Shown: positions 1 to 64,000 of the stretch, piece by piece | How positions within the stretch are numbered: the first letter of the stretch is position 1 | Layout: the number at the start of each line of letters is the position of its first letter | Assembly: GCA_000091205.1 (NCBI GenBank) | Contig: AP006500.2 | Reading direction: 5' to 3' (one strand) | Source: Cyanidioschyzon merolae | Taxonomy: Eukaryota | Length of the DNA stretch: 64,000 nucleotides | Notes under the pieces: generated by a model | Database searches by the model: none | What the model was told of the DNA's origin: nothing | What the model saw: only the letters and a program-made list of their open reading frames with translations | Translations under genes and position numbers: made by a program

Positions 1-639
1 GCAGTTGTCAATTTGGGAGAATTCCGTCTATGGTCTTGTAGCGGGGTTCCCGTGCCGAGCAGGTCGAGGTCATGGCCAGCCATCAGCTCCGAAAGGTGGT
101 GAATCAGAGCCGTGAGCTCCTCACTACGTGTCTCCAACTGAGCGAGCTGAGCTCGCAGCTCATTCACGCGCGAGGGTCTGGCTCGCGGCCAAGCTCGTGC
201 CTCGCAAGCCGCTCGTATACGTTGTTTCGTCTGAAGCACCTCGTTCAGTTCCTTGACGAGCTCAGCGTGCCGATCCACAAGCAACTTTCGCGCGTCATCG
301 TCGAGAGAACTGATACGCTCGTGTTCGCTCATATGGGAAACGGACGGCAAGATTTCGCGCACGTCGTCGCCGGTGTCTCGAAAGCGGTGCCCCTGCGCAC
401 TTCACAGGGATTCTCGCACCCTGTATCGACTTGAGTAAATAACACAAACGTTCATGAACACCTGATCACGCTATGGTATGCAGATGCTCGTCCCAGGCCG
501 CCCGCTTACGGAACAGAGGCGTCGTCTGCCCGCGCAGCACAGAAGCGCAACGGACGACCCGAAGCCTGTGTCTTGCCCCAACGCCGGCCAAGAACTGCGT
601 ATGCACGCCTAAACGTCCGCTGTGAACACTGTGCAAACG

Positions 640-657
640 CACACACACACACACACA
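640..657. repeat. (CA)9 dinucleotide microsatellite
   Basis: Direct read: acacacacacacacacaca in an intergenic stretch. Confidence 0.9.
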
Positions 658-1791
658 ATCGCTCGCTCGGTAGAGCAGAGACGTATCCCAGAGCGGCTCC
701 GAACAAAACAGGCAGGTAGTTCGCAGTCTCCTGCGTACCGAGTCGCGCGAGGGCAGCAGTGCCTTGCACGTGCGCGCTGTACTGAACATGCTGTCTCAAA
801 AAGAGCGCTTCGCTTTCGTGCGCTTTGGCAACGAGTGGATGCCAACCTTTGGTAAGACCTTTCGTTGGTGCATAGCTGAGGAATGATGCGTGCTTGTGCT
901 GTTATCAGCACTAAAGATTTGTCCTGTTTATGGACACGTCTGTTGACGTCGTGACGCGGACGGTCGTCTGTGAAGCGCGACGAATGCAGTAACGTGCACC
1001 GGAAATGAACCAGAGGTGATGCACCACTGGTAAATGAGTCAACACTGGTTCAGTAGGCTTGCTGAAAGAGGAATGAAGAGGACAACGTGCAGAGCGTGCT
1101 GCTGAAGCGTCGCATGGCTTACCGTGCAGAGTATCAGCACGCGCACTGCGGTACCAGTGGCACGCATGATTCGCGAAGCGTTCTGGAGTGCAGGAAACTT
1201 CGCTGTGGACTAAAGAACAACCAGGTCATGAATGCTGACGTACGCGTGCACCCTCAGACGTATTCTCAAGCAATCACTGCGGAGGAGGCGCGATAAAACA
1301 AAAGAAGCAAGTCTCGGTTATCGTCCTCCAGCTGCACTCGACAGAAACGCATCTGAAAGGTGCGCTTCGGCGTCGTCGGGTGTACGCTCCGGTGCGTCTA
1401 GCGCCCGTCCAGGCGGCCAGTGTAGAGTCGATGCCTGCGAGCACACGGCAATACGGTTGCATGCGTCAGCGTTATATCATGAAATGTAGACACTGGCGTG
1501 TCTCTGGGTGACAACTGCAGCGGTGGTGCATTGAGCGTCGCGGCTGACACCCACAGGGTAACTGGATAGGCGAGTCTCCTTCTAGTAGCGTACGTGCGCA
1601 TCTTGGTAGTGCTTGAAATCGTGCACGGACGTGCACTGGTGCTTCGACGAGAAAGCACCTCGCCAGAGATGGCGAATCAGAAAATGCTACCGCTGCCACC
1701 GCCGGAGACCAATTGTGCTTTTCTGCTTCGCCTGTTCAAGGGCACGTGCCTTGTCTGCAAGCTGTATGGTCAGGTATATCGAATCATGGAT

Positions 1792-1810
1792 CACCACCAC
1801 CACCACCACC

Positions 1811-1843
<33 letters not shown>
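1792..1843. repeat. (CAC)~11(CAT)~6 compound trinucleotide microsatellite (would encode poly-His in one frame)
   Basis: Direct read. The paralogous tract at 14069-14132 is longer. Confidence 0.9.
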
Positions 1844-2172
1844 GTTCACCAATGGCCCAGGAAAATCATGCCCGGCATACGCATAGGCGGGATGGTAGCA
1901 TTGCTGAATCGCCGACTCGTGCCATACCGGTGCCTTGCTCCAGGCGAGCGTTCAACGCACGCTCTCTTGCTCAATCATACTTTTTCGTCGCAAGTCTTCG
2001 GCATTTAAACACAGTGCCCACACGGAGCACGAATCGATTCGCTTTAAACTTCGCTCGATACACATAGCCGATAGACGCCCCCCAGGCACGAGACTTTTCC
2101 GGGTGTTGATCGAGACGTTCATGGCTCGGAGCGGAGCCTGCGCCCGCACACATGACTTGCGATGGAATCACA

Positions 2173-3109
2173 CCAAAGTGAGCCTGCCAGCTTCAATTGC
2201 CTCGCAATTTGACGTCCGAGGTCCGCTCGCAGTATCCCATGTCGGACATTCCAAAGTGAGCCTGCCAGCTTCATTTGCCTCGCAATATGACGTCCGAGGT
2301 CCGCTCGCAGTATCCCATGACGGACATTCCAAAGTGAGCCTGCCAGCTTCATTTGCCTCGCAATATGACGTCCGAGGTCCGCTCGCAGTATCCCATGTCG
2401 GACATTCCAAAGTGAGCCTGCCAGCTTCTATTGCCTCGCAATACGACGTCCGAGGTCCGCTCGCAGTATCCCATGACGGACATTCCAAAGTGAGCCTGCC
2501 AGCTTCATTTGCCTCGCAATATGACGTCCGAGGTCCGCTCGCAGTATCCCATGACGGACATTCCAAAGTGAGCCTGCCAGCTTCATTTGCCTCGCAATAT
2601 GACGTCCGAGGTCCGCTCGCAGTATCCCATGTCGGACATTCCAAAGTGAGCCTGCCAGCTTCTATTGCCTCGCAATACGACGTCCGAGGTCCGCTCGCAG
2701 TATCCCATGACGGACATTCCAAAGTGAGCCTGCCAGCTTCATTTGCCTCGCAATATGACGTCCGAGGTCCGCTCGCAGTATCCCATGACGGACATTCCAA
2801 AGTGAGCCTGCCAGCTTCATTTGCCTCGCAATATGACGTCCGAGGTCCGCTCGCAGTATCCCATGACGGACATTCCAAAGTGAGCCTGCCAGCTTCTATT
2901 GCCTCGCAATATGACGTCCGAGGTCCGCTCGCAGTATCCCATGTCGGACATTCCAAAGTGAGCCCGCCAGCTTCAATTGCTACGCAATACGACGTCCGAG
3001 GTCCGCTCGCAGTATCCCATGTCGGACATTCCAAAGTGAGCCCGCCAGCTTCTATTGCCTCGCAATACGACGTCCGAGGTCCGCTCGCAATATCCCATGT
3101 CGGACATTC
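2173..3109. repeat. 78-bp tandem repeat array, 12 units, with a 3-unit (234 bp) higher-order pattern in units 2-7
   Basis: Period counted directly (ccaaagtgagcctgccagcttcatttgcctcgcaatatgacgtccgaggtccgctcgcagtatcccatgacggacattc = 78 nt). 937 bp = 12.0 units. Variant positions (tcatttgcc/tctattgcc, caatatgac/caatacgac, atgacgg/atgtcgg) recur in a 3-unit cycle. Three frames are open across the array (ORFs 1935..3140 +, 2168..3184 -, 2119..2352 -), which argues for a stop-free repeat rather than a confident CDS. Confidence 0.9.
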
Positions 3110-5623
3110 GGCCCTGTTTCCCAAGTGGCGCTCAACGTAGACGCAGCACGAGCATCCGCACTCGAGCTCCGTCTGCGTCGCCATCTAGTCCTCCACAGGA
3201 AACGTGCAACATCGATTCCTGCACTCGCTGTACGCACAGGAGTCCAGCGTTTGCGTGCCACAGCACATCCAGCGCCACAGGCTTCCAGCAATCGACGCGA
3301 CCTGTTGGGTACTCCCTTTTCCAACTGGTCCAGGAGCTTTGCGAGTGCGCGCCCCTCGCCTCCGTCCAACCGAGTCCGTTGGTGGCCCCCCAGCGCCGTC
3401 TCACGGAATCCTGCCAAAGGCTGTGCGCATGCGCAGGTCAGACGCTCGTGCGCGCTCTGAGTTAAAAGTGGAAACCCATCCCACGCTGCTCGACACACTG
3501 CTCAGCGCGTTCACTTTCAGGTCCTGACGCAGTCATTCCGCCTCGTACTTCGCCGTATGCCATCCAAGGTGATGCGCGGCTCCCGATCATACCAAGTGCT
3601 GGACGCGCTGGGCAGCTCCGTCTGCTTGCCATTCAGGTCTTGGGCGGCGCCGTCCGCCTCATTTGCATACACGGGGACGACAAGGGCGCTCTTCAACCTC
3701 GGATCCACGCTCCCAACAGCGACTTTCTCCTCGTCTGCCTTGAACAGTTGAAAATGAGCCTCGTTGGTGACCCAGGTCACGCTTTCACGACGCCCATGCG
3801 TACTGGAGATCCGTCGGTATCCAAAGCCTCGCTACGCGCTGCACGCCATGCCTTCCATGGAGACTAGAAACATCTGAAGAAGCGCCGCCGACGCTTTTCG
3901 TGGACCTGTTCGAGTCCGTCATACTTGCGCGGAGACACCGGATCCTTCTTCGAATACTCCGGTACCTGGCGGAGCAGCACGGACAGCGACGCTTCACTCC
4001 GTATCCGTCTCTTCTTCGGGATCCAGATGCACTGGGTGGACGACGAGCGCCAAGCTCTCCCATACTCTGCTTGTATGCACGCTATCCTCTGTGATGCTTT
4101 TCGTGACCTCATGGGTCACGAGCACGCCCACGGAGTGCAGCGTGCGTTTCCGTTCGCTCCCGCGCACGACCAGGGCGCAGCAGCACAGCAGCTCTCGACC
4201 CCTGCATAGAAGAGAGTAAAGTCGTGGATTCGTCACAGAACGTTGTCTCGGAGGCGAACGACGCATCGACGGATCCGTGAGTGTCCACATGACCTTGGCG
4301 AGCAGACAAGTCGCCCTCGACTGGATGGAGTCGACGAGACCCAGCCCACACTAGGAGCCGTCCACGGCCGTGCGCAGCAGCGTGCGCCTTGGTCGCTTTT
4401 CAGTGGTGATTCGCGACGTCGTAGATTAACAGGACGGTAGAGTACCTGAAGAAGAAGAAGAAGGAGACACAGCAGAAGCCAAGGAGAGTTTCGTCGACTC
4501 GTGAGGCAACAAACGAGCAGGGCTTTCTCGCGAGCTGCAGACCATCACACCAAAACCCTCTCTGCTGCTAACGCCAACACCGTTCTCACTACGGCTGGTC
4601 TCCTGTTTATGACCAGAAGCTTGCCGCAATTTGAGCTCCCATATACACGCCAAGCATCGCTTCCAAATAAAGCCCCATCGACTTCGATGGACACCAGTCC
4701 GCCCTGTGATGAGCATTCGCATTGCCGTTCGGAATCGAACGCGTGGTACTCCACTCGCGACAGTCTCCCAGACAGGCGTGCTTGCTTTTCGTCATCCATC
4801 CGCGTCTTTTCGTCCCAGTTCGTATCGACAGCACAGAAACATCACGCCGTTTGGATTTCTCTCGGTAGGACGTCTCAGGGCACGCAAGCTTAGAAAGCGA
4901 CTGACGAGGCGACACTCGGGTAGAAAGTGCCGGAAAATTTCCGTTTTCGCTCGACAACGTTCATGATATCGGTGAGGATTCGGTTGGTTCACCCATGTGC
5001 TGACCGTGGAATGACTGACTTGTACATGTATGAGCTTTTCTTGCGAGCTCGTCCTGGCAGCATCAAGTCTCTCTGCGCCCGTTCTCCAATATCCAGCATA
5101 CACTCCGTCGGATGAAGACCTGCGACATCGATAAACGAAAACACCAGCGTGCTTGCTGGTACAAGGCACCCATGAATTCATGAATCTAAGTCTCTGAGTA
5201 TAACAATGCACAGGCGTACATATAAACATGAACGTGCCAAAGATCCGCGATGAGCGTCTAATCGGGAGGTTGCGTACGAGACGCACACCGCCCCGCCGAC
5301 GGCTGCTGCACCAGCAAGCTGGGTAGAAGGTCTTGACATGATTCAGGCGTGTTGCTGGTGCATCTGGCATTCGCCTCGAGGCCAAGTCTCCGTCGTAAAC
5401 GCGCGTAGATTTACAACCAACCCTGTCAACTCAAACGTGCGTGACCTGTATCGGAATCGTGTCCAACCTGGTATCATGCGTTTCTGCCCGCTCGCTCAAC
5501 GAGTCTCAGCAGCGCTTGAGAAGCCAGGTTGCATCGCGCAGCCATATGACCTGCAATCAAGTAACACGCTACGTTTCCCGAATGGTCATCATCAGGGCAA
5601 TGGATGCAGTGCCTGTCTCGTAT

Positions 5624-7237
5624 CTAGTTGGGCACGAGCAGCTTTCGTTCAACAAGCGAGCGGGGCCGCCGCTTATGCTCCAAACGCATCTCGTTTTCTG
5701 GTGCAAGTCCGATGCAAGCTCTGAGAATGTTTTCGATGCAGAGGCGCTGACGTGCTAGCGCATTCACCACAGGAGTGCCCTCTGGCACAACGGGTGCCTT
5801 GAGGAAATAGCTCAGTAGCGACAACACGGGATGGAAACGCTCAAATTTTTCCTCATCGGCTCTCTTCATCTCAATACGCTCTGCAAGCTCTGCGAGAATG
5901 GTCAGGTCGAGGATAAGTGGCGCCGCTAGAAGCGAGTCCTCACAGGTCTGGTGAACGACAATGGTGTTCCGTCCGCCCATGAAGATTTCGCTTTCGTACT
6001 CGTCGAGCGCACGTTTGCTATCGCCAACCGCCGGCACATACTTGATGACAACTAAATGGTCCGGACTCTCACCGGGCCTGTAGAGAACCCCGTTACTGGC
6101 AACCATGTCATCCACAACGCTTGACTTGGATATTTCCTTGCTACGAAACTGGCTCGGTGCCGATAAATTCTTTCCATCATTATTACCGAGATGATTATAG
6201 GAGGCTATCGAGAGGGGTTTGATACCGGCACCGATCAGAAAATCAGCGAGAACTGATTTCAGCTTTGTTTGACCCGATTTGAAATCATCGCCACCAATAA
6301 AGACGTCACGTTGCACAGCGAGGTCGATAACCCCGGGCACAAACGTGTTCTGCGGAGAACCGTTAATAAACGAGCAGCCTTCCAGAATTGATGCTGTGGC
6401 AAATAGCGCGCTCGGCGATATCTCCGAGTGACTCGCAGCAATTGCGTGCAGAAGATTCTCCGCGGTATCGTTCACCCCCTCCATGACAGTAGCGTAGCGT
6501 TCCGTGTTGGCCGTCCACAGCACGATGACCTTTTCCACGTTCCTCTCGGCTTTGAAAGCGCGAATATCTGCGCGGATTTTCTCCAAATGTTCCCACTTGT
6601 TGGTGCCCGGGATCAGATTGTCGGCACGTGACGCCTGGTTCGCCGCAATGAAATCCCCATACAGCACCGATGGTAAAGGTTTCAAAGGGGCCATGTACGG
6701 CTCGAGCTGCAGCTGCAGATCGTAGTCAAGTACTTGCGCGCGACGCATCGCTTCTGCGAGGTTCGCACTGGAGATATCCCAGCCACCAATCTCCAGGTCG
6801 TTGGGATTCACCATCGGCAATAGGGCGCGCAAAGGCACAAATACGTCCTCCTCAAATCGCCCGTCGCTTTCGTAAAGACTACCCAGCCGAACGGTGGCGG
6901 ACTGTGTTAGAGAGCCGAAATAGTTCGGAGTCTGAATGCCGTGCTTCGTACGCCAGGTGATGCCCTCGCGGTTCGCAATGACTGCACCAGTGACGGTACT
7001 GCCGTTGTTGCCACCCCAGCCCACCAGCATAAGACCCACCCTCGGTACACGACGCTGCGTGCGGAAAGTATACTTGACCGATAAAGGCCGCACAATCGCA
7101 CGACCACTGTTTCGCTCCAAACGCACGGCATTCGTTTCGTAGTCGACGTCCGCTTCTATGTAGTCGGGCGTGTACCGCACGTTCGGCGCTTGAACGTAAA
7201 CCTCTTCTGCGAGCATTTTCTGCAAGTTCCTAACCAC
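5624..7237 (-). CDS. INO1: myo-inositol-3-phosphate synthase (inositol-1-phosphate synthase), 537 aa, intact single ORF
   Basis: Translation carries hallmark MIPS motifs from established family knowledge: GWGGNNGST near the N-terminus, [10 protein letters not shown], and the NAD-binding region. Length matches eukaryotic MIPS. Confidence 0.95.
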
Positions 7238-9541
7238 CAGTTAGAGTCAAGCGATGAAATGAAGCGACGTTTTCCCACACAAACCGCGCACCTCTGCAAA
7301 CGTGTCCGCACAGTGCACTGTGCACGTCGAGCGTACAATCCCGCTTTTACGACACAAAGCGTCGATGTAAGGTATTGCCCTGCAGAGGGCGCCCCGCGTT
7401 CGTGATTGGATGGCGCGCAGCACGACACGCGACGGTGCATGTGTTCGAATTCGCTATCGCGAAGCCCGCCGGTGCACAACGTGGCGGTAGACAGCGCATC
7501 GACGGCATCGCCGCGTTCCATGCGCGCATTCAATTGCGCACGCGGGTTGCTGGCGATGCGCGCTATGGATGGCGATTGACGGCAGGTCGCACAGCTGCAC
7601 GTGTCGCCGCCTGGCGCGGCGGCGCTGCAGGGATCGTGCAGCGCACCGGCGGCTGCTCCAATCGGGGGCGGAACGTTGGTCGTCGCCTGTATGTCCGTTT
7701 TGTTGCCTTTCATCCACATTGCGTTCCAGTGTCCAGGTGCATGTCACCAAGTGCTCTTCCACAGCTCAGAGCAGGTGCGTTTTAAGTGCGTTGATTGGAG
7801 GTAATAAAAGATGCAAGGAAAAGTTATGGATGTGCAAGTCAGGGACACTTGAGGGCCGCCATTGTCGGGTGCTGGTAGAAACGATAAAATCCTCTTCTCG
7901 CCGAACATCGAGCGAAAAGGATCAAGTCATGGAGAAGTAGAAGAGCGCAGATTGACGAGAAAAGGTGTTTCGCCGACGGGACGCTGAGGAGACTCTAGTG
8001 GCACAGAGGGCACGAGTCTGAGGAATTCTAGCAATAGTGGGTTAAAGTAGAGGCACGAAATGCATGGAGTTCGTGAACCGGGACCTGGCGCCGCCATTAT
8101 TGTCAGAAGATGTGTGGTGCTGAAGACGAGGCCCGCGGAGCTGACGCGATCCAACTTTGTGCGGTGTCCTGCAGGCCTCGGAGTTTGCAGGAAGAAAATG
8201 AAAACGATAGCATAGCGGTGGTCAAAATGGCAGGGAGACTTCTCTGAGTAGGTATATACATACTCTCCATGGCCGAAGAACGTTTCTCCTTTGTTTGGTC
8301 TCATACAGGTCTCGTGGAGCAGCGTGCTGGAGGCCGATCGCTTGTATCCGCAGGCACGCCAAATAGGGGCATCTTCCGCGCCTGCTATGGATCAGAATGA
8401 TGTTGCCGATAGATGCTATGCCAGACACTGAGGCGAGTGAGCATCTAGTTCCCAGAGGTTTTCATAAAGAATGCGTGATGCGCCTGAAAAACGACGAGCA
8501 CGCACTTCGAGCGGCGATTCTATCGTTTGCGAATGCTCCCGAACCGTTCCACTGAATTCTTCCGATCGCGACAAGGTGTGCAATGGACTCGTCAAGCATC
8601 CCTCGCATCTAATGGTATTTCTCGATAACAGGGTAGACACGAAAATTCCTTCGTGGATGGCATCGATCGCTGATGCACCTGGTCGAATCGATGCCTTCCC
8701 CCCGGACACGGATGCACCATTGCTGAACCTGTCTTTTTTCATCACAGTTCGATGTACGATGTCGAGATGTGCGCAGCGCTACCTTGCCCACTAATATGCT
8801 AAAATCTATATTGCGCATCCCACATCGCTGATCGATCCAGTGATGTATAGAAAGCTCGCTAAATGAAAGGTGCTCGAGACGTTGTCGCGCATGCACTGTA
8901 TGCCGCACCGTGCACCATTCTATAGCGGCATCAGTGCTTCATTACCTTCCGGGTGAAGGATCCAGCGAATCGGATGCACTTACGAGCGCAGCGTGTCTTT
9001 CGCACCTGCGCACTGGTGAGTGCCAAGCAAACGCCCGCGCCGCGAACCGACACCGCATCCCATGCACGACCGCGAAGAGGAGCGACACTGCTCTCAGCAT
9101 TCATCCTAACAGCCGAGTTCCTCTAACGTGTCTTGCAGCGAAGGCAAGTCAGCATCCGCAGGCTGACTGATCACAAGTAGACATCGAGACCTGAACCTGT
9201 GTCGGGTGAAGCACGCCTCGAGCCTACGCCCTCTGTGGTACGACAACACCGGTGCTATATGCGCAATCGCGGACGCAAGATAGAACGTATGAATCGACCA
9301 GTGTATCCGAGAGGAAGTATGGGTAATGGAACTTGGAAGTAGGTCATGGAGCAATATATGCTTCACCGCGCAACGCGATAATCGGCGTACAGTGGGCGAA
9401 CGCTGGCCTGTGTAAGCGTTTCGCAAATGAACAGAAATCAGTGCTTCGTGATCGGCAGCGGCGGCGCTGGCAACGCCATACAGCGTAACCTCGAACGGCA
9501 GCGGTGCGCACTGCAGCGCGGCACGCTCCTACCGGATATCT

Positions 9542-12352
9542 TTGGCTCGCGGCGTCTTCTATCCAACAGGGATCGAAGAAGCTGGTTGGCTCTCCCTGCT
9601 TGCTATTAGGGTTCCGGAAATGGAAGAAAGACGCAGTGACGTCTTTGATCCCCTGCCGGATCGTAGTCACGCGGCGATCTCGTGGCGAACAGCGGAACCG
9701 CAGACGCCGTCGCCACCGCTGCCAACGGACTTTCCGCGGCCGGTGTCTGCACCGCCCGACTTGGAAGTCCCCGAGCCTTTGCTGCTCGCGTCGTCGGGGA
9801 TCCAACCGAACTGGTTCTCAATCGTGGATATTCGTGCTGATATGGACTATGAATCGTTCTATGATGCTTTTAAGGCGCAAACGAAACTGCCTCCGCCGTT
9901 GGACTCGAGCGTCTTGCGCGGCGACTTTCGAACGGTGCAGCGAGTCCGAAGTCAAAACGAGCGGAGAGAGCACGTATCCATGGACGCTGCGCTGGAACAG
10001 GCGGGTCACGCGTTGGCTGGTCTAGGGGGTACTGGGGGAGCCTCGCTAACGCCGCACTCGTTGGCAGCGTCAAACCGCGGTTATGGCGAGGCGATGCGGT
10101 TCACAGATCCGCACGGGGGGCTCTTAACCATGGAACAAGTTGCGGTCTCGAGCCACGCGGCTCTGGGCAAAGGGCCTGCGTCGCCGGATCAGATGTTATT
10201 CCCCGGAAGCCGAGCCTCACAGATGATGGCAGGGAGCGGCGCGCCTGCAGAGGTATTGCGGCCGGTTGCGAACGCTGGCGCGCTCTTGCGACGCGACGAC
10301 AGTGACGCCTCCGTGGAGAACTTAATTTTCCGTGAAACGCTCAAATACGCCCGACAACTGGACAGGGAGAGTTCGGAAAGCGATCTGAGCACGACCGCGG
10401 AGCGGCGGATAACCGGCTCTGCGACCCAGACAACGAACGCTGCTATATATCATGAGGCGGATCGGCGACTCTGGCAAGCACCGCTCGTCGCTACCACGGT
10501 GCTTTACTCGTCCACGAAGCCGCATCCTGACACTAACGACAATGCGCTCGCACAGAAGGCTGTAGGCTTGGCGGGCACTCAGGATACGGACGGCACAAAA
10601 AATCACGCCGCAGCAACAGCAGCTGCTGCGAGCGCTCCCTCTCATATTTCCGACAACAGCGCAGGTGCAGGTCGTATCCCAAGTGGTGGTACCGGCTGTG
10701 AAGCCGGCGAACGATACGAGGAGCGCAGCTCGCCCCGATCGCGGAACGAACTCGCTGCTGGCATCCAGCGGGGCGTACCGTCGCGTTCGCAGACTCCATC
10801 GATGGCTGCTATTGCAGCCGTGAGTCCGCCCGTTGCCACGATCACCCCGGGGAGTTGTGCAGCAACCTCCGTCGTGCCGCGCATCCCAGTGACGACCTCC
10901 ACGATGGGCGCTCAAGTGGCTCAGACATCCACCCTGATGCCAGCCTGGACAGAAGCTGTTGCGCCAGTCCAGAGTATGGAGAATAGTGGCGCCTTTGACA
11001 TTCGGGATATTCGCGCTCCGCTACCGCACCCGGGTGCCGAGCATCTGCCGAAAAAACCATGGAGCACACGCGGGCGTCCCCGTCGAGCTCCGCGAAACAC
11101 AGCCCGTAGCAGCATTTATCTGGGGCAACATCAAGCGATGCCGTCTCAAGAGCTGCCTGTTGGACTCGATGCTGCGGCTTCTGGTCACCAACCGCATCAT
11201 CCTGAGCTTGTCTCGTTCAAGAGTGCTGCTCTTGCGGCATCCATTCCGACAAACACAGCGCCTGACGGGGCCTTGAGTGACGCGTCTGCCCCGCTCTCTT
11301 GCTTTGCTGGGCGTATGGCGCTGATGGCTCGGGATCAACAGGGAGGCCGCTACCTCCAGGCGCGTCTCGATGTCAAGAATGCTGCAGACACGGCGCTTAT
11401 TTTCGAGGAGTGTCGACCGCATTTCGTGGAGCTTGCGATGGATCCTTTTGGGAACTATCTATGTCAGAAACTCTTCGAGCACTGCAACCGCGAGCAACGG
11501 CTAGAGCTCATTCGACAGAGTGCATCGCAGCTGGCTCAGGTTTGTATGGACCCGCATGGAACTCGCGTTGTGCAGAAAATGATCGAGCTTACCGTTGAAC
11601 CTGAGCACGCCGCACTCATCGCCCAGGCCATCTCGCCGCACTGCCTATCGCTGATGTGTGACGTGAATGGAAATCACGTCATTCAGCGATGCTTACAGAG
11701 AATGGATGTCCCGTTGAGACGCTTTATCTACGACACCGCCCTCACGCGTTATCTGGAAATCGCGAGGCATCGACACGGCTGCTGTGTACTGCAGCGTTGC
11801 CTCGATCACGCGACGGCGGAACAGCGCAGCAACCTCTGCGCCCTGATTCTGAACAGTGCCTATGAACTGATGCAAGACCCGTTCGGCAACTACGTCGTAC
11901 AGTACGTGTTAGAGCTCAAGGAGCCGTCGTATACGAGGGCAATCATTCAACGCATTCGTGGCCACCTTTGGCAGCTTTCCATGCAAAAGTTTAGCTCGAA
12001 CGTGGTAGAGAAAGTCTTCACGATGGCGAACGAGCGAGACCTGCGATCACTGCTTCACGAGCTTTTAGAAGGCCCACAGTCGGTCGAGAGCATGCCGCTA
12101 CAGGTCGGCTCCGAGCAGCACCAACGAAATATACGACCCCTGCTTTTCGATCCGTATGCAAACTACGTCGTTCAGCGGGCGCTTTCGCTGGCGCCCTCAC
12201 CCGTGTTTGAAGCGTTGCGGGAAGCGATTCAACCGCACCTGGCGGAGCTGCGCGGCACACCCTTCGGGAAACGTATTCAAGCTCGCCTCTCACGGACGCC
12301 TTTGCGGACCGGTTCAGCGGTGACGTCCGCGAACGGCTCCAAACGACTCTAG
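9542..12352 (+). CDS. Pumilio/PUF-family RNA-binding protein, 936 aa, with a C-terminal array of about 8 Puf repeats and a long low-complexity N-terminal region
   Basis: C-terminal half contains successive Puf-repeat signatures: FGNYLCQKLFEHC, DPHGTRVVQKMIE, DVNGNHVIQRCLQ, HRHGCCVLQRCLDHA, DPFGNYVVQYVLE, QKFSSNVVEKVF, DPYANYVVQRAL. The true start may be an internal Met (e.g. MEERRSD...). Confidence 0.9.
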   Translation: MARGVFYPTGIEEAGWLSLLAIRVPEMEERRSDVFDPLPDRSHAAISWRTAEPQTPSPPLPTDFPRPVSAPPDLEVPEPLLLASSGIQPNWFSIVDIRADMDYESFYDAFKAQTKLPPPLDSSVLRGDFRTVQRVRSQNERREHVSMDAALEQAGHALAGLGGTGGASLTPHSLAASNRGYGEAMRFTDPHGGLLTMEQVAVSSHAALGKGPASPDQMLFPGSRASQMMAGSGAPAEVLRPVANAGALLRRDDSDASVENLIFRETLKYARQLDRESSESDLSTTAERRITGSATQTTNAAIYHEADRRLWQAPLVATTVLYSSTKPHPDTNDNALAQKAVGLAGTQDTDGTKNHAAATAAAASAPSHISDNSAGAGRIPSGGTGCEAGERYEERSSPRSRNELAAGIQRGVPSRSQTPSMAAIAAVSPPVATITPGSCAATSVVPRIPVTTSTMGAQVAQTSTLMPAWTEAVAPVQSMENSGAFDIRDIRAPLPHPGAEHLPKKPWSTRGRPRRAPRNTARSSIYLGQHQAMPSQELPVGLDAAASGHQPHHPELVSFKSAALAASIPTNTAPDGALSDASAPLSCFAGRMALMARDQQGGRYLQARLDVKNAADTALIFEECRPHFVELAMDPFGNYLCQKLFEHCNREQRLELIRQSASQLAQVCMDPHGTRVVQKMIELTVEPEHAALIAQAISPHCLSLMCDVNGNHVIQRCLQRMDVPLRRFIYDTALTRYLEIARHRHGCCVLQRCLDHATAEQRSNLCALILNSAYELMQDPFGNYVVQYVLELKEPSYTRAIIQRIRGHLWQLSMQKFSSNVVEKVFTMANERDLRSLLHELLEGPQSVESMPLQVGSEQHQRNIRPLLFDPYANYVVQRALSLAPSPVFEALREAIQPHLAELRGTPFGKRIQARLSRTPLRTGSAVTSANGSKRL

Positions 12353-12639
12353 CAAGCACATAAAAGCAGCTTGCAGCGCTGTCGTGCGGACGCTGGACAT
12401 GGCGCAGCAGCGTCACTTGGGAGTTCTGGACGTGCTTCGGAGACAGTTGACCGCGGCAGTGCCGGTTTCCAAGAACAGAGGGCGAAACCCCGGGACTTGG
12501 GTCGTTTCCGACGCCTTGCTGTTGTTCTTGTTCTTGTTGTTGTTGTTGCTGCTGCTAGATCCATGTCGGAATAGAATAGAACCGGTCCGCTTTGTTCACA
12601 CGGGCATACACGCTGGAATTTGAGCATGTTCTCATGTTC

Positions 12640-13950
12640 ATGAATATGAGGTTTTACGAGCCTCTTATGCGACTGCGTCGCTCTCGCCTCTCGTGTCCTT
12701 GTCTTTGAATACGCGTATCTGTCCTTGACCTCCAGCTCTGTTGCCGGCAGTCGAAAGATCATGACAGCAGCGGTAAAGACTGGGTGACGTCGTTTCCAGC
12801 CGTCGTCGACGCATGTCATGCAAAGGCGCAAGTTGCGATCTACGCTTCGCTCGCTACCGTTAAATTCTTCGCTTTCAGCCTCTGTATGCCCGTCGTAGCA
12901 GTGAAACTCTGCTATGGGTCAGGTGTTCTCATATGAATGCCACGCGTCGTCGGTCTCCTTCAAGGGTCGCCCCCTTGCACGTGAACGCCTGCTTCAGCGC
13001 TCGGCACATGCGCGTGACGCGTGCGCGTGTATGTCCTCGATGCCTCTCTCCGTTTTCGAGCTCGTTGCAGCACCCTGTGATCACTGGCTTCCTCTAGTCG
13101 AATTAAGCAGCGAGTGTTCTGTTTGCTGGGTGGGGAAGCGTATGCCGCTCAATTCTACCAGGGATTTGTGAACAGCGTCGCGTTCCGCAAAGAAACAAAT
13201 ACCAGAAGAAAAATTCTTGCTCGAGAACATGTCGAAAAATCTTGATCTGTTTGCGATTGCTGCGTGCAAAAACGGCGACGCTCTCTCTTTTGAAACCGAT
13301 TGCTCGGATGACTTGAGTCCGAGTCCAAGGGCCTTTACCATGCAAGCAGAAGGGACCGGAGCCGCTGGGAGCAAAGCCGTGACCGGCATCATGCTAATAT
13401 GGAATGCGGTTTCTTTGGTGGCGGGAGGGAGTGGCGGCTTTGCTTTTCGAACGGAATCGATTCTTTGACGTGACAAGTTCCGTAAACTTTCGACATGAGC
13501 TTGAGAAAAAGTCGTCTAGAGACGACGTCGAGTATCTTCTTCGCTTTCTTTCCCGCGGCGCAACTTGCTGGGCCAATGAATTGCCTCGACGTCGAGAAAT
13601 CGAAAACTTGAAAACGCATGCTTTGAGCATACTAAACGGAATGAAAAGGGAATAGGATAGGCTTGTAAGGATGACCGGATGATGATATTGGTTACTTTAC
13701 GAACCATGGTTCCATTGCGTCGCGAATCACCTCGATAACGATGACATGATGAATTCTGGATGCCAAGATTCCGAAGCTTTACTCGGAAGCACAACCAAGA
13801 ATCCAGAAACGATATATGAATCCAAACGGCGTTATTTCTCCAGATTGAACCACATGGCTGCACAAAACTGCGAAAAAAATAGATATACGGGAACAATGCG
13901 TGTACTTTCGTGTTCCATTCATTTCTGATACGGGTGTAGAGGTATGCAGC
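12640..13950 (+). repeat. Dispersed intergenic repeat family, copy D (~1.3 kb, diverged)
   Basis: Nucleotide blocks shared with the other copies: gttgccggcagtcgaaagatcatg ~ gttgccagcagtcgaaggatgtttatgg (20560) ~ ccgtagtcgaaggatgttggtgg (55040); ctgcttcagcgctcggcacatgcgcg ~ gctgcatcgctcgatacatg; gatgacttgagtccgagtccaagg ~ gaggtgactcgaatccgagtccaagc; tttcgacatgagcttgagaaaaagtcg ~ ttttcgtcatgagcttctgaaacagtcg. The conserved blocks fall in different reading frames between copies, so conservation is at DNA level. Confidence 0.7.
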
Positions 13951-14068
13951 CTCGGAGACGCTCGACACGTATGCATATCGTCAAGCGTCGTGCGTGGGCA
14001 CTTACATTGAAAAGAATCTCCGTTGCTTCTGCATGTCAATGTACGGTCAGGTATGTCGAATCATGGAT

Positions 14069-14084
14069 CACCACCACCACCACC

Positions 14085-14132
<48 letters not shown>
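14069..14132. repeat. (CAC)~11(CAT)~10 compound microsatellite, longer allele of the tract at 1792-1843
   Basis: Direct read. Confidence 0.9.
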
Positions 14133-14461
14133 GTTCACCAATGGCCCAGGAAAATCATGCCCGGCATACGCATAGGCGGGATGGTAGCATTGCTGAATCG
14201 CCGACTCGTGCCATACCGGTGCCTTGCTCCAGGCGAGCGTTCAACGCACGCTCTCTTGCTCAATCATACTTTTTCGTCGCAAGTCTTCGGCATTTAAACA
14301 CAGTGCCCACACGGAGCACGAATCGATTCGCTTTAAACTTCGCTCGATACATATAGCCGATAGACGCCCCCCAGGCACGAGACTTTTCCGGGTGTTGATC
14401 GAGACGTTCATGGCTCGGAGCGGAGCCTGCGCCCGCACACATGAATTGCGATGGAATCACA

Positions 14462-15008
14462 CCAAAGTGAGCCTGCCAGCTTCATTTGCCTCGCAATATG
14501 ACGTCCGAGGTCCGCTCGCAGTATCCCATGACGGACATTCCAAAGTGAGCCTGCCAGCTTCATTTGCCTCGCAATATGACGTCCGAGGTCCGCTCGCAGT
14601 ATCCCATGACGGACATTCCAAAGTGAGCCTGCCAGCTTCATTTGCCTCGCAATATGACGTCCGAGGTCCGCTCGCAGTATCCCATGACGGACATTCCAAA
14701 GTGAGCCTGCCAGCTTCATTTGCCTCGCAATATGACGTCCGAGGTCCGCTCGCAGTATCCCATGACGGACATTCCAAAGTGAGCCTGCCAGCTTCATTTG
14801 CCTCGCAATATGACGTCCGAGGTCCGCTCGCAGTATCCCATGTCGGACATTCCAAAGTGAGCCTGCCAGCTTCAATTGCTACGCAATACGACGTCCGAGG
14901 TCCGCTCGCAGTATCCCATGTCGGACATTCCAAAGTAAGCCTGCCAGCTTCTATTGCCTCGCAATTTGACGTCCGAGGTCCGCTCGCAGTATCCCATGTC
15001 GGACATTC
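14462..15008. repeat. 78-bp tandem repeat array, 7 units (5 identical units plus 2 variant terminal units)
   Basis: Same 78-nt unit as 2173-3109. 547 bp = 7.0 units. The translated ORF 14224..15039 shows 5 identical 26-aa units followed by the IATQYD...V and IASQFD...V variant units that also terminate array I. Confidence 0.9.
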
Positions 15009-17944
15009 GGCCCTGTTTCCCAAGTGGCGCTCAACGTAGACGCAGCACGAGCATCCGCACTCGAGCTCCGTCTGCGTCGCCATCTAGTCCTCCACAGGAA
15101 ACGTGCAACATCGATTCCTGCACTCGCTGTACGCACAGGAGTCCAGCGTTTGCGTGCCACAGCACATCCAGCGCCACAGGCTTCCAGCAATCGACGCGAC
15201 CTGTTGGGTACTCCCTTTTCCAACTGGTCCAGGAGCTTTGCGAGTGCGCGCCCCTCGCCTCCGTCCAACCGAGTCCGTTGGTGGCCCCCCAGCGCCGTCT
15301 CACGGAATCCTGCCAAAGGCTGTGCGCATGCGCAGGTCAGACGCTCGTGCGCGCTCTGAGTTAAAGGTGGAAACCCATCCCACGCTGCTCGACACACTGC
15401 TCAGCACGTTCACTTTCAGGTCCTGACGAAGTCATTACGACTCGTACTTCGCCGTATGCCATCCAGGGTGATGCGCGGCTCCCGATCATACCAAGTGCTG
15501 GACGCGCTGGGCAGCTCCGTCTGCTTGCCATTCAGGTCTTGGGCGGCGCCGTCCGCCTCATTTGCATACACGGGGACGACAAGGGCGCTCTTCAACCTCG
15601 GATCCACGCTCCCAACAGCGACTTTCTCCTCGTCTGCCTTGAACAGTTGAAAATGAGCCTCGTTGGTGACCCAGGTCACGCTTTCACGACGCCCATGCGT
15701 ACTGGAGATCCGTCGGTATCCAAAGCCTCGCTACGCGCTGCACGCCATGCCTTCCATGGAGACTAGAAACATCTGAAGAAGCGCCGCCGACGCTTTTCGT
15801 GGACCTGTTCGAGTCCGTCATACTTGCGCGGAGACACCGGATCCTTCTTCGAATACTCCGGTACCTGGCGGAGCAGCACGGACAGCGACGCTTCACTCCG
15901 TATCCGTCTCTTCTTCGGGATCCAGATGCACTGGGTGGACGACGAGCGCCAAGCTCTCCCATACTGTACTTGTATGCACGCTATCCTCTGTGATGCTTTT
16001 CGTGACCTCATGGGTCACGAGCACGCCCACAGAGTGCAGCGTGCGTTTCCGTTCGCTCCCGCGCACGACCAGGGCGCAGCAGCACAGCAGCTCTCGACCC
16101 CTGTGCATAGAAGAGAGTAAAGTCGTGGATTCGTCACACAACGTTGTCTCGGAGGCGAACGACGCATCGACGGATCCGTGAGCGTCCACATGACCTTGGC
16201 GAGCAGACAAGTCGCCCTCGACTGGATGGAGTCGACGAGACCCAGCCCACACTAGGAGCCGTCCACGGCCGTGCGCAGCAGCGTGCGCCTTGGTCGCTTT
16301 TCAGTGGTGATTCGCGACGTCGTAGATTAACAGGACGGTAGAGTACCTGAAGAAGAAGAAGAAGAAGGAGACACAGCAGAAGCCAAGGAGAGTTTCATCG
16401 ACTCGTGAGGCAACAAACGAGCCGGGCTTTCTCGCGAGCTGCAGACCATCGCACCAAAACCCTCTCTGCTGCTAACGCCAACACCGTTCTCACTACGGAT
16501 GGTCTCCTGTTTATGACCAGAAGCTTGCCGCAATTTGAGCTCCCATATATACGCCAAGCATCGCTTCCAAAGAAAGCCCCATCGACTTCGATGAACACCA
16601 GTCCGCCCTGTGATGAGCATTCGCATTGCCGTTCGGAATCGAACGCGTGGTACTCCACTCGCGACAGTCTCCCAGACAGGCGTGCTTGCTTTTCGTCATC
16701 CATCCGCGTCTTTTCGTCCCAGTTCGTATCGACAGCACAGAAACATCACGCCGTTTGGATTTCTCTCGGTAGGACGTCTCAGGGCACGCAAGCTTAGAAA
16801 GCGACTGACGAGGCGACACTCGGGTAGAAAGTGCCGGAAAATTTCCGTTTTCGCTCGACAACGTTCATGATATCGGTGAGGATTCGGTTGGTTCACCCAT
16901 GTGCTGACCGTGGAATGACTGACTTGTACATGTATGAGCTTTTCTTGCGAGCTCGTCCTGGCAGCATCAAGTCTCTCTGCGCCCGTTCTCCAATATCCAG
17001 CGTACACTCCGTCGGATGAAGACCTGCGACATCGATAAACGAAAACACCAGCGTGCTTGCTGGTACAAGGCACCCATGAATTCATGAATCTAAGTCTCCG
17101 TAACGACACCAGCTGTGCACAGACATGCAACGACGGGTGCGCAGGGGGAAACCCCGCCTCGCGTAGTGGGCACTGGAAGCTCGCAAGCAGCGCGAGCCCC
17201 ACGTTGCTGTGCTTGTATCGCTTGCGTTGCTCGCAGGTTGTCGTTTATCTTACCAAAGTACGCTGTTTGCACAGCGTGACGCTGATCGCTTATGAGGCAG
17301 CGAGTGCAACATACCACGCACAGGAGAGCAGCGCGTAATGACTCGAAACGACATGATCTCGCGCGTGCGTTGCAAGGGCGTTAAAAACCCGTCGGTCAGC
17401 GCTTTCGAAACAAGGTCTTGGTACTGGCATGCCAGGGTCACTGGTCCTGTGCGCAGCAACCAAGGCATAGCAGTTGCAACTCTACGGGAATGCATCTTTC
17501 GTCTTGAATACCCGAGGATGCTCGCAGCTGGAGAACGTCAGGCATCAGCGCATCGTGTTTCGAGCATGTTTTCCTGGTGCAGAATAGATGCATCGGACGA
17601 AAGGCTTTGTGGAAGCTTATCGTTCTTCGCGTGTCCAGGAAGGACACCTCAACTTCTTGGCAAATACTTTGACGCGTCACACACCTTAAGGCGCCTAGCA
17701 ATACGCCACGCTCCATCGCCTGTGCAATGGCATTCGTGCAGTGACAACGCGCTGAACTGAGAGCGGCGCACCTCCAGGGGCCTGACCTCTCGACGGTTGC
17801 GTCCGAAAAGCGTCCGCTATCAACGTGTGCTGCGATGTCAATGCAGATATCGAGAAGGCTCTGGGCATATCCAAAAAGGAGACGCGCATTTGCTGGTGCT
17901 TTTCATTGTACCTAGTCGATGGAGTCAGAGTGCCCAGTCGCGCT

Positions 17945-19834
17945 CTACGAGAGGAACAGGGATTCGACGGGCTCCCAGTAGCCAGCTTCGCGTTCCCAGG
18001 CGAGCAGACGGTCCACCTCCTCGGCCGATAAGGTTACGCTCTGGTGCGCGCTTTGACGGACACCGGCCACTGTACGTTCGAGCAACTGACGGTAGGTGGC
18101 ACGGTCAGCGAAAAAGTTCACCGGCGGTGGTGCCTGCTGAAATTCCCGGTAGAAATCACGCAACGTGATGAGCGCCATTTCCAGCCACATCTCATCCCGC
18201 TCAACGACGAACAACCGCGCGCCCGCATCAGGTGTCCATGAAATGAAATGGGCTCGCCAGGTATCTGTGCAAAGCATTTGGAGCTGGACCTGGGCAAAAT
18301 GGTTCGCATAGATCAGCCGCTGCGGTGAAACCAAGCGGTAGCGATAGAGCGGACGATCTGTGGCTTCATCCGTTAGTCGCGGGCCGTCAGTCATGTCTCC
18401 TGTTGGGACAAACGGGCAGGGACATTTCACTTCGACGAGTTCGATATCGTGCGACAAGTCGCTCGAAGCAGCCAATGTGTTCGGTTGCGTATCCTGGGTC
18501 CGGGCCTCAGAATGAAGAGGACTGCGCCACCTAAGCAGCGCGTCTGGGCTCGCCGCGATCGTTGGTAACGCTGAAAATTCGTCCAAGTCATAGATGCCTG
18601 CACAGGAGGCCGGCTGCAGCATATGCAGCCCCGCTTCGACAAGCACCAGTTTCGCGAAAGAAGTATTCGTCGCTGTGGACGCCCCGGGAACAAGGCCACG
18701 GTCTGGAGCACCGTCCCCGGGAACAATCGAGTAATAGCAGGATGCTGCATCCGCAGTACGCGCGGATTCGAGGTAGCGCAGCACCGTCAACAGTCCATTC
18801 TGTTCGTGCATTTTCCCCCACTCCATCGAGATCATCGATGCTGGAGAAAAGGTCTCAGCATCGAGTCCCGGCTCGCGCCACTGGCGCCAGGCCTCCAGTG
18901 CAGCTTCACCTCCGCGTCGGAACTGCCATGCCGGCACACACTCCCGCAACCATTCGAGGGTTGCGGGTTCACCGAAACCAAGCGCTTTCCATGCGGACGA
19001 AGCATTCACTCGCATGTGCCGTCGTGCCTCTAGCCACAGCGCCGAGTCCTGTCGGATACGAGTTAGATCCTCTGGACGTTCGATCACGAGCGCCTCAACC
19101 GGGGGCAGCGCCTCGTAGCAGGGATGTCGCCGGAGTTGCTCTCTTGTGATTGCGCAATATGCTAGGTTCGGTTTCGTGCCAGTCGGATCAGGATGGGTCG
19201 TTACTGTGAGCTGGCGCTTCGATGGATGCCCTGGAGCTGGTGCGGACGGCTCGCGGGGCCTCTCATCGTTGACAGATGCCCGTGAGTGTTGTTCGCAATG
19301 ATCCGCAAACCTATCGAGCCGCTCGAGCAGAAGCTGCTTCTGGTTCATGCTGAACTCGAGGTAACGACCTATTGCTGTCCGGTACCGCCAGACAACGGTG
19401 AGAATTTGTTCGGAAAGCACACCTCCGCCGAGTACGGCACTTAGCAAGGCGTCCACCTGGGTTTGGAAGGCCTGGCCGGCGCGCTCGTTCCCCGCATCCA
19501 CAGCTAATCGCTCACATTCGCGACGAACAAGGGTTCGCAGTTTCCGGAAACTCTCCATCACAGGATGCACAGACTGCGGCACGGAAGATTTGATGTATCC
19601 GCCGGATTGTTGGTGGACACACCTGACTGCTCGCCGCTGCAGATAATAGTGGTTCCTACGCGGCTGCGGGAGCGCGGTAACGCAGCGCGATATCTTGTGC
19701 CGTGCAGCAAGACGTCGAGTGCTCGAGCGTTGATGGCACAGGTGCGGCCCAGCCGCGAAACCGCTTGCAGTCTCTAACATCAAGTCACGACCTCGCGGCG
19801 TTTCTCTGATAGAAAACACCTGCGGGTTCAACAC
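17945..19834 (-). CDS. Lambda-exonuclease/YqaJ-family (PD-(D/E)XK) nuclease-domain protein, 629 aa, with an uncharacterised basic/Ser-rich N-terminal ~250 aa
   Basis: C-terminal ~330 aa aligns motif-by-motif with phage lambda Exo/YqaJ from memory: [27 protein letters not shown] ~ [39 protein letters not shown] ~ [24 protein letters not shown]...[13 protein letters not shown] ~ ACSPDGLC...[24 protein letters not shown]...[11 protein letters not shown] ~ YMAQVQYSMWVT...HYVVIERDEKY. Confidence 0.8.
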   Translation of the reverse strand: [629 protein letters not shown]

Positions 19835-20439
19835 AGTCAGAACACGTCCACGGCGCCGCCGGTGTCAATCGCGAGAGCGTAGTTGATTCAAGACGCTTTT
19901 CAGGAGAAAAAAAGCTCACCAAAGTGCTCACGGAGCGTCTGCCGTCACACGCTCGGGTACTCACCAACGAGCGCACGTGTTCTGGTTTGGGAGGTTTCAG
20001 GTGCCCGAGGCAGCAAACACAGGCTCCCTTTGTCCCGTCTCGATGCGCCAGCAACAGTGACGTAGACCAGCGGTCGTCCCTGTTGGACCGATCTTCGTTT
20101 CAAACGATTCGTTTGGAGCACCGTCTCCTCCAAAAGCGCTTCGTATGCGCTTGCCAGCTGCAACGGTAGCGGCAGCGTCGGCCTCGTGTACGCAGGGCAC
20201 GGGACGGCCTTGGTCAAGCAGCTGGGCATGAAATTTGTCTAAACTGGATATACCTGGACTTGGCGGACGCGAGTAGAGGGTTGCGCTTTGGAGGTGGTGC
20301 TCAGTGCGATTCCGTTGGAAGCACGTACCAGTCTCGACGAGCTGGCGTATGGGAGCGTCTCTAGACTGGTATAAGAATGAAATAAAGGAGGCTCATGCAG
20401 GGAACTCGGGCGTATACGAATGAATTCTGGAACTGTTCC

Positions 20440-21600
20440 CACTGTTATTGGCACAAGCCTTTGCGGGCTCTCTCTCATGCTGCTTCCCGATCCTCGTTCT
20501 TGTTTGTCTCCGGATTTTACATACGCCGGCCTTTCTTGTCTCTTCAGGTCCGTTGCCAGCAGTCGAAGGATGTTTATGGCTGCCCCCGAGTCTCGGTTAC
20601 GTCGTTTTGCAGCTCTTACCGACGCATTTGGTGCACAGATGGAAGCTGTGATCTACGATTCGGTAACGATTTGCATCTTTCTTGTATACATCGGTAGCTC
20701 TCGATCCGCGACGTTTACACTTGAGTGTCATCAGGTGCTCCCATACGTCCATCACAAGACTTCGTCCGCTGAGCGCCGCCCTGTGACGCGTGAACGCTCG
20801 CTGCATCGCTCGATACATGCCGTTGACTGGCAAGAAACGAAAAAGCTTCCAACGATCCTGTGCTTCGGTTCCTGGCCCAGTGCTGCACTCGAAGACCAGG
20901 AGCTGTATCTGGGCGATACGCGCGGCGAGTACGCTGTCCGCTGCACTTGCAAGTGCATGCTATTCTAACGAATAGAGGATTTTAGGACCTTGTTGTTGCC
21001 TGTGATGAAACAGGTATCGGAGAGGGAATCGAGGCTCCGGAGTACGTCGAAAAGTATCGAACCGAATATGCTCGCTTCGTGCAAAGCGGAGATGCGCGCT
21101 CCATAGAGACAGATCGCTGTAATGACTCATGTCCATATCCAAGACCATTTCTTATAGAGCTAGGAGAGACGGGAACTCCTGCGCGCATATCCCGTCGAAG
21201 GCATGGTGATGGTGCATTCGCGACCGGCTTCGTCGATGACCTGCAGGAAATGAAGCTTCATCTTTAGACCGGAGACGATTATGCGACGTCGGCAGCTCCA
21301 CGAGGTTTTCGGCATGCGCTTGTAAACAAGTCGTCAAAGCTCGACGTCGACAATTTTTTGCGTCGTCAAGTGTGCGGTGCCAATGGATACGCCTCGAGTT
21401 GCCCGTGAACACAAGGATCCAACACTCGTAGAATGCGTGATTCGATTCTGGTACACGTAAGAAAAGGATTCAAGAACAGTGGCAGCTCGTTTCTATAACT
21501 TCGATGACGATATCGGTTATTTGACGAATCCGAGCTCGGGGATGTCGCGAATCATCCTGATGAAGATGACGTAAAAGCGTCCAGCGGCACAGCGTGAAAG
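20440..21600 (+). repeat. Dispersed intergenic repeat family, copy C (5' portion clear, 3' extent approximate)
   Basis: ggattttacatacgccggcctttcttgtctcttcaggtccgttgccagcagtcgaaggatg aligns with 55000-55050 (ggctttagatacgccggtctctgttttccctccagtttcgttgtccgtagtcgaaggatg). gctgcatcgctcgatacatgccgttgactgg aligns with 55290 gctgcatcgctcgatacatgtgtttgacggg. Weaker matches continue to about 21550 (gacgaatccgagctcgggg ~ gactcgaatccgagtccaag). Confidence 0.6.
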
Positions 21601-22818
21601 GCTCCTCTGCGAAAAGCCGACCGCGGATCCAAAAATTACGCGTGAATCCGGCAGCACTTGCACCTGCTTTTCGCATGTCGAGGCTGTACACGTAAAAAAG
21701 CTCGGGAAAATTGAAAGACCCGAATGGAGCCACAGCTTCAGTGTTCCATTTTCATCTGGTACGTTTCTGGGGCAGCGGAGACCCTGTTCCTCATTGGTGA
21801 CAGAGCTTGCCCATTTTATGAGTGCTGACTCAATGCACTGTTGCAGTACCATAAAACATAACCAACGCAACAGCTTTTCCACATGATTTTACTTGTTTTT
21901 GCATCAAGCCTCGACAAAGGCACGGCCGTAGACGGCAAATGTGTCTTCATCCGTTACGTGCATCAGTACGGCCTGCCATGAACCATAATCCGGATCGAGT
22001 TCAGCGACTCGACGCGAAAGCTACAAGATGGTGGACAGGTCTTGCACACCGCCGCAACGTGCAACTAGCGGAGGCGATAGTAGCGAAGACGCTCACCAGC
22101 GCTTCACCGGACAGCGGTCCAGTGCGACGTTGATGATAGTCTGAGATTCACCGCCATGTTAAGGGGCACACGTACACCCGCGCAGTTTCGTTTGGCGTTC
22201 TGCTCCAAACAGCGTCACGAAGCCCGGGAGGACGCAACGCGAGACCCAGCTACGACTGCGCTTGCCGGCGCTAGTGCCGGCGTTGCGGTGCACGAATCAT
22301 GCATTGCTCATCAACAAACTGGTCGCTGTCACGCTCCATGACGCTTTGAGGGCACCATGAAATCTTCAACAAAAGTTTTGAACAGGAGTCTGCGCTGCCG
22401 CACGTGCACCGAGCGCACGTTCGCAGTCACAGAACGTGCAACGGAACCGTTGACGGTGCTATGGCTCGCTTCGGTCATGCTTTCTATGCCGCCGAGACTC
22501 CCACGTCGATACCGATGCCGGACAACGACTGTGACCAGGGAGGATACTTTGCGAGACGCGAACTATCTTTACTGAGGACTGCATACAGCCTGAGTCATCA
22601 CGACTCATCGCCGGTAACGTCTACAGGCACGACTGGAACTGCAGCGCCCAGCCTAGAACCGCGCATCTCTGTCCGTCATGCTGTCGAGGGATGTCCCGAA
22701 TCCATCCTCTGGCATTCATCAAATTCCAGGTGCAGTCCATTGCCTAGTGGACCTGATGCATGAGCGGCTCATCGTCTAATGACGTTGGAGATGAACAGCT
22801 CGCATCGGCAATCGGTGC

Positions 22819-23676
22819 TTACCGGACGACTGGGCCAAGGGCACGCAGCTCTAGTCGCTGCCGCTCTGCCCAGAAGCATCCGCTATACAAATGCGGTTCT
22901 TGCTCCGCTTCGCGCGGTAGCAACGCGAGAAACACCGCTGTATCTGCGCCCTCTTCGACAGTCTTCACACCCCGATGAGATGTCATGTCGGTTTTCACGT
23001 AGCCAGGACACATGGCGTTCACGAGCACATGCGGATGTATCGAGCGTAGCCGCTGCGCTAGGATTACGGCGTACATGGTTTCCAGCATTTTGCTCACCGC
23101 ATACGTTTGACGCGGCCATCCGTGCTGCGCATAGGAGCCATCCCCCACAGAGCGCACAAAATCCTCGGCGAGAGCATCCAATTCCTCGACGGTGCGCGCT
23201 CCCAGAAGACGCTCTCGGAGCTCAGCATTCGTTATCTTGTCAAAATTGCCAGCCCTGGATGAAACGAACACAATGCGACCCCCATCAGGCTGAATGTAGG
23301 GCAAGAGAGCCTCAGTCACGAGCTTCGTTCCGTAGTAGTTGCACCCAACGGTTTCGCGGGCAACTTTCTCGTCAAATGCGTCTCCTTTGTAGGCCATACC
23401 AGCATTATTGACCAAAATATCGACGGGGCGCTTCAGGGACTTGACATAGTCGCGGAACTTGGTTACCGTGTCCGGCTGCAGCAAGTCTAGCGCATGCCAA
23501 AGCGCCGGGTGCTCGGTGCTACCCACCTCTTTACTAATTGAATCGGCAGCCTCTTTAGCTGCCTCAGGTGTGCGTGCCGTAACCAAGACCTGCAGGCCTT
23601 CCTCCTGAGCAAGGCGCTTGGCGATGGCCCGGCCAATACCTCGTGAGCTTCCAGTGATAATCGCTAAGCGAGTCAT
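22819..23676 (-). CDS. Short-chain dehydrogenase/reductase, carbonyl reductase (CBR1)-like, ~285 aa
   Basis: N-terminal Rossmann motif TGSSRGIGRAIA right after a Met (MTRLAIITG...), NNAG, catalytic YxxxK (YAVSKMLET), and the C-terminal CPGYVKTDM...EEGADTAVFLALLP pattern typical of carbonyl reductases. The ORF track extends to 23736 (MYRIKSRF...); the internal Met at 23676 gives the canonical SDR N-terminus. Confidence 0.88.
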   Translation of the reverse strand: MTRLAIITGSSRGIGRAIAKRLAQEEGLQVLVTARTPEAAKEAADSISKEVGSTEHPALWHALDLLQPDTVTKFRDYVKSLKRPVDILVNNAGMAYKGDAFDEKVARETVGCNYYGTKLVTEALLPYIQPDGGRIVFVSSRAGNFDKITNAELRERLLGARTVEELDALAEDFVRSVGDGSYAQHGWPRQTYAVSKMLETMYAVILAQRLRSIHPHVLVNAMCPGYVKTDMTSHRGVKTVEEGADTAVFLALLPREAEQEPHLYSGCFWAERQRLELRALGPVVR

Positions 23677-23968
23677 GATTGCGTTTTCCCACAGTCTGTG
23701 CGGATTTCTTGAAAATCTGCTCTTAATTCTATACAATCCTGCGCCTACCTTGAAGAGAATTCTAATACGAGACCCTCTTTAGGTGCTAGCGCACGTCTAC
23801 CACTACTATACGCGGAGCAAATCCAAACCAACACAGAAGAAGTTTGTCACAACAAACGGAAATGGCGCAATGCACGACGCAGACGCGTATGACTGGCAGG
23901 CGCTGCATCGCGAAAACGTCGCGATGCGTCGCGGCGCAGGCGGAGGCATCATCTGTGCTGGAGCATAA

Positions 23969-24188
23969 TGCGTGGTAAGTTTTATACAGGATTTGACAGG
24001 TACAATGAAGCGGACGTGCGTGATGCGTGACAAGTTTTATACAGGATTCGACAGGTACAATGAAGCGGACGTGCGTGATGCGTGACAAGTTTTATACAGG
24101 ATTTGACAGGTACAATGAAGCGGACGTGCGTGGTAAGTTTTATACAGGATTTGACAGGTACAATGAACCGGACGTGCGTGATGCTCAT
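23969..24188. repeat. 55-bp (48/55-bp variant) minisatellite, 4 units, in the divergent promoter region between the SDR and PPR genes
   Basis: Direct read: tgcgtgatgcgtgacaagttttatacaggatttgacaggtacaatgaagcggacg repeated, with two units lacking the 7-nt 'atgcgtg' insert. Confidence 0.85.
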
Positions 24189-25381
24189 GACGCAGAGCGC
24201 GTCTTATCGACAACAAGCATGAAATACTGGATTCAATGCTACGAACGCTTTTTTCCAGTCTGACTGACGGATTCTTTACGGTCTCGAATCGGTACAGGGA
24301 AGCGGGTACCCGTCCCGGACGTCCGTCCGCTGGCAGTGCCTGACCTGTCAACGTCACGTTTTCATCGACACTTACCCGGTCTATTGCCACCATAGCCGTA
24401 TCCACGGATAGAAGCTGGATACTACCGGTGAGGCTACCTGCCCGTTGCCCGCCGGCTAGCCGCTAGGTACGAGTTCGTGCAGCAGCTACGGCCCTACGTG
24501 CGACGGCATTCACTGGCAAACGCAGACAAAGGACTGGTGCTGATGCACCGCTATTCACGAACAAACGCAGCTGCAGAGCCGCTGAACAAGCCCTGCCCAA
24601 GCTGGTTGCTCGTCGACACCCGTGGCCGCGGCGTTCTGCGGCTCACACACCCGTGCAACCCCAGCGATGACACCATGTAGGTTTATGGCCTTTCAGGAAA
24701 CCTTGTTTGACGGGCACTGGCCTTATCAAGCCCCGTCCACAAACCACAAAACCCAATGCTTCGTAGATGCACGATGAATAACCACACTTCACGGAAGTAA
24801 GCGAATGAACCCCCCAGGGACATACCTTGCGCACATTAGGGCGTCGGCGTGATAACCTCTCGTCGACTGTCAAGTCGTCAGTTCATTCGCAAATACTTCC
24901 AGGTTCCAACCAGTCCTATAGTATCCCAAAATCTAACCAGACGCTTCCAGAGACGTCATCGCCGCACGTGACCTGGGAAGAGGAAGCCCGAAGAGCCCCT
25001 CACAGACGCCCCTACATGGCAATATTGAGGAAGCAATAACCTCAGCAGCGATCGCTCCTCCCGTTCGGAGGTACCCAGAAGCGGCCGTCGACGGCGACGG
25101 CATCGTCGACACGCCCTGCTGGAAACGCGAACGCAGGCATCGACGTACGCCACGAGCGATACGCAGTGAGCGCGTGTTCGCCTAGAGAAGACACTCCGCC
25201 TATCTGTTCGCGGAGTCCTCAGGTGACGGGAAATATCGTTTCTACTAGCAGTTCGCACCATCACAGCGTCCAGATTCTCTCGGATCATCGCGCAGAGAAC
25301 GTCGTGATCGGACAGGAACTCCAGGTGACTGCGCAGAGAACGGGTTTGTGAACGCGCCTACGAACACCTCCTACACGCTCA

Positions 25382-27685
25382 GTGAAAGGAGTGAGCGCAC
25401 AGGTTCACTTGTGTTCGATAGCAGATCTAGACTGTACAGGTTTTAGGCTGAAGAACACGTCGCAGATGCGCTCAAGCGTTGTGACGCTTAGCGGATGGGC
25501 GCTCAGGAACCTCAGGTTCGCATACCCGCGTAACAATGACGGAGTTCGCGTGCTGAAACGCTTTCTTGGCCGGGACCTCGCATCGAGACAGCTGATCCCG
25601 CATACGCGCTTTTTGGCGACAAGCGCAGATGGCTCTGCGTCTCTACCTGGGACGCAGAGCGCAGAAACACTCGCAGTTTCTGCTGAGAGTGAGGCGCTTC
25701 GGTCGGCCTTGGGGTTGCTGCGCAATCATCGGATCGCGGAAGCGCATCGCGTCGTACGGGAGCAACTCCTGGCCAATGGTCCTCTTCCCACAGAGGTCCG
25801 GCGAAAGATTATGTCAGCTGGATCGCGTAGTGGCGCAACTGCTCTGGTCGAAGAAGTGCTGGAGCGCACGGTATCGGAAACCGCGGAACCTTCTTCTTCT
25901 GTCTTCGATCACAATGCCGTTCTGCGAGCGTGTGAAGTCGCCATGGATCTTCATCGAGCGGAAAGAATTTTCAGTAATATGCCTGAACGAAATCATTACT
26001 CGTACGCGATCATGGCGGTAATCTACAGCAACGCTGGCCGCATGCGACATGCACTGGACATGGCTTCCAGGGCACTCGGTGGACTTGACCTGCACAAAGC
26101 ACTGGAGAAGTTGCCGTCTCAGACCAAATCCACCGCTGCCCCAGCAGATGCAGAGACCATCCCGGCTGCCGCCAGCGCCTCCGAGGAGCAGTCGGCCATG
26201 GAGGCCGAGGAGGAACCTGCGACGGCTGCCGAAGATCACCTGGAAGAAACGCCCTCAACGGCGACGGGTGCGCTCACCCCAGCCCAAAAGTCTTTCCTCA
26301 TGAGTCGCCTGATTGATTCCTCGTTGCGCTACCGCTACAACCACGTCGCACTCAACTTATTGCGTGTCATGCGAGAGGAGCTTAGAATGCGGCCGCGCTT
26401 GACAACGATTTCCAACTTGCTTGTCAGGTTATGCAATGCCAACAATGCGCAGGCCAGCTATGAACTGCTGAACGGTATTCGTCGGCCGGGCATATGGGCA
26501 ACACTACGCGGTGCGCGCCCGATAGAACTCGGTGTGTTGCTTCCGGCTCTGGGTTGCGCACTTCGAAACGACCACTATGCTCTTGGTGATCTGGCGTGGA
26601 ACGAGATCCAGAGTCGCTACTTGCCTGCCGAAAGGCAGATTGTTCTTGGATCCGTCTCGGCAGCCGGCGAGAAGAGCGCTAGCCAATCCCTCTTCGAAGT
26701 TCCTGACATATTCTTTTATACTCGCGCGAATCTGTTAGCGCGGCAAGACAGCAAGGAGTTCCAAAGCACGAAACCAGAGGAAGCAACAAGCAGTGCTCCC
26801 GCTGCGCAGCCGGCGCCAGGAACCGCAGACTCGAGTACCAGCACAGAGCCTCGAACCGAGGTTATCTTGAGTGAGCGGATGCGTTCGTGTTTCGAGCTAT
26901 TGCGGCTGTTGCATCACCGCAAGTATCAGCGTGTGCTGGGTCTGGACATCACCGTCGATGCAAGAGACACGGCGCCTCGGATAGAGCTACTTCGCGGAGT
27001 CGTGAATTCGCTCGCTTGCCACGTTGACCGGGTCGATGCTGCCCATTTCTTCCTGGAACATGAACTTGTTCGGGAAGCCGTGCCGAATACCGCCGCACCG
27101 CAGGCGCTGCTACCAGGAAAAATGGATCTTTTAGCTCCCTTGAATTGTGTCATTGCAGCGTCGTCGCAAATGGGAGACCTTGACCGCGCATTTCAAACCT
27201 ACGAAACCCTACAGGATCATGGTAAGAAACACCAGCTTGTTCCGAATATCGAGACTTTTAATGCGCTTTTGCTTGGATGCGGCAAGCAAGGTCACTGGGA
27301 GGCGGCCAAGCTTGTCCTGGAAAAGATCCAGGAAGAGCAGTTGAAGGCGACTGGCGAGACGCACGAGAAGATCCTCTACGTGATGCTTCGAGCGCGCCGT
27401 TTCCAGGAGGCCATCGAGTACCTGCGCCAGAACTCGAACCAGCCGAAGCATGCGGAGGACCAAGCGCGTGCAGGTCGCGCCCCCGTTCCTTTTACTGCTT
27501 ATCGAATGGTAGCGCGCATAGCGCTTCTTAGACCAGATGCTCCAGCGGTTGTGCGTGAATTGCAGCATCTTGCAGCACAGGCCGGCTACCATAATCTAGA
27601 TTTGACTCGGATACACTCGGCTCGTGCCCGCGAAGAACGTGGTGCTAGCAATGCAAGCGCCTCGGGAGTGAACCCATCATCGTGA
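25382..27685 (+). CDS. Pentatricopeptide-repeat-like helical-repeat protein, 767 aa, probably organelle-targeted
   Basis: Several ~35-aa degenerate PPR-type units (e.g. HNAVLRACEVAMDLHRAERIFSNMPERNHYSYAIMAVIYSNAGRMRHALDM; ETFNALLLGCGKQGHWEAAKLVLEKIQEE). No other family recognised; the start codon is uncertain. Confidence 0.6.
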   Translation: MKGVSAQVHLCSIADLDCTGFRLKNTSQMRSSVVTLSGWALRNLRFAYPRNNDGVRVLKRFLGRDLASRQLIPHTRFLATSADGSASLPGTQSAETLAVSAESEALRSALGLLRNHRIAEAHRVVREQLLANGPLPTEVRRKIMSAGSRSGATALVEEVLERTVSETAEPSSSVFDHNAVLRACEVAMDLHRAERIFSNMPERNHYSYAIMAVIYSNAGRMRHALDMASRALGGLDLHKALEKLPSQTKSTAAPADAETIPAAASASEEQSAMEAEEEPATAAEDHLEETPSTATGALTPAQKSFLMSRLIDSSLRYRYNHVALNLLRVMREELRMRPRLTTISNLLVRLCNANNAQASYELLNGIRRPGIWATLRGARPIELGVLLPALGCALRNDHYALGDLAWNEIQSRYLPAERQIVLGSVSAAGEKSASQSLFEVPDIFFYTRANLLARQDSKEFQSTKPEEATSSAPAAQPAPGTADSSTSTEPRTEVILSERMRSCFELLRLLHHRKYQRVLGLDITVDARDTAPRIELLRGVVNSLACHVDRVDAAHFFLEHELVREAVPNTAAPQALLPGKMDLLAPLNCVIAASSQMGDLDRAFQTYETLQDHGKKHQLVPNIETFNALLLGCGKQGHWEAAKLVLEKIQEEQLKATGETHEKILYVMLRARRFQEAIEYLRQNSNQPKHAEDQARAGRAPVPFTAYRMVARIALLRPDAPAVVRELQHLAAQAGYHNLDLTRIHSARAREERGASNASASGVNPSS

Positions 27686-29237
27686 GCGCTTTGCCGGCCG
27701 GATGCGGGATCCTTCGGAGCATCACTGCCCATGAGGAAAGATATTGCCCGCTACAACGGCAGTGTCGGTGGTGCCTCGCGCACTGCCGCTGTGCTTGTAT
27801 CCAAGGCGGTATCGCAGCCGCGAGTTGGCAGTGCGCCTCAAGAAGACCGTATGCATCCGCGGTTCGAGTATTCCAGATGTGCTCTAAAGGGATACACACC
27901 GGCTGTGGGCTTCTCTGGCCCTGCCAGATCATGCGGTTTGCACTTGTTTGATGAGAGACGAAACAGGTACCCGTTTCGTGTTTCATTCAGTGTCGCCGAC
28001 GGCAGAGACGCTCGTGATCGGGGCACCGCCGACTCAGTCCTACGATCCCGATGCAGCAGGTGCTGTTTCGATGCTCGCGCTAGTACGCTGGCGACTGCGT
28101 CGTTCAGCGTCGAGTTGCCGTTGTGCACGCCATGATGGACTCGTAGGCGCTGTGCTGCCAGGGCGCCTGGATGCAACGCATTCAGTAAAGCGACACGGGC
28201 GCTGGCCCAGTGTGCAACGCCTGTCGGATCCGGGCCCATCGTCAGTGCGGATGCCTTCTGCTTTGAATTGGGCACGGCGCTCTGGCGCTTTCCCTACGAG
28301 GCAAGGATCGATACGACCAGCGAGGACAAGCGCAGCGATCTGTGGTGGCATTGCGCCAGAGACCTGGAGTCAGCACACATCGCGTTTCAAAATGTGTATT
28401 TTGCTGTAAGCGTTGCTGCTCGGGGTACGCACGTCATGAATGCTCGACGGCGGCGATGCATCCTTGAGGTGTGGCACAGACACCAAGTCCAGCTGCTCGC
28501 GACGGCTGCTTTCGGGTTGTCGTGTATCTCCGCGTGCTGGCGGGATGCCGGTCACCTCCGACGTTATCGCTGGAAATTCGCCATTCTTGGGACAGGCCTG
28601 CGTCCTGTACGATGCACCTGGTCGTATGCAATCATTTGGTGCGGATGCAGTCCCACGAGGTGACATGAGCGCCCGCCAGTGCTTCGCCGCGGGAGTGTAA
28701 CCTGTGAAGCCCCAGTCACTGGAGCGTTCATTTCCGAGAGGTACCGCCCCGGGAATCCAGCTCAAGACGAGCTCTCGCCGCAGTCTATGTCGTCGTCGTC
28801 GTCGTCGTCATCTGAAGAACTGGAGTCACTGCTGCTCTCGATACTGTGTGGTTTGTGATAAATACAACATTTTTTCGACTTGCGCTTACAAGCGTGCTCG
28901 TTATCAACGGTATCGTCACTCCAACGGACGTGTCGTTCGGTGGACGACCGTACCTGCGGTCTCGCCCGTAGCCGCAACCGCAAAACAGGTGTCTCGACAA
29001 GCTCGGTGCGACTGGTAGCTGCTGCTGCGGTTAGGTGATTGTTTCCCGAAGTCATGCGCTGTTCGTGTTTTTACCACACCAAACGAGCGCACAGTCCCGT
29101 TCGTCAAGCGCCCGCCGGGGCTCCGCCAGTAGCCACTCTGTTTGGTGGTCGCGGTAACGAAGCGTCCGTGCTGTGTCCTTGACAAGACCTCCGTTCGGTA
29201 TCGCCAATAACAGAACGTTCTAAACCCTGGTGCTGGT

Positions 29238-29269
29238 ATGTATGTGTGTTGGTGTGTGTGTGTGTGTGT
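29238..29269. repeat. (TG)n imperfect dinucleotide microsatellite
   Basis: Direct read: tatgtatgtgtgttggtgtgtgtgtgtgtgtgtgtt. Confidence 0.85.
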
Positions 29270-29559
29270 TTGGAGCGTCTGCGCAACGCCAGAGCAGAAC
29301 GCGCTGGAAGCGCTGCCTGCGCGAAACGCGATGCCCACAATACCACACGTATCCGACGCAAGCGGAAACCCAAACTACTCGAGCTATGCCTGCATTTCGA
29401 TTTCCTTTCGAATGTTTTTTAGAAGAACTGTCTGGACGTTTCATGTGAAGCGATGAAGGCTTACGGATTCAGAAGTAGTTTTAGAACTGTCGATCTTCTT
29501 TTCAGAGTGACCCTTTCGAATCTTTGCTGTTGGAACCCTTGGTGTCACCGGAATCAAGA

Positions 29560-30400
29560 TGATTCGCGAAGCACTCGACCACAGAGTTGGGAAATAATCG
29601 GGATCATCATCTAGTTCATAGGTAAAGGCCTCTGGTCTTCTCCTTTCCTTACGTATAGCATGCCGAACCCGCGCATGGTACTCGTGTTCGATCTCTCCGT
29701 TTCAAGGCAGGTCGTAGGTGCAGCGATTCGAGCCGCTGGATTGACGAGGAAAATACTGGACGTCGTCGAATGAAGACTTGTACACAAGCTCATGGCGCAA
29801 GTTCACTGAACTTGTCATGAAAATGATGGATTTCATGTGAGAGACAAATTCTGCTTTCTTTGCGGTCCTCGATATGTCGGCATTCGACAACAGAAAGAGA
29901 GCTCGCACAGGATGTATGCGGCCAGAGGCACCTGTCTCTTCTGTTTGCATGGAAAGGGGTTCTTGGGTTCGGACTTTGATGATCGCAGCTTTCGCTTCGA
30001 TTTGCGTATGCATCAGCGCTTTGCATGGAGCGAGCGTAACCGGACCGACACTTCTCGACGTGGTCCCTGGTCTGCACTTTCCATCCGGTAATTGGCTCAT
30101 CATTTGACAACATCGCGCTCCATAATAATCCTCTGTCGAATGAGACAACTTGCACTTTCATGTGTGGCGGACGCAGCACTCGTCAGCGGGATCGTTCATT
30201 GTAAGCTCGTGATCGTGGCGTACCGCACAGGGCGCGGAAACGAAGATGCGTATCAAGCGGAGCCTTCTGAACCCGTCAAGCGCATCCATTGAGCAATAAA
30301 GCACCGCAGGAGGATGTCCGGAGAAGGATTCGTGGCGGACATGCCGCCATACTTGACCACGGCCAAGTGTCATCGCTGCAAAGTGTACACCTATTCTGTA
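29560..30400 (+). repeat. Dispersed intergenic repeat family, copy E (partial, approximate limits)
   Basis: gttcactgaacttgtcatgaaaatgatggatttcatgtgag is homologous to attcagtgaccttttcacatgagattgtcagcg (47130) and to the ..tttcgacatgagcttgag.. block of copies D and B. The ORF 29702..30148(-) translation ...SSVNLRHELVYKSSFDDVQY parallels ...SSVNFRHELEKKSSRDDVEY from copy D, consistent with DNA-level homology. Confidence 0.5.
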
Positions 30401-31513
30401 TAAAAAAATGAAAATGTCACGTTAAGAGTGTATTACAACTTCCACCTGTGTATGAAATACGTCCACAATAGCCGTCCGTTGCGAAATCGAGACGAGAACG
30501 CTGCGATCAACATCCTCCCACGACTGACATCGCAGCCCGAAGGTCAGAAGGGACCGGTGGATGTTTCGAGCCAGAGATGCGAGATAGGAGAAGGAAACAG
30601 TCGCAGAATCCTTCTCCGACTGTCCCCTATTGATGGTAGCTGGGAGAGACCCAAACCTCAGCATGTTCGCCCGAGGTCGCTGACAAGAGGATCTCTCCAT
30701 GCGATTCCAACAACGGTGTAGGCCTGCAACGAAGCGCGCGTCTCGCTGCCGACGTGAAGATACGGACCTTCATCGAGAACAAGCTGCAGCGTCCATCGCA
30801 CCGCATTACACAGCGGACGAGCAACGACATCAGTTCAGAGCTGATGGGGCCCTGAATTCCAGATGGGCGCATCTACGACCATGAGCTGGATACGTCCACG
30901 GAGGTCGTCCCTGAAAACACGCCTAGCATCTGGAACTTCTCTTTGTCGATCTTTCGGATCAAACAAGAAGAGCGCATGGTTTGCTCTCACCTCCATTGTT
31001 TTGATATCCCCCAGCAGCATTTCTCATGCCGATTGCATCCTACGGTGCTGCAGCTCCCCCGACTCCGAGCCGATGACCTGGAGTACGTTTCACACCGGCA
31101 ACCTCCGAGCTTCTGTTGGGATCACGTGACAAAGGCTATGCGGGGAATCCTCTCGCCTTCGTACTCCTATTTCATCTCACTTGAACGAATACCAATGATC
31201 CAGAGGGTTGCAGGTACCCGTATACAGGGTTCTGGCCAGCGCCAACGCAGCGGCATTGGATGCAGCGAGGCGGCACCGGTCGGTACACCTCCGGGAGCGT
31301 TCATACTCGTCGAGCTGGCTGGCTGGCTGGCTGGCTCGCTGCCTCATTGTTTTGTTCGTTGTTTGAACTCTTGGTTTCGTATTTGATAAGCTGGACGTGA
31401 TCTTCAGGACTGGACGAGGCGTTACCGCACTAGCCGCAAGCACGGAGCGGACTGCTGCTCGCGTCTCTCGCAGCGAGGTTGCACGTTCGGGCGCTTGAGC
31501 CGGCCTTTACGCT

Positions 31514-32719
31514 ATGCAAGCGCTGCAGCAGCTTACATGGGGTTTCGAGCATCGACAGGCAGATGTCGTAGAACATGCGCTCGAACAACTCTTCAATGAC
31601 GCTCAATCGAGCCAACAAGCAGCCCTGATTCTGGATCAAAATCGTAGCAACAACTGGGCGACGCTGGTATGGCACTGGAGTCGTGCTGCAACGACCTGGC
31701 ACACTGTGGCGCGTTCGGACGCTTCAGTTGCACAGATTTTTCAAGAGCTGAAGAACGCTTTATCAAGTCTCTATGACGAAATGCGCAACGAGAACAGCGG
31801 CAACTGGTTTGTCCCTATTGCAGCGCTGCTCTGCCGATACCTCGTCCAGTGCGCTGCTCGCGTCCAGGTGGAGCGCTCGGACCCGCTGCGCACGGATCGC
31901 GACCGTAGAGCGCGTCTCGCTGAGGCAGAAACAATCATTAAAAGAGGGTTGGCACTCATGATCAATGACAGAAGTGCAGAGATATCGGAGTCGAAGAAGC
32001 TTGGCGCCCTCGGCATGATCGTGTACCTGCTCCGTATCTACTTTGCGTTGAACAATTTGCGCATGTGCGCTAGCCTTGTCCGGACGGTGGAGTCACCGGG
32101 ATTCCCGCCATTAGATGACGCGTTTCCTCTCGACCAACGGGTGACTTATCACTACTTTGTGGGACGCATCGCGCTGTACGAGGATCGGTACGTGGAAGCG
32201 GAAACGCATCTCGCATTCGCGGCTCACCACTGCCCCGTGCGATACGAACGCAACCGTAAGCGGATATGGACGTATCTCGTACCGGTGCGACTGCTGCAGG
32301 GTCGTTTGCCCAGCGTCCGGCTCCTTCGTAAGTACGGACTACGTGTGTATGAACGGCTGCGTGAAGCTGTTATCTATGGGGATATTCGACAATTCGATGA
32401 TGTACTGCGTAGACATGGTGAATTCTTCATTCAAAGCGGCCTGCTTTTCACGGTTGAAAAACTTCGTCTGATTGTGTATCGGAATCGGTTTCGCGTTGCG
32501 GTTCGTTTACTGAATTCGACTCGCATACCGTTGGCGGCCCTGCAGTGCGCCTTAACGGATCCGAAACCCGCACTTGATGAGCTGGAGTGCCTGGTCGCGA
32601 ATCTGATCTATCGCGGCTTTATTCGCGGGTACGTCTCTCACCAGAAGAAATACCTTGTGACGAGTGCAAAAGACGCTTTTCCGGATATAGCACGAGTTTC
32701 ACCTGGTGTGCTGCGCTGA
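31514..32719 (+). CDS. PCID2: PCI-domain protein, PCID2/CSN12/Thp1-like, 401 aa
   Basis: C-terminal winged-helix end LVANLIYRGFIRGYVSHQKKYLVTSAKDAFP matches the conserved C-terminal signature of Csn12/PCID2 (...IKGYISHQ..LVVSK...PFP). Size (~400 aa) and the helical TPR-like N-half fit. Confidence 0.78.
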   Translation: MQALQQLTWGFEHRQADVVEHALEQLFNDAQSSQQAALILDQNRSNNWATLVWHWSRAATTWHTVARSDASVAQIFQELKNALSSLYDEMRNENSGNWFVPIAALLCRYLVQCAARVQVERSDPLRTDRDRRARLAEAETIIKRGLALMINDRSAEISESKKLGALGMIVYLLRIYFALNNLRMCASLVRTVESPGFPPLDDAFPLDQRVTYHYFVGRIALYEDRYVEAETHLAFAAHHCPVRYERNRKRIWTYLVPVRLLQGRLPSVRLLRKYGLRVYERLREAVIYGDIRQFDDVLRRHGEFFIQSGLLFTVEKLRLIVYRNRFRVAVRLLNSTRIPLAALQCALTDPKPALDELECLVANLIYRGFIRGYVSHQKKYLVTSAKDAFPDIARVSPGVLR

Positions 32720-35700
32720 TACGCGAGCCACCTTCCGAAGCTGCATCTTCGTCTCCCATGCCGATGACATGGAGATGGATCGGTGAATCGGCAGCGCATC
32801 CGGGGGCCTTCAACCGCTCGCAGTGCGCTATCAAACAGAAACTGCGGATCACGCACGACGTGTTCGATTCATGTTTTCGTCGTGTATGCGATGTGGCGAC
32901 GCTGCTATCGTGTCGTGACGCGTCTAACAGGAACGCGTGTCCAGTCGATGAAAGTTTCCGCATTGGGCAGAGCGCGCTGGCGGGCGATCTCCGTTGCATG
33001 ACCCTCGTTTGCACCGACTTGGTATACGGATCTGGATGCAACTGTTCGGCCATGCTTGATGCGGTGATTTCGATTCCCCATGCCCAGACTCGCGTTAATG
33101 AAGCGGGAAAGTGAGAACGCCTCTTTCCGGCAAATCGGCGGATGATTCCGGGAGAATGGAGTGAGACAGTTTTCCCTGGAGTGACCGTTGCGGGCAGTCG
33201 TTTGCAGGCCAACGTACGTGCTGTGCGAGTCCTCGTGGGCGTCGTTTTTTATCCTGATGAATCGAGGTGACGATATACTTCAGGTACTGGGGACAGCGAA
33301 TGTCAAGAGCACCTCGGCAGCAGCTGCTCTTGGACCATACTCGGTAGTTTCCAAAAACGGAACAATGATATCGTTCTCCAGTAGGCCTGGAAACCCGTTC
33401 GCGGTGTATGCGTACAGTGTACCAGCTCTGGTGGACTCCTGAATGGTACCATACGTGTGCCTCGTCCCAGGTGGGAACAAACGCCCGCCTGTACTAGGCA
33501 CAGATTTTTGCATCAAAAGTCTTCCTCGATTCAGCACAACGCACATTCGGGGTAGCAAACGATTCTCTCAAAGGTTCGCTCGATACAAAGCTTCTGGACG
33601 CTCCAATAGCGCGATTCATTTCCGCATGTTGATCGCGGCGCCCAAGTCTCGGTGCAGAAAGCGCCTGCGCGCATTGCGACTGGTATTAGAATCACGTCAT
33701 CGCAAACCTGTTACAAGCGATTGCCTCGCGAGCTGACGTTCGGTCAGCATACCGTATACCAACTCGGTCAACCGGCTCTGTTTCATTGTCTGCGTCTGGG
33801 CCTGCTTCAGCGAGAACCTGTGCTCGTGTTGCGTGTATGCCGTCCTCAGCGCATCGATGGGCATAGTACAGAATCGATTTCTCCATTCGTAATCGGCTCT
33901 CGTTGAAGATGCAAGCGTGCAGGCCCTGCGCGCTACAGCAAGTCTAGCGCGATGCACGGCCATAAAACTAGGCGGCTGGTCGGTCATAGCCCTTTCCAAC
34001 ACGTGGGAAAATGCTGGCGAATGAACGTATCATACCCCTGTACAACCGCAGCAGCTGGCGACCCCAGCGCGAACGCATGTACTCCTGCCAAAGATCGTCT
34101 GTGTGGGTCGTTCCGACGCTCGTGTACGATCTGAACGAACGGAATGTGGGATCCCTTCCTGTCCAATACGACGCTCAGTGCGTCAAGAATGGGGCCCCGG
34201 CGCTGTCACTCGGCGCGGTGGTGTGCCCGCTGACCACCATGACCATCATTATCACCACGCCCGATTCCCGATGATGCCGAACCCTGGAAAAATTAAGCAA
34301 CTTCATCTGCTTTTCGTAGAGGTATTTGGTGTCATCCTTTTGATAATGAGTCATTGCGATCACCATGATGTTTTCCAAAGCCCGGGTCGAAACTCATTCC
34401 CAAGTCTGGGACCTCATCCACCTCGCTGCGTGGAAAATGAGTATCGCTGCTGGACGCTGGCACGGAATTCACATGCTGCATGCAGATGATCACGCGGGAG
34501 GTCCCCGTGGTCGCTGTGAACTTCTATCCATATCCACGCTGTAAACGAGACGCCTCGGACGAGCTCCCGCGATGCACTTTGCAACCTTGTTCCAATAGTT
34601 CATACTCGCTTGCAGGGACGAGATGCTTCTTTGTCTTCTTTTTTCTTCACGAGTTGGAATGGGTTTGGTCGCTGTACTCTATTCTCGTTTCCTCCTTGGG
34701 ATTCAGACGGACTTGCTCCACGCTGAAACTGACACTAGCCTCTTCTATGTAAATATCCACTATTCCTCAAGAATCTTTTTGTCATGTTTTAAGCAGCGAG
34801 CGCGCTCACGGGCTGAAGCGCGCTTTCCGTCTCGTCCCAGCGTACAGGAAGAGGAGCAACAGAGCCGTTCAGGGCTGCTCAAGGCTGGGAGCCACTTGTC
34901 GATGAAGCTCAGTGGCACAGATGCGAGAGACTTGCCTATCGATCCGTGAGCATAGCCATAGCGGTTCACAACAATGAAGACGACTCCAACTGCATGGTGC
35001 CGGTGAGTATAGGCTTGTACGAAGACGAGCTCGACACGAATCACAACTGCCTTCTCATCGACTGCTATTAACCGCTGGAAAATGGGGTTTTCTAACAGAA
35101 GAGCAGAAGCGTATGGGATCGCAACACCTCGAGGAGTTCTTCAACGAAGGTTGCGATGTAGAGCGCTCCTGTCAGTTTGGCGACTTGTGGCCGACCATGC
35201 GACTGAATCGCACCCGGGGCTGACGATGACGTCACTGCCACTTGTCTCTATTTTACGACCTGCGATTTGTCGCTCTTTGAGAATCCAAATGCTGGTCTAC
35301 CATTGCTCCCGAATACAGTCTCAGCAGGCGAGACGAGCACCCGTTTCTCATGCGAGAGAGTTTTGCGGTTCCGTACGACATCGATCGTGCGCTGTTCAAC
35401 GCAAGACCATCGCTCAGAGAACCGCGCATTTCCCCCCAGTCCATCGGTGTCTCTTCATCACCGCTCGTATGACCAGGACGGAAATTTCACATCCTCTGGA
35501 TTGTTTCGTAGTATTTTATCTGAGAACATCTGGAACGGAATGGACTGTCGATGAGGAGGTCGTTTAATTAGAGTTTGATACGTTCGGTTTTGGGCACTCA
35601 TTGTTCAGGATACCGACCAATAGAGTGGTGATTCATTCACCTGCTGACCCTGGAATATCTGGCTCAGACCATTGCAACCCATTTTCCGAAAACGGCCTGT

Positions 35701-36031
35701 GACGGCATAATTCCTTTCCGCGACCTTTCTCCCATCTACAGAAAACATGTCGTCACTTGAATACCTGCGAGAAAAAATCAAACCAAAACAACAAGGCGTC
35801 CTAGTACAGGTATTCTGGAACTCACCGTCCTGAGTATATCGGCATTGCACAAGATCGGGGCGCTGTCGTTGGAAAAATGTCAATGTCCGTCTTGGCACTG
35901 GAATCAGCTCGACAGAAATCGAGCTTGGCTCGCCTGCTGCGTCGGAGCCAGCAGCGAATAAATATGAAAATGCCCGAAAAGGCATCCCAGGTTGCGGGTC
36001 GTTTGTTGCCACTTTCGCTTCGAGCTGATCT

Positions 36032-37339
36032 CTATCGGATTCGCGTGACGCTGCCAGAGACACGCAAGGTCGCAGCGAGTCTTGCGCGCGTAATCGCTCC
36101 AGCGCTCTCCTTACTCGCTCGCGAGGACCTGGTTTCAACTTCAGTGTTCGGCTGCTCGGGACGTAGATTCTCTGTACAGATGTCGAACGAGAGCAGGTTG
36201 CTGACGTCCTCCTTGATGAATATTTCAGTTTCGCTTGGTTCGACGCCGCCGAAACTCTGCGCAACCTCGCGTAGTCGCTCAGCTTTATCTTTCAGAGCGG
36301 GCAAACGATGGAGCAGTTCAGACATAAGTTTCCGTACCGTCTCAACGCGTTGGAGGACTTGCTCCTCAAGCGCTCGTTTTCTCCCGTCCGACAGTTCAGT
36401 ATCAGACTCATTGTCTGATACCAGGTCCTCGAACTGCGCGTTGGAGAATACTGCCTCGGCCTGTAACGCAGTCACCTGCTGGGCGAGTCGCTCGGCCTGT
36501 GCTCTGACCAACTGTTCGGCTGTGGCACAGCGTTCCGCTCGTAACCGCCGCAAGTATTTCTCCTTCTCAATAATAAGGGCCTCGAGCGTTTTCACTTTTC
36601 CACGAATCTCATTGTCTTCTTCTTCTTCCGGAAAGGACGCCTGAACTTGAGCGAAAACTACACAGTTCTTACGCAAGAGCTCTTCAAGGGCCGCAGCTGT
36701 CGCACGCAACTGTTCTCGTACCGCCTCGCGACGGCTTTCTGGAAGTAAGTAGCTTTCTCGAACGCTGGGTTGCAGTGCTTCATCAACAGCGTCATTAAAG
36801 CACTTTACTGCCTCGGTGATGACCGACTCGCTGGGCAGCACGACGTGAGGCTCTCGCAGGTAGGGCGCGGTCTCCATAAGCACCGGGTTCGTAGTCAGCG
36901 CCGGGAATTCAAATACGGCGTAGAGACCGCGCGCATCGCCTGCGCGTGCCGCACATCGCGATGCAGCGATGCAGCGATGCGAGGCGTCTGCACGAGCGCC
37001 ACGTACAGACGCGCCTAGCACCGCAAGCCTGGTGGACCTCTGTTCCCGCCACAACGACTTTTCTGGAGCCTGTTGAACGTCGTGAGCTTGGGAGAGGAGC
37101 GGAATTCTCTTCCCCGGGCTAGTGATCAGTATCGACGCTCCGGAGACTCTACTTGGATGGATCGGTCTCATACCAAAAGAATGCGCTGACGTTGCTTCGC
37201 GTGCAGTGCGCTGCAGTGGCGTGCCGCTGGACTGCTTCGATTGGCAGGCGCGTTCCGTGGATGCGCGTCCTGAAGAGGTCGCACGATCTGTCTTCTGGTT
37301 CTCGTGGAAATGCACATTTGGAACTGGTGGGACGCTCAC
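36032..37339 (-). CDS. Coiled-coil protein of unknown function, 435 aa (N-terminal boundary uncertain)
   Basis: Long heptad-like E/K/R/L/Q-rich segment (...KVKTLEALIIEKEKYLRRLRAERCATAEQLVRAQAERLAQQVTALQAEA...). The antisense ORF 35877..36644 is Ser/Leu-rich, as expected opposite a coiled-coil coding strand. No family assignment possible from sequence alone. Confidence 0.5.
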   Translation of the reverse strand: MSVPPVPNVHFHENQKTDRATSSGRASTERACQSKQSSGTPLQRTAREATSAHSFGMRPIHPSRVSGASILITSPGKRIPLLSQAHDVQQAPEKSLWREQRSTRLAVLGASVRGARADASHRCIAASRCAARAGDARGLYAVFEFPALTTNPVLMETAPYLREPHVVLPSESVITEAVKCFNDAVDEALQPSVRESYLLPESRREAVREQLRATAAALEELLRKNCVVFAQVQASFPEEEEDNEIRGKVKTLEALIIEKEKYLRRLRAERCATAEQLVRAQAERLAQQVTALQAEAVFSNAQFEDLVSDNESDTELSDGRKRALEEQVLQRVETVRKLMSELLHRLPALKDKAERLREVAQSFGGVEPSETEIFIKEDVSNLLSFDICTENLRPEQPNTEVETRSSRASKESAGAITRARLAATLRVSGSVTRIR

Positions 37340-38774
37340 TGTACTGTGGAGGAACTGAATCCACGTCTGTCGTGTTCAGCGGTGGTGCATCATCCAGAAG
37401 AGTCCGGTAAGGCTCACAGACTTTGCACCGAGAAAAATGGCGATGCGGGCTGCCAACGTGCCCTTGACGTTGTTTTCGGATGGATTTGTTTATCTGGAAT
37501 CACCGGAGTTCGCGAACGCCGCTGGCTGCGTTGATGTTTCATTCGCATACGGGTCCCGCAGACGTTGCTACGTTGTGCCAACTCCTGCGCTGTGCGCTCC
37601 TCACGAAATCGATATCCGATCGATCTAGTGACCCTGCGGGCACACCTGTATGAGGGAACCGATGCTTGATCGCCTCTTGAAGCATCACCCGCTTTAGATG
37701 TACAAAGGTAAACGTAACATGGGCCTCAAGTGTGCCACATGCGATGACCAGGTCTCCGTTGGGACATGATACATTGGCATTGTGACGCGCTTCTTGTCTT
37801 CTTACGATCTGCGGTTGTCTTCGAAATAAGAAGCAATGATCGTTGCTTTACATCTCCAGGTGGGTGCATAAAAGCTCGGGAGCATGACGTCTCATCGAAT
37901 CACAAAAGATCAGAGCCACCATCGTGGTTTCATCTCTCAAGAACTGAAGTCCGTGCATCCCGTTCTCGGTCCAAATACCATAAACACTCCGTTACTGAAA
38001 CGAGATCCTGATCTATCGCTAAAGAGAAGCTGAAGCGCCGTTTCAGATTCGGATGTTGGCGCGCTCGACTGCGTCTTCGCTCGCCCATACACTGCCCGGT
38101 AGAATGGGAGCTCGCAATGCAGCATGATATCGCATGAGGCGATTCGAGCTTTTTTGGAAAAAAGCAGCGTATCTCTTACGGGATCAAGACATGCGGCAGC
38201 GCATTCCTTCCGAGCTGACGGCGCTCGATCGCGTCAACCACGACTCTATTGACTTGTAGTAGCACCAACGCTCGGGCGGCTGATCGGGTTTAGCTGCTCC
38301 AAGGACGCCCGGGCGGTCGCTCGTGGCGTTCCAATAGTTCCCGTAGACAGAATTATCAAGCAGCGCTATCGTTTTAGAAGACGTTCTCCCAGCGTTCGAT
38401 CGTGAGTACATGTTCATGCGAAAAGCCGCCCAGCCGTCGGCCCGCTGCATCCCAAGAGCTCAATGCATGCGTGCGCCTGCGTTTCCGGGTAGGGTTCTTC
38501 CCTATATTTGTAGGTCTGTTCTGATTGATACATTAATGTGCAGATAACGGATTGCCCCAGTGACCCGTTCGCACTCGCGTCGTGTTCGCAACAAGGCTTG
38601 CGCGTAAAGCAGGTACTCGCTCCTCCTCAGTAAGCCGGATCGAGTCGGGCTCACCGAGTAGTAGACGCCAAAACGCCGTACTGCGACCGCTTTAGAGTTG
38701 GCTCTGGTATAGACTCCGCATTACCCGCAGAGATCCCGCTAGCACCTCTATCGGTAGGCACAGGCGCTTCAATT

Positions 38775-41390
38775 ATGAACCGAAAACGCTACCGCTTTGA
38801 AGCCGGCAAGACAACAGACCCGGACGAGACACCGACAGCGACTGGCGCAGAGCGGAGCGCGAAGACAGTCCTGCGCTCCCTCGTGAAGCAACTGCTGCCG
38901 CCTCAAGGCAAACCCCAAAGGAAGCATCGCCAGCGCGACGCCTCGAAAGCATCCGGTCTGGAGGGCAAGTACTCGCCTTCTCGCCGAAAGCGCGATGGAG
39001 ACGGGGACGCTGCCTCACGGGTAGAGCGCGCCTATGCGGCGATGCAGCGGCGCCTCCAGGCAGCACAAAAGTCATCAAAGCGAAAGGCAGGGCGCTTGCC
39101 AGTGCGAGATCCCATTTCCGGAACTTGGCTTGTTCCCGGAACGGATAGTGTCTCAGAACGAGGTGCTACCTCGAATGGTCACCCGCAGACAGTGCGTCTC
39201 GTGCGACCCGGTGCCCGCCTCCGCTCACCGATCCAAGAGGTCGCAGAAAGCCCGCAACACACCGCCCCCATGCATAATGTCATCCGCCGTGCTTCCGACT
39301 CGCCGCAGCGGGACACGCTACAAGCTGACCGAGACCACAAGGACGACATGCATACAACGGAAGCTGACGCGAGCGATGAGGCGATTGCTGTATGTCCGGA
39401 GACACGACGTGCTTTCGGACGAGATGCGGCATCCGCATTCGAAACGCTGGCACCCAAACAGCATAGCTTTATAGTTTTGATTGCAGGAACGTGCGCGGCA
39501 ATCGCCGAAAATCCCGAACAAGAGACGGGAAAGCTTCAGTCCCTGCCCTCATTGCTGCGTGAACTGGACCGTTTCCAACGTGCTGTGCGCACCAGTCCCA
39601 GTGGGACGGCCTGGAGCGCGCACGCGACCCTCCTATGCATACGATCCCTCACAGAACTCTTTTTGGATATTTGTCCCGGGTATCAGATTCGAATCCCGAG
39701 CGAACCTAAGGACGGTGTTCGGCTAAGTAAGACTGTAAGGAAGCTTCGCAAATATGAATCAGTGCTGCTGCAAGCCTATGCGAGTTTTATCCGATGGCTC
39801 AGGAAACATCTTGAGGGCGCAGGCAGATGCCCCGATACCGCCCACAGCGCAGTCGATGGAATGCTGCGGCAGACGTGCCTGCAATCTTGTCAGGAATTAC
39901 TGCTTCAGCTCTGCCATTTTAACCATGCAGAGGACTTGGTCGAGATGCTCGTGTCGCAGTTCGGCACCGACGCGGCAACTGATGAAGTACTCGTGGCGAC
40001 TGCCAGCGAACTTATGGAGCTCTTTGAAAGCTCTACGGGCTCGAGTTTGCGGACGGCGGTTCGACTGGTTCGAGCCCTTTGCCGGCGCCTTCGAGACGAA
40101 GGGATCCGTGCACCAGCGGCAATTGTGGAACCGCTGCTAAAGGTTCCCCTGGAAGCGCTTCATGCGGCCCCGAAAAAGAAGCGCCATCAGCAGCATGCGG
40201 ACGGCGGAAACACTGCACATCCGCTGAGCCGTCGGAAGAAAGCGCGCATGCAACACGGAGCGCTACGTCAGTGGATGGAGGAGAAGCAACGCTTGGACCG
40301 CCAAGTCGATGAACAGCTTTCCCGGGATATCCACGACCTAGAAGCGGAATCCACACCGGAGGAGATGAACTGGGCGAGACGCCAAGTCATGGCAGCGCTG
40401 TCGCAGGCGTATGCGCAGTGTTTACTGCAGCTGGAGCAGGCGTTGCAGTCACAGACGAATACAGGTGATACGGCAATCCCGCCGGGGAAAAATGAGAGGT
40501 CGCGGTCACCTGGGGACAAGGTGACGCCACAGACAAAACTTCGGGACAGGCGCGCGCGCTTGAAGCGGCTCAACAACTTGCTGCCACGAATCGCTGAAGG
40601 TCTTGGGCAGATTGCGCTCTACTTGAACGCCAAGCTCTTGAACGACCTGCTTTTGACCATGTATCGCATCATAGACGCCGCATTCGCCGCGGACACGGAG
40701 GCGCAATCATTGCTGGGCCTCCTGCGCTGCGTGCGTGCCGCGTACCAGATCATCATTGCACAGCAGATCGCAACACAGAACGCCGATCCAACGTACCTGG
40801 ACGGCATCCTCTTTCGATGCATGAATCCGACAGGCGTCGTAGTCAAGCTCCCGCCAGATTGCCGTGCCTCCTGGCACCGTGAACTCACTGCAGCGGTGGA
40901 TTTCGGATTGCTGGGCTCGCGGCGAACGCTCCCGATTCGCCGCGGAGCAGCGTTCTGGATGCGACTCTTAGAGTGCGCGCTTCATGCGACGGACACATCA
41001 TGGGCATGCTTGTACGTACGCAAGGCGGAATCCCTGGTGGAACGGTATCCGGTGCTGCGAACCTGGCTTGCATCAGCGATGACCGTGGAAGAAACCGACA
41101 CCAACACCGACACTGATCGAACGATCCTTGCAGCTCCAATAGGCCTGCTGCCCAGCACGCCCCGAGCGCTATCCGATCATCACTGGGACGCGCTCGCCGC
41201 CGATCCCGATATCGTAGGCGCTATGCTGCTCGCCGATCAAGCGGTGGTGGCGATCGATGCACACGGCACGCGCGTGCGTGTTCGGGATTTGTGTGCGGCG
41301 CCAGCGCTGGGGCCGCACACGCAGCGCGGTGCAGCGTCGATTGCCCAGGCGCTGCTGCAACGCCTGCGTGCACCGCTTCCCGCGATCTAG
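38775..41390 (+). CDS. NOC3: Nucleolar complex-associated protein 3 (NOC3)-like, 871 aa
   Basis: Basic N-terminal region followed by the conserved Noc3 N-domain block FLDICPGYQIRIPSEPKDGVRLSKTVRKLRKYESVLLQAYASFIRWL (cf. yeast/human FKDIIPGY+IR..TE.E....SKEVKKLR.YE..LL..YK.YL), then a long helical (CBF/ARM-like) region. Confidence 0.72.
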   Translation: MNRKRYRFEAGKTTDPDETPTATGAERSAKTVLRSLVKQLLPPQGKPQRKHRQRDASKASGLEGKYSPSRRKRDGDGDAASRVERAYAAMQRRLQAAQKSSKRKAGRLPVRDPISGTWLVPGTDSVSERGATSNGHPQTVRLVRPGARLRSPIQEVAESPQHTAPMHNVIRRASDSPQRDTLQADRDHKDDMHTTEADASDEAIAVCPETRRAFGRDAASAFETLAPKQHSFIVLIAGTCAAIAENPEQETGKLQSLPSLLRELDRFQRAVRTSPSGTAWSAHATLLCIRSLTELFLDICPGYQIRIPSEPKDGVRLSKTVRKLRKYESVLLQAYASFIRWLRKHLEGAGRCPDTAHSAVDGMLRQTCLQSCQELLLQLCHFNHAEDLVEMLVSQFGTDAATDEVLVATASELMELFESSTGSSLRTAVRLVRALCRRLRDEGIRAPAAIVEPLLKVPLEALHAAPKKKRHQQHADGGNTAHPLSRRKKARMQHGALRQWMEEKQRLDRQVDEQLSRDIHDLEAESTPEEMNWARRQVMAALSQAYAQCLLQLEQALQSQTNTGDTAIPPGKNERSRSPGDKVTPQTKLRDRRARLKRLNNLLPRIAEGLGQIALYLNAKLLNDLLLTMYRIIDAAFAADTEAQSLLGLLRCVRAAYQIIIAQQIATQNADPTYLDGILFRCMNPTGVVVKLPPDCRASWHRELTAAVDFGLLGSRRTLPIRRGAAFWMRLLECALHATDTSWACLYVRKAESLVERYPVLRTWLASAMTVEETDTNTDTDRTILAAPIGLLPSTPRALSDHHWDALAADPDIVGAMLLADQAVVAIDAHGTRVRVRDLCAAPALGPHTQRGAASIAQALLQRLRAPLPAI

Positions 41391-42284
41391 GAGCGCTCCT
41401 GGGGTACTACATCTTGGAACGCGCTGGCGTTCCGATGGGTGCCTTGTCTCGAACGGACGTCTGTCGTCGAGGTGCCGCTCATCCCGTCTGTGTGCGTTTG
41501 GCGAGTGCGCGCAACAGGCGTACCAGATAGGATCGGTACACCGGTGCGTGATCGTTTGGGTATATGGTGTTCTTTGGTGCGATTTTCGTGTCTGGGGTTG
41601 GTGGAATCCAGCGGCGGCGGGCGGGGGCCTCGGGCGGCTCCCTGTCGTGGCCGCTCTCCTAGATTTCGACAACTATTGCCTGGTCGGGCGATCCCGGACT
41701 GGATGGATCGACCGTATACCATGGAAATGGCGGTGTTTGCGCATTCGGGACCGTATTTGGAACCAGAGTATCGACCGAGTCACTGCAAATGGTGCGGCAA
41801 GTGCGAGTTTCGCATGTTTCCGCATGGAACGCAAGCCGTGCGAGTTGCTTACCCGCATTGCCGCACGGAACGGGCAGGCCGTGGATCCCCTGGGCAGCCT
41901 ACCAGTGGCACTGCCGCTGCAGCCGAACAGATGCGATGCACGCAACGCAGGTACGGGTGCCAATGGATGCGGGCAACGCATCCCAGCATGGAACCCTGCT
42001 GCTGAGCAGCGCGGACGAATTTTCCGCATGACAGCGACGTTTGCATCGTCCGGCGTTCGCAGTCTCGAAAATGGTCCCGCCAGCCGCTGTGAACAAGCGC
42101 TTGTGTCGCTGACTAGGCCGCGCACTGATCGCGACTTGCCGCGATCGAACAGCAGCAACACGCAACGTCTTTTGACGTCTGGCGGCACGCAGTGGAAACG
42201 CCAGCGCATTGCCCCCGCTGGTGATAGAGGCGCTACGAGAGTAGCACTTCAACGACCGACCATACCTGGAAGAAATCGGGTGCG

Positions 42285-43718
42285 TCAGCGGCGATGCATC
42301 CGTGTCGTAGTTTCCGTTGCAGCAGACAACATATCTGCGCGCATTTTCGCTAAAAACGGCAGAAAGCGCTTCACGTATTGCGATTCCCACTGCCACGTGG
42401 GATCCGTCGCGCAAATGCGCATGACATTCTCTCGATAGCGTTCTTGGTGACGCTTTACCTGTATGATGGACGACACCAAACTGGACAAGTCGGTGAATGC
42501 GGTACCCATCATCGCACTTGAAGGTGCTCCAGAGGCATCCAACTCGCCATCGAGCCGCTGAAGCGGCAGATCCTTTTCCAAGCACGGATACGCATAGGCG
42601 ATGACCGGCAGACCGCAGCCCCACATATCGAACACCTTCATCGGCAGATCCATTCCAGACGAGGATTGATGCATTGAAATACCGGCATCAGCACAAGAAA
42701 GCAGCTGTGCGTAGTCGTCTCTGCTCGGTAGCCAGAGTGCGTGCAGGCTCCAGCGCGTCAGGCCAAGCTGGGGCCAAAATCGCTCCACGTAAAACGAGCG
42801 CAACGGACCGCGTCCCGTAATGAAAAGACGCCCAGACCAGCCGTACTTTTTCTCTAAAAGCACCACTGCTTGAAAGAGAAGCTCCATGGGTTCATCTGGT
42901 GACCAGCTCGTCGCGCTGCAGAGCCAAACCTGGGCTATCGCGCTTTCGATCGCTTCATCCGTCCAATGGAAAACGCGACGACACAGGTCCCGGCGCCGGT
43001 GGTATCGCTGTTCGGTATCGAGCGCGCTCGACAAGAAGCGCTGCGTCCAGTCGCGTAACGGGCGGTCGGGAAGCACCAGCAACTTGCTCCGCTCAAGCGC
43101 CATCTCTGCGAGTATGTGCTCCCCGAGCGTACCAGTGACGGCGAGGTGTGCGTCCGCTACGCGCGCGCCAAGCAGGTACTCCAGACGCGCTGCAAGGGCG
43201 ACAGCGGAGCCTGGTGCCCGGTTGATGGCCATAATCGAGTGCGTCGTGTTGTGCCAGTCGAGTACGGCGATTGCACCCGGTCGCGCGCGGTGCCATCGCA
43301 GCCACGGTACCAACATCAAGGTCGGAAACGCGGGAGGGTTCTGCGCCACCAGGAGGTCCCACGGCGGTATATCATCGAACGCGCGACGCACGAGCCACAG
43401 TCGCGTCACGAGTGCACAGAACGCCCGCCAGGGGTAACTCAGACGGCGCCGCCAGCGTCGCGTTTGTTCGCCCGCGTGGACGGAAGTTGGCGTCGCGCGA
43501 GATAAAGACACAACACGAACTTGCGCGTTGTTCAGGTCGTCCACGTTGCCGTAGCCCAGCAGGGTCACCCGAAAGCCCTCCGCCGCTAAAGCTGAGGCGT
43601 GTGCAAGCATGCGCGGCGACTGCTCGAGCCGCCCCAGCACAAGCACCACCGCGTGCGGTGCCACCAGCTCCGAGTCGTCATGCTTTGCCTCTGGCAACCG
43701 CGCTGTCGACAGCGCCAT
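42285..43718 (-). CDS. ALG1: Chitobiosyldiphosphodolichol beta-1,4-mannosyltransferase (ALG1), ~478 aa
   Basis: HAVVLVLGRLEQSPRMLAHASALAAEGFRVTLLGY matches the ALG1 N-terminal signature (VLGDIGRSPRMQYHALSLA..G..V.L.GY). C-terminal GT1 motif SSSGMDLPMKVFDMWGCGLPVIAYAYPCLEKD matches [21 protein letters not shown]. The ORF track extends to 43970, but the extra 84 aa are Arg-rich and non-conserved, and overlap a tRNA-like element, so the start is called at MALSTARLPE (43718). Confidence 0.88.
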   Translation of the reverse strand: MALSTARLPEAKHDDSELVAPHAVVLVLGRLEQSPRMLAHASALAAEGFRVTLLGYGNVDDLNNAQVRVVSLSRATPTSVHAGEQTRRWRRRLSYPWRAFCALVTRLWLVRRAFDDIPPWDLLVAQNPPAFPTLMLVPWLRWHRARPGAIAVLDWHNTTHSIMAINRAPGSAVALAARLEYLLGARVADAHLAVTGTLGEHILAEMALERSKLLVLPDRPLRDWTQRFLSSALDTEQRYHRRRDLCRRVFHWTDEAIESAIAQVWLCSATSWSPDEPMELLFQAVVLLEKKYGWSGRLFITGRGPLRSFYVERFWPQLGLTRWSLHALWLPSRDDYAQLLSCADAGISMHQSSSGMDLPMKVFDMWGCGLPVIAYAYPCLEKDLPLQRLDGELDASGAPSSAMMGTAFTDLSSLVSSIIQVKRHQERYRENVMRICATDPTWQWESQYVKRFLPFLAKMRADMLSAATETTTRMHRR

Positions 43719-43748
43719 ACCCGCGGTACCGATGCGCAAAAATGCACC

Positions 43749-43830
43749 GTTCCTGGCGGGACTCGAACCCGCAGTCTTTCGATCGACTCTGTGGTATAGA
43801 AGTCGAATACGTTGTGGACCGAGATACGGG
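43749..43830 (-). other. tRNA-like element: canonical T-arm (GCGGG-TTCGAGT-CCCGC) plus 3' acceptor-like strand followed by an oligo-T (TTTTT) tract; no complete cloverleaf could be folded
   Basis: Minus-strand read ...agagtcgatcgaaagactGCGGGTTCGAGTCCCGCcaggaacggtgcaTTTTTgcg. The T-stem/loop is textbook (G53 T54 T55 C56 G57 A58 ... C61), with oligo-T 13 nt downstream. A matching 5' acceptor strand (gttcctg) is found only ~190 nt upstream (revcomp of 43951-43957), too far for a standard tRNA. Confidence 0.35.
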
Positions 43831-44183
43831 GGCGCGAATCGCCTCCGGGCGTCCCCTGTGGCTCGGTTATCCACGGCGCGCGCGCAGCAACGCCCAGCCT
43901 TCGATGCTGCAAACTGCTCAGCGATACATCGGACGTCACGCTTTACGCCACAGGAACGGGGTGTCACCAACTAACATTTGATCAAAATTACTATATAAAG
44001 AGAAGCCATTCCGGGGATCGCTCAGATTGATTGGCGATGGTGCGTGCTCGGCCTCGCGGAGCGATCGGCGGCGGTGCCTGGCATGTGCGATCCGCAGCCG
44101 CGATTCGCGATCGCAGCGCGCCTCTTGAGCTGCTTGCTTGCTTGCTTGCTTTCGCGTCGCTGCCAGGTAACGCAACTGCTAAC

Positions 44184-45212
44184 ATGTTCGCTTTTCTACC
44201 GAGTATCACTTCTCATCGTCTGTACGTTTCTGGAAAAGATGGGCTTCGTACGAGTACGCTCAAGACTGAGTCGGCTCGGTTGCAGACTCGGGTTGGGTGC
44301 CGCTCGCGCCCGGCGACGTTGCGCATGGTCGCTGCCGAGAAGAAGGTACCGGTGAATCTCTATAAACCGAACGATCCTCTTATCGGGACCTGCATTTATA
44401 ACAAGAAGATTGTTGGGGACGACGCACCGGGCGATACATGTCACGTCATCATTCACCACGACGGCAAGCTGCCGTACCTCGAGGGGCAGTCTGTGGGCAT
44501 CATCCCCGAGGGCACCGACGAGAAGGGTCGCCCGCATAAACTTCGTCTCTATTCGATAGCCTCCACTGCCGCTGGTGACTTTGGAGACTACAAGACGCTG
44601 TCACTCGTGGTGAAGCGCTTAGTCTATACGAATGAGAAAGGAGAGGAGGTTCGTGGCGTTTGCAGCAACTACCTGAACGATATCAAGCCGGGCACTCCAG
44701 TGAAGATGACCGGCCCCGTGGGTAAGGAGATGCTTATGCCGGACGACCCGAATGCGACGATCATTATGCTGGCCACGGGAACGGGCATTGCGCCTTTCCG
44801 TGCCTTTATGCGAAAGGCCTTCGTCGAGAAACACGCAGACTATCAGTTCAAGGGGAAAATGATCCTTTACCTGGGTGTGCCAACGTCGTCATCGCTGCTC
44901 TACCGAGATGAGCTCGAAGAGATGAAAGCGAATGCGCCGGACCAGGTCGAACTCCACTACGCCATCAGCAGGGAAATGAAAAACAAACAAGGCGGAAAGT
45001 ATTACCTGCAAGACGCAATGGCCGAGCGTGGTGAGGAAATCTGGCAACTGCTGCAGAAGGATAACACCTACGTCTACATGTGTGGCTTGAAAGGAATGGA
45101 CTCGGGCATCGATGCTTTCATGAAAGATCTCGCGGCAAAGGATGGCGTAGACTGGGCGACTTTTAAGAAGCAGCTGAAGCAACAGCATCGCTACAATGTG
45201 GAGGTATACTGA
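44184..45212 (+). CDS. FNR: Ferredoxin-NADP+ reductase, plant/plastid type, with N-terminal plastid transit peptide, ~342 aa
   Basis: FAD and NADP domains with the family signatures RLYSIAS, GVCSNYL, the GPVGKEM...ML(A/G)[11 protein letters not shown] block, and a terminal Tyr (..YNVEVY). The presequence [37 protein letters not shown]... is Ser/Thr/Arg-rich with Phe at positions 2-4. The ORF track starts at 44031 ([10 protein letters not shown]...), which would make a 100+ aa presequence; the Met at 44184 is favoured. Confidence 0.93.
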
Positions 45213-46289
45213 AAGGACGCACTGGTGATGCTCTCTGCCGAGGCAGCGAGCGCCTCGAGCAACCATCGCCCCGGTACGATTGTCGTAGACGGGATACTGG
45301 AGACGAATTCGAGTCGTTGCGGTGTCGTGCTGGGCGAAACGCTCCGCGTTGTGACCGTTTGCGACACTCAAGAGCGCTTCCACAGCTTTTGAGAGCGTGC
45401 GAAGCGATTCACCGTAAAGCGAGGTTTATCGGATACTTGCAAGCGTCTTCCAGGCAGCTGGGTGCAGTGATTTGAGCTCGCACGTAACTCGGCGACTCGA
45501 TCACGGTACCTGGTCGGTGTACGGCTCGCGAATGATGTCGCTGACAGAAATGACACCTCTGCGGTTCCGAGGAAGGATACGTGAACGGCGATATGCGTGC
45601 CGCATCGTGCACGGGCGACCGACTGCAGCACTGGAGAAGCGCTTCGAGGCGCTGCAACCGTCACGTGCTTCCATTCGCTTGACGGGCAAGAGGGTGCAGC
45701 ATGCAAGTCGCCAGCGCGGAGAGGCATCGCTCGTGGACGTGGAATGCAGCGCACCAGTTGCCGTGATGTCTTGGTAGCACCGGGATTCAAGCGTATCTGC
45801 ACCGGAGACGAGCTGATGAAGCGCAACGCACCATTCGTTTGTTTCGTTGTTTTCCATTGGAAACACTGCAGAGTTACAGGGGCCACTACTCGATGTATTT
45901 TTCGATGAAGCGATGACACCGTTTCTCGGTCTGAATCATATCCCAGGCCGAGTCCCGTCGAGAAAGTACGTTTTGGGTGGTTTCGCTCTGGCGCCAGCAG
46001 GAGCTAAACTACCGCCAAAAACGCGCAGGCACAAGAGCCCAGTGGTAGCATGTTTCCCCGTACAAACGGATACTGAGGAAAACTCGATAGAACGCTGGAT
46101 GTATACCAAAGAGCTGGCACCCGAGAAGCCGCCTCCACGCACGACCAACTGCAAACGTCCGCAATCGACAGCGTAGACTGCTAGGCTTTCAGCATGCTCG
46201 CCATGACATCCATGTCAGAGTGAAATGGCACGGGTCACCTACGTTGGCCATACAATCTGGAATTCAGGTCTCTGGGGTACATCATCAGC

Positions 46290-47620
46290 TTCAGCCTTTT
46301 GCAATCTGTTTTTCTACCAGCGTCCTTTTTTCTATCTTATCTCCGACAAGAAATACTCACAACTCTCGTTTCTCTTTAGCTTCGTTACAGCAGTCGGAAC
46401 ATGGATATTGCAGTACCAGAGTCCTAATTTCACTGCACTCGGCTACCGTTCACGCATGCCGTGCAAAGACGGCAGTTGCGATGTACGCTTCGCTTGTCAC
46501 TTTCATCTCCTCCGTCCAAAATTTCGTCGAGATTTGGCAGCGGTAGCGGTTGGCTAGGATCAGGTCGCCCCATTCGTCCGCTAGAGCTCCTCCGCCAAAC
46601 GCCGACCTGTGGCGCTTGACTGCTTGCCTCATCACTCGATACGTGAACGTGACGAATGCTGAACCCTCAACTCGATGCTTTGCTCCGTTTCCTCCACCGA
46701 TGCTGTACGCTACGACCGCGGGTCTCTTCTGGGCGATTCCACAGACATGTCTGCTGTTCACTGTCCAGGCAAACACATGACGCTCCATTCGAGAAAGTAT
46801 GTATGGAACGCACAGGGTATCCATGATGAACCAAATCCCCGAAGAAGACTCTAAGTTAGAGACCAAGTCGAGAGATTTCGATCCGTCTACGCTCCGTTCA
46901 TGGGAAACAGGGACGCACTCTTCACCGCAAGCGATCGCCGCGGTGACTCAAGTCCGAGTCCAAGACCCGTTTCCATGCAAGCGCACAAAACAGGAGCCTC
47001 GGGGGCCATATCCCTGGAGAGGTATCATGCAGCTGCTGCCGGTGCTGGTGCTGGTGCAGAGTACCGTTTCACATGTGGCCACATAGAGAGGAGGACATTT
47101 CCTTCGATCAGAATCTACGCTCTGACCGGACAAATTCAGTGACCTTTTCACATGAGATTGTCAGCGAGTCGTCCGAAAACGAGGTCGAGTTTCTGTCCGC
47201 GTTATGCCAGCAGCGCGAACGACAGCACCCACGAGATGCCTTGAAAAAGCAGAATCGAATACTTGTAGACTGCTTGATTTGGGCATGCTACACGTAAGCA
47301 AAGGTAAAACGCGGTGCATTGTATATCGGAGCTGGATAATGAAATCGGCTATTTTATGAACCCTACTTCGAGGGCGTCGTATACCGTCCTGATTCCCGCG
47401 ATGCAACGATTTTCAGTGGCCAGGCGTCGAAGGAACTACACAGAAAACGCGACCGAGAATCTTAAACATACGAACGCATCGGCAAGCCCTAATGACTGCA
47501 CTTGACATAGCAAGCCTGTACATGTAAAATATTCGGAAAAAAACATTACACAGGAACAGGGCACTGTGATCAGTGCTTCGTTTTAATCTGAAACTGATGT
47601 AGGGCACAAATCATGCACTT
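46290..47620 (+). repeat. Dispersed intergenic repeat family, copy A (~1.3 kb)
   Basis: Collinear with copy B: gcggtgactcaagtccgagtccaagacccgtttccatgcaagcgcacaaaacagg ~ gaggtgactcgaatccgagtccaagctcccttgtcatgcaaacagaacagactgg; gcacccacgagatgccttgaaaaagcagaatcgaatacttg ~ gcacccacaagttgccttgaaacagaaaaatcgaacacttg; the 5' blocks (cgttacagcagtcggaacatgg; catcactcgatacgtg) match copies C, D and B. Confidence 0.75.
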
Positions 47621-47791
47621 CGTCATGCCGCTGCCGACCAGCACGCTGGCCCAAGGGCGTCATCGATCCAATCGTCGTCGTTTGATATATGCATGGACAT
47701 TCTAGGTTGGCGTTCCGGCAACAAAGTGTGTTATGAATGGCGCAAGTGGCCCTTCATTTCGCGCGCTACGCCTGCATCCTAGTCAGAGAAA

Positions 47792-48835
47792 CTAGTCCAC
47801 TGGATCGGCAACACCTCCCTCGGTGATAGCAAAGCTCGCTTCGGCCTCAGGGAGCGATGGAGAATCGTAGATCTTGCAGATACGGTTCTCACCGCGACCC
47901 TTGCGAAAATACAGACGAGTTTGGCACGCATGAGCAATGATATTGCCACCAATCGGAACGCGCGGATCAGCAAACATCATGGCGTCGGGTTTCGCGACCA
48001 CCTGGTTTGTTATGACGACCGCTACGCCGAATTCATCAGCGAGGCGCTGGAGGGCGCGCAGGAATCGAGCCATGTGTTGCTGACGGGCGGCAAGCTCGCC
48101 ACGCCCAGAGTAGTCCGTGCGGTAGAGCGCAGTGGCCGAGTCAACAACGACGAGGGCGTAACGGCTTTCGCTCATCAGGCCCGCTGCCTGCATGAGTAAT
48201 TCCATCTGGTGGTCGGTATTATACGCTCTGGCAAATGCAACGTTATCCAGAACATCTTGCGGATCCAGCTGGAAACGCTCCGCAATCTGTACGATGCGCT
48301 CGGGGCGGAAGGTGCCCTCGGTATCGATGTAGAGGGCCTTGCCTTCGGCGCCACCCTCGGCGACAGGCATCTGGCAGGTGACGCACAAGGTGTGACACAG
48401 CTGTGACTTGCCGGTGCGAAACTCCCCGAACAGCTCCGTAATACTCCCTGTTTCAATACCGCCTTGGAGCAACGCGTCGAGCTCCTTACTGCCGGTCGTC
48501 AGAAAAACCAGATCTTTTCGTATTCGATGCACTTCCGTGGCGGTGGTGAAACCAGCCATCACCAACTGGGCTGCGGCAGATTTCAGCTTCTCCGCTTTCG
48601 CTTCGCTAACGCCTTTGATAGAGGTGAGTTGCTTCATGGTCAGGTAGACGACAGCCTCGACACTGTGCACACCGCCCTCCTCTCGTAGCTTTTTCAAGTC
48701 AGAGGCGGTGATACCCTGCACGCCTTCCAGCGCCGCGAGGGGTGTCGGACCCGCAGCAACCGTTTGTTCATTCTTCTCCACTAGATCTTCCTCCAAGGCC
48801 TCAACTGTTGCAGTAGCTTCCACACGACGAGGCAT
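47792..48835 (-). CDS. RAD51: DNA repair/recombination protein RAD51, 348 aa
   Basis: N-terminal HhH region ([14 protein letters not shown]), Walker [38 protein letters not shown] and [10 protein letters not shown] (Rad51-type rather than Dmc1-type TENTFRPDR/YTSEHQ), Walker [14 protein letters not shown]. The track ORF runs to 49309, but its extra N-terminus reads through a (TG)n/(GCGTGT)n repeat (..[10 protein letters not shown]..); the start is called at MPRRVEATA (48835). Confidence 0.95.
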
Positions 48836-51110
48836 GGGTTCTCCGAGTAACGTTCCCGCTGACACGCACACGCAGACGCACACGCACACGCACACGCGCG
48901 GTAGACGCTCCAGTGCCGCGAGGTCGTACGGCGCGTGCGCGCGCTGCTTCCCAGCCCGATGCCAGTTCGAATTCCCGCGGCACCGCGCGATCTCTGACGC
49001 TGCGACGGCGCCTGTGGCGGCGGCGCTCGTACGTACACGAGCGGAATCCGAGGATCGCACGCGATCCATAGGGTGCCATCGCTCGTGGAGCGCCCCCGGA
49101 ATGATGCGGGATGACGCGTTCGCTCCTAGATCATGATAGCTGGCGTGTGATCCGGTATCTCCAGGTCGTCCAGATGATCTGCGGGTAAAAACCCGTCCCT
49201 GCGGCACGTTACCTGCAGCTGCGCGTCGACGACGCCAGCACCTCAACGCGAAACACAGACGCGCACGGGCACGCTGCGCCCTGCGGTGCCGTGCCCCCCA
49301 ACATTCCATCTGCGAGTTTCGGAGGATGCGCAGCGAATACGGATGGTATTCATGTTCAGGTTGGGTCTGTGCGGTCCCGGATATTATTTCGACACTTCCC
49401 TATCAACGGTATGGATACAGAAGCGGCATTCGGGTGCGTTTTGACGGACTCATCGAGGTCATGAAAGCGCCGCTGTCTTCAGCCTGGTTCCAAAGATTCC
49501 GAGTCGCGATCCATGGCGCGTCGAAACGACACGTGATCTCGATGCCTAGGCGAGCCGCATAGGTGGTGTCGTAATCGAGACCCGCCGTGTGTATCAAGCT
49601 TGGTTTCGGTTCAGGACGCCCTCAAGCGGAGGTCGCAAAACGCAACGTGCGTGTTGCAGATGGAAACCCGACTCGAGAAGCACTCGCGGCACTTGCGCTG
49701 CCAAACTCGGAGTCGCCGGCCGAATCGCGTCATCGGACAGGAACCGTTGACTTGATTCTTGCGAAACATATCGTGGCAAAGGCCGACGTTCAGTTTTCAG
49801 ATTCCAGAAGCACAGTTCGATGCGGCTGCTTTTGTGCCACCGCGTCTTGAAGGTAATCTCTAGCACGGCCCCAGGTGGTGGTGTCGGCGGCCGAAGGCGT
49901 ACGCGTCGCTACGTGATGCTGCCCTCGTTGCAGTTGATGACGTTACATCGTGTCGCACTCATATAACAAAGTCCCCGACAAGTGTGACAGGCGTTTACGT
50001 ACACAAACAATAACCGGCGCGATCCTACCATGAGCCTAGTCACATCTGGAAGTATCGGGACGGCAGAACGTGCGTGGCGCTTCAGCGGTGCACTCGCAGT
50101 CGCTGATGCGATGATGGATCGCAGGTAGCACGGATCGTGTGCTGAACCGAAACAGATGCAGCGCTGTTGGAGATGTGTCAAGTGCCGGGTACACTGCACG
50201 AAGCGAACGCTGTGCAATCCTAATCGGCCTGCTCCGTTCCAAGATAGGAAATGCCGCGAAAAGATCAGCCAAAGCAGGTTGCTCCTGTTTCAGTCAGCGC
50301 GGAGCCGAATGGTGCAATGACTGCTGGATCTTGACTGGCATGCGAAATGCATCAGCCGCAGCGGTAGACACAGAAGCGAAAGTTGAGTAAGTCAGGCCAG
50401 GTCGCCTACGGTAGTCCGCCTTCCCAGATGCCCTTGTTCCGGGGACAGATTTGTTTCGTCGCTGCGTATCGCATCATGAACCCGAACGCGTCTACCTGAG
50501 CGAGCGTAGGTTACGTGCAAGCGTTGCGCCATAACCGAGCGTCAATGATCCAGTTTCGTACGACGAACCCGCGGTATTCACGTATCCAACAAGGATCGCA
50601 GCAGCTTGATCGAGCTCCCGAAATAGCGTCATGCGGTGGTGCCTGCGTGACAGGATAACCTGCACGAAGGTCAAGAGAGGCAGCGTCCAAAACATGAACA
50701 GCGAAAGCGGGAACCACCGCGCTCATAAACGATGCTTCGCAAAAATAATTCTTGGTCGCTGGACGCTTTTTTGCATCCTGGAAAACATCGTTTGCTTCAT
50801 CGATGGTACACCATGAGTGAACACCGGTGCGAGCATGCTCGAACAGCGATGCGCAGTGCGTGCCTACGTGTCCGCAGAGCGGAACTGTTTGCAGTTTACA
50901 GACTTCACTGGAGCGCACTGCACAAGTTATCCGCTCAGCGCTGGCACAAACTGAACTTGGTATAAACGGACGGGAGTCTGACTGGCTCGGGGGCTCCTCA
51001 GTGACCGCCAGCGTGCAGGTTGTCTCTGTGAAGCTCACCAGCACTGGTGCAATCGAGTTTGACGAACGAGCACTCGCCTGCCGTGAACGCTCTGCGCACC
51101 TAGCACCAAT

Positions 51111-51995
51111 ATGGAACGGGAACCAGGTGCACCTTATGCTGTCGGCAGTGAACCTGTAGGCAGTTTTCCGCGGCGGCAAGTGCTCTTCCAGGACCTGACC
51201 TCAACTCTCTGCACTTTTGCGTTGTCGTTGGCAGCACTGGCTGTCAGTATAGGCCTCGGGTTCGCGCGACCAACTGTGAGGCCTTTTTTCGTCAACGACG
51301 CGAATCATTGGTACCCGTTCAGAAACGAGACGCTGCCATACTTTGTACTGCTTTTGGTTGGACTCGTTGTCCTGACGCCCGTCATCGCACTGTACGAGTT
51401 TTTTGTGTACCTGGAGCGAGAGTCGTTCTTCGCGGCTCTGAATCACGTGCTTGGTTTCATCTCTGCGTTCGCATGGAGCTCCATGACGACTCAGTGCATC
51501 AAACTGTACGCGGGGAGCTTGCGGCCGGACTTTGGCTCCCGATGTTTCGGTAACGGCAAGTTCCCGCCGGCTGCCTACAGCCCCGGCGTCGTGCTCAGTA
51601 ACATGGAGTGCACTGTCGCCGATGCGCGCTTCTTGAACAGCGGTCGCATGTCGTTTGTCAGTGGTCATACGTCCACCGCGATGGTATTCGCGACCTACTT
51701 TGCCCTCTTCCTCAGTCGTCGTGCCCGAATGCTTCCAGAGACGCGCTTCAGGTGGCTGAAGACCAACCTCATGTATCTGGGTGCACTCATCACGCTGCTC
51801 ATGGCGATATTCGTCGGGGTTTCGCGCATTGTGGATAATCGGCACTTTCCGGCTGACGTGGTTGGCGGTGCCTTGGTCGGCATAGGCTTTGCTTTGGGCA
51901 TTTTCATGCTCATTGAAAGCAATGTGCGCATTTTACATGATAAGAAGTATCATCCGTTATCGTTTAATGGATTTGAGCGTCCGCCAGTTGTCTAA
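51111..51995 (+). CDS. PAP2-superfamily lipid phosphate phosphatase, 294 aa, multi-pass membrane
   Basis: The three PAP2 motifs are present in order: KLYAGSLRPDF (KxxxxxxRP), SFVSGHTS (PSGH) and SRIVDNRHFPADVVGGALVG (SRxxxxxHxxxD), embedded in ~6 hydrophobic segments. Confidence 0.85.
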   Translation: MEREPGAPYAVGSEPVGSFPRRQVLFQDLTSTLCTFALSLAALAVSIGLGFARPTVRPFFVNDANHWYPFRNETLPYFVLLLVGLVVLTPVIALYEFFVYLERESFFAALNHVLGFISAFAWSSMTTQCIKLYAGSLRPDFGSRCFGNGKFPPAAYSPGVVLSNMECTVADARFLNSGRMSFVSGHTSTAMVFATYFALFLSRRARMLPETRFRWLKTNLMYLGALITLLMAIFVGVSRIVDNRHFPADVVGGALVGIGFALGIFMLIESNVRILHDKKYHPLSFNGFERPPVV

Positions 51996-52472
51996 ACGAC
52001 GAGCAGTGCTTGCGTTGACGGATGTCGTTGAGCCGGACATGCGTTTGTGCGGCTTTCGATCATAGCGGCGGCCGCCCGTCGTTGTCATCGTCGTCGTCGT
52101 CGTTGCTGCTGGGAGAAATTCCTTGCGGAGAAGCAGCAGCTTCTCAGTTGTCTTGCGACGGGGTGCTTAACGCTCGCTCTCGAGGTCCGGCGAGAATCTG
52201 GTTATTCTGGTTCCGTCGAGAGGAGCATGTTTGGGTGGTAGTCGGTTCCAGTCGCTGCCTCCAAACAGCTTCCCCACTGTTTCATATGGATTCTTAGGGA
52301 TCAACAACTGCTGGATCCATCGCTTTCTGGATAGCATAGACGCATTCACAAAACATTCATGGATGGCGCTGTTCGAGAAACTCTGGCTAATGGTTGACCC
52401 GTACAGCACTTGACAGGCACCGGCAGCAACCTACACGTGCAGCAGCTGCACCCGAAACTTCCGTTCTATGCG

Positions 52473-54095
52473 TCATGCAGGTGCCTCTTCGATTGTCCAA
52501 GGCGATGCTGAGTTCCTCGTCGCAGGCGCCCGCTGAAAGCGACGGCTGAACCGAAGCATGCCGTACAGAATGAGTCCAGTCGCCACCGTTATCGCTGCAG
52601 AGATCGCCGACCAGAGCCCACTGAGCACCGCCATCGCCATACAGCAGAAGAGGCCGCAACCAGTGACATAGAAGAGACCCCAGAAGCCGCCTCCTATCCG
52701 AAAGGGCCGGTCTCGGTCGGGCCACTTTCTTCGCAGCACCGCCAGCGCAATGAATTCCAAAGCAACCTTAAGGCAGTACAGGGTAGAGTCGATTTGGATG
52801 AGCACATTGAACGGTAGTGCGGTGAAACAGCCCGTTCCGAGTCCAATGATGAGCACACAGACCCATGGTGTGCGAAAGCGTGGATGCAGCACACCAAGCC
52901 CCCCCGGCAGCATCTCCATGCGCGTCATTCCATATAGCGCCCTCGAGGATGTCGCTACGAGGCTGCTGAGCATGCCTGCCGCGCTGCACATGCCACCGAT
53001 ACTCACGAGGATGCCAAGCCAGTGACCACCAGCGAGACGGTTCGCTGCAGTCGGCCAGAAAGCGTCCCGCCACTCACTCCACACGTGATTCGTGGATACC
53101 GCTGCAGCGATCGGCAGCGTGAAGATCATCATGGTCAGCAACAGCACAATGACCATCGCTCGCGGAAAGGTTCGGTGGACGTCAACGATCTCACCAGCAA
53201 TGGTGGAACAAGAATCAAAGCCACACCAGTTCCACAAGAGCGCTGCGAGGAAGAGTCGCCAGTTGACCTCCGTTAGCGGTCGTGTGCTCAACCATGCCTC
53301 CGGACGGGTTTGACGGAAACCAAAGACGCAGATCAGGAGAAAGGGAGAGATGACCACCACGGTAAAGAGCACTGCGACCCAGCCGACGATGCTCACTCCG
53401 AGAATATTGACTATTGTACACAGTGCTAAAACGAGTAAACCGCAAAACCAACTACCATAGACGCCGAGCACGGGTGCTACGCGCACGATGTAATCGCTGA
53501 AAAGTCGCGGGAAGAGGGCGTTATCCACCAAGGAGTCGACGAAACTCCACCATCCTTGCTGGAAGCCTGTGAACGGGCCCATTGCGGCCTCGACCCAGAG
53601 CACGTAGCCACCGTCTTCGGGAATCAGTGTAGCTAGCTCGGACGCCATCAGGGCCTGGGGTAAAGCCCAGAGCCAGGGCACCACGAGCATTGCAAGCAGT
53701 GCCCATCGGGGACCGGCGGCACCTACGATAGGCTCCAGGCCGTAACCGCCACCCGAGGTCAGTAGGAAGAGCATTCCAACCACCTGGAGGAGACTCAGCG
53801 CGCGGGGCGGATTCGTTTTCGCTGCGGACATACTGGACGCTACTCGGGCGTCGAGTTGGTCGACGGGTTCCAGGTGAACATTGCCCGGTGACTTGCCCTC
53901 GCCAACAGCGTCGTCAGCTGAGGGCGTGCGACCCATCGTCGCCAGTACGGTGACAAGGTCCTTGTTCTGTACGACTCGAGACTCTATCCGCGTGGTGGTA
54001 GCGGGCACCTCGGTCGTCCAGCGAACGAACGACGCATACACGGAGCAGCGACGGGCTCGCGGGTGCTCGCACGAGCCAGACGACGCGACGTTCAC
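52473..54095 (-). CDS. APC-superfamily amino-acid/polyamine transporter (LAT/PUT-type), 540 aa, ~12 TM
   Basis: Multiple hydrophobic helices. The conserved block MASELATLIPEDGGYVLWVEAAMGPFTGFQQGWWSF resembles plant PUT/trypanosomatid polyamine permeases (SAELATAFPENGG..VW...LGPFWGFQ.GW). The start may be the internal MGRTPSADD. Confidence 0.82.
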   Translation of the reverse strand: MNVASSGSCEHPRARRCSVYASFVRWTTEVPATTTRIESRVVQNKDLVTVLATMGRTPSADDAVGEGKSPGNVHLEPVDQLDARVASSMSAAKTNPPRALSLLQVVGMLFLLTSGGGYGLEPIVGAAGPRWALLAMLVVPWLWALPQALMASELATLIPEDGGYVLWVEAAMGPFTGFQQGWWSFVDSLVDNALFPRLFSDYIVRVAPVLGVYGSWFCGLLVLALCTIVNILGVSIVGWVAVLFTVVVISPFLLICVFGFRQTRPEAWLSTRPLTEVNWRLFLAALLWNWCGFDSCSTIAGEIVDVHRTFPRAMVIVLLLTMMIFTLPIAAAVSTNHVWSEWRDAFWPTAANRLAGGHWLGILVSIGGMCSAAGMLSSLVATSSRALYGMTRMEMLPGGLGVLHPRFRTPWVCVLIIGLGTGCFTALPFNVLIQIDSTLYCLKVALEFIALAVLRRKWPDRDRPFRIGGGFWGLFYVTGCGLFCCMAMAVLSGLWSAISAAITVATGLILYGMLRFSRRFQRAPATRNSASPWTIEEAPA

Positions 54096-54989
54096 CAGAA
54101 GCTAGCTTTCAAGACCAGCGTCGGTGCCCGGAGCGACTTGCTTCAGCCTACGTTCGTCGCTGGAGTCGCAATGAGTTCGTGGTGGCGGGCTAGCAGGTGC
54201 GTACTGAACGCCCTGGCACACACCAGGACAGCGGCTCAGCTACTACGTGGTTACGTTGCAGCGCAGCGGCCGCAACGGAAACCCGGATGTGCCTGAATGC
54301 CTGCGGCATTGCAAAACATTCGTTTTCGATACGAACTCGAGTAAGGAGTGTTTCGAAGACGTTACTTTTTTCGTCTGCAAGTTTTCAGAAGACGTTCAAG
54401 CTTGTCGAAAGCGGTCAATCATTGATTCATGCATTCGAGTCTCCGAGCGCATTCGCTTCGTTCGGTACAGCGTTGCTGGACCTTGGCATAGCAACGCGCT
54501 ACTCAGCACGATCGAGGAACGTCGCTTAGCGAGTTCGAGCCTCGTCGATGTGTTTGTGTGCGTATATGTATATTCAGAGAGAGGCTGGACGAAGAAGAAC
54601 TCGAGTACCGTAGCGTTCTTCAACTTTGAGCGAGCACTGCCGCCATTCGCCTGGCCATATCCCTAAACTGGACAGTAGACGAGGTACCGTCTCAAACAAT
54701 GCATACCACAGGCATCTATGCTTTTGCTAAGAATCAAGTTTTTCCAGGCATGACGCTGGAGATCGCCGTTGGACCAGAGCTGGTGCTGGTGAGTGTTTAC
54801 CTCGCTGTCCGCAGCAAGCTCGGAAACTGCCTCGAGTCTGGCTCCGCACCGATATGTTCTCAGAGATTTTAGGCAAGAATGGAAGGGGTCCTCTTGCCTA
54901 ACTCGGGCGTAGACACGAAATCTTGGGTTAAGTACCAGTGTCTTTAACACTGGCTCTTTGCAAGCGTTCTCTGCAGCCGCCTACTTTTC

Positions 54990-56240
54990 CACCCGGCTGT
55001 ATCCGGCTTTAGATACGCCGGTCTCTGTTTTCCCTCCAGTTTCGTTGTCCGTAGTCGAAGGATGTTGGTGGTAGTGTTCAAGTTCCGACTGTGCTGTTTG
55101 TAGCTCCTGTCGACGACTTTCATCAATAGGTGGTCGTCGTAGTACCGCTCAGCGCATCGCTTGCCATTTGCACCTTCGCTGTATACGGCCTCGGTGTACC
55201 ATCCGCAGCGATGACACTAGCCTGGCGTCAGACGTTCGTCAAGGTGTGTCCACGAAGCAGCCTCGAAAAGCTGCCCGGTCACGTCTGAAGGCGTGCTGCA
55301 TCGCTCGATACATGTGTTTGACGGGTCCAGAGGGCTCGCGTTGATACCCATGTTCGTTATGGCGCCCGGTGACGTACGCGATGACCAGAGACCTCCTCTG
55401 GGTGTTCCTCTCTCGACGAGTACGCTGCCTGATGCACGCGCTAGCGCACGCTGCCCCATTCAAAAGACGATTGGGGGAACGCGCTCATGTACATGACGGA
55501 CAAAGTACGGAAGTGCTGTCTGAAGCGGGCGAGAATGCTCGATTCTTTACGCTCCCTCTATACACAACAGTGGCGTACGCTTCACCGGAGGCGATCGTCG
55601 AGGTGACTCGAATCCGAGTCCAAGCTCCCTTGTCATGCAAACAGAACAGACTGGATCCTCTGGGAGCGTTTCCCACGTGAGGTATCGAGCATCGTTGGAA
55701 TCCCGGTTCGTCGATGACCATACAGGTAGACGTATTTGTCTTTCGAAAGGAATCGATTACGATTTAATGTGAGGATTCCAGTAACTTTTCGTCATGAGCT
55801 TCTGAAACAGTCGACCAAGGATGGCATTGAGTAATTCTTATCGTCGATCTGGTGGCGCCAATGGCTGCACCCACAAGTTGCCTTGAAACAGAAAAATCGA
55901 ACACTTGAAATCTGCGTGGCGTAAGCATGCGACGCATGAGGAAAAGAGAAGAACGCAGGTTTGCGCGTTTGCAGTAGATCTTGGTAGGGATTGTTTCACG
56001 AACGGGTATTTGAGGGCGCTGCGAATCTTCTTGACTCTGGTGACGTAAAGAACTCCAGTCGTGTAGCGTCGAAAGAGCCATTCCGAAAAGACGATCGAGA
56101 ATCGTAAATACACGCACGAAACTCAAGCCCTCACAGCTGCATTCCGAATATCGGTATGGAGCATACGAGAGAGACTTTGGAAATTATCCCAAGGCAGGAA
56201 CAGCGGAACCCGTACCGTTCTGCATTTTAATCGGAGACGC
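54990..56240 (+). repeat. Dispersed intergenic repeat family, copy B (~1.25 kb, the most complete reference copy)
   Basis: Shares ordered blocks with copies C (5' third), D, A (whole length), E and F. See the alignments quoted under those features. Confidence 0.75.
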
Positions 56241-56430
56241 TTCTCGCGTATGAGAGATGCATGGCCAAGTTCCAGCACCGGCCGCCGTCACGAGTAGCGT
56301 AGACGTTTATGAACACACTGTGCAGATTTTAGACCAGGACAAGCGTACGTTGCCCCGCGACGTTGCCTGTACAGCCTATTCTGCACGCAGTACGCGCATG
56401 CTCGCGTGCATGCGTACGCATTGCCACGCG

Positions 56431-56462
56431 CACACACACGTACACACACACACACACACACA
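56431..56462. repeat. (CA)n microsatellite inside repeat copy B flank
   Basis: Direct read: cacacacacgtacacacacacacacacacacac. Confidence 0.85.
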
Positions 56463-56839
56463 CTGGTAAAGACCTCATCATCTGCATGCGTCTGAAGGTA
56501 CACAGAACGTCGACGAGCTCCCGCTGCCGTCCGCAGTACCAACGATCCCCGCAACCGTGGATTGTCTTGGGTATTTTGTCGCTGGAAGCGCGAGTCACGC
56601 TTGTTGCGTCCCGATTCCCGACCCGATGTCGGGAATGTGAAAGCACTCGAATGCGATCCAGAGGAGCCGACGGTGAACCTGTCGTGTGCAGAATCGTTCA
56701 ACTTGGGAAATGAACCCGCCTCGGATGATTGCGAAACTCTGCAGTCCATGCGATAGCCACAAGTTGGAATGGCACCATAACTGGCAACGGAGATGCATAC
56801 CGGTGCGCAGCAGACCTGATCGCCATGCGTCCATGACGG

Positions 56840-58843
56840 TTACGGCTTCTCGGGTACAGCAGCGGGCAAGTTGTTCTCCTCCGATTCGGACACGCGGAAA
56901 TAAAACAGGAGGTAGGCTTGCGCCTGGAGGACCTCATCTAATGTACAGCTACGGATATGTCGATCACTGCAGTAGAACCACTGCTGGTTGCTTGTGGCAA
57001 CTCTCCTGGCTCGCACATAGGCTACGTAGTGACCAAAGTGCAGTGTACCGTTGTGCTCAACAACACCACATAGTTCGTATCGAACACGCGCAAGATCCGC
57101 CGCAACCATCGGAGCCAGCGCCTCTGTTTCAGAGAGCTCACCCAAAGATAGCGTCTCCGGGAAACTGATATGATCGTCTATTTTGGTAACGTATCCGACG
57201 TCCAGCTGCGTAAAGCGTTTCATGTGCAGTACAAGACAGCGCGGGGCGTTCTCCAGACGCATCCACTTGCGAGCTTTCAGCGGAGCCGCTTCCCAGTCAG
57301 AGACCGTCTCGCTGGCGTGGCCCGCTGCCGCCGAGTCTCCAGAATGGAAACCGTTGGATGTGCTCACAGCGCCTGCACCCGTCTGCGAACCGGGAGGTAT
57401 GCTCTCGCATCGCACCCCGTTCGCCGTGTTGATGTCGGGTAACGCTGACGAAGTACACGACGTGGACTGTTCCTTGTTGGACGCTAATTTCTCCGAACTG
57501 TTTTTTTCTGCATCATGTCCTGTGGTGGCACACTCTTTGGATGTCTGCGTGCTCTGCACCAGTTCAATGACTTCTGTGCGTGCCCATTCTGCAATACATT
57601 CGCCAAGTCGGGTGCATACCTCAGACATTTGCGATGAGCCATGCACGCTGTTCTTCGAATGCATCGGTTCGCAGGTGAGGGCTAGGAGTCCTCCGTGTAC
57701 ACCTATGCCCGTGGATGATGCTCGTGTCGCGGAGCAAGCTCTCGACGCCGAATCTCTGCACGCAGGCTCGTCATCCAGCTCAACGTCGTCAAACAGAGAA
57801 GAGACGCAAGCGAGGCGACAATCTGATTCGTCGTAGTCTTCATCCTCGGAATAGCTTCTGTTGTTAGCCTGCATCAGGCTTCGACTTTGATTCCACTCCG
57901 TTTCAGATAGATCCGTGCCGTCTAGGTTTTGTCTACGCGCGTCTGCACCCGCTTTGGGCGCATCCTTGCCGTCAACGGAACAACCACTTGCGCACATGTC
58001 TCTGGTTCCCGCTCGCTGCTCTTCGTTTCGACCGCCTCGTACACGAGCATCTCCACTTTGTCTAAGGCGAAGTATTGGCAACGACAACGCAAGGCACTCC
58101 TCGTGTCGCACTTGTGGTTTCCCGCCTGAGCTCGGCATCTCCAGTCGGTCTTCTACGCGGCATTCGAAGATATCTCGCACGAAACTGCGTGCCTGCTCGA
58201 CCGTTTTCGCCGAGTCCGGTGTCTTCGACATACTCTTCCCTGCCCGCAGTCGTTCTTGCTCCTCATCGTCTATGGTCCAGAGAAGTGCCAACAGCAGCTC
58301 ATGGGCGTCCTGCTGTGCCCAGCCTTTGAAACGTGGACATTTCTCGCCGATCTCCTCGAAAAGTCGGCGGGTGGCACGCTCCAGGGCAGCACTGTCGTTC
58401 GTATGGTTTGGAGCGCTGCTACCAGCAGCTATGTCACTTTCCGTTCCAGTTGAAGAGTCGGCAAATATACGCTTCTGCGCGCGTTGTCGCTCATGCCGCC
58501 AAAGGGTCATGAGAAACAACCGCAGTGCAAGCGTCACCGCTCCCTCGAATCGAACGATTGCGTTACTCTTAGTGCTCTGGAAGTATGACTGCAAGGAAGG
58601 TAATCGCGCAAGACACTGGAGAACAGAGTTGAAAAAGCATGTGTTGCCAAGGTTCTCAAGTCCCGCTGGTATGCATAGCTCCTGTTCGGAGTCCGACGGG
58701 GGCTCTGCCGCCGGTGAAGGAGGCGTTTCACAAACCGTGCCCCTACCGTGCCGGTTTTCAGCGCGTGCTTTCTTCCGCGCGTGCCCCTTTTTTCCACCAC
58801 GCCGAGGCCTGCCCCGCGACATGGATCCTCGCAACGAGCGCAC
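56840..58843 (-). CDS. Ubiquitin carboxyl-terminal hydrolase (USP/UBP family deubiquitinase), 667 aa
   Basis: Cys-box GLENLGNTCFFNSVLQCL near the N-terminus and His-box GHYVAYVRA near the C-terminus, with a long low-complexity insert between them, as is common in USPs. Confidence 0.9.
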   Translation of the reverse strand: MRSLRGSMSRGRPRRGGKKGHARKKARAENRHGRGTVCETPPSPAAEPPSDSEQELCIPAGLENLGNTCFFNSVLQCLARLPSLQSYFQSTKSNAIVRFEGAVTLALRLFLMTLWRHERQRAQKRIFADSSTGTESDIAAGSSAPNHTNDSAALERATRRLFEEIGEKCPRFKGWAQQDAHELLLALLWTIDDEEQERLRAGKSMSKTPDSAKTVEQARSFVRDIFECRVEDRLEMPSSGGKPQVRHEECLALSLPILRLRQSGDARVRGGRNEEQRAGTRDMCASGCSVDGKDAPKAGADARRQNLDGTDLSETEWNQSRSLMQANNRSYSEDEDYDESDCRLACVSSLFDDVELDDEPACRDSASRACSATRASSTGIGVHGGLLALTCEPMHSKNSVHGSSQMSEVCTRLGECIAEWARTEVIELVQSTQTSKECATTGHDAEKNSSEKLASNKEQSTSCTSSALPDINTANGVRCESIPPGSQTGAGAVSTSNGFHSGDSAAAGHASETVSDWEAAPLKARKWMRLENAPRCLVLHMKRFTQLDVGYVTKIDDHISFPETLSLGELSETEALAPMVAADLARVRYELCGVVEHNGTLHFGHYVAYVRARRVATSNQQWFYCSDRHIRSCTLDEVLQAQAYLLFYFRVSESEENNLPAAVPEKP

Positions 58844-60799
58844 CAGGTGCGCCCCTTGGGACTAGAGACGTCCGGACACAACACGTTTCCAGACCCGCAA
58901 GCGAGGCCTGTCGAGGTGCTTCAACCAGCTCCGTCCGGTATGCCTTGTGATGGGTGAAAAACCAACGTACAAGCAGACCGTAAGCTTAAGCTCAAACGAG
59001 TCCACCGGAGCGCGGCTCTCGACTCTCGGCTCTCTATACGCTAGTTTCAGAATGCTTAGAAACGCGACGTTTTCCGGCCGTCGATGCAGGGCGCCCGGCC
59101 GCACAACGCTGTGGCGATCATATTCTGCGATACGTGTGCGTGCATACGTGCGTGCATACGTGCGTGCGTGCGTCGCCGCAGAGGCAAGCGACGGCGTCGG
59201 GGCGAGCGCATCGCGCATCGCTCAGCTTCGGCGGCTTCTGTCTCTATTTTCATATAATGAACAAACAAATACAGTTTTGAACAGGTGACGCTTCCCATGG
59301 GTATGCTGTGGCGGCGGAGGCGCTGCCCTGCTGCTCCAGTGTCGCCTCGCAGACGCCTTGCGCAACGATGATGGACCACGAAGATGGCTGAATAATGCGC
59401 TGCGAACCCTTTACAGGTGAATTCGATAGATGGTATCGCAACGCGGTGCTTGTTCGAGCAGCTGAGCGATGAGTACTTCACTGGTCTCTATGCCGGCTAC
59501 GTGATGAGCATTGAAGCTACCCTCAAGTATCCGATACGTCAACACATGTGGTCGGAGGTGCAGTCAGCGCTCTGCGTAAACCATTCGAAACCATTCGAGA
59601 TTCAAGTATCGGGCTGGTGCATGGCTTTGACAGGGCACCTCTGGCGCCATGGGATCGAGGTGCTCGCCTGCGCGCGGGACGACTCGAGAAGCCACTATTT
59701 CCGCAAGCGAGGTCACTCCGGAAAAGAAATCGCGCAGCCAGAACGACCGAGTGGAAGCTCACGGATCACGAGGAGCACCCAAGTGGTCTTTGATCTATCG
59801 ATCGAAGGACTTGAGTATCCTAAACCCTGCCTCGCTATGGATTGATGTTCGCGTTCGGGAGGTCCGGCTCTTCGAAGCTAGGCTGTGATGCCATAGAATC
59901 TCTTGCCTTTTCATGTATATGAGATCACATGAAGCAGGTTCAATAACGCAATGCATCGCTGTACGCGTATAAAGTACCCTGCTGTTTTCACGTGACCATA
60001 TATGGCGACAGCTTTTGGAAATGTGGATGAAGTGCGACGAAAACGCACGTCTTCTGGGAAGCTGCCGCGTTGCCTGCTCGTTTCTCGCAGACGGACTTGA
60101 GGGCGGACTCGCTCAGGCGGTATCGCGTTGCTCCAGCAACGCTGATGCCTGACGCTGTATTCGAGGTGCTTGTGCTGTTTGCTTTTACACTGTCGTGGAC
60201 TGTCGTACGATATCGCAAGAGACTTCAACGTGCACTCGAGTCGGAGATACGTGTACGCGTAGATCGTACCGAACGAGACACTGCAAGCGAAACAGCTCTT
60301 GTGTGATCGCAATCAGTCAGCTGGGTTGTCCCTTTATTGATCAGCTCGTCTCGTGAAGTGCGCCATATTTCAGTGAGCTGCAGTAGACTTAGAGTGTGAT
60401 CAGGCGCTCAGACTTTGAACGCAAAGCTGGCGCGGTGCGGTCTTTACGTCACCGGCGTACAAGTCGCCGAGAAGCGGCCAGTGCAACACGCAGCCAGTGC
60501 CGCCGCACCGAACATCATTATGAACGGCACCGACGACAATCAAAAAGAGACGGAGGTCTGCGCTTAGCGACACTGTTTCTGGACGGGGCAGCTTGACGCC
60601 CAGCTACCCTGGAAACCGAAAAAACACTCTTGTCGAACGGAATAGGCTGCTTCGTTTCGGGCTCACCCATGGAACGGTTTGCGAACGCCAGCGCGGCTAG
60701 TTTTCCTGTTCTGCAATCGCTGCCTACCAGAAACCCTAGTATGTTGATTTGTGCAATCAATCACCGGATCACATGCTTTTGAAACTTTACCAGTGAAAC

Positions 60800-61720
60800 A
60801 ATGATTCCAGTAACACGTTCTCTTCGCAATTTATCCGCAGTATGGAGAGAGAACCCGGTACGAATCCACCTGAGGTCTGGAGGCACCGCAGCTGCAACAT
60901 TCGCGTCTGCGTTGCTGCAACACCATCACCGATCCGTGTACGAAAGAGGCGGGCGCTACCCAAAGCATCACGTGCAACCACGATACAATTCAATAGAGTA
61001 GGCAGCGCTTTTCTTGAAAATCTGCCTATCATGCGTGCCCTGAGGTTATTCATCATTTCGAAAGCGCAGCATCGCAGACAGCATGCAGACAACGAATGCA
61101 AGCACAGTTTGGCTGCCTAGCACGCTTTCGTTCCATCCAGCGTAACTTGGGTTTAAGGTCGAATCACCCATCCAATGTCGTTACGAGCACCACACGGAAT
61201 ACCAGTTCGCAAGAAGAACAAGCCTTAATCGTTGTCACCAGTCGCGAGACGCGAAGGTCCACGACTCGAACCCGTTGTGCGCATACCGCATTTGGCAAAG
61301 GACGCCTCTGGGTGGGAAGTCTGCCCCTCTCATCATGCAGGCTGCTTCGGATGATCCGCTGTGTCCACGGTATCTAAAGCAGGGTCCATGACCTTTCACT
61401 GCTCCAGAATCATCCATGTAATTTCGTGCGCTGGCCATCCCGACGCTCCACTGAACGCTTCTGCACCGCAACGCCTCGACACTTTGTCATGCCGTCGACG
61501 ACCAGTACCGCAACGAGCGCACAACTACAGGAGCCACGAACACAGGGCCGCTCGGGCGCAGGTGCACCTGCACTGAGCGCACTCGAGAGCCGTTTCCCGC
61601 TTCCACTGTAGCCAGGTAGCACCACTGGTATAGGTACATGATCGATCGCGTATCCGTCTCGATCTAGGTACACAGGCGATGAGCGCAGTTCAGGGAAAAA
61701 GTCCATAGTCGAGTCGCTTC
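60800..61720 (+). repeat. Dispersed intergenic repeat family, copy F (degenerate, partial)
   Basis: ggtccacgactcgaacccgttgtgcgcataccgcatttggcaaaggacgcctctgggtggg ~ gaggtgactcgaatccgagtccaagctcccttgtcatgcaaacagaacagactggatcctctgggagcg (copy B). cactttgtcatgccgtcgacgaccag ~ acttttcgtcatgagcttctgaaacagtcgaccaag. It ends against the stop codon of the gene at 61721. Confidence 0.5.
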
Positions 61721-62905
61721 TCAGTCGCGCTTATCTTCCTCCGTCTGAGCACGTCCACGAGGCGTGTCCAAACGAGCGTACTCATATTGTTGACGCCACA
61801 TACGATCCCGGTCTCGAGCGTGTACAGCACGTGCAATAGCTGCATGCGTCGCCAAACGTCTATGCGGGGCGTAACGGTTCAAATAGTGAAAGGCCAGATG
61901 CGCCCCAATGGAGATCAAGCCGATCAAGAGCGCTGGACCGAGTTTGCTCATACGTGAATTGGGCAAGATGGTATCACCACGAAGGCCGGATAAATACACC
62001 AACTCGTCGTGGAGTTCATCGGTATATATGAGCAGGAAGTGGTTGCGATCCAGAATGTAGATGAGCCCAGAGCTCGCCGGTTGTGAGCCTCGTGTGTCCT
62101 GAGCGGTCTCGGCGCTTCTGGAAAGCGTCTCGTTGCCGACTGAAGCGTACTTCGGGCCCCAGATACCACTCTGCGGCAGTCGTTCCAGATCAAAGCGGAA
62201 CCACTCCACAAAGTCGGACTCTCTGGTGGGCATCGCGCCCCCGTCTGCCTCATCCGTATCCTTCAGGTCGTAGAACGTAAAGCGACCACGCCACGGGGCG
62301 TCCGTTTCCAGACGTATGAGACGAAACGGTGCGCTGGGAACGCGTTTTCCCCGTTCATCCTTAAACTCCATAGAGCCGCTCTCGATCCCGTCGGGAATGA
62401 GCCACTTTTCCAGCGCACCACGTGGCGGTGGCGGCTTATACGAGGCAACTTCGCGGACAGAGAGACGCGCTCGCCTCGCCGGCCAACGGCGGCTAGGGGG
62501 CAGTTTTCTGCCGCTCTGTCGCGAGAGAACACCGATGTCCACCGTCCATACGCCTGAGAGTGCTTCGCCGATGTCTTGGGGGTCAGGCTTCACGAAAATG
62601 TGGCCGAAGAAGTACGCGCTTCCGCCGACAGGCACGCGACTAGGCGCAGGTTGGGTTTCAGGCTCTGCTCGTTGTTCGTTTACAGCAGGCGCCTGCTGCA
62701 ATCCAGCGTCATTGGAGGGAGCGTCGGCTCTCACCGAACTGAACCACATCGAAACTGTCCACAACGAGAGCCACAAACAGAGTAGTGCGGCCAACGTTCG
62801 TAGCCGCAGCGTCGAAACCCGCCCAGACGCCAGTTGTCGAGGCATCTTGCGGGCGTTTTCCAGTGAGACTTTCGAGTTTAAAGAATAACCATCGTTGAGA
62901 AGCAT
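61721..62905 (-). CDS. Hypothetical membrane protein, 394 aa (N-terminal signal-anchor and C-terminal TM segment)
   Basis: Hydrophobic segment near the N-terminus (LRTLAALLCLWLSLWTVSMWF) and one near the C-terminus (LGPALLIGLISIGAHLAFHYL). No recognisable catalytic motifs; single intact ORF with normal composition. Confidence 0.5.
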   Translation of the reverse strand: MLLNDGYSLNSKVSLENARKMPRQLASGRVSTLRLRTLAALLCLWLSLWTVSMWFSSVRADAPSNDAGLQQAPAVNEQRAEPETQPAPSRVPVGGSAYFFGHIFVKPDPQDIGEALSGVWTVDIGVLSRQSGRKLPPSRRWPARRARLSVREVASYKPPPPRGALEKWLIPDGIESGSMEFKDERGKRVPSAPFRLIRLETDAPWRGRFTFYDLKDTDEADGGAMPTRESDFVEWFRFDLERLPQSGIWGPKYASVGNETLSRSAETAQDTRGSQPASSGLIYILDRNHFLLIYTDELHDELVYLSGLRGDTILPNSRMSKLGPALLIGLISIGAHLAFHYLNRYAPHRRLATHAAIARAVHARDRDRMWRQQYEYARLDTPRGRAQTEEDKRD

Positions 62906-63479
62906 AACACACAGCTGAAGATACCAAACAAGTATTCAAGAGCGAACGCTCCTAAGCGAAATGTCGGGTAAACGCAACGGACGATAGCGACGCTGGACAT
63001 GCGCCGTTTCAAACGCTTCGACGCTGGTACTGGGGATGCGGCGTGATGGTAGGCGGCATCAGAGCACATGCTTCTTAACTTGGTGTCATTTAGGAGATGG
63101 GACGGCAACGTATCTTTAGGAAAACTGGTGTCTATAGCGTGCCAGGCGGCAACTTGTGAGATCCCGACTGCACCTGATCCAATAACGGCTAGCAAGACGT
63201 CAAAAGTCGCAAGTCGAGCTGCACCGCGGTCAGTTGTGACGCGGGGCAGCTGCTGAGGTCCAACTCGTTGCGCACCATTTGTCACGATACCTTCAGCAGC
63301 TCAACGTGCTCGTGTCGAGGGTGAATAGGTCGATAACGAGAGCCATCGAAAGAGCTGCGAGACGCACGCGTCAGCACAGAAGCGCACAGAACCCAGATCT
63401 TTGATAGAACTTTGACGCGCTGGGCACGCGGGATGCGCTAGGTTCACGCTGCGTCTGCAACCGCATCTCCATATGGGGC

Positions 63480-64000
63480 TTGTTCGTTCATGAATCAGGC
63501 ACGTGAGACAAGCGGGCAGGCGCTTTCGTTTTTCGGATTCAGAGTGGACTCGCTTTGCGCTGCATATGTATCTGCATTTGCATGTCCCATGCCAATAACG
63601 TTATAGTTGCTGCTGACAACTGTGGCTTGGACTCGACCCCGGATAAAGAACGGCTTGCGAACTTGGATGAGTGCCTTGCGCTCGCTGAGGTTTGCACCGG
63701 GAGCCGTACAGCGTTCTTGCTGCACCTGCGGCTGCGGACTTGGGATCAGTTATAGCGCCCGGATCGTCGTTGCCGCTTCGTCGTTCCCGTTGCCAACAAG
63801 GAGAGACGGAGGTATTCATCCCAAAGTGATGCCGATGTTGCCGTGCATGTTCATCCGAGGATGCTAATGAAGGAAATCGCCTTTCTTCAGTTGCACTGTT
63901 TGGTCGCACGGCGTTGGTCCTCTGATCACGCTGGACGTCGGTGGCTGTGGCGTCAGCGACGCTCTGCTTCCCTCGAGGTGGTTGACACAAGGAGGCGACA
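63480..64000 (-). repeat. Dispersed intergenic repeat family, copy G (partial, reverse orientation, truncated by window end)
   Basis: The reverse complement of 63600-63660 reads ...ggggtcgagtccaagccacagttgtcagcagcaac, which aligns to the ..cgaatccgagtccaagctcccttgtcatgcaaacagaac block of copies A, B and D. Confidence 0.4.

Follow-up and report, generated by a model that had tools for sequence, protein, structure and literature searches.

The two near-identical segments that bracket the INO1 and PUF genes of the red alga Cyanidioschyzon merolae are real but largely ordinary: they reflect a recent copying event within an old family of dispersed, non-coding repeats. We analyzed the 64-kb stretch of C. 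merolae 10D DNA that contains them (the window), and we favor, with a probability of roughly 0.7, the interpretation that they belong to a family (family A) that is specific to the C. merolae lineage, has a core of ~2.5 kb with defined ends, and is most probably the WSV486-related element, and that one of the two was recently copied or converted.

The paired copies were in the same orientation and were ~99% identical outside of their tandem arrays. Copy I (positions 1766..5194, 3429 nt) and copy II (14039..17098, 3060 nt), both in the young subfamily of family A, were delimited by self-BLAST and pairwise alignment and were recovered in metagenome contigs (L006 and L010 for copy I; L007 and L008 for copy II). 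Self-BLAST gave 98.6% identity over 2637 nt and 96.7% over 969 nt, and the longer of these matches is within the size and identity limits used for segmental duplications (two loci that share 90% identity or more over 1 kb or more). The right edge of the pair was sharp (5194 and 17098), the left edge was at ~1754-1766 and ~14028-14039, and the start-to-start spacing of the copies was 12,273-12,289 nt at the left and 11,904 nt at the right. INO1 (myo-inositol-1-phosphate synthase; 5624..7216, minus strand, 530 aa, Pfam PF07994 and PF01658), whose product exactly matches BAM82318.1 / XP_005538354.1 of C. merolae 10D, and a PUF/Pumilio-family gene (9620..12352, plus strand, 910 aa from the first ATG, with Pfam PF00806 on the called product) are both outside of the element and between the copies. 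The first-pass annotation had placed near-identical direct segments around this gene pair and had taken them to be a duplication in the same orientation; the alignments and gene positions bear this out, and the duplicate is recent.

All four junctions between the copies and their surroundings were present in independent metagenome contigs. One contig of 21 kb (Ga0078972_1008651) has one end inside copy I, covers INO1, PUF, and copy II, and continues into the right flank. It spans three junctions (copy I/INO1, PUF side/copy II, and copy II/right flank) and links both copies; five other contigs cross at least one junction. Both inner junctions were in contigs L001/L011, both junctions of copy I were in L006 and L010, and the right junction of copy II was in L008; contigs L002-L005 reach 127 nt into the right end of copy I. 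The contigs found all have the parental arrangement, with short-read contigs breaking in the repeat, and both copies were present in all sampled C. merolae strains.

A third, diverged copy defined the limits of the repeated unit. Copy III (33283..35835, ~2553 nt), located 16 kb beyond the pair, is colinear with it and in the same orientation, and has neither the microsatellite nor the tandem array. The similarity was detected by blastn as four colinear blocks (E values of 2e-28, 6e-27, 3e-13, and 1e-7) and was also found with MAFFT and nhmmer; there was no exact word of at least 14 nt common to copies I and III. Both ends of copy III coincide with those of the young pair, and no homology was found between its flanks and those of the pair beyond the element ends (z of 1.9 or less). 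The shared ends and unrelated flanks indicate that the duplicated unit is a discrete, dispersed repeat element, with copies in unrelated surroundings within the 64-kb window. Copies I and II share exactly the extent of this element. With an identity of only 50-64% between copy III and the pair, family A is old.

The window also contains a second repeat family (family B). Together, families A and B make up about a quarter of the 64 kb, compared to a published genome-wide value of 5.7%. We observed two arrangements at repeat B, next to a gene of 629 aa for which look-ups returned no record. A possible 22-kb inversion would span the INO1-PUF locus.

Copies I and II differ in the lengths of a microsatellite and a minisatellite. 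The (CAC)11(CAT)6 tract of copy I (1792..1842, plus strand) is 51 nt and the (CAC)10(CAT)11 tract of copy II (14069..14131, plus strand) is 63 nt, in keeping with the unequal (CAC)n(CAT)n tracts of ~52 and 64 nt in the first-pass annotation. The 78-bp array has 12.0 units in copy I (2173..3109; unit types B C D E C D E C C F G H) and 7.0 units in copy II (14462..15008; C C C C D K L), the unit length and numbers originally given. Both arrays are minisatellites in that they consist of head-to-tail units of 10-100 bp, with 96-97% matches and a unit number that differs between paralogues. The 3-unit higher-order repeat described for copy I is real (C-D-E in the unit string). In contrast, the "five identical units" of copy II are four identical units and a fifth that differs by 1 nt, and the two variant end units described as the same in both arrays are alike but not identical: G and K differ at one site and H and L differ at five. 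Because the terminal units are not identical, the argument that they fix the ancestral boundary of the array is weaker than claimed. The proposal that arrays and microsatellites diverged by independent slippage and unequal exchange was supported.

The old copy has a single unit where the young copies have arrays. In a MAFFT alignment, one 78-nt segment of copy III (33695..33773) was homologous to the repeat unit and was bounded by the same motifs (GAATCAC ... GGCYCTGTTTC). The local alignment score between this segment and the unit was 18, a value that none of 1000 shuffles reached (mean of 7.6, sd of 1.3). The old copy thus shows that the ancestral state was one 78-nt unit. The array arose when this internal segment, present only once in the old member, was amplified in tandem.

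Point differences between copies I and II were significantly clustered. In the 2085 nt that are 3' of the arrays, pairwise alignment identified 19 substitutions and two indels (one of 2 nt and one of 3 nt). Stretches of 358, 500, and 408 nt were free of differences (p ~0.0007), and the p value for empty 100-nt bins was 0.003. This clustering suggests that patchy gene conversion between the copies is continuing. Variants were also mosaically shared between the paralogues in metagenome contigs, possibly as an assembly artefact. We set this pattern aside as evidence of concerted evolution or conversion because short-read assemblers can run both copies through one collapsed unitig.

The lack of homologues, Pfam domains, and an excess of synonymous changes agrees with the conclusion of the first-pass annotation that there is no convincing gene inside the module. 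Its statement that all open reading frames are under 200 aa was incorrect: frames of 401 aa (plus strand) and 338 aa (minus strand) cross array I, and frames of 271 and 208 aa cross array II. These frames exist only because about half of the frames of the 78-bp unit are free of stop codons (three of six are open in the consensus unit), and every between-unit variant alters an amino acid in both long frames. Between 18% and 35% of changes were synonymous in every frame, with no excess, copy III had no open reading frame corresponding to those of the young copies, and Rfam and tRNA scans were empty. Among 5.8 billion proteins, the single open reading frame at 4795-5194 (minus strand) matched only its own cluster. 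We looked up ten candidate open reading frames in a protein collection that included the NCBI proteome; nine were absent and none had an NCBI entry. The one on record (192 aa, minus strand, across the right edge of copy I) is known from automatic JGI/Logan gene calls only. Pfam searches with the ten longest frames of the module identified no domain apart from one repeat-inflated match, and no remnant of a reverse transcriptase or transposase. The match, to Tobravirus_2B on the array frame (43 bits, above the cut-off), was rejected as inflation by the repeats: there was no score with one unit, 17.5 bits with three, and 33.5 bits with seven.

Both insertion sites look empty in the sister genus Cyanidiococcus, in which there was no match to the module. 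The gene order there is syntenic (adh_short, a 596-aa gene, PUF, INO1, and a 445-aa gene), and the intergenic gaps at the two sites are 1.6 and 1.3 kb, compared to 5.6 and 5.3 kb in C. merolae. Among 241 million metagenome records, a 26-mer from the right end of the young subfamily was present in only two flank contexts; neither this 26-mer nor the core of the 78-bp unit was found in viral contigs. We found no target-site duplications (the longest shared end words, 5-7 nt, were within the chance distribution), no extended flank homology or end hairpins beyond chance, and no inverted repeat pairs of at least 100 nt within positions 1-20000, which include copies I and II. The ends of the aligned copies had no inverted termini, terminal repeats, or poly(A). 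The microsatellite is near one end and is followed by 26-38 nt that are still common to copies I and II.

We considered whether the pair could be a recently active, non-autonomous mobile element, with copy I or copy II as a fresh insertion. In one version of this model, the element would be an SVA-like composite retroposon made up of a unique body, a simple repeat at one end, and an internal variable-number tandem repeat, and the few non-LTR retrotransposons of C. merolae would act in trans to mobilise it. The defined ends and dispersed copies of a discrete element and the empty sites in Cyanidiococcus agree with mobility, as does the (ATG)n(GTG)n tract at one end of the minus strand, which is similar to the tails of some non-LTR elements; the genome paper reports 26 non-LTR elements, three with an intact reverse transcriptase (PMC1955436). 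However, the results above for target-site duplications, poly(A), long terminal inverted repeats in copies I and II, and reverse transcriptase or transposase remnants, together with the sequence still shared past the microsatellite, make this explanation quite unlikely. Furthermore, the right-end 26-mer was found only in its two known contexts and not in further young copies at unrelated sites. A plain segmental (low-copy) duplication, that is, a one-off copy of an arbitrary 3-kb intergenic stretch unrelated to any repeat family, would account for there being only two copies at ~99% identity, in direct orientation and 9 kb apart, for the two flank contexts in metagenomes, and for the missing transposon hallmarks. 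But an arbitrary segment would not match the limits of an older dispersed element, and the ends of copies I and II coincide with those of the colinear third copy in unrelated flanks. A chance or compositional match of copy III is very improbable (four colinear blocks, with E values of 1e-27 to 1e-28). The reading of the pair as a stand-alone segmental duplication was not supported, and we regard a plain duplication as very unlikely.

The coding and assembly data bear on two further alternatives. A duplicated, lineage-specific gene with a poly-His tract and 26-residue tandem repeats, or a long non-coding RNA, is consistent with the long frames that cross both arrays, the unit length that is divisible by 3, and the transcription of dispersed elements reported in the genome paper (PMC1955436). 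The protein-coding candidates were a plus-strand frame from the ATG at 2121 (339 aa) and a minus-strand frame at 2168-3184 (338 aa). We found neither a conserved frame nor homologues nor purifying selection for such a gene; the open frames and amino acid-altering variants of the unit, the Pfam match that grows with unit number and vanishes for one unit, and the lack of database entries, a corresponding frame in copy III, and an Rfam family make it highly improbable. Apart from the difficulty that any repeat presents for assembly, nothing speaks for an artefact of the reference assembly, with one copy mis-joined or duplicated. The copies differ by 19 substitutions, two indels, and the lengths of the array and microsatellite, the metagenome contigs contain all four junctions and link both copies, and the reference is described in the genome paper as a finished telomere-to-telomere sequence (PMC1955436). 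An artefact can be practically dismissed.

Based on these comparisons, we believe that a site 9 kb away probably received a copy of one whole element or was ectopically converted by it. This event would postdate the separation from Cyanidiococcus and predate the divergence of the sampled strains. Replication slippage would then have changed the (CAC)n(CAT)n tract, and unequal exchange would have changed the minisatellite to 12 and 7 units, producing the C-D-E higher-order repeat in copy I and the homogenised run of C units in copy II. Point mutations would have accumulated between the copies, with patchy conversion perhaps continuing. Conversion of a whole element between copies that are 55% identical is unlikely, and against the copying step is the lack of target-site duplications, terminal repeats, or poly(A) to indicate a mechanism. 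The element has no demonstrable function and may be intergenic filler.

The pair matters little as a discovery; its use is in annotation. Homologous recombination is reported to be very efficient in C. merolae, and markers flanked by direct repeats are reported to pop out (review, PMC13062707). Given this efficiency, the suggestion that the pair is a substrate for non-allelic homologous recombination is plausible; a 3-kb direct repeat in such an organism could delete or amplify INO1-PUF, and gene targeting at this locus may be either hampered or helped by it. The intergenic regions of this "simplest" eukaryotic genome are packed with old dispersed repeats, and at least one family yielded a young, near-identical pair. 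In a broader interpretation that we consider unlikely, the pair marks still-active copying of an uncharacterised class of non-coding elements that leaves no target-site duplications, and C. merolae intergenic DNA is built largely from ancient dispersed repeats that drive structural variation, including the possible 22-kb inversion. If so, copying operates in a genome famed for almost no mobile DNA, and the published repeat content is an underestimate.

Judged by size, family A is most probably the published WSV486 repeat. The genome paper describes an interspersed element of 253 copies with a mean length of 3.2 kb, comprising 5% of the genome and weakly related to WSV486 (Nozaki et al. 2007, PMC1955436), and reports that the dispersed WSV486-related elements of C. 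merolae 10D are transcribed (PMC1955436); a later study refers to "WSV repeats" and gives about half of all repeat elements as H3K27me3-marked (Mikulski et al. 2017, PMC5405695). The published element is defined by a truncated open reading frame with weak BLASTX similarity to WSSV WSV486, and we liken family A to it by size (2.55-3.43 kb: 3429, 3060, and ~2553 nt) and setting (the same organism, dispersed, intergenic, and with no intact gene). In contrast, full-text term searches of PMC1955436 and PMC5405695 found nothing on neighbouring pairs that are near-identical, on a minisatellite of 78 bp, or on a (CAC)n(CAT)n tract at the end of an element. Against this identity, three copies in 64 kb exceed the approximately one expected from 253 copies in 16.5 Mb, and no open reading frame of the module matched any protein other than itself. 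With family B also in the window, the published element may correspond to a different family.

The pair has features of several other known systems. Like low-copy repeats that mediate non-allelic homologous recombination, the copies are direct repeats of more than 3 kb that are ~99% identical, 9 kb apart, and bracket two genes, and their differences are patchy, as conversion predicts. In contrast to such repeats, the repeated unit belongs to an older dispersed family and is not an arbitrary segment, and there was no deletion or duplication product among the contigs available here. Hominid SVA elements are non-autonomous retroposons of composite structure, in which a simple repeat at one end is combined with an internal variable-number tandem repeat. 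The module resembles them in that its non-coding body is ~2-3 kb, one end has a simple-sequence tract, and the unit number of its internal array differs between copies, but it has only two young copies and no poly(A), target-site duplications, or evidence of retrotransposition. Finally, the arrays resemble minisatellites and satellites born inside dispersed elements, although they are very short (0.5-0.9 kb) and at two loci only, with no genome-wide satellite seen. With one 78-nt unit in the old copy and 7 and 12 in the young ones, and with the 3-unit higher-order structure and homogenised runs that are typical of unequal exchange, the locus is a clean, small example of how a dispersed element can give rise to a minisatellite out of one of its single-copy segments.

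The module occurs as a pair of near-identical direct repeats, copy I (1766-5194) and copy II (14039-17098), on either side of INO1 (5624-7216, minus strand) and PUF (9620-12352, plus strand). Repeat finding, Tandem Repeats Finder and self-BLAST agreed on two direct copies, bearing out the first-pass annotation, which had described a near-identical pair in the same orientation. By self-BLAST, 2563-5194 was 98.6% identical to 14462-17098 over 2637 nt, and 1763-2719 was 96.7% identical to 14040-15008 over 969 nt. Pairwise alignment placed the left edge at approximately 1754-1766 and 14028-14039 and gave a sharp right edge at 5194 and 17098. Copies I and II open with (CAC)n(CAT)n tracts of 51 and 63 nt, respectively, and in each an array of 78-bp units begins ~330 nt beyond the tract. 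There were 2 differences between the copies in the ~330 nt separating microsatellite and array; the 2085 nt 3' of the arrays held 19 substitutions plus two small indels. The point differences were significantly clustered, leaving three difference-free stretches of 358, 500, and 408 nt (p ~0.0007), a pattern that fits either later patchy gene conversion or uneven mutation.

The arrangement of the pair was supported independently of the reference assembly. C. merolae is a red alga with a nearly intron-free, finished genome. The INO1 product was identical to the myo-inositol-1-phosphate synthase of C. merolae 10D (BAM82318.1), encoded on a 1.25-Mb chromosome. JGI hot-spring metagenome contigs were 99.0-99.5% identical to the window, and five of them (L001-L005) carried PUF and INO1. 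L001 extended ~130-230 nt into both modules; the other four entered the right end of copy I by 127 nt and ended 106-496 nt before copy II. L006 and L010 ran from INO1 through copy I into its left flank, and Ga0078972_1008651 (L009 plus L007) began within copy I, spanned INO1, PUF, and copy II, and reached window position 20494. Because these contigs cross the module edges, all four junctions are supported apart from the reference.

The same contigs differed from 10D inside the modules. The arrays in L006, L007, L009, and L010, assembled from short reads, were collapsed to 3-4 units, and the paralogue-specific variants of 10D (compared over 3110-5194 and 15009-17098) appeared in these four contigs in mosaic combinations. 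L006, L007, and L010 also had 3-9 extra bases at 3388 that are absent from 10D. Conversion between the copies would explain the mosaics, as would collapse of the repeats during assembly; since short-read assembly can give the same pattern, we did not count them as evidence of conversion. C. merolae has efficient homologous recombination and pops out markers flanked by direct repeats (PMC13062707), which makes reasonable the earlier suggestion that the pair could delete or amplify the INO1-PUF interval, but no deletion or amplification product was seen in the contigs found.

The duplicated unit belongs to a family of dispersed repeats (family A) that is old, non-coding, and lineage-specific. 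When the remainder of the window was searched sensitively with the module, a third copy, copy III, emerged in the same orientation, from approximately 33283 or 33370 to 35835, as four colinear blocks (E = 2e-28, 6e-27, 3e-13, and 1e-7). In a three-way alignment, copy III was 50-64% identical to the pair over the whole length. The similarity of copy III ended no more than a few tens of nucleotides from the ends of the young pair, the microsatellite was absent from it, and the sequences outside the copy ends were unrelated in every pairwise comparison of I, II, and III. Colinearity, near-coincident ends and unrelated flanks together point to a discrete dispersed element of ~2.5 kb. The term segmental duplication used in the first-pass annotation is thus only partly apt, since what was duplicated is a member of an old dispersed family, as copy III shows. 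A profile search of the window and the comparison loci found no further copies of family A.

The 78-bp minisatellite is a secondary tandem amplification of a segment internal to the element. The array of copy I (2173-3109) has 12.0 units, in the order B C D E C D E C C F G H, and that of copy II (14462-15008) has 7.0, in the order C C C C D K L. This unit-by-unit reading upheld the three-unit higher-order repeat described for copy I, whereas it showed four identical units in copy II in place of the reported five, and terminal units that are related between the arrays, with 1 and 5 differences, rather than the same. The location of the arrays corresponds in copy III to a single 78-nt segment homologous to the unit and flanked by GAATCAC and GGCYCTGTTTC, motifs shared with copies I and II. 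The alignment score of this segment against the repeat unit was not attained in any of 1000 shuffles.

No gene was found in the module by ORF, protein, Pfam, Rfam, tRNA, and synonymous-change tests. Both strands had many open frames, which a G+C content of 55-58% would lead one to expect, and the consensus 78-bp unit lacked stop codons in three of its six frames. Two long ORFs, of 401 and 338 aa, extend across array I, contrary to an earlier statement that all ORFs were under 200 aa; the differences between units all alter the amino acid in both of these long frames. Nine of ten candidate ORFs were absent from a protein collection that included NCBI, and the tenth, the minus-strand ORF at 4795-5194, was on record only as a 192-aa cluster of JGI/Logan automatic gene calls. 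Among 5.8 billion proteins this ORF matched its own cluster alone, which consists of automatic calls on the same contigs. Of the ten longest module ORFs, eight lacked a Pfam match, and a ninth scored 14.7 bits, insignificant at a cut-off of 27. The Rfam and tRNA scans were empty. For 40 single-nucleotide variants among paralogues and strains, 18-35% were synonymous in every frame, approximately the random expectation, and tblastx of copy I against copy III gave about equal matches over all frames of both strands. The protein, Pfam, Rfam, and tRNA searches and the synonymous fractions agree with the earlier view that the module holds no convincing gene.

Two plus-strand array ORFs, 1935-3140 and 14224-15039, scored 43.3 and 33.5 bits, respectively, for Tobravirus_2B, whose Pfam gathering threshold is 22.5. 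The score climbed with unit number, from none for one unit to 17.5, 33.5, and 43.3 bits for 3, 7, and 12 units. We rejected this domain as a repeat artefact in which weak matches are summed over units, a case in which tandem repeats produced a false domain call.

The copy event that gave rise to the pair would postdate the split of Cyanidioschyzon from Cyanidiococcus and predate the radiation of the strains sampled. Gene order (adh_short, a 596-aa gene, PUF, INO1, a 445-aa gene) was conserved in Cyanidiococcus yangmingshanensis, whose INO1 is 88% identical in protein sequence to that of C. merolae, and in a second Cyanidiococcus-like lineage. The two intergenic regions were 1.6 and 1.3 kb in Cyanidiococcus (4155-5791 and 11587-12866 of locus L012, from VWRR01000003.1), compared to 5.6 and 5.3 kb in C. 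merolae, a difference of 3-4 kb each, and no family A sequence was detectable in them. Both copies were present in all C. merolae-like contigs, and the divergence between paralogues (~0.9%) was similar to that between strains (0.5-1.0%); the proposed date is based on these comparisons. The exact 26-mer at the right end occurred in only the two known flank contexts among 241 million metagenome records, so the young subfamily seems to be this pair alone. The whole element could have been copied as a DNA-level dispersed duplication, or an older resident copy could have been converted. Target-site duplications, terminal repeats, and poly(A) were absent at copies I and II.

Another family of dispersed repeats, B (~1.6 kb; copies pairwise 57-62% identical, E down to 1e-70), had five copies in the window, all intergenic: 12403-14019, directly left of module copy II, 20300-21938, 46087-47799, and 54702-56463 on the plus strand, and 29245-30761 on the minus strand. 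Just outside, beginning ~1.4 kb left of the window, is an inverted sixth copy (8107-8336 of L006, 9908-10096 of L010). Matches of family B by tblastx were in all frames of both strands, and a coding signal was not clear. Families A and B occupy ~25% of the window, all intergenic, far above the published genome-wide repeat content of ~5.7%. A 55-bp tandem repeat (23968-24184; 4.1 copies, 90% matches) is also intergenic, right of the adh_short-like ORF at 22819-23736.

Metagenome contig Ga0080006_1268512 was 99.4% identical to 16886-21758 and lost colinearity precisely where the B copy at 20300-21938 ends on its right. Past window position 21758, its positions 1-8337 contain a 573-aa ORF, a WD40 gene, and an M50 peptidase, which in Cyanidiococcus lie on the other side of INO1, i.e., left of the window. 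The switch is consistent with an inversion of ~22 kb between oppositely oriented B copies, enclosing both modules, INO1, and PUF, or equally with a chimeric contig. Database look-ups aimed at counting how often each arrangement occurs yielded no records. Part of the divergent INO1/PUF intergenic region (7705-8287) had a paralogue at 5699-6291 of this contig, adjoining the 573-aa ORF (71% over 594 nt, E = 1.5e-98); the segment may represent a third family of repeats, or else a small gene that escaped annotation.

What is new here is the young neighbouring pair, the terminal microsatellite, and a minisatellite that arose from a single-copy segment. According to a published account, C. merolae WSV486 elements number 253, average 3.2 kbp, and are on all chromosomes; they account for ~5% of the genome, are active in transcription, and all carry a truncated ORF weakly related to white spot syndrome virus WSV486 (BLASTX E = 1e-5 to 4e-2) (PMC1955436); in a later account, they are named 'WSV repeats' and H3K27me3 covers about half of all C. 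merolae repeat elements (PMC5405695). The inflated Pfam score of the array ORFs shows how readily weak protein similarities come from such sequence. Based on the lengths of the family A copies (3.43, 3.06, and 2.55 kb) and their behaviour, both of which fit the WSV486 element, we believe that family A is probably this already reported element, with a probability of roughly 0.6.

What the first reader, a model, noticed from the sequence alone, without database searches (positions are those of the whole stretch)
12640..13950. A diverged ~1.3 kb dispersed repeat family occupies at least seven intergenic sites (roughly 10% of the window)
Copies lie at about 12640-13950, 20440-21600, 29560-30400, 46290-47620, 54990-56240, 60800-61720 (all + orientation) and 63480-64000 (- orientation). 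They share ordered, collinear sequence blocks at roughly 70-85% identity (quoted in the feature evidence). Conservation is at nucleotide level: the shared blocks fall in different reading frames in different copies, so this is not a protein family. Several copies contain a T-arm-like hairpin (gactcgaatccgagtc / gactcgaacccg, resembling a tRNA B-box on the complementary strand). That would fit an old non-autonomous, possibly tRNA-derived (SINE-like) element, or alternatively a conserved intergenic module such as a ncRNA gene or regulatory/chromatin element. The density is striking for so compact a genome. Six copies are in one orientation; only the truncated copy at the window edge is reversed.
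Basis: seen in the sequence. Interest (0 to 1): 0.65.

Follow-up and report, generated by a model that had tools for sequence, protein, structure and literature searches.

The report
Decayed mariner-type transposon carrying Fanzor remnant
The repeat is real at five of the seven sites, and it is the neutrally decaying remains of an old 1.38-kb cut-and-paste DNA transposon in a Cyanidioschyzon-like red alga, carrying the front of an IS630/Tc1-mariner transposase gene joined to the tail of a Fanzor1 (TnpB-like) gene, not an RNA gene or a SINE.

Summary
Five full-length, collinear copies exist: 12558-13936, 20364-21767, 29344-30718, 46207-47599 and 54861-56243. Together they make up 10.8% of the window. 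Pairwise nhmmer E-values run from 1e-75 to 1e-104. The third copy is inverted relative to the others.

The window comes from a Cyanidioschyzon-like red alga. A consensus of 12 copies (five here, seven from hot-spring metagenomes) is 1,379 bp long. It has 24-bp terminal inverted repeats (20/24 matching) and TA-enriched flanks.

- An IS630/Tc1-mariner transposase N-terminal part (NCBIfam IS630 E=3e-17; Pfam DDE_3 above its cut-off).
- A Fanzor1/TnpB C-terminal part (Pfam TNB above its cut-off; E=1e-36 to intact metagenomic Fanzor1-like proteins).

Each copy has 3-7 stop codons plus frameshifts. Substitutions are spread equally over the three codon positions and evenly along the element. All copies are 70-75% identical to the consensus. 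This points to one old burst followed by neutral decay.

No tRNA, Rfam family or stable RNA fold was found. The family is distinct from the published CMe-1A Fanzor element, pieces of which also lie in the window. Verdict: an ordinary kind of thing, and a probably undescribed member of it.

The parts
12558..13936 (-). Copy A of the 1.38-kb element (1,379 bp, TIR to TIR); the coding remnants are on the - strand
   Evidence: nhmmer and profile hits; TIR anchoring; consensus-to-window mapping
20364..21767 (-). Copy B (1,404 bp)
   Evidence: the left end was adjusted by eye to follow TA at 20362-20363
29344..30718 (+). Copy C (1,375 bp), inverted relative to the other four
46207..47599 (-). Copy D (1,393 bp); it lies only about 190 bp from the Rad51 ORF end
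   Evidence: Rad51 ORF
54861..56243 (-). Copy E (1,383 bp); its ends are the most decayed, so the termini are good to a few bases only
13913..13936 (-). 5' terminal inverted repeat of copy A (CACCCGTATCAGAAATGAATGGAA), followed outside by TA at 13937-13938
12558..12581 (-). 3' terminal inverted repeat of copy A, preceded outside by TA at 12556-12557
13158..13865 (-). Copy A: decayed IS630/Tc1-mariner transposase N-terminal part (two HTH motifs and the first two catalytic Asp motifs)
   Evidence: consensus hits to NCBIfam IS630 (E=3e-17) and Pfam DDE_3 (E=3e-9); mapping
12616..13157 (-). Copy A: decayed Fanzor1/TnpB C-terminal part (zinc ribbon and RuvC-III motif region)
   Evidence: Pfam TNB on the consensus; tblastn of P0123 and P0125 hits 12956-13213; mapping
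20973..21691 (-). Copy B: transposase-derived part
20423..20972 (-). Copy B: Fanzor1-derived part; it still reads ...RRNRDSGAAINILRLL
29423..30135 (+). Copy C: transposase-derived part
30136..30658 (+). Copy C: Fanzor1-derived part; it still reads CHRC...C..Y...NRDENAAINIL
   Evidence: (E=2e-12 to P0125)
46793..47523 (-). Copy D: transposase-derived part
46260..46792 (-). Copy D: Fanzor1-derived part
55464..56164 (-). Copy E: transposase-derived part
54919..55463 (-). Copy E: Fanzor1-derived part

Best explanation
The five copies are molecular fossils of one family of non-autonomous cut-and-paste DNA transposons of the IS630/Tc1/mariner kind, in the nuclear genome of a Cyanidioschyzon-like red alga.

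Anatomy of the reconstructed master copy. It was 1,379 bp long. It had a 24-bp terminal inverted repeat at each end and inserted at TA, probably within CTAG. Inside, on one strand, it carried two gene pieces. The first is the first ~236 codons of an IS630/Tc1-type transposase, with two helix-turn-helix motifs and the first two catalytic Asp motifs. The third catalytic residue is missing. The second piece is joined out of frame to the first. It is the last ~170 codons of a Fanzor1 gene (the eukaryotic TnpB-like RNA-guided nuclease), followed by that gene's 3' end.

Inferred steps. The parent was a transposon of the known 'transposase + Fanzor1' architecture. An internal deletion removed the DNA between the middle of the transposase gene and the RuvC-II region of Fanzor1. 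The deleted copy kept both ends. It was then mobilised in trans by a transposase that recognised those ends, in a single old burst.

Shown steps. Since insertion the copies have drifted neutrally to about 27% divergence from the consensus. They no longer encode anything.
For: Organism: INO1 is 100% identical to a JGI metagenome protein and 88% identical to Cyanidiococcus. The published C. merolae CMe-1A consensus hits the window.

Reality of the family.

More copies: 22 metagenome loci gave 7 further non-redundant full-length copies, all of the same ~1.4-kb unit.

Coding origin. The 5-copy consensus has one frame with 4 stops against 10-16 stops in the other frames. The 12-copy consensus gives NCBIfam IS630 E=3.3e-17, Pfam DDE_3 E=3.3e-9 at 37.2 bits (cut-off 28.6), HTH_Tnp_Tc3_2 E=1e-3, and, in another frame, Pfam Cas12f1-like TNB E=5.7e-7 at 30.0 bits (cut-off 26.3). 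PHROG 506 'transposase' matches collinearly at its C-terminus.

Independent of my consensus. Intact proteins P0122, P0123 and P0125 hit all five window copies by tblastn at E=1e-4 to 2e-12. The consensus ORF against P0123 gives E=1e-36. P0125 against the published Fanzor1 CMe-1 gives E=8e-12, including the GxDPGxxN motif. The consensus against CMe-1 gives E=8e-5, and against the PUl-1 mariner transposase E=1e-5.

Junction. Transposase homology ends at consensus position ~841. DNA-level homology to the intact Fanzor genes starts at positions 840-843.

Ends. The TIRs match at 20/24 in the consensus, and the majority flank is TA on both sides. TA is intact at 5 of 10 window flanks, against about 5.3 expected from the observed decay and about 0.5 from random sequence. 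TA is intact at 7 of 24 flanks among the 12 copies (P=4e-4). The same right end, TTCCATTT..ACA.GGGTG|TA, lies just downstream of the intact Fanzor1-like genes in three different contig types.

Neutral decay and a single burst. Substitution rates at codon positions 1/2/3 are 0.25/0.27/0.27 (p=0.35) and 0.28/0.27/0.28 (p=0.9). Identity to the consensus is 0.70-0.79 in every 50-nt window. Every copy is 0.705-0.751 identical to the consensus. All pairwise identities are 0.55-0.62.

Insertion rather than ancestral sequence. The gene order adh_short / 600-aa ORF / PUF / INO1 is shared with Cyanidiococcus, but no copy is detectable there by DNA profile or tblastn.

Relative age. In L021 a TE-N2_CMe element sits inside a copy of this family.
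Against: No autonomous parent with an intact transposase was found. The only significant database relatives of the transposase part are ORFs called on other decayed copies (P0121 and P0124). The intact Fanzor1-like genes have no such transposase next to them. No matching left TIR was seen beside them in L028 or L033. The 'deletion derivative of a two-gene parent' step is therefore inferred from architecture and from published analogues.

The TSD is not proven. The flank columns C-T-A and T-A-G are all enriched. The data fit either a TA duplication in a CTAG-like target or a TIR three bases longer with no visible TSD. No empty site was available.

A profile of the five pseudo-translations found nothing in the large protein database at E<=1e-3 and nothing in the PDB.

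The family hits rest on a reconstructed consensus. The consensus has an in-frame TGA, which I explain as CGA>TGA decay by reading the aligned copies by eye. The exact junction could be off by a few tens of bases.

Repbase and Dfam could not be searched, so the family may already have a name.
Confidence: 0.85

Rival explanations
1. It is the already published C. merolae repeat: the 'WSV486-like' interspersed element of Nozaki et al. 2007, which is the Fanzor1 element CMe-1A of Bao and Jurka 2013, seen here as short copies.
For: Both are old, dispersed, carry a truncated TnpB/Fanzor-like ORF and live in the same genome. The consensus ORF is remotely similar to the CMe-1 protein (E=8e-5). Individual copies might have been counted among Nozaki's 253 repeats, or among the '8 class II elements' that are weakly similar to bacterial transposases.
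Against: The family profile finds nothing in the published 3,169-bp CMe-1A consensus, even at E<=10. CMe-1A hits other places in the window (7703-8272, 8941-9423, 33562-34372) and none of the five copies. CMe-1A is described as lacking TIRs and as having no transposase. This family has both. Protein identity in the shared Fanzor part is only 24%.
Confidence: 0.05
2. It is a conserved intergenic functional module, such as a long non-coding RNA gene, a regulatory element or a chromatin element, kept by selection at many sites.
For: Length is strikingly well kept (1,375-1,404 bp) with few indels. All copies are intergenic. The spacing of copies is roughly 8-9 kb or twice that (coordinates). The literature reports that C. 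merolae repeats are transcribed and that half carry H3K27me3.
Against: Identity to the consensus is flat along the whole element, with no protected segment. The pairwise identities form a star with no orthology signal. No copy lies at the syntenic sites of Cyanidiococcus. There is no Rfam hit, and the 3' fold has z=-0.21. Orientation relative to neighbouring genes is inconsistent. Population variants in metagenomes show the same identity inside the element as in its flanks, although that test has little power.
Confidence: 0.05
3. It is a tRNA-derived SINE-like retroposon.
For: A 5-bp-stem hairpin with a B-box-like look is present in three copies.
Against: ARAGORN finds no tRNA and Rfam finds nothing. 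The hairpin lies in the middle of the element inside the transposase-derived coding remnant. The element has TIRs, no A-rich or simple-repeat tail, and copies of a fixed length with no 5' truncation series.
Confidence: 0.01
4. The copies arose by local segmental or tandem duplication of an ~8.5-kb block, after which the genes between them were replaced, rather than by transposition.
For: The copies are fairly regularly spaced within 44 kb. The window does contain a real, young 3.2-kb duplication next to copy A.
Against: Similarity stops sharply at the TIRs in all 12 copies, and the flanks are unrelated. One copy is inverted. Copies occur in unrelated contexts in many metagenome contigs. All copies are equally distant from each other, whereas stepwise duplication would give a nested tree.
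Confidence: 0.02

Closest known systems
Mariner/Tc1-type transposons that carry a Fanzor1 gene (for example PUl-1, PUl-2 and PUl-4 of Pythium ultimum, and PGv-1 of Phaeocystis globosa virus; Bao and Jurka 2013, Mob DNA 4:12, PMC3627910)
   Same: TIRs of about 24-33 bp and a TA target site. A transposase gene at the 5' side and a Fanzor1 gene at the 3' side on the same strand. Some derivatives keep the ends but not the transposase. The consensus transposase part aligns to the PUl-1 transposase (E=1e-5). The RuvC-III region aligns to PUl-1 Fanzor1 (E=3e-4).
   Different: Here only about 236 codons of the transposase and about 170 codons of Fanzor1 remain, joined out of frame in a 1.38-kb unit. 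No full-length relative with both genes was found. The TIR sequence is unrelated to that of PUl-1. All known copies are dead.
CMe-1A / TE-N2_CMe of C. merolae, the 'WSV486-like novel interspersed repetitive element' (Nozaki et al. 2007, BMC Biol 5:28; Bao and Jurka 2013)
   Same: Same host lineage. Both are old (copies about 80% identical to the consensus for CMe-1A, about 72% here), dispersed and Fanzor1-derived. Pieces of CMe-1A lie in the same window.
   Different: No DNA similarity between the two. CMe-1A is about 3.2 kb, has no TIRs and no transposase, and some copies keep an intact 734-aa Fanzor1. This family is 1.38 kb, has TIRs and a transposase remnant, and keeps only the Fanzor C-terminus. 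It is also older: TE-N2_CMe is found inserted into one copy.
IS630/Tc1/mariner superfamily of DDE transposons
   Same: N-terminal paired HTH motifs. The DE(T/S) and DN..H catalytic motifs are about 80 residues apart. TIRs and TA-type flanks are present.
   Different: The third catalytic residue and the C-terminal ~60 residues are absent from the family consensus, so the master copy itself could not have made an active transposase.
Intact Fanzor1-like genes P0122, P0123 and P0125 on metagenome contigs L028-L033
   Same: They are by far the closest relatives of the 3' half (E=1e-36). DNA-level similarity starts exactly at the junction. The same right end plus TA lies downstream of the genes.
   Different: They are complete ORFs of 551-712 aa with the RuvC-I motif, on 2.2-kb units that are 83% identical between two contigs. 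No IS630-like transposase is nearby. Their neighbours are a very divergent Rpb2, an RNA ligase, a UvrD helicase, a 2,625-aa Peptidase_S74 protein and ATG8. This looks like a giant virus rather than a red-algal nucleus, but it is unverified.

Membership tests
IS630/Tc1/mariner DNA transposons | Terminal inverted repeats | tested here: met
   The 24-bp TIRs match at 20/24 in the 12-copy consensus and at 10-17 of 27 in the individual decayed window copies. The 3'-end model matches the 5' end of copy A in reverse orientation (E=0.03).
IS630/Tc1/mariner DNA transposons | TA target-site duplication | tested here: inconclusive
   TA is the majority dinucleotide on both flanks. It is intact at 5/10 window flanks and at 7/24 flanks of the 12 copies (P=4e-4). 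However, the next outward bases (C...G) are also enriched, so CTA could be part of the TIR. No empty site was available.
IS630/Tc1/mariner DNA transposons | Transposase with N-terminal HTH domains and a DDE/D catalytic triad | tested here: inconclusive
   The HTH motifs and the first two Asp motifs are present in the consensus (IS630 E=3e-17; DDE_3 at 37.2 bits against a cut-off of 28.6). The third catalytic residue is absent, because the homology stops at the junction. This is derivation from such a gene, not a working member.
Fanzor1 / TnpB (RNA-guided RuvC nucleases) | C-terminal motif [TS][TS]xx-C4 zinc ribbon-x(5,50)-RD (Bao and Jurka 2013) | tested here: met
   The consensus reads ...WEHLTTAKCHRC-x(24)-CMKC-x(10)-RDLNAAINIL. 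Pfam TNB scores 30.0 bits against a cut-off of 26.3. The consensus ORF matches P0123 at E=1e-36, and P0125 matches published CMe-1 at E=8e-12.
Fanzor1 / TnpB (RNA-guided RuvC nucleases) | RuvC-I aspartate (GxDPGxxN) and the N-terminal WED/REC half | tested here: not met
   Strong homology to the intact relatives begins only at about residue 316 of P0123 and position 840 of the consensus. The N-terminal two thirds of the gene are not in the element.
Fanzor1 / TnpB (RNA-guided RuvC nucleases) | An omega-RNA encoded at the 3' end of the element | tested here: inconclusive
   The 3' end is conserved between this family and the intact genes' downstream sequence. However, the consensus 3' 235 nt folds no better than shuffles (z=-0.21). 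No covariation test is meaningful on neutrally decaying copies.
CMe-1A (published C. merolae Fanzor1 element) | Nucleotide similarity to the 3,169-bp CMe-1A consensus | tested here: not met
   nhmmer of the family profile against CMe-1A gives no hit at E<=10. CMe-1A hits other window positions only.
tRNA-derived SINE | tRNA-related 5' head with A and B boxes, a 3' A-rich or LINE-derived tail, and no TIRs | tested here: not met
   There is no tRNA and no Rfam match. The hairpin is internal and lies in a coding remnant. TIRs are present and there is no tail.
Structured non-coding RNA family | A conserved secondary structure or a match to a curated covariance model | tested here: not met
   Rfam gathering threshold and E<=1: nothing. 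Only the last 235 nt were folded (z=-0.21). Decay is uniform along the element.
MITE | Short (<~800 bp) non-coding TIR element | tested here: not met
   The element is 1,379 bp and is almost entirely made of recognisable coding remnants. It is better described as an internally deleted non-autonomous element.

The most novel reading that the evidence does not exclude
Two linked readings are not excluded. (a) The family is much more abundant than the genome papers imply. There are five copies in 64 kb here, and 3 of about 11 independent metagenome loci have a second copy within 3 kb. That would extrapolate to several hundred to about a thousand copies, roughly 5-10% of a genome famous for having '0.7% transposons'. 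These copies would have been missed because they are only about 58% identical to each other. (b) Its Fanzor half descends from a transposon shared with giant viruses of hot-spring red algae. The intact, presumably thermo-acid-adapted Fanzor1 genes on those viral-looking contigs still carry the same right end, so they could be live RNA-guided nucleases whose guide RNA region is now easy to locate.
Probability: 0.25. Interest if true: 0.55.

Novelty: new member of a known kind. Interest (0 to 1): 0.35.

Why it matters
The kind of element is known: Fanzor1 genes riding in mariner-type transposons, and their dead deletion derivatives. The finding therefore does not change how such elements are thought to work.

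It matters in three modest ways.

First, Cyanidioschyzon is cited as a nearly transposon-free eukaryote. In this window, five fossils of this family, CMe-1-type repeats and a third repeat together make up about a quarter of the sequence. Most of it is too diverged for BLASTN-level repeat finding. The repeat content of this model genome may therefore be underestimated. Annotated 'hypothetical' ORFs or transcripts in such intergenic regions may be transposon debris.

Second, it would be a second Fanzor1-derived family in C. merolae. It comes with a clean chimeric junction that shows how such elements lose autonomy.

Third, its closest intact relatives sit on contigs that look like giant viruses from the same kind of habitat. 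This gives a concrete lead on virus-host transposon exchange and on thermophilic Fanzor nucleases.

Tried and rejected
1. Frame-by-frame BLOSUM scoring and stop counts on the raw 5-copy alignment showed no coding frame. A weak 3-periodicity in conservation did not hold up against the consensus test. The coding origin appeared only after building a consensus.

2. My first reading was a single 441-aa TnpB-like ORF. I revised it when the 12-copy consensus put the HTH and DDE motifs in one frame and the zinc ribbon in another. The long open alternative frame over the DDE region, which gene callers also read (P0121), is not supported by homology upstream of position ~840.

3. Exact look-ups of three window ORFs found nothing on record.

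4. A protein database search with the alignment of pseudo-translations gave no hit. PDB sequence searches gave no hit.

The single consensus protein worked.

6. align_proteins refuses translations that contain stops. For that reason the exhaustive representative search and the structure prediction, which accept only window sequences, were not used.

7. IMG/VR scans for the Fanzor relative and for the transposase part found nothing.

8. I looked for a left TIR beside the intact Fanzor genes and found none convincing in L028 or L033.

9. I compared near-identical metagenome variants to test for constraint. Divergence was too small to be informative.

10. The roughly 8.5-kb spacing of copies is treated as coincidence or local hopping. 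No test was possible within one window.
Full report
WHAT THE WINDOW IS. The window has 55% G+C and long intron-less ORFs on both strands, about one per 3.5 kb. The myo-inositol-1-phosphate synthase ORF (5624-7237, - strand) is 100% identical to a protein from a JGI metagenome. It is 88% identical to Cyanidiococcus yangmingshanensis, 79% to Cyanidium and 70% to Galdieria. The published Cyanidioschyzon merolae transposon consensus CMe-1A finds several pieces in the window. The sequence is therefore from C. merolae or a very close relative. This is an inference, because exact look-ups of three ORFs found no record.

CHECK OF THE OBSERVATION. BLASTN of the window against itself shows only patchy 64-79% matches between the proposed copies. 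nhmmer with each copy as the query finds the other four end to end at E=1e-75 to 1e-104. The MAFFT alignment is collinear over about 1.4 kb with few indels. A profile finds exactly five copies, and nothing else even with filters off and E<=10. The copy near 30 kb is inverted relative to the rest. Those five still add up to 10.8% of the window.

FROM 'NON-CODING' TO 'DECAYED CODING'. Taken one by one, the copies have 6-22 stops in every frame, and no frame scores better than the others. The profile consensus is different. Its C-terminus reads CHRC-x-C..C-x-RD.NAAINIL, which is the TnpB/Fanzor signature.

To get a better consensus I back-searched metagenomes with the consensus protein. This gave 22 loci, and they contributed seven more non-redundant full-length copies of the same unit. 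The 12-copy consensus resolves two separate readings.

- Frame 0, consensus positions 133-841, reads MYSLD...FGVAPSTLCRWNSL...VVIDETAF...GYAPRGS...FIMDNIAFHKS. It matches the NCBIfam IS630 transposase (E=3.3e-17, residues 25-236 against model positions 20-238 of 299). It also matches Pfam DDE_3 (E=3.3e-9, 37.2 bits, cut-off 28.6) and HTH_Tnp_Tc3_2 (E=1e-3).
- Frame 2, from about position 842 to 1376, reads ...RMEQHALACAADSVLAEGIAQKKPVIVGYSTGRGNGG...VVDIWEHLTTAKCHRC...CMKC...RNRDLNAAINILRLL. It matches Pfam Cas12f1-like TNB (E=5.7e-7, 30.0 bits, cut-off 26.3).

The only in-frame stop inside the transposase reading is a TGA. Reading the aligned copies by eye, that codon is CGA, CAA or TTG in three copies and TGA in two, so it is probably a CGA>TGA change.

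EVIDENCE THAT DOES NOT DEPEND ON MY CONSENSUS. The last large protein search returned three intact proteins: P0122 (610 aa), P0123 (551 aa) and P0125 (712 aa). It also returned ORFs called on other decayed copies (P0121, P0124). The consensus frame-2 ORF aligns to P0123 at E=1e-36. Identity is very high from ALA.AAD...KPVI.GY.TGRGNGG.H.GEPSVPVK.MYRA.K.AF.RHR to the RuvC-III motif. Used as tblastn queries, these natural proteins hit all five window copies at E=1e-4 to 2e-12. P0125 aligns to the published C. merolae Fanzor1 protein CMe-1, taken from the supplement of Bao and Jurka 2013. That alignment has E=8e-12 over 255 residues and includes the IETDGV and GxDPGxxN (RuvC-I) motifs. The consensus ORF also aligns to CMe-1 directly (E=8e-5). 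The transposase part aligns to the mariner transposase of the Fanzor1-carrying Pythium element PUl-1 (E=1e-5).

THE JUNCTION. Transposase homology ends right after the second catalytic motif, at consensus position ~841. DNA-level similarity between the family profile and the intact Fanzor1-like genes begins at profile positions 840-843. The weakly aligned stretch upstream of that point is not supported by the DNA comparison. The element is therefore a chimera. It holds about 236 codons of a transposase, lacking the third catalytic residue, joined out of frame to about the last 170 codons of a Fanzor1 gene and that gene's 3' end.

THE ENDS. Alignment of all copies with 200-bp flanks shows similarity beginning and ending sharply at the same points, with unrelated flanks. 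The consensus termini are CACCCGTATCAGATTAAAATGGAA and, reverse-complemented, CACCCATGTCAGAATGAAATGGAA. They match at 20 of 24 positions, and the element is 1,379 bp. The majority base outside each end spells TA. In the window, TA is intact on both sides of copy A and on one side each of B, C and D. That is 5 of 10 flanks, which is what 27% decay per site predicts and about ten times the random expectation. Over the 12 copies it is 7 of 24 (P=4e-4). The next outward positions (C before, G after) are enriched too. The data therefore fit either a TA duplication in a CTAG-like target or a slightly longer TIR. I leave the TSD as likely but unproven. The same right end (TTCCATTT..ACA.GGGTG, then TA) lies just downstream of the intact Fanzor1-like genes in L028, L029/L030 and L033. 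This ties the 3' half of the element, terminus included, to that gene lineage.

STATE OF THE COPIES. Each window copy has 3-7 in-frame stops and one or two frameshifts relative to the consensus reading. Differences from the consensus are spread evenly over codon positions: 0.252/0.270/0.265 (p=0.35) in the transposase part and 0.279/0.271/0.276 (p=0.9) in the Fanzor part. The result is unchanged when CpG sites are excluded. Identity to the consensus is 0.70-0.79 in every 50-nt window, and each copy is 0.705-0.751 identical to the consensus. All 66 pairwise identities lie between 0.55 and 0.62. That is a star phylogeny: one burst from one master sequence, then neutral drift of about 0.33 substitutions per site (Jukes-Cantor, my calculation). 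There is no protected sub-region, TIR or otherwise.

AGE AND INSERTION. The gene order adh_short / ~600-aa ORF / PUF / INO1 is shared with Cyanidiococcus. Copies A and B, which sit in that block, have no counterpart there by DNA profile (filters off) or by tblastn. A copy of the same age would be detectable, so these look like insertions in the Cyanidioschyzon lineage. Later loss in Cyanidiococcus is not excluded. In metagenome locus L021 a copy is split by a 0.6-kb insertion that matches the 5' 640 bp of CMe-1A (= TE-N2_CMe) at E=1e-123. The family therefore predates TE-N2_CMe activity. This agrees with its lower identity to its consensus, about 72% against the ~80% published for CMe-1A.

RNA HYPOTHESES. 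ARAGORN finds no tRNA. Rfam finds nothing in the window at gathering thresholds, and nothing in copy A at E<=1. The last 235 nt of the consensus, where a Fanzor omega-RNA would lie, fold no better than shuffled sequence (z=-0.21). This does not exclude a former omega-RNA, but there is no positive sign of one.

RELATION TO WHAT IS PUBLISHED. Nozaki et al. 2007 reported three things for C. merolae: 26 retrotransposons, 8 'class II' elements weakly similar to bacterial transposases, and 253 copies of a 3.2-kb interspersed repeat with a truncated ORF weakly similar to WSSV protein WSV486. Bao and Jurka 2013 list a single Fanzor1 family for C. merolae. This is CMe-1A: 3,169 bp, about 150 copies, about 80% identical to its consensus, no TIRs, class unknown. 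They also list a Fanzor1 element in the white spot syndrome virus genome. I take that element to correspond to WSV486, and CMe-1A to be Nozaki's repeat. That link is my inference.

The present family shows no nucleotide similarity to CMe-1A. It has TIRs and a transposase remnant, so it is a different family. Individual copies would give only weak BLASTX hits to bacterial IS630 transposases, so some of Nozaki's eight class II elements may be members. That is an inference and was not tested. Architecturally the closest published things are the mariner-type Fanzor1 elements PUl-1, PUl-2, PUl-4 and PGv-1. I found no paper describing this family. Repbase and Dfam could not be searched.

HOW IT MOST LIKELY CAME ABOUT.
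- Shown: the element has inverted termini, two gene fragments of the stated origins joined at about position 840, and copies that decay neutrally from one master sequence.
- Inferred: a parent transposon carried a transposase gene followed by a Fanzor1 gene between these ends.
- Inferred: an internal deletion fused the two genes and killed both.
- Inferred: the shortened element was mobilised in trans at TA sites.
- Inferred: the source of transposase was later lost.

What weakens the inferred part is that no parent and no intact transposase relative were found. The intact Fanzor1-like genes also seem to sit on 2.2-kb units without that transposase.

SIDE OBSERVATION ON THE INTACT RELATIVES. 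The contigs holding P0122, P0123 and P0125 have several unusual neighbours: an Rpb2-like gene, an RNA ligase, a UvrD helicase, a 2,625-aa Peptidase_S74 protein, an ATG8 homologue and many ORFs without Pfam hits. The Rpb2-like gene scores only 485 bits against eukaryotic RPB2 structures, barely above archaeal Rpo2 at 405 bits. To my knowledge, a score that low is far below what a true red-algal RPB2 orthologue would give. This composition suggests giant viruses. Giant viruses are reported to dominate the virus community of Yellowstone red-algal mats (Benites et al. 2024). IMG/VR holds no relative, and I could not see hallmark genes, so this remains a lead.

VERDICT. The feature is a real repeat family at five sites. 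It is correctly sensed as an old non-autonomous element but wrongly read as non-protein and possibly tRNA-derived. It is a dead, internally deleted IS630/Tc1-mariner-type transposon with a Fanzor1 tail. It is a known kind of thing, it is apparently an undescribed family, and it is of moderate interest.

Noticed in passing
window 1763-5194 and 14040-17098; also ~33400-35600: The first two segments are 96-98% identical, which marks a young pair of a ~3.1-3.4 kb repeat. Each contains a 78-bp tandem array (2173-3109 and 14462-15008) that creates the long ORFs 1935-3140(+) and 2168-3184(-). A third, diverged copy lies at ~33.4-35.6 kb and in metagenome loci L018 and L022. It overlaps CMe-1 Fanzor1 coding remnants (33562-34372, - strand). 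This is therefore probably a CMe-1-related ('WSV486-like') element rather than a plain segmental duplication.
   Followed up: partly
window 7703-7968, 7976-8272 (+) and 8941-9423 (-): Pieces of the published C. merolae CMe-1A consensus lie between the INO1 and PUF genes. One is an internally deleted copy (consensus positions 788-1038 joined to 2809-3112). The other is a copy of the 5' 535 bp, which corresponds to TE-N2_CMe.
   Followed up: partly
whole window: Transposon-derived DNA adds up to roughly 17 kb, about a quarter of the window. This counts the five 1.38-kb copies, the 3-kb repeat copies and the CMe-1A pieces. The figure is far above the '0.7% transposons + 5% WSV repeats' quoted for C. 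merolae.
   Followed up: no
L028 6001-8139, L029 6001-7833, L033 5569-7224 (metagenome contigs): These are intact 551-712 aa Fanzor1-like genes, the closest relatives of the element's 3' half. They are followed by the same right end plus TA. Their contigs have giant-virus-like neighbours: a very divergent Rpb2, an RNA ligase, a UvrD helicase, a 2,625-aa Peptidase_S74 ORF and ATG8. L028 also has a CMe-1-like Fanzor C-terminal fragment just upstream, at 5512-5832.
   Followed up: partly
L021 3705-4317; L010/L012, L014/L020 and L023: In L021, a TE-N2_CMe insertion (E=1e-123 to CMe-1A positions 2-640) splits one copy of the 1.38-kb family. In several other metagenome contigs, two or three copies of the family lie within 2-3 kb of each other, which suggests clustering or a high genome-wide density.
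   Followed up: partly
window 5658-23360 compared with L001-L004: The gene order adh_short / ~600-aa ORF / PUF / INO1 is conserved with Cyanidiococcus at about 76% nucleotide identity in the genes. All of the repeat insertions between these genes are absent from the Cyanidiococcus loci.
   Followed up: yes
window 14076-14135 and 12520-12555: A (CAC/CAT)n run sits at the left edge of the 14040 repeat copy. A (GTT/GCT)n run directly abuts the 3' end of copy A.
   Followed up: no
What they are was not worked out.
   Followed up: partly

Follow-up and report, generated by a model that had tools for sequence, protein, structure and literature searches.

What does the long minus-strand open reading frame (ORF) at positions 17945-19834 encode, and is it, as the initial annotation proposed, a sporadic phage-type recombination nuclease that reached a eukaryotic nucleus by horizontal gene transfer (HGT)? 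The window, that is, the whole stretch of 64,000 nucleotides analysed here, comes from the red alga Cyanidioschyzon merolae. Our analysis supports the identification of the locus as a nuclear gene whose product is a lambda-exonuclease/YqaJ-type PD-(D/E)XK nuclease carrying an extra region at its N-terminus, and corrects the HGT framing.

Gene model

The ORF is present and unbroken over 629 codons counted from a GTG, as had been claimed, and the two motifs quoted for it, ELVEVKCP and AQVQLQM, are both found in its product. The GTG start is a product of listing ORFs under the bacterial code. The first ATG is codon 19 of the ORF (19778-19780), and the product read from this ATG is identical at 611/611 residues to the deposited C. 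merolae 10D model XP_005538358.1 (CYME_CMR041C, hereafter CMR041C). Since the deposited model and all full-length cluster members begin at this ATG, we prefer it over the GTG; it is almost certainly the true start, giving a protein of 611 aa. Neither the gene nor its YqaJ label is new to public databases, the gene being deposited as CMR041C and its UniRef name being 'YqaJ viral recombinase domain-containing protein'. As the result of a genome scan, CMR041C is a rediscovery, and its remaining value is modest but real.

Similarity to lambda exonuclease

The Pfam check proposed for the YqaJ assignment fails for CMR041C taken alone: a search with the single protein returns no family at E<=1. With four Cyanidiales proteins, the best match to Pfam YqaJ is E=0.1, for one protein, and searches of PDB by phmmer with the single sequence and with a profile of the four sequences gave no usable match. 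Below threshold, CMR041C matches a RecE-like family of PHROG (E 3e-6) and TIGR03033 (17 bits, against a 68-bit cutoff).

In the wider family, Pfam YqaJ (PF09588) is matched by 32 of the 61 aligned sequences, the best at 3.2e-12, and the family profile finds LHK-Exo (3syy, 3.6e-10) and lambda Exo (1avq, 5.5e-7) in PDB. Comparison with lambda Exo by hhalign gives 96.4% and E 1.1e-9 over 197 columns spanning lambda residues 10-209, and BLAST of CMR041C against lambda Exo gives E 6.6e-4. The predicted structure of CMR041C has the lambda Exo fold. The herpesvirus-type alkaline exonucleases (PF01771), RecE (PF12684) and Cas4-RecB nucleases are not better matches, in sequence or in fold, than lambda Exo.

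Because a direct Pfam match is missing, the family membership of CMR041C rests on profiles and predicted structure. The initial annotation had named the lack of a significant YqaJ HMM match as grounds for refutation; this is the outcome for the single sequence, but the evidence from profiles and structure outweighs it. Note that the failed single-sequence Pfam test here did not equal absence of homology.

In the hhalign alignment, residues W24, R28, E85, D119, E129, K131 and Q157 of lambda Exo correspond to W249, R253, E326, D413, E450, K452 and Q497 of CMR041C, respectively. D413 is invariant across the 61-sequence alignment and its motif occurs in 130 of 151 family sequences; E450 and K452 are at least 90% conserved, with their motif in 119 of the 151. 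R28 of lambda Exo is the 5'-phosphate-binding residue. The profile and alignment evidence bears out the claim that the C-terminal part matches lambda Exo/YqaJ motif for motif, and CMR041C is predicted from its sequence to be a nuclease with an intact active site, within the lambda-exonuclease/YqaJ branch of the PD-(D/E)XK superfamily.

Domain architecture

The nuclease domain of CMR041C comprises 416 aa and consists of the lambda Exo core with family-specific N- and C-terminal extensions (Table 1). Among the 61 aligned family members, conservation of the N-terminal extension is at least 50-80%, and it is modelled with pLDDT >90; lambda Exo has no counterpart to its first part, the alignment with lambda starting at residue 235. 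The C-terminal extension, which lies beyond the part that aligns with lambda Exo, shows family-wide conservation and contains two helices modelled at high pLDDT (561-579 and 586-598). Lineage-specific loop insertions are found in the catalytic core at about 349-369, 420-445 and 458-480.

Table 1. Features of CMR041C, in positions of the window
Feature	Position	Strand	Remarks
CMR041C coding sequence	17945..19780	-	611 aa + stop; start at first ATG
18 codons, upstream GTG to first ATG	19781..19834	-	Probably 5' untranslated, non-coding
Residues 1-69, predicted organelle-targeting presequence	19574..19780	-	Basic, disordered
Residues 70-171, four-helix unit	19268..19573	-	By sequence, confined to Cyanidiales
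Residues 172-195, disordered linker (24 aa)	19196..19267	-	pLDDT <50; without conservation
Residues 196-240, N-terminal extension of nuclease domain	19061..19195	-	Eukaryotic-family-specific; G..PN..WRA.....LR.HP.F..LP
Residues 241-546, lambda Exo/YqaJ-like PD-(D/E)XK catalytic core	18143..19060	-	
Residues 547-611, family-specific C-terminal extension	17948..18142	-	PPP.NFF...Y..FL..T...FL[DS]
Codon R253	19022..19024	-	Aligned with lambda Exo R28; invariant in Cyanidiales
Codon E326, WGK..E motif	18803..18805	-	Aligned with lambda Exo E85; WG...E in 128/151 family sequences
Codon D413 (ASPD)	18542..18544	-	Aligned with catalytic D119 of lambda Exo
Codons E450-V-K452	18425..18433	-	Aligned with lambda Exo E129 and K131, both catalytic
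Codons Q497-V-Q499 (AQVQLQM)	18284..18292	-	Aligned with lambda Exo Q157-V-Q159; Q497 at least 90% conserved

The description of some 250 N-terminal residues as unrecognisable does not hold overall: a presequence, a confidently predicted four-helix unit and a linker are resolved, and from residue 196 onward the sequence belongs to the nuclease domain. In the predicted structure, the four-helix unit comprises helices 71-94, 99-118, 124-138 and 145-171 with pLDDT about 84-96. Its fold matches are generic helix bundles only, and among 192 sequences an HMM of residues 70-171 matches Cyanidiales proteins only. This Cyanidiales-specific module may connect the nuclease to a partner in the organelle, for example, a RecA-type recombinase or a single-strand-binding protein. 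Note that AlphaFold run on four Cyanidiales sequences alone reached a pLDDT of 35, and that model was discarded.

Proposed targeting and function

The first 69 residues contain 12 K+R, 1 D+E and 10 S+T, with pLDDT <50 throughout. The presequence is poorly conserved, and an early Phe and a basic tract are common to all three Cyanidiales N-termini. The suggestion that the protein is targeted to an organelle fits what can be read from this N-terminus. An N-terminal Phe motif is a feature of red-algal and glaucophyte plastid precursors (PMC2222254). Phe and ASAFAP-type features occur in relatives. Five family members have a signal peptide with an A|F junction, which is a plastid and not a mitochondrial signal (PMC4329603), and two have starts of the MAFV/SAFIAP type. 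A recognisable red-lineage plastid signal is present in only about 10 of the 137 complete family members. The Phe motif is a heuristic only, and the presequence of CMR041C would also suit a mitochondrial signal.

At1g67660 and At1g13810 are candidate land-plant orthologs of CMR041C. The tomato 'phage-related exonuclease' Solyc10g081050, ortholog of At1g67660, has been detected in the chloroplast stroma (PMC10493611).

We infer the localization, substrate, polarity and biological role of CMR041C as follows. The precursor would enter an organelle, the plastid being the likeliest, and in the mature enzyme D413, E450 and K452 would form the metal site and R253 the 5'-phosphate pocket. Acting on the ends of double-stranded DNA, the mature enzyme would degrade the strand that carries the 5' end. 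The 3' single-stranded tails left behind would serve the repair or replication of organelle DNA by recombination-dependent routes. In short, CMR041C probably trims DNA ends inside the chloroplast. The explanation as a whole, namely an intact YqaJ-branch nuclease of an old, vertically inherited clade that is imported into the plastid for 5'-end resection, is the best that we can offer, and we hold it with moderate confidence.

The same enzyme, with the same chemistry, could instead be imported into the mitochondrion, or be targeted to both organelles, and resect mitochondrial DNA ends. An Arg-rich, acid-poor, disordered presequence also fits the mitochondrial type, dual targeting is frequent among plant organelle DNA-maintenance proteins, and a resection nuclease is missing for plant mitochondria too (bioRxiv 10.1101/2024.11.05.621957). 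However, the early Phe in all three Cyanidiales N-termini, the signal peptide with A|F junction in stramenopile-like members (PMC4329603), the stromal location of the plant phage-related exonuclease, a putative relative (PMC10493611), and the fact that all named relatives bear plastids argue against mitochondrial import, which we consider unlikely though by no means negligible.

It is distinctly unlikely, in our judgement, that CMR041C works in the nucleus or cytosol as a nuclease for repair intermediates of nuclear DNA or for RNA, with the N-terminus as a regulatory or interaction module. Such a role would accord with the N-terminal La (RNA-binding) domain carried by 3 of the 61 family members, a dinoflagellate member among them, with the near lack of an N-terminal extension in the Auxenochlorella member, and with the degradation of RNA by some PD-(D/E)XK alkaline exonucleases (viral alkaline exonuclease entry, PMC3424549); a RAD51 gene also lies in the window, though linkage means little in eukaryotes. 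However, the basic, acid-poor, disordered and poorly conserved 69-residue N-terminus is typical of a cleaved presequence, several relatives have bipartite plastid signals, and R253, aligned with the 5'-phosphate-binding R28 of lambda Exo, is retained. A functional tie to the window's RAD51 or to the nearby segmental duplication (see below) was rejected, proximity being the sole evidence for it.

That the nuclease has degenerated in CMR041C into a catalytically dead, structural or DNA-binding protein is very improbable: the large loop insertions and extra domains relative to lambda Exo and the lack of a direct Pfam match would suit such a protein, but all catalytic and phosphate-binding positions are retained and conserved family-wide, and the pseudoenzyme reading was rejected on the conservation of the catalytic residues.

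Comparison with known systems

CMR041C is only about 21% identical to phage lambda exonuclease (Red-alpha; 1avq, 3slp, 3sm4) and Laribacter LHK-Exo (3syy). Lambda exonuclease has 226 aa, whereas the 416-aa domain of CMR041C contains the loop insertions and the conserved terminal extensions, and relative to both enzymes the protein adds the presequence and the four-helix module. Unlike these enzymes, it is eukaryotic and nuclear-encoded, without an adjacent annealing-protein gene; no member of an SSAP family (Red-beta/RecT, ERF or Rad52-like), which a Red-type module would have next to the exonuclease gene, is found among the window ORFs of at least 250 aa.

To our knowledge, no processive end-resection enzyme has yet been assigned for plastid DNA in photosynthetic eukaryotes. 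The niche proposed for CMR041C is that of OEX1 and OEX2, nuclear-encoded plant organellar 5'-3' exonuclease/flap endonucleases, but their fold goes back to the Pol I 5'-nuclease domain and is unrelated to that of CMR041C. OEX1 is distributive and has been judged unlikely to perform resection, and no processive 5'-3' nuclease for resection has been identified in plant organelles (bioRxiv 10.1101/2024.11.05.621957); lambda Exo-type enzymes are processive (PMC3424549). It is possible, if doubtful, that the algal/plant lambda Exo-type clade is this missing enzyme, that is, the one that resects 5'-3' and processively the ends of plastid (perhaps mitochondrial) DNA during recombination and recombination-dependent replication. 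If so, C. merolae, which is genetically tractable, would offer a clean entry point through the single-copy CMR041C. We found in the literature searched no functional study of any member of the algal/plant clade, nor anything specific on CMR041C; since, in addition, the distribution of the clade follows plastids and the organelle-genome field is without an assigned processive end-resection nuclease, work in C. merolae could answer a concrete question.

Family distribution and origin

An exhaustive search of 1.84 billion representatives identified 352 relatives of CMR041C with E<=1e-3, 106 of them with E<=1e-10; a word-indexed homolog search, profiles included, found nothing beyond three Cyanidiales proteins. 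The named relatives include Porphyridium, Rhodosorus, Mesostigma, Auxenochlorella, a diatom, a dinoflagellate and MMETSP transcripts, and every relative that could be named is a plastid-bearing alga. CMR041C is a member of this eukaryotic YqaJ-domain clade (e.g., Rhodosorus A0AAV8ULY3 and Pseudictyota A0A7R9VT58) and has both family-specific extensions, as do the members of the eukaryotic algal/plant clade. Tomato Solyc10g081050 and At1g67660 are putative land-plant members. Targeting-type N-termini recur among these proteins, as in CMR041C, and other N-terminal regions also occur, including the La domains, whereas the module at residues 70-171 is limited to Cyanidiales. The La domains in 3/61 members hint at RNA substrates in some lineages.

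In a simple NJ tree (224 columns, moderate support), the eukaryotic sequences group together, apart from 24 viral and prokaryotic ones (bootstrap 157/200), with Cyanidiales beside other red algae. Together with the plastid-bearing relatives and the conserved gene order (see below), this essentially fits an 'ordinary vertically inherited eukaryotic nuclease family', the very placement that the initial annotation had named as contradicting its view. A 2012 survey of the PD-(D/E)XK superfamily already noted the presence of the YqaJ family in eukaryotes (PMC3424549).

Matches of CMR041C in IMG/VR and GTDB span only about 100-160 core residues, the best phage match has E about 1e-3 and 28% identity over about 120 aa, and a tighter scan with the four-sequence alignment found no viral relative. 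Giant-virus YqaJ/R354-like nucleases (mimivirus R354, 5yet; Clandestinovirus, medusavirus) are 12-17% identical to CMR041C, with a profile E of 0.09, and the family-specific extensions of CMR041C were found on no viral contig. It is most improbable that CMR041C was acquired recently from a phage, prophage or giant virus, or that bacterial DNA contaminates the assembly, and the HGT reading is already largely refuted. In its favour, most of the fold family is carried by phages, giant-virus R354-like/YqaJ nucleases are the closest viral structure models (E 1e-6 to 1e-4) and the PHROG RecE-like match exists, if weak. Against it stand the limited reach of the phage, IMG/VR and GTDB matches, eukaryotic relatives at 1e-45 to 1e-14 by BLAST across about 375 aa, the separate eukaryotic clade in the tree, synteny with housekeeping genes in three Cyanidiales genomes, a GC content that matches that of the surroundings and the remark 'No HGT observed' for the family in the published survey (PMC3424549). 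With no close phage, giant-virus or prokaryotic relative found, the sporadic, phage-like framing gives way: CMR041C is part of an old clade of its own, common among eukaryotes with plastids and vertically inherited in Cyanidiales at a conserved chromosomal position.

Genomic neighbourhood

The gene does adjoin a segmental-duplication copy, as had been stated: 1763-5194 matches 14040-17098 at about 98%, and the latter copy ends about 850 bp past the CMR041C stop codon. The accompanying statement that the gene lies between two dispersed-repeat copies finds no counterpart, nothing in 17099-22818 being repeated elsewhere in the window at E<=1e-5. Other repeats in the window are only a small tandem array (23968-24184) and a weak pair (46906/55566). 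An origin from a transposon was rejected, CMR041C being single copy and syntenic, with no repeats touching the gene. Its neighbours encode PUF, SDR, PPR, Ino1 and PSMD3. The order Ino1 / PUF / CMR041C / SDR is the same in both related Cyanidiales genomes, and in Cyanidiococcus the conserved order is further extended by PPR and PSMD3.

Gene and domain architecture

The nuclear gene CMR041C occupies a minus-strand ORF without interruption (629 codons when read from GTG), whose earliest in-frame ATG is codon 19 (19778-19780). The 611-aa product from this ATG, to which residue numbers refer unless noted, is 100% identical (611/611) to CYME_CMR041C of C. merolae 10D. The deposited record is a hypothetical protein, and UniRef names it 'YqaJ viral recombinase domain-containing protein'. 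Since the gene, the protein and the YqaJ label are already public, the finding is a rediscovery, correct in itself but mistaken in its evolutionary framing.

The initial annotation regarded the N-terminal ~250 aa as an unrelated extension. This region comprises a putative presequence, a helical module specific to the lineage, a linker and ~45 residues of the nuclease domain. The fold matches of the helical module are generic helix bundles only, and its HMM (residues 70-171), run against 192 sequences, detects Cyanidiales proteins and no others. The nuclease domain has two stretches that the eukaryotic family conserves and that lambda Exo does not match: a motif (G..PN..WRA.....LR.HP.F..LP) preceding the first lambda Exo helix, and an extension at the C-terminus (PPP.NFF...Y..FL..T...FL(D/S)).

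Features of CMR041C (residues) and of the window (nucleotides)
Feature	Position	Strand	Remarks
Putative presequence	residues 1-69		disordered, pLDDT <50; 12 K+R vs 1 D+E; little conservation
Four-helix unit	residues 70-171		confident prediction
Linker	residues 172-195		disordered
Nuclease domain	residues 196-611		exceeds lambda core
Segmental duplication, copies	1763-5194; 14040-17098		~3 kb, ~98% identity
78-nt tandem minisatellite	2095-3174; 14306-15073		~11 copies; ~7 copies
ORFs over minisatellite	1935-3140; 2168-3184; 14224-15039	+; -; +	probably not genes
Ino1	5624-7237	-	
PUF	9542-12352	+	
629-codon ORF	17945-19834	-	from GTG
CMR041C CDS	17945-19780	-	first ATG; XP_005538358.1, BAM82322.1, UniRef100_M1VGM7
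SDR	22819-23736	-	
Tandem array	23968-24184		period ~55 nt
PPR	25382-27685	+	
PSMD3/PCI	31514-32719	+	
ORFs of ~390-435 aa	36032-37339; 41257-42438; 61721-62905	-; +; -	no Pfam match at E<=1e-3
Weak dispersed pair	46906-47026; 55566-55686		~120 nt, 75% identity
RAD51	47792-49309	-	Pfam Rad51 1.6e-126

Assignment to the lambda Exo/YqaJ family

With the CMR041C protein alone, the proposed check against Pfam YqaJ (PF09588) fails, the search returning no family at E<=1, and phmmer finds no match in PDB. TIGR03033 scores 17 bits, under its 68-bit cutoff; the PHROG 'RecE-like recombination exonuclease' gives a sub-threshold match (E 3.3e-6, residues 510-586 of the 629-aa ORF); and a word-indexed homolog search returns only Cyanidiales proteins (53-55% identity). 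An exhaustive hmmsearch of 1.84 billion representatives with a Cyanidiales alignment yielded 352 relatives at E<=1e-3 (106 at E<=1e-10), and 58 of the matches were aligned with CMR041C and two other Cyanidiales proteins. Pfam YqaJ is matched directly by 32 of these 61 sequences (best 3.2e-12), and their profile matches the solved structures of LHK-Exo (3syy, 3.6e-10) and lambda exonuclease (1avq, 5.5e-7). Using hhalign, the profile aligns to lambda Exo (from NC_001416) with 96.4% probability (E 1.1e-9) over 197 columns, covering lambda residues 10-209 of 226 and placing W24/R28/E85/D119/E129/K131/Q157 of lambda at W249/R253/E326/D413/E450/K452/Q497 of CMR041C. The catalytic motifs are kept in 119-130 of 151 family sequences. 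Therefore, given the profile matches and catalytic residues in register with lambda Exo, the motif-level call was right, despite the failed single-sequence search.

Distribution and origin

Acquisition from a virus or bacterium had been suspected. What we found is a eukaryotic clade that is old and has been inherited vertically, the outcome that the initial annotation itself had named as refuting this view. All nameable relatives belong to plastid-bearing eukaryotes: the red algae Porphyridium and Rhodosorus, the streptophyte alga Mesostigma, the green alga Auxenochlorella, the diatom Pseudictyota, the dinoflagellate Gymnodinium, and MMETSP transcripts. The gene order Ino1 / PUF / CMR041C / SDR / PPR / PSMD3 is the same at the Cyanidiococcus locus; a third Cyanidiales genome shares its core, SDR / gene / PUF / Ino1. 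In a neighbor-joining tree of 31 family members and 24 viral or prokaryotic YqaJ proteins (224 columns), the eukaryotic family forms one clade (157/200 bootstraps), in which the Cyanidiales (200/200) adjoin other red algae.

No close donor emerged. CMR041C matches eukaryotic members over ~375 residues with E 1e-45 to 1e-14, as against 6.6e-4 for lambda Exo; the best match among phage records has E ~1e-3 and 28% identity over ~120 aa. Searches of GTDB genomes and IMG/VR yielded 2 and 111 loci (80 of the latter kept), every one an incomplete match of ~100-160 core residues, and no relatives came out of a more stringent scan of viral contigs. Giant-virus R354-like/YqaJ proteins are the best viral structure models, with 12-17% identity. 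In a survey of PD-(D/E)XK nucleases, the entry for YqaJ reads 'Bacteria, Eukaryota, phages' and 'No HGT observed' (PMC3424549). The ultimate source of the clade may be an endosymbiont, a phage or a giant virus.

Proposed targeting and function

The most likely reading is that CMR041C is a plastid-imported 5'-3' exonuclease: the precursor would enter the plastid, and the enzyme would act there at dsDNA ends, leaving 3' tails for organelle DNA repair or replication that depends on recombination.

An organellar location, with the plastid favoured, is quite probable. Residues 1-69 have a composition compatible with an organelle presequence, and an early Phe within a short hydrophobic stretch occurs in all three Cyanidiales N-termini ([21 protein letters not shown]; Cyanidiococcus MLGFAVLFPGV, read from an in-frame upstream ATG). 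Five family members (P0015, P0025, P0027, P0050, P0072) begin with what resembles a signal peptide and continue with an A|F junction, and two others start MAFV... or ...SAFIAP. These correspond to features described for plastid precursors, namely the N-terminal Phe of red algae and glaucophytes (PMC2222254) and ASAFAP of secondary red plastids (PMC4329603). A candidate ortholog of CMR041C, a tomato 'phage-related exonuclease' that is given as the ortholog of At1g67660, was detected in the chloroplast stroma (PMC10493611).

In the deposited Cyanidiococcus yangmingshanensis model P0002 (552 aa), the start is probably placed 44 codons too far downstream: reading from an in-frame ATG at L003:9869 (region L003:9869-10003) adds an N-terminus resembling that of C. 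merolae. Stramenopile-like members (P0015, P0027, P0050, P0072, P0102, P0135 and P0025) share a short motif, L(I/V)PSQ(V/L/A), directly behind the putative targeting signal; it may mark where the mature protein begins, or be a conserved element of the N-terminus.

A role of CMR041C in resection is a tentative proposal. According to bioRxiv 10.1101/2024.11.05.621957, plant organelles have no identified processive 5'-3' resection nuclease, and the organellar exonuclease OEX1 is distributive and unlikely to perform resection directly. The literature searched contained neither a paper on CMR041C nor functional work on any member of the algal/plant clade, which is a candidate for the missing organelle resection nuclease. 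Three observations count against the overall reading or leave it open. Some family members have no N-terminal extension. No gene for a single-strand annealing protein (SSAP) was found among the neighbours and the window's ORFs of 250 aa or more. In addition, 3 of the 61 aligned members, e.g. P0011 (Gymnodinium smaydae), carry an RNA-binding La domain N-terminal to the nuclease. Lineages have therefore exchanged the N-terminal module of this family, and the substrate of some members may be RNA or an RNA-DNA hybrid.

Repeats and neighbouring genes

The segmental duplication noted in the initial annotation is real. Both copies contain the minisatellite, and each is located immediately 3' of a gene on the minus strand, one of Ino1 and the other of CMR041C; the latter copy stays clear of the gene, ending ~850 bp past its stop codon. 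The long ORFs over the minisatellite gave no Pfam match, or low-complexity matches with no stretch passing alone. The placement of the gene between two dispersed-repeat copies was not confirmed, because nothing in 17099-22818 is repeated elsewhere in the window. The only other repeats are the tandem array, just beyond the SDR gene start, and the weak dispersed pair.

A nuclear RAD51 recombinase gene lies ~28 kb from CMR041C. The genes between them are unrelated housekeeping genes (NOC3, a glycosyltransferase and an FNR-like oxidoreductase), and the proximity is probably a coincidence.

Follow-up and report, generated by a model that had tools for sequence, protein, structure and literature searches.

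What does the 3' half of a tRNA do inside the apparent coding sequence of a glycosyltransferase gene? In the 64,000-nt stretch of Cyanidioschyzon merolae DNA analyzed here (the window), the minus strand between ALG1 and its divergent neighbour FNR carries a T-stem and loop composed of GCGGG (43772-43768), TTCGAGT (43767-43761) and CCCGC (43760-43756), followed by the 3' acceptor strand CAGGAAC (43755-43749), G73 at 43748 and, 13 nt after the T-stem, TTTTT. All of these elements had been pointed out in the initial annotation and all are present in the sequence. That annotation had found no foldable cloverleaf to accompany them and had offered three explanations: a tRNA gene with unusually placed or multiple introns, the tail of a tRNA-derived SINE or a pseudogene, or chance.

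We conclude, with a probability of about 93%, that the locus is a single nuclear tRNA-Arg(UCU) gene of C. merolae 10D that is colinear and "highly disrupted", with four exons and three introns. The first explanation is the one that stood: removal of three introns yields tRNA-Arg(UCU), and genes of this kind have been described in C. merolae (Soma et al., PMC3728597). The features of the locus are as follows, from FNR towards ALG1.

44184..45212, plus strand: FNR coding sequence, divergent neighbour, 342 aa, identical to BAM82330.1 of C. merolae 10D
43992..43999, minus strand: TATA-like element TTTATATA, -42 to -35 from tRNA position 1, putative TFIIIC-independent Pol III promoter
43957-43748, minus strand: tRNA-Arg(UCU) gene body, 210 nt (exons of 15, 6, 16 and 36 nt; introns of 69, 55 and 13 nt)
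43943..43957, minus strand: exon 1, GTTCCTG TG GCGT AA, comprising the 5' acceptor strand, U8, G9, the D-stem 5' strand, A14 and A15
43874..43942, minus strand: intron 1, 69 nt, in the D-loop at 15/16
43868..43873, minus strand: exon 2, 6-nt micro-exon TGGATA, D-loop positions 16-21 including G18 and G19, which completes the D-loop AATGGATA
43813..43867, minus strand: intron 2, 55 nt, in the D-loop at 21/22
43797..43812, minus strand: exon 3, ACGT A TTCGA CTTCTA, comprising the D-stem 3' strand, A26, the anticodon-stem 5' strand and C32 U33 U34 C35 U36 A37; anticodon TCT
43784..43796, minus strand: intron 3, 13 nt, at the canonical position 37/38, a loop insertion in the Rfam tRNA alignment
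43748..43783, minus strand: exon 4, A38 TCGAA AGACT GCGGG TTCGAGT CCCGC CAGGAAC G, comprising A38, the anticodon-stem 3' strand, variable loop, T-arm (B-box-like), 3' acceptor strand and G73
43738..43742, minus strand: T-stretch TTTTT, putative Pol III terminator, starting 6 nt past G73
42285..43718, minus strand: ALG1 (chitobiosyldiphosphodolichol beta-mannosyltransferase) coding sequence, 477 aa, 477/477 identical to BAM82329.1 of C. merolae 10D

Gene model, spliced product and splice junctions

The 5' acceptor strand had been spotted earlier as the only matching one, and GTTCCTG (43957-43951, minus strand), about 185 nt upstream of the T-arm, is indeed the exact complement of the 3' acceptor strand. 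The window holds four T-arm-like hairpins, and only the one at this locus has an exact complement of its 3' acceptor within 300 nt upstream. A search of the 64 kb for GGTTCGANTCC without mismatch returned a single site, the tRNA-Arg(UCU) locus. The earlier failure to find an anticodon arm in the preceding 50 nt did not hold up. The arm is there on the minus strand, with TTCGA (43807-43803), the loop CTTCTA and then A, and TCGAA (43782-43778), and was missed because a 13-nt intron splits its loop; the D-arm is present as well, in three pieces. A circularly permuted gene was considered and rejected, since the 5' acceptor and the first part of the D-arm precede the T-arm and 3' acceptor. Within 150 nt downstream, nothing complementary to the 3' acceptor strand was found.

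Spliced in silico, the gene gives a 73-nt product (GTTCCTGTGGCGTAATGGATAACGTATTCGACTTCTAATCGAAAGACTGCGGGTTCGAGTCCCGCCAGGAACG) that default ARAGORN calls as tRNA-Arg(tct) and whose minimum-energy fold is exactly the cloverleaf, at -24.0 kcal/mol. The earlier view that no cloverleaf can be folded is thus true of the unspliced DNA and fails after splicing. The canonical residues U8, G10, A14, G18, G19, A21, U33, A37, U54, U55, C56 and A58 are all in place.

On the window itself, default ARAGORN reports no tRNA and Rfam at its gathering threshold reports nothing at this locus, which we attribute to the splitting of the D-arm by 124 nt of introns. Below that threshold the Rfam tRNA model (RF00005) finds the anticodon arm with 23.1 bits (E = 0.035 in a 901-nt search; gathering score 29). 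Lowering the ARAGORN threshold gave several mutually inconsistent models (Asn, Leu, Ser and Arg(tcg)), which were discarded as not conserved in orthologues. Elsewhere in the window, sub-threshold Rfam matches to mir-297, mir-466 and sno_ZL1 at 56389-56463 fall on a (TG)n microsatellite and were also discarded.

The intron-tolerant ARAGORN search that had been recommended as a check does return a model over the locus (43958-43747, minus strand, option -i0,300), and it is a forced one: tRNA-Asp(AUC), reported as tRNA-Asp(atc), with one 137-nt intron at 38/39. It has an 8-bp acceptor stem and uses a D-arm-like hairpin, GCGT-AAAGCGTG-ACGT, directly 3' of the 5' acceptor strand. However, the loop of this D-arm, AAAGCGTG, is without G18 and G19, and the anticodon stem comprises just four pairs and a mismatch. 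The closing ACGT belongs to intron 1 and has no conserved counterpart in the orthologues described below (L001, L012 and L003). The model also leaves out both the perfect, conserved TTCGA/CTTCTAA/TCGAA arm that Rfam detects and the invariant TGGATA. To our knowledge, an Asp anticodon with A34 is used by no cytosolic tRNA set. We consider the Asp gene highly improbable and retain tRNA-Arg(UCU).

The intron junctions of the tRNA-Arg(UCU) gene are BHB or BHB-like, with a 4-bp central helix and 3-nt bulges that hold the splice sites (marked ^ below; introns in lower case). Intron 2 combines the central helix TGGA/tcca with bulges TA^a and ca^A and an adjacent 5-bp inner helix, ccgag/ctcgg; in all four lineages compared, folding it locally without constraints returns the strict BHB structure. 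The junction is ambiguous by +/-1 nt in the window, and every choice gives the identical product. Intron 1 lacks an outer exon-exon helix; its central helix is GCGT/gcgc, its inner helix gcgtg/cgcgc, and its bulges are AA^a and cg^T. The register of intron 1 can slip in a GC repeat, and in three lineages the BHB-constrained fold is 1-3 kcal/mol less favourable than the local fold left free. GCGG/ccgc replaces the central helix in L003, where T13:g has become G13-c, a compensatory change. We prefer GCGT/gcgc because it gives AATGGATA, because of this change in L003 and because the result agrees with the D-loops of ordinary tRNA-Arg(UCU); the alternative GGCG/CGCC was rejected, as it would give a 6-nt D-loop. 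Both D-loop motifs are stable (about -25 kcal/mol). That of intron 3 is relaxed and weak, with the anticodon stem as outer helix and three of the four central pairs. When the 210-nt precursor is folded without constraints, the long-range acceptor stem forms again, as do the T-arm and the central helices of both D-loop introns, with the 3-nt bulges at the 5' splice sites of these introns; the stability of the precursor is not significantly greater than that of shuffled sequence (z = -1.76).

Could the gene instead have only two introns, one of about 130 nt in the D-loop and one at 37/38, with TGGATA as an intronic structural element? The text of Soma et al. (2013) speaks only of the longest introns, 69 bp, as lying in the D-loop. 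Yet a 130-nt intron contradicts that same published 69-bp maximum, and the product would lack G18 and G19. TGGATA is also invariant, has good BHB motifs on both sides, and the cuts at these motifs give AATGGATA. A two-intron gene is in our view very unlikely, and we keep the three-intron model.

Conservation of exons and helices in four lineages

An orthologous gene occupies the position between ALG1 and FNR in Cyanidiococcus yangmingshanensis (L012) and in two uncultured relatives (L001/L013 and L003), which together with the window make up the four lineages compared. These divergent orthologues were obtained by protein-anchored look-ups. A pattern scan of metagenomes gave seven matches and no further divergent orthologues: four are near-identical C. 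merolae-like copies, all of one locus, two are ordinary eukaryotic tRNA-Arg(UCU) genes (L007 and L009) and one is a chance match (L008). Because MAFFT, applied to the loci before splicing, put the introns and the TGGATA block out of register in L001, an exon-anchored parse was used instead.

Across the four lineages the exons are 85-100% identical and the introns 45-65% (49-65% for intron 1). Exon 1 of L012 and L001 is 100% identical to that of the window, and the TGGATA micro-exon is invariant in all four while both of its flanking introns have diverged; intron 3 measures 13-15 nt in the orthologues. Default ARAGORN calls the spliced sequence tRNA-Arg(tct) in every one of the lineages. Once the spliced sequences are aligned, base pairing holds in 99% of cells, and sliding the partners lowers this to 37-50%. 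Eight pairs have changed on both sides. The acceptor strand of L003, for instance, is GCCCTCG, paired by CGGGGGC on the 3' side, so that pairs 2-71, 3-70 and 6-67 are U-A in the window and C-G in L003; G13:A22 in L003 is a mismatch. Compensatory change extends to the splicing motifs, the intron 2 inner helix of Cyanidiococcus being ccaag/cttgg (g-c to a-t). Neither the positions of the three introns nor the 6-nt micro-exon differ between Cyanidioschyzon, Cyanidiococcus and the two uncultured cyanidiophycean lineages; the sequences of the introns, by contrast, turn over, and their BHB helices covary. Near-invariant exons, diverged introns and compensatory changes at a syntenic position in four lineages point to purifying selection on the spliced RNA. 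This comparison lends modest support to the published exon-intron model and indicates an architecture common to Cyanidioschyzon and its Cyanidiococcus relatives. In the available parts of the C. merolae tRNA literature we found no comparison with Cyanidiococcus and the two uncultured lineages.

The candidate transcription signals are conserved too. All four lineages have CTTTAT(A/G)T at a distance of 30-43 nt upstream of the gene, in a 70-nt flank that is otherwise 51-60% identical, and runs of T4-T5 occur downstream in all orthologues. In the window gene the TATA-like box lies within about 50 bp upstream and the T-stretch downstream, with none between the exons, and there is no run of at least four T inside the gene; intron 2 of L003 contains TTTTTT.

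These patterns bear on the second of the original explanations, by which the locus would be a functionless remnant, either a pseudogene or a SINE tail related to the dispersed repeats of the window. The silence of default tRNA finders would fit such a remnant, and large repeats do occur in the window. They lie at 1763-5194 and 14040-17098, however, and have nothing in common with the tRNA locus. A blastn search with the 281-nt region found no second copy of any part of it in the window, where a dispersed element would show multiple copies with a tRNA-related head and the same body or tail. Synteny in four lineages, near-invariant exons and compensatory changes are likewise at odds with decay, and C. 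merolae needs a UCU anticodon, given that its 43 tRNA genes are reported to suffice and that Gly(CCC) is the one example given of two genes with the same mature product (PMC3728597). We give very little weight to a dead remnant as against a working tRNA-Arg(UCU) gene.

ALG1, FNR and the spacer

The last explanation was that the tRNA-like parts are a chance resemblance within ALG1 coding sequence or its 5' leader. The region does lie inside a 561-aa open reading frame, and gene callers at JGI ran ALG1 through it, with metagenome calls of 574 and 583 aa that extend across the tRNA region. The annotated protein of 477 aa nevertheless starts at the ATG at 43718, 19 nt past the tRNA terminator, and is 84 codons shorter than the open reading frame; N-terminal similarity of ALG1 between lineages begins only downstream of the tRNA gene. 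Conservation over the region follows the exons and helices of an RNA and not codons, and the compensatory changes rule out coincidence, to which we assign practically no credence. The long open reading frame across the tRNA gene is an accident of GC-rich sequence. The suggestion that its first 84 codons are non-coding was therefore right, as was the estimate of about 460 bp for the region between ALG1 and FNR, whose start codons are 465 bp apart. The puzzling half-tRNA is explained, and the apparent ALG1 reading frame is corrected from 561 to 477 aa.

In the window, L012 and L001 the tRNA gene stops 19-33 nt short of the ATG of ALG1, which is on the same strand; in L003 the interval holds a partial copy of exon 4. 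With the tRNA gene so close to the ALG1 start, the Pol II promoter or 5' leader of ALG1 would have to overlap the Pol III gene. One could go further and propose that the disrupted architecture is old and actively maintained and that the tRNA gene is locked to ALG1, leaving functional coupling possible; we hold this combined proposal to be unlikely. If such a lock existed, a shared TATA element, a tRNA-mRNA co-transcript or regulation of ALG1 by Pol III occupancy would be conceivable.

Expression and relation to known tRNA genes

Each step of the following scheme is drawn from the sequence and the published C. merolae pathway. Pol III would start at the upstream TATA-like box without TFIIIC, a function that we infer for the box, the A-box region apparently being split over three exons about 190 nt from the B box. 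It would transcribe the 210-nt gene body and stop at TTTTT. The tRNA-splicing endonuclease (cmSen2, cmSen34 and cmSen54) would then cut 2 nt after each strand of the 4-bp central helices, and a ligase would join the exons. The stable D-loop motifs are probably processed before the weak 37/38 motif, an order proposed here for Arg(UCU); the D-stem would form only once intron 1 is out, since its 5' strand is occupied in the central helix of that intron. After CCA addition the product would be a tRNA with a 73-nt body that decodes AGA.

The gene is very probably the published, and hence already known, C. merolae tRNA-Arg(TCT), to which it is linked by organism identity, anticodon and the 69-bp length. 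That gene has the longest tRNA intron of the genome, 69 bp, in the D-loop (Soma et al. 2013, PMC3728597); the locus in the window has flanking proteins of strain 10D, the anticodon TCT and a 69-nt intron 1 in the D-loop. According to the text of the same paper, C. merolae has 27 intron-containing "highly disrupted" tRNA genes, a set of 43 tRNA genes suffices for it, and two genes that yield an identical mature tRNA are mentioned for Gly(CCC) alone. Experimental validation is described there for Asn, Phe, Ile and Gly tRNAs, and Arg(UCU) does not appear among the tRNAs for which this text describes Northern blots or RT-PCR. Biologically, the locus is one of the nuclear tRNA genes with several BHB-dependent interruptions that are already in the literature, and it opens no new question. 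On the practical side, such genes escape standard tRNA finders and the Rfam gathering threshold, and prokaryote-style gene callers translate through them.

Compared with the gene class of Soma et al. (2013), the BHB junctions, upstream TATA-like box and downstream T-stretch are alike, and we found no difference from the published tRNA-Arg(TCT) gene as the text of that paper presents it. C. merolae tRNA genes have a TATA-like sequence within 50 bp upstream (PMC3728597; PMC3978253), and a downstream T-stretch is described for them (PMC3728597). Within this class the closest parallel is C. merolae tRNA-Ile(UAU), which also has three BHB-bounded introns, one of them at 37/38, and ectopic motifs that are more stable (PMC3728597; PMC9602550). 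It has been dissected experimentally, and its ectopic introns are removed ahead of the 37/38 intron (same sources). They lie in the D-stem and T-loop, whereas both of those in Arg(UCU) lie in the D-loop (15/16 and 21/22) and enclose a 6-nt exon. [quoted passage not shown] 2007; PMC3978253), which share with tRNA-Arg(UCU) the genome, the BHB machinery, the TATA-like promoter and the T-stretch. tRNA-Arg(CCU) is permuted, whereas tRNA-Arg(UCU) is colinear and needs no circular intermediate.

Outside the red algae, multi-intron tRNA genes of Crenarchaeota and Nanoarchaeota carry non-canonical introns with hBHBh' motifs, in which two 3-nt bulges surround a 4-bp helix and cuts fall 2 nt after each strand. 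The C. merolae gene resembles them in the layout of bulges and helix and in the cut sites, and differs in being nuclear and eukaryotic, in its Pol III signals and in motifs that are partly relaxed. The mature sequence, finally, is very similar to that of ordinary eukaryotic tRNA-Arg(UCU) (L007 and L009), with the TGGCG.AATGG D-arm, an identical anticodon arm (TTCGA-CTTCTAA-TCGAA) and a 37/38 intron; AATGG in the D-loop is invariant in L007 and L009 too. Those two genes have the 37/38 intron only and an intact intragenic A box, whereas the gene between ALG1 and FNR has two further introns.

Exon-intron structure of the tRNA gene

Between ALG1 and FNR, the tRNA-like elements reported in the initial annotation are all present on the minus strand: the T-stem/loop GCGGG-TTCGAGT-CCCGC (43772-43756), the 3' acceptor CAGGAAC (43755-43749) followed by G at 43748, an oligo-T run (TTTTT, 43742-43738) and a distant 5' acceptor, GTTCCTG (43957-43951), which is the exact complement of CAGGAAC. 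The B-box-like GGTTCGANTCC has its single zero-mismatch occurrence in 64 kb at this gene. Four T-arm-like hairpins were found in the window, and only this one has an exact 3'-acceptor complement within 300 nt upstream.

Default ARAGORN called no tRNA over the window, and no Rfam family reached its gathering score there. A relaxed Rfam search matched the tRNA model to 43748-43833 (-) with 23.1 bits (E = 0.035 in a 901-nt search) and aligned a perfect anticodon arm (TTCGA / CTTCTA / inserted stretch / A / TCGAA), from which we deduce the anticodon TCT (arginine) and a 13-nt intron in the canonical location, 37/38. The initial annotation had seen neither a D-arm nor an anticodon arm in the preceding 50 nt; the anticodon arm does exist, with nothing left to place but the D-arm and the 5' acceptor strand. 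Run in long-intron mode, ARAGORN drew on the distant 5' acceptor to force a tRNA-Asp(atc) whose intron measures 137 nt. The ability of the distant ends to pair is thereby confirmed, yet the model has an implausible body. A single-intron tRNA-Asp fails on both conservation and tRNA rules. The suggestion of a tRNA with unusually placed or multiple introns is instead supported by a three-intron tRNA-Arg(UCU) model.

Exon-intron model of the candidate tRNA-Arg(UCU) gene
43957-43943, minus strand: exon 1, 15 nt, GTTCCTGTGGCGTAA
43942-43874, minus strand: intron 1, 69 nt, D-loop, 15/16
43873-43868, minus strand: exon 2, 6 nt, TGGATA
43867-43813, minus strand: intron 2, 55 nt, D-loop, 21/22
43812-43797, minus strand: exon 3, 16 nt, ACGTATTCGACTTCTA
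43796-43784, minus strand: intron 3, 13 nt, canonical 37/38
43783-43748, minus strand: exon 4, 36 nt, 3' strand of the anticodon stem through G73

The minimum-energy fold of the spliced 73-mer is exactly the cloverleaf (-24.0 kcal/mol).

Conservation, covariation and splice sites

Protein searches with FNR and ALG1 led to syntenic contigs from JGI metagenomes (L001/L013), an ENA metagenome (L003) and Cyanidiococcus yangmingshanensis (L012, GCA_026122185.1). In every one of them the tRNA element lies between the two genes, on the ALG1 strand, and default ARAGORN calls the spliced 73-mer as tRNA-Arg(tct) in all four lineages, window included. The L003 acceptor (3' strand CGGGGGC, distant 5' strand GCCCTCG) differs from that of the window by three pairs changed on both sides and one changed on one side; these changes prove that the two distant strands pair. 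Three short blocks are conserved (TGGCGKAA, TGGATA and ACGTWTTCGACTTCTA) and the intervening sequence is not, with identities between lineages of 85-100% in exons and 45-65% in introns. In a spliced alignment that also took in two ordinary eukaryotic tRNA-Arg(UCU) genes from a metagenome scan (L007 and L009), 99% of cells are paired as in the cloverleaf (37-50% with slid partners), and eight pairs are changed on both sides.

Chance, one of the readings initially offered, is excluded by this covariation. Another, a tRNA-derived SINE tail or pseudogene, fails on copy number in the window, on synteny and on selective constraint, and a permuted tRNA gene is excluded by exon order.

Bulge-helix-bulge (BHB) splice motifs have a 4-bp central helix and are cut 2 nt beyond each of its strands. 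For intron 1 of the three-intron model, this helix is GCGT/gcgc (GCGG/ccgc in L003, a compensated change), with bulges AA|a and cg|T and then a 5-bp inner helix. Intron 2 has the central helix TGGA/tcca, bulges TA|a and ca|A, and the inner helix ccgag/ctcgg, which is ccaag/cttgg in Cyanidiococcus; its unconstrained local fold is a strict BHB motif in all four lineages. When the whole 210-nt precursor was folded without constraints, the T-arm and the long-range acceptor stem were recovered, as were the two central helices, each with its 5' bulge. Both D-loop motifs are at about -25 kcal/mol, and the motif of intron 3 is merely a relaxed one and is unstable. PMC3728597 defines the BHB motif and gives the order of intron removal for tRNA-Ile(UAU); by analogy, D-loop introns 1 and 2 would be removed first.

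Several observations concern related or neighboring sequences. Four JGI metagenome contigs (L005, L006, L010 and L011) carry a tRNA locus almost base-for-base the same as that of the window, with identical exons, a few differences upstream of the gene in all four and one G-to-T difference within intron 1 common to L010 and L011; the environmental samples in question therefore contain C. merolae-like populations. In L003, the complete gene and its terminator are followed by a tandem partial duplicate (5490-5545 (-)) that contains the tail of intron 3 (gaggag), all of exon 4 and another T-stretch, without 5' exons. Its variable loop reads AGACT versus AGATT in the first copy, and it seems to have arisen by recent local duplication; one may speculate that duplicates of this kind could be a source from which permuted or rearranged tRNA genes form. 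U54 is near-universal in elongator tRNAs. Both L003 copies (5572-5607 (-) and the duplicate) have the T-loop CTCGAGT, with C at position 54; it is TTCGAGT in the other three lineages. A ~3-kb repeat, probably the "dispersed repeat family" of the initial annotation, has two copies in the window about 12 kb apart (1763-5194 and 14040-17098; 97-99% identity), in each of which 78-bp units are arrayed in tandem (2173-3109 and 14462-15008), and neither copy has any sequence in common with the tRNA gene. Sub-threshold Rfam matches to mir-297, mir-466 and snoRNA ZL1 at 56389-56463 (-), where a (TG)n microsatellite gives way to GC-rich palindromic sequence, are almost certainly spurious.

Transcription signals and the ALG1 start

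TTTATATA, at 43999-43992 (-) (-42 to -35), lies within a CTTTAT(A/G)T motif kept in all four lineages amid otherwise diverged flanking sequence, and T4-T5 runs follow each gene. A TATA-like box and a T-stretch have been proposed as TFIIIC-independent Pol III promoter and terminator of C. merolae tRNA genes (PMC3728597; PMC3978253), and the putative promoter and terminator here match this arrangement.

The 561-aa ORF (42285-43970) consists of the true ALG1 plus 84 codons, in support of the earlier proposal that these codons are non-coding; the divergent ALG1-FNR region, put at ~460 bp, measures 465 bp from start codon to start codon. The ALG1 ATG is only 19 nt past the tRNA terminator (window 43718-43742) and 33 nt past G73 in L012 (4968-5003) and L001 (5510-5542), always on the same strand, an arrangement kept in all four lineages. 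At this distance, overlap with the tRNA gene is unavoidable for the promoter or 5' leader of ALG1. JGI metagenome gene calls run through the tRNA gene (L001 4082-5833, 583 aa; protein P0121, 574 aa). This over-extension of roughly 50-100 codons (the curated C. merolae protein has 477 aa) is an annotation artefact arising from long open frames in GC-rich DNA.

Relation to the published gene

C. merolae 10D entries are among the members of the FNR and ALG1 protein clusters. Window ALG1 from the ATG at 43718 is identical to BAM82329.1 (477/477), as is FNR from 44184 to BAM82330.1; the window thus belongs to C. merolae 10D or to a strain with identical ALG1 and FNR proteins. Soma et al. 2013 (PMC3728597) list 43 nuclear tRNA genes, the longest intron being that of tRNA-Arg(TCT), 69 bp in the D-loop. 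Intron 1, derived here independently, corresponds to it by length. Because organism, anticodon and the 69-bp D-loop intron agree, our finding is a rediscovery, and the gene itself is already known. Only the conservation across lineages and the close same-strand placement of the tRNA gene and ALG1 may go beyond the publications consulted.
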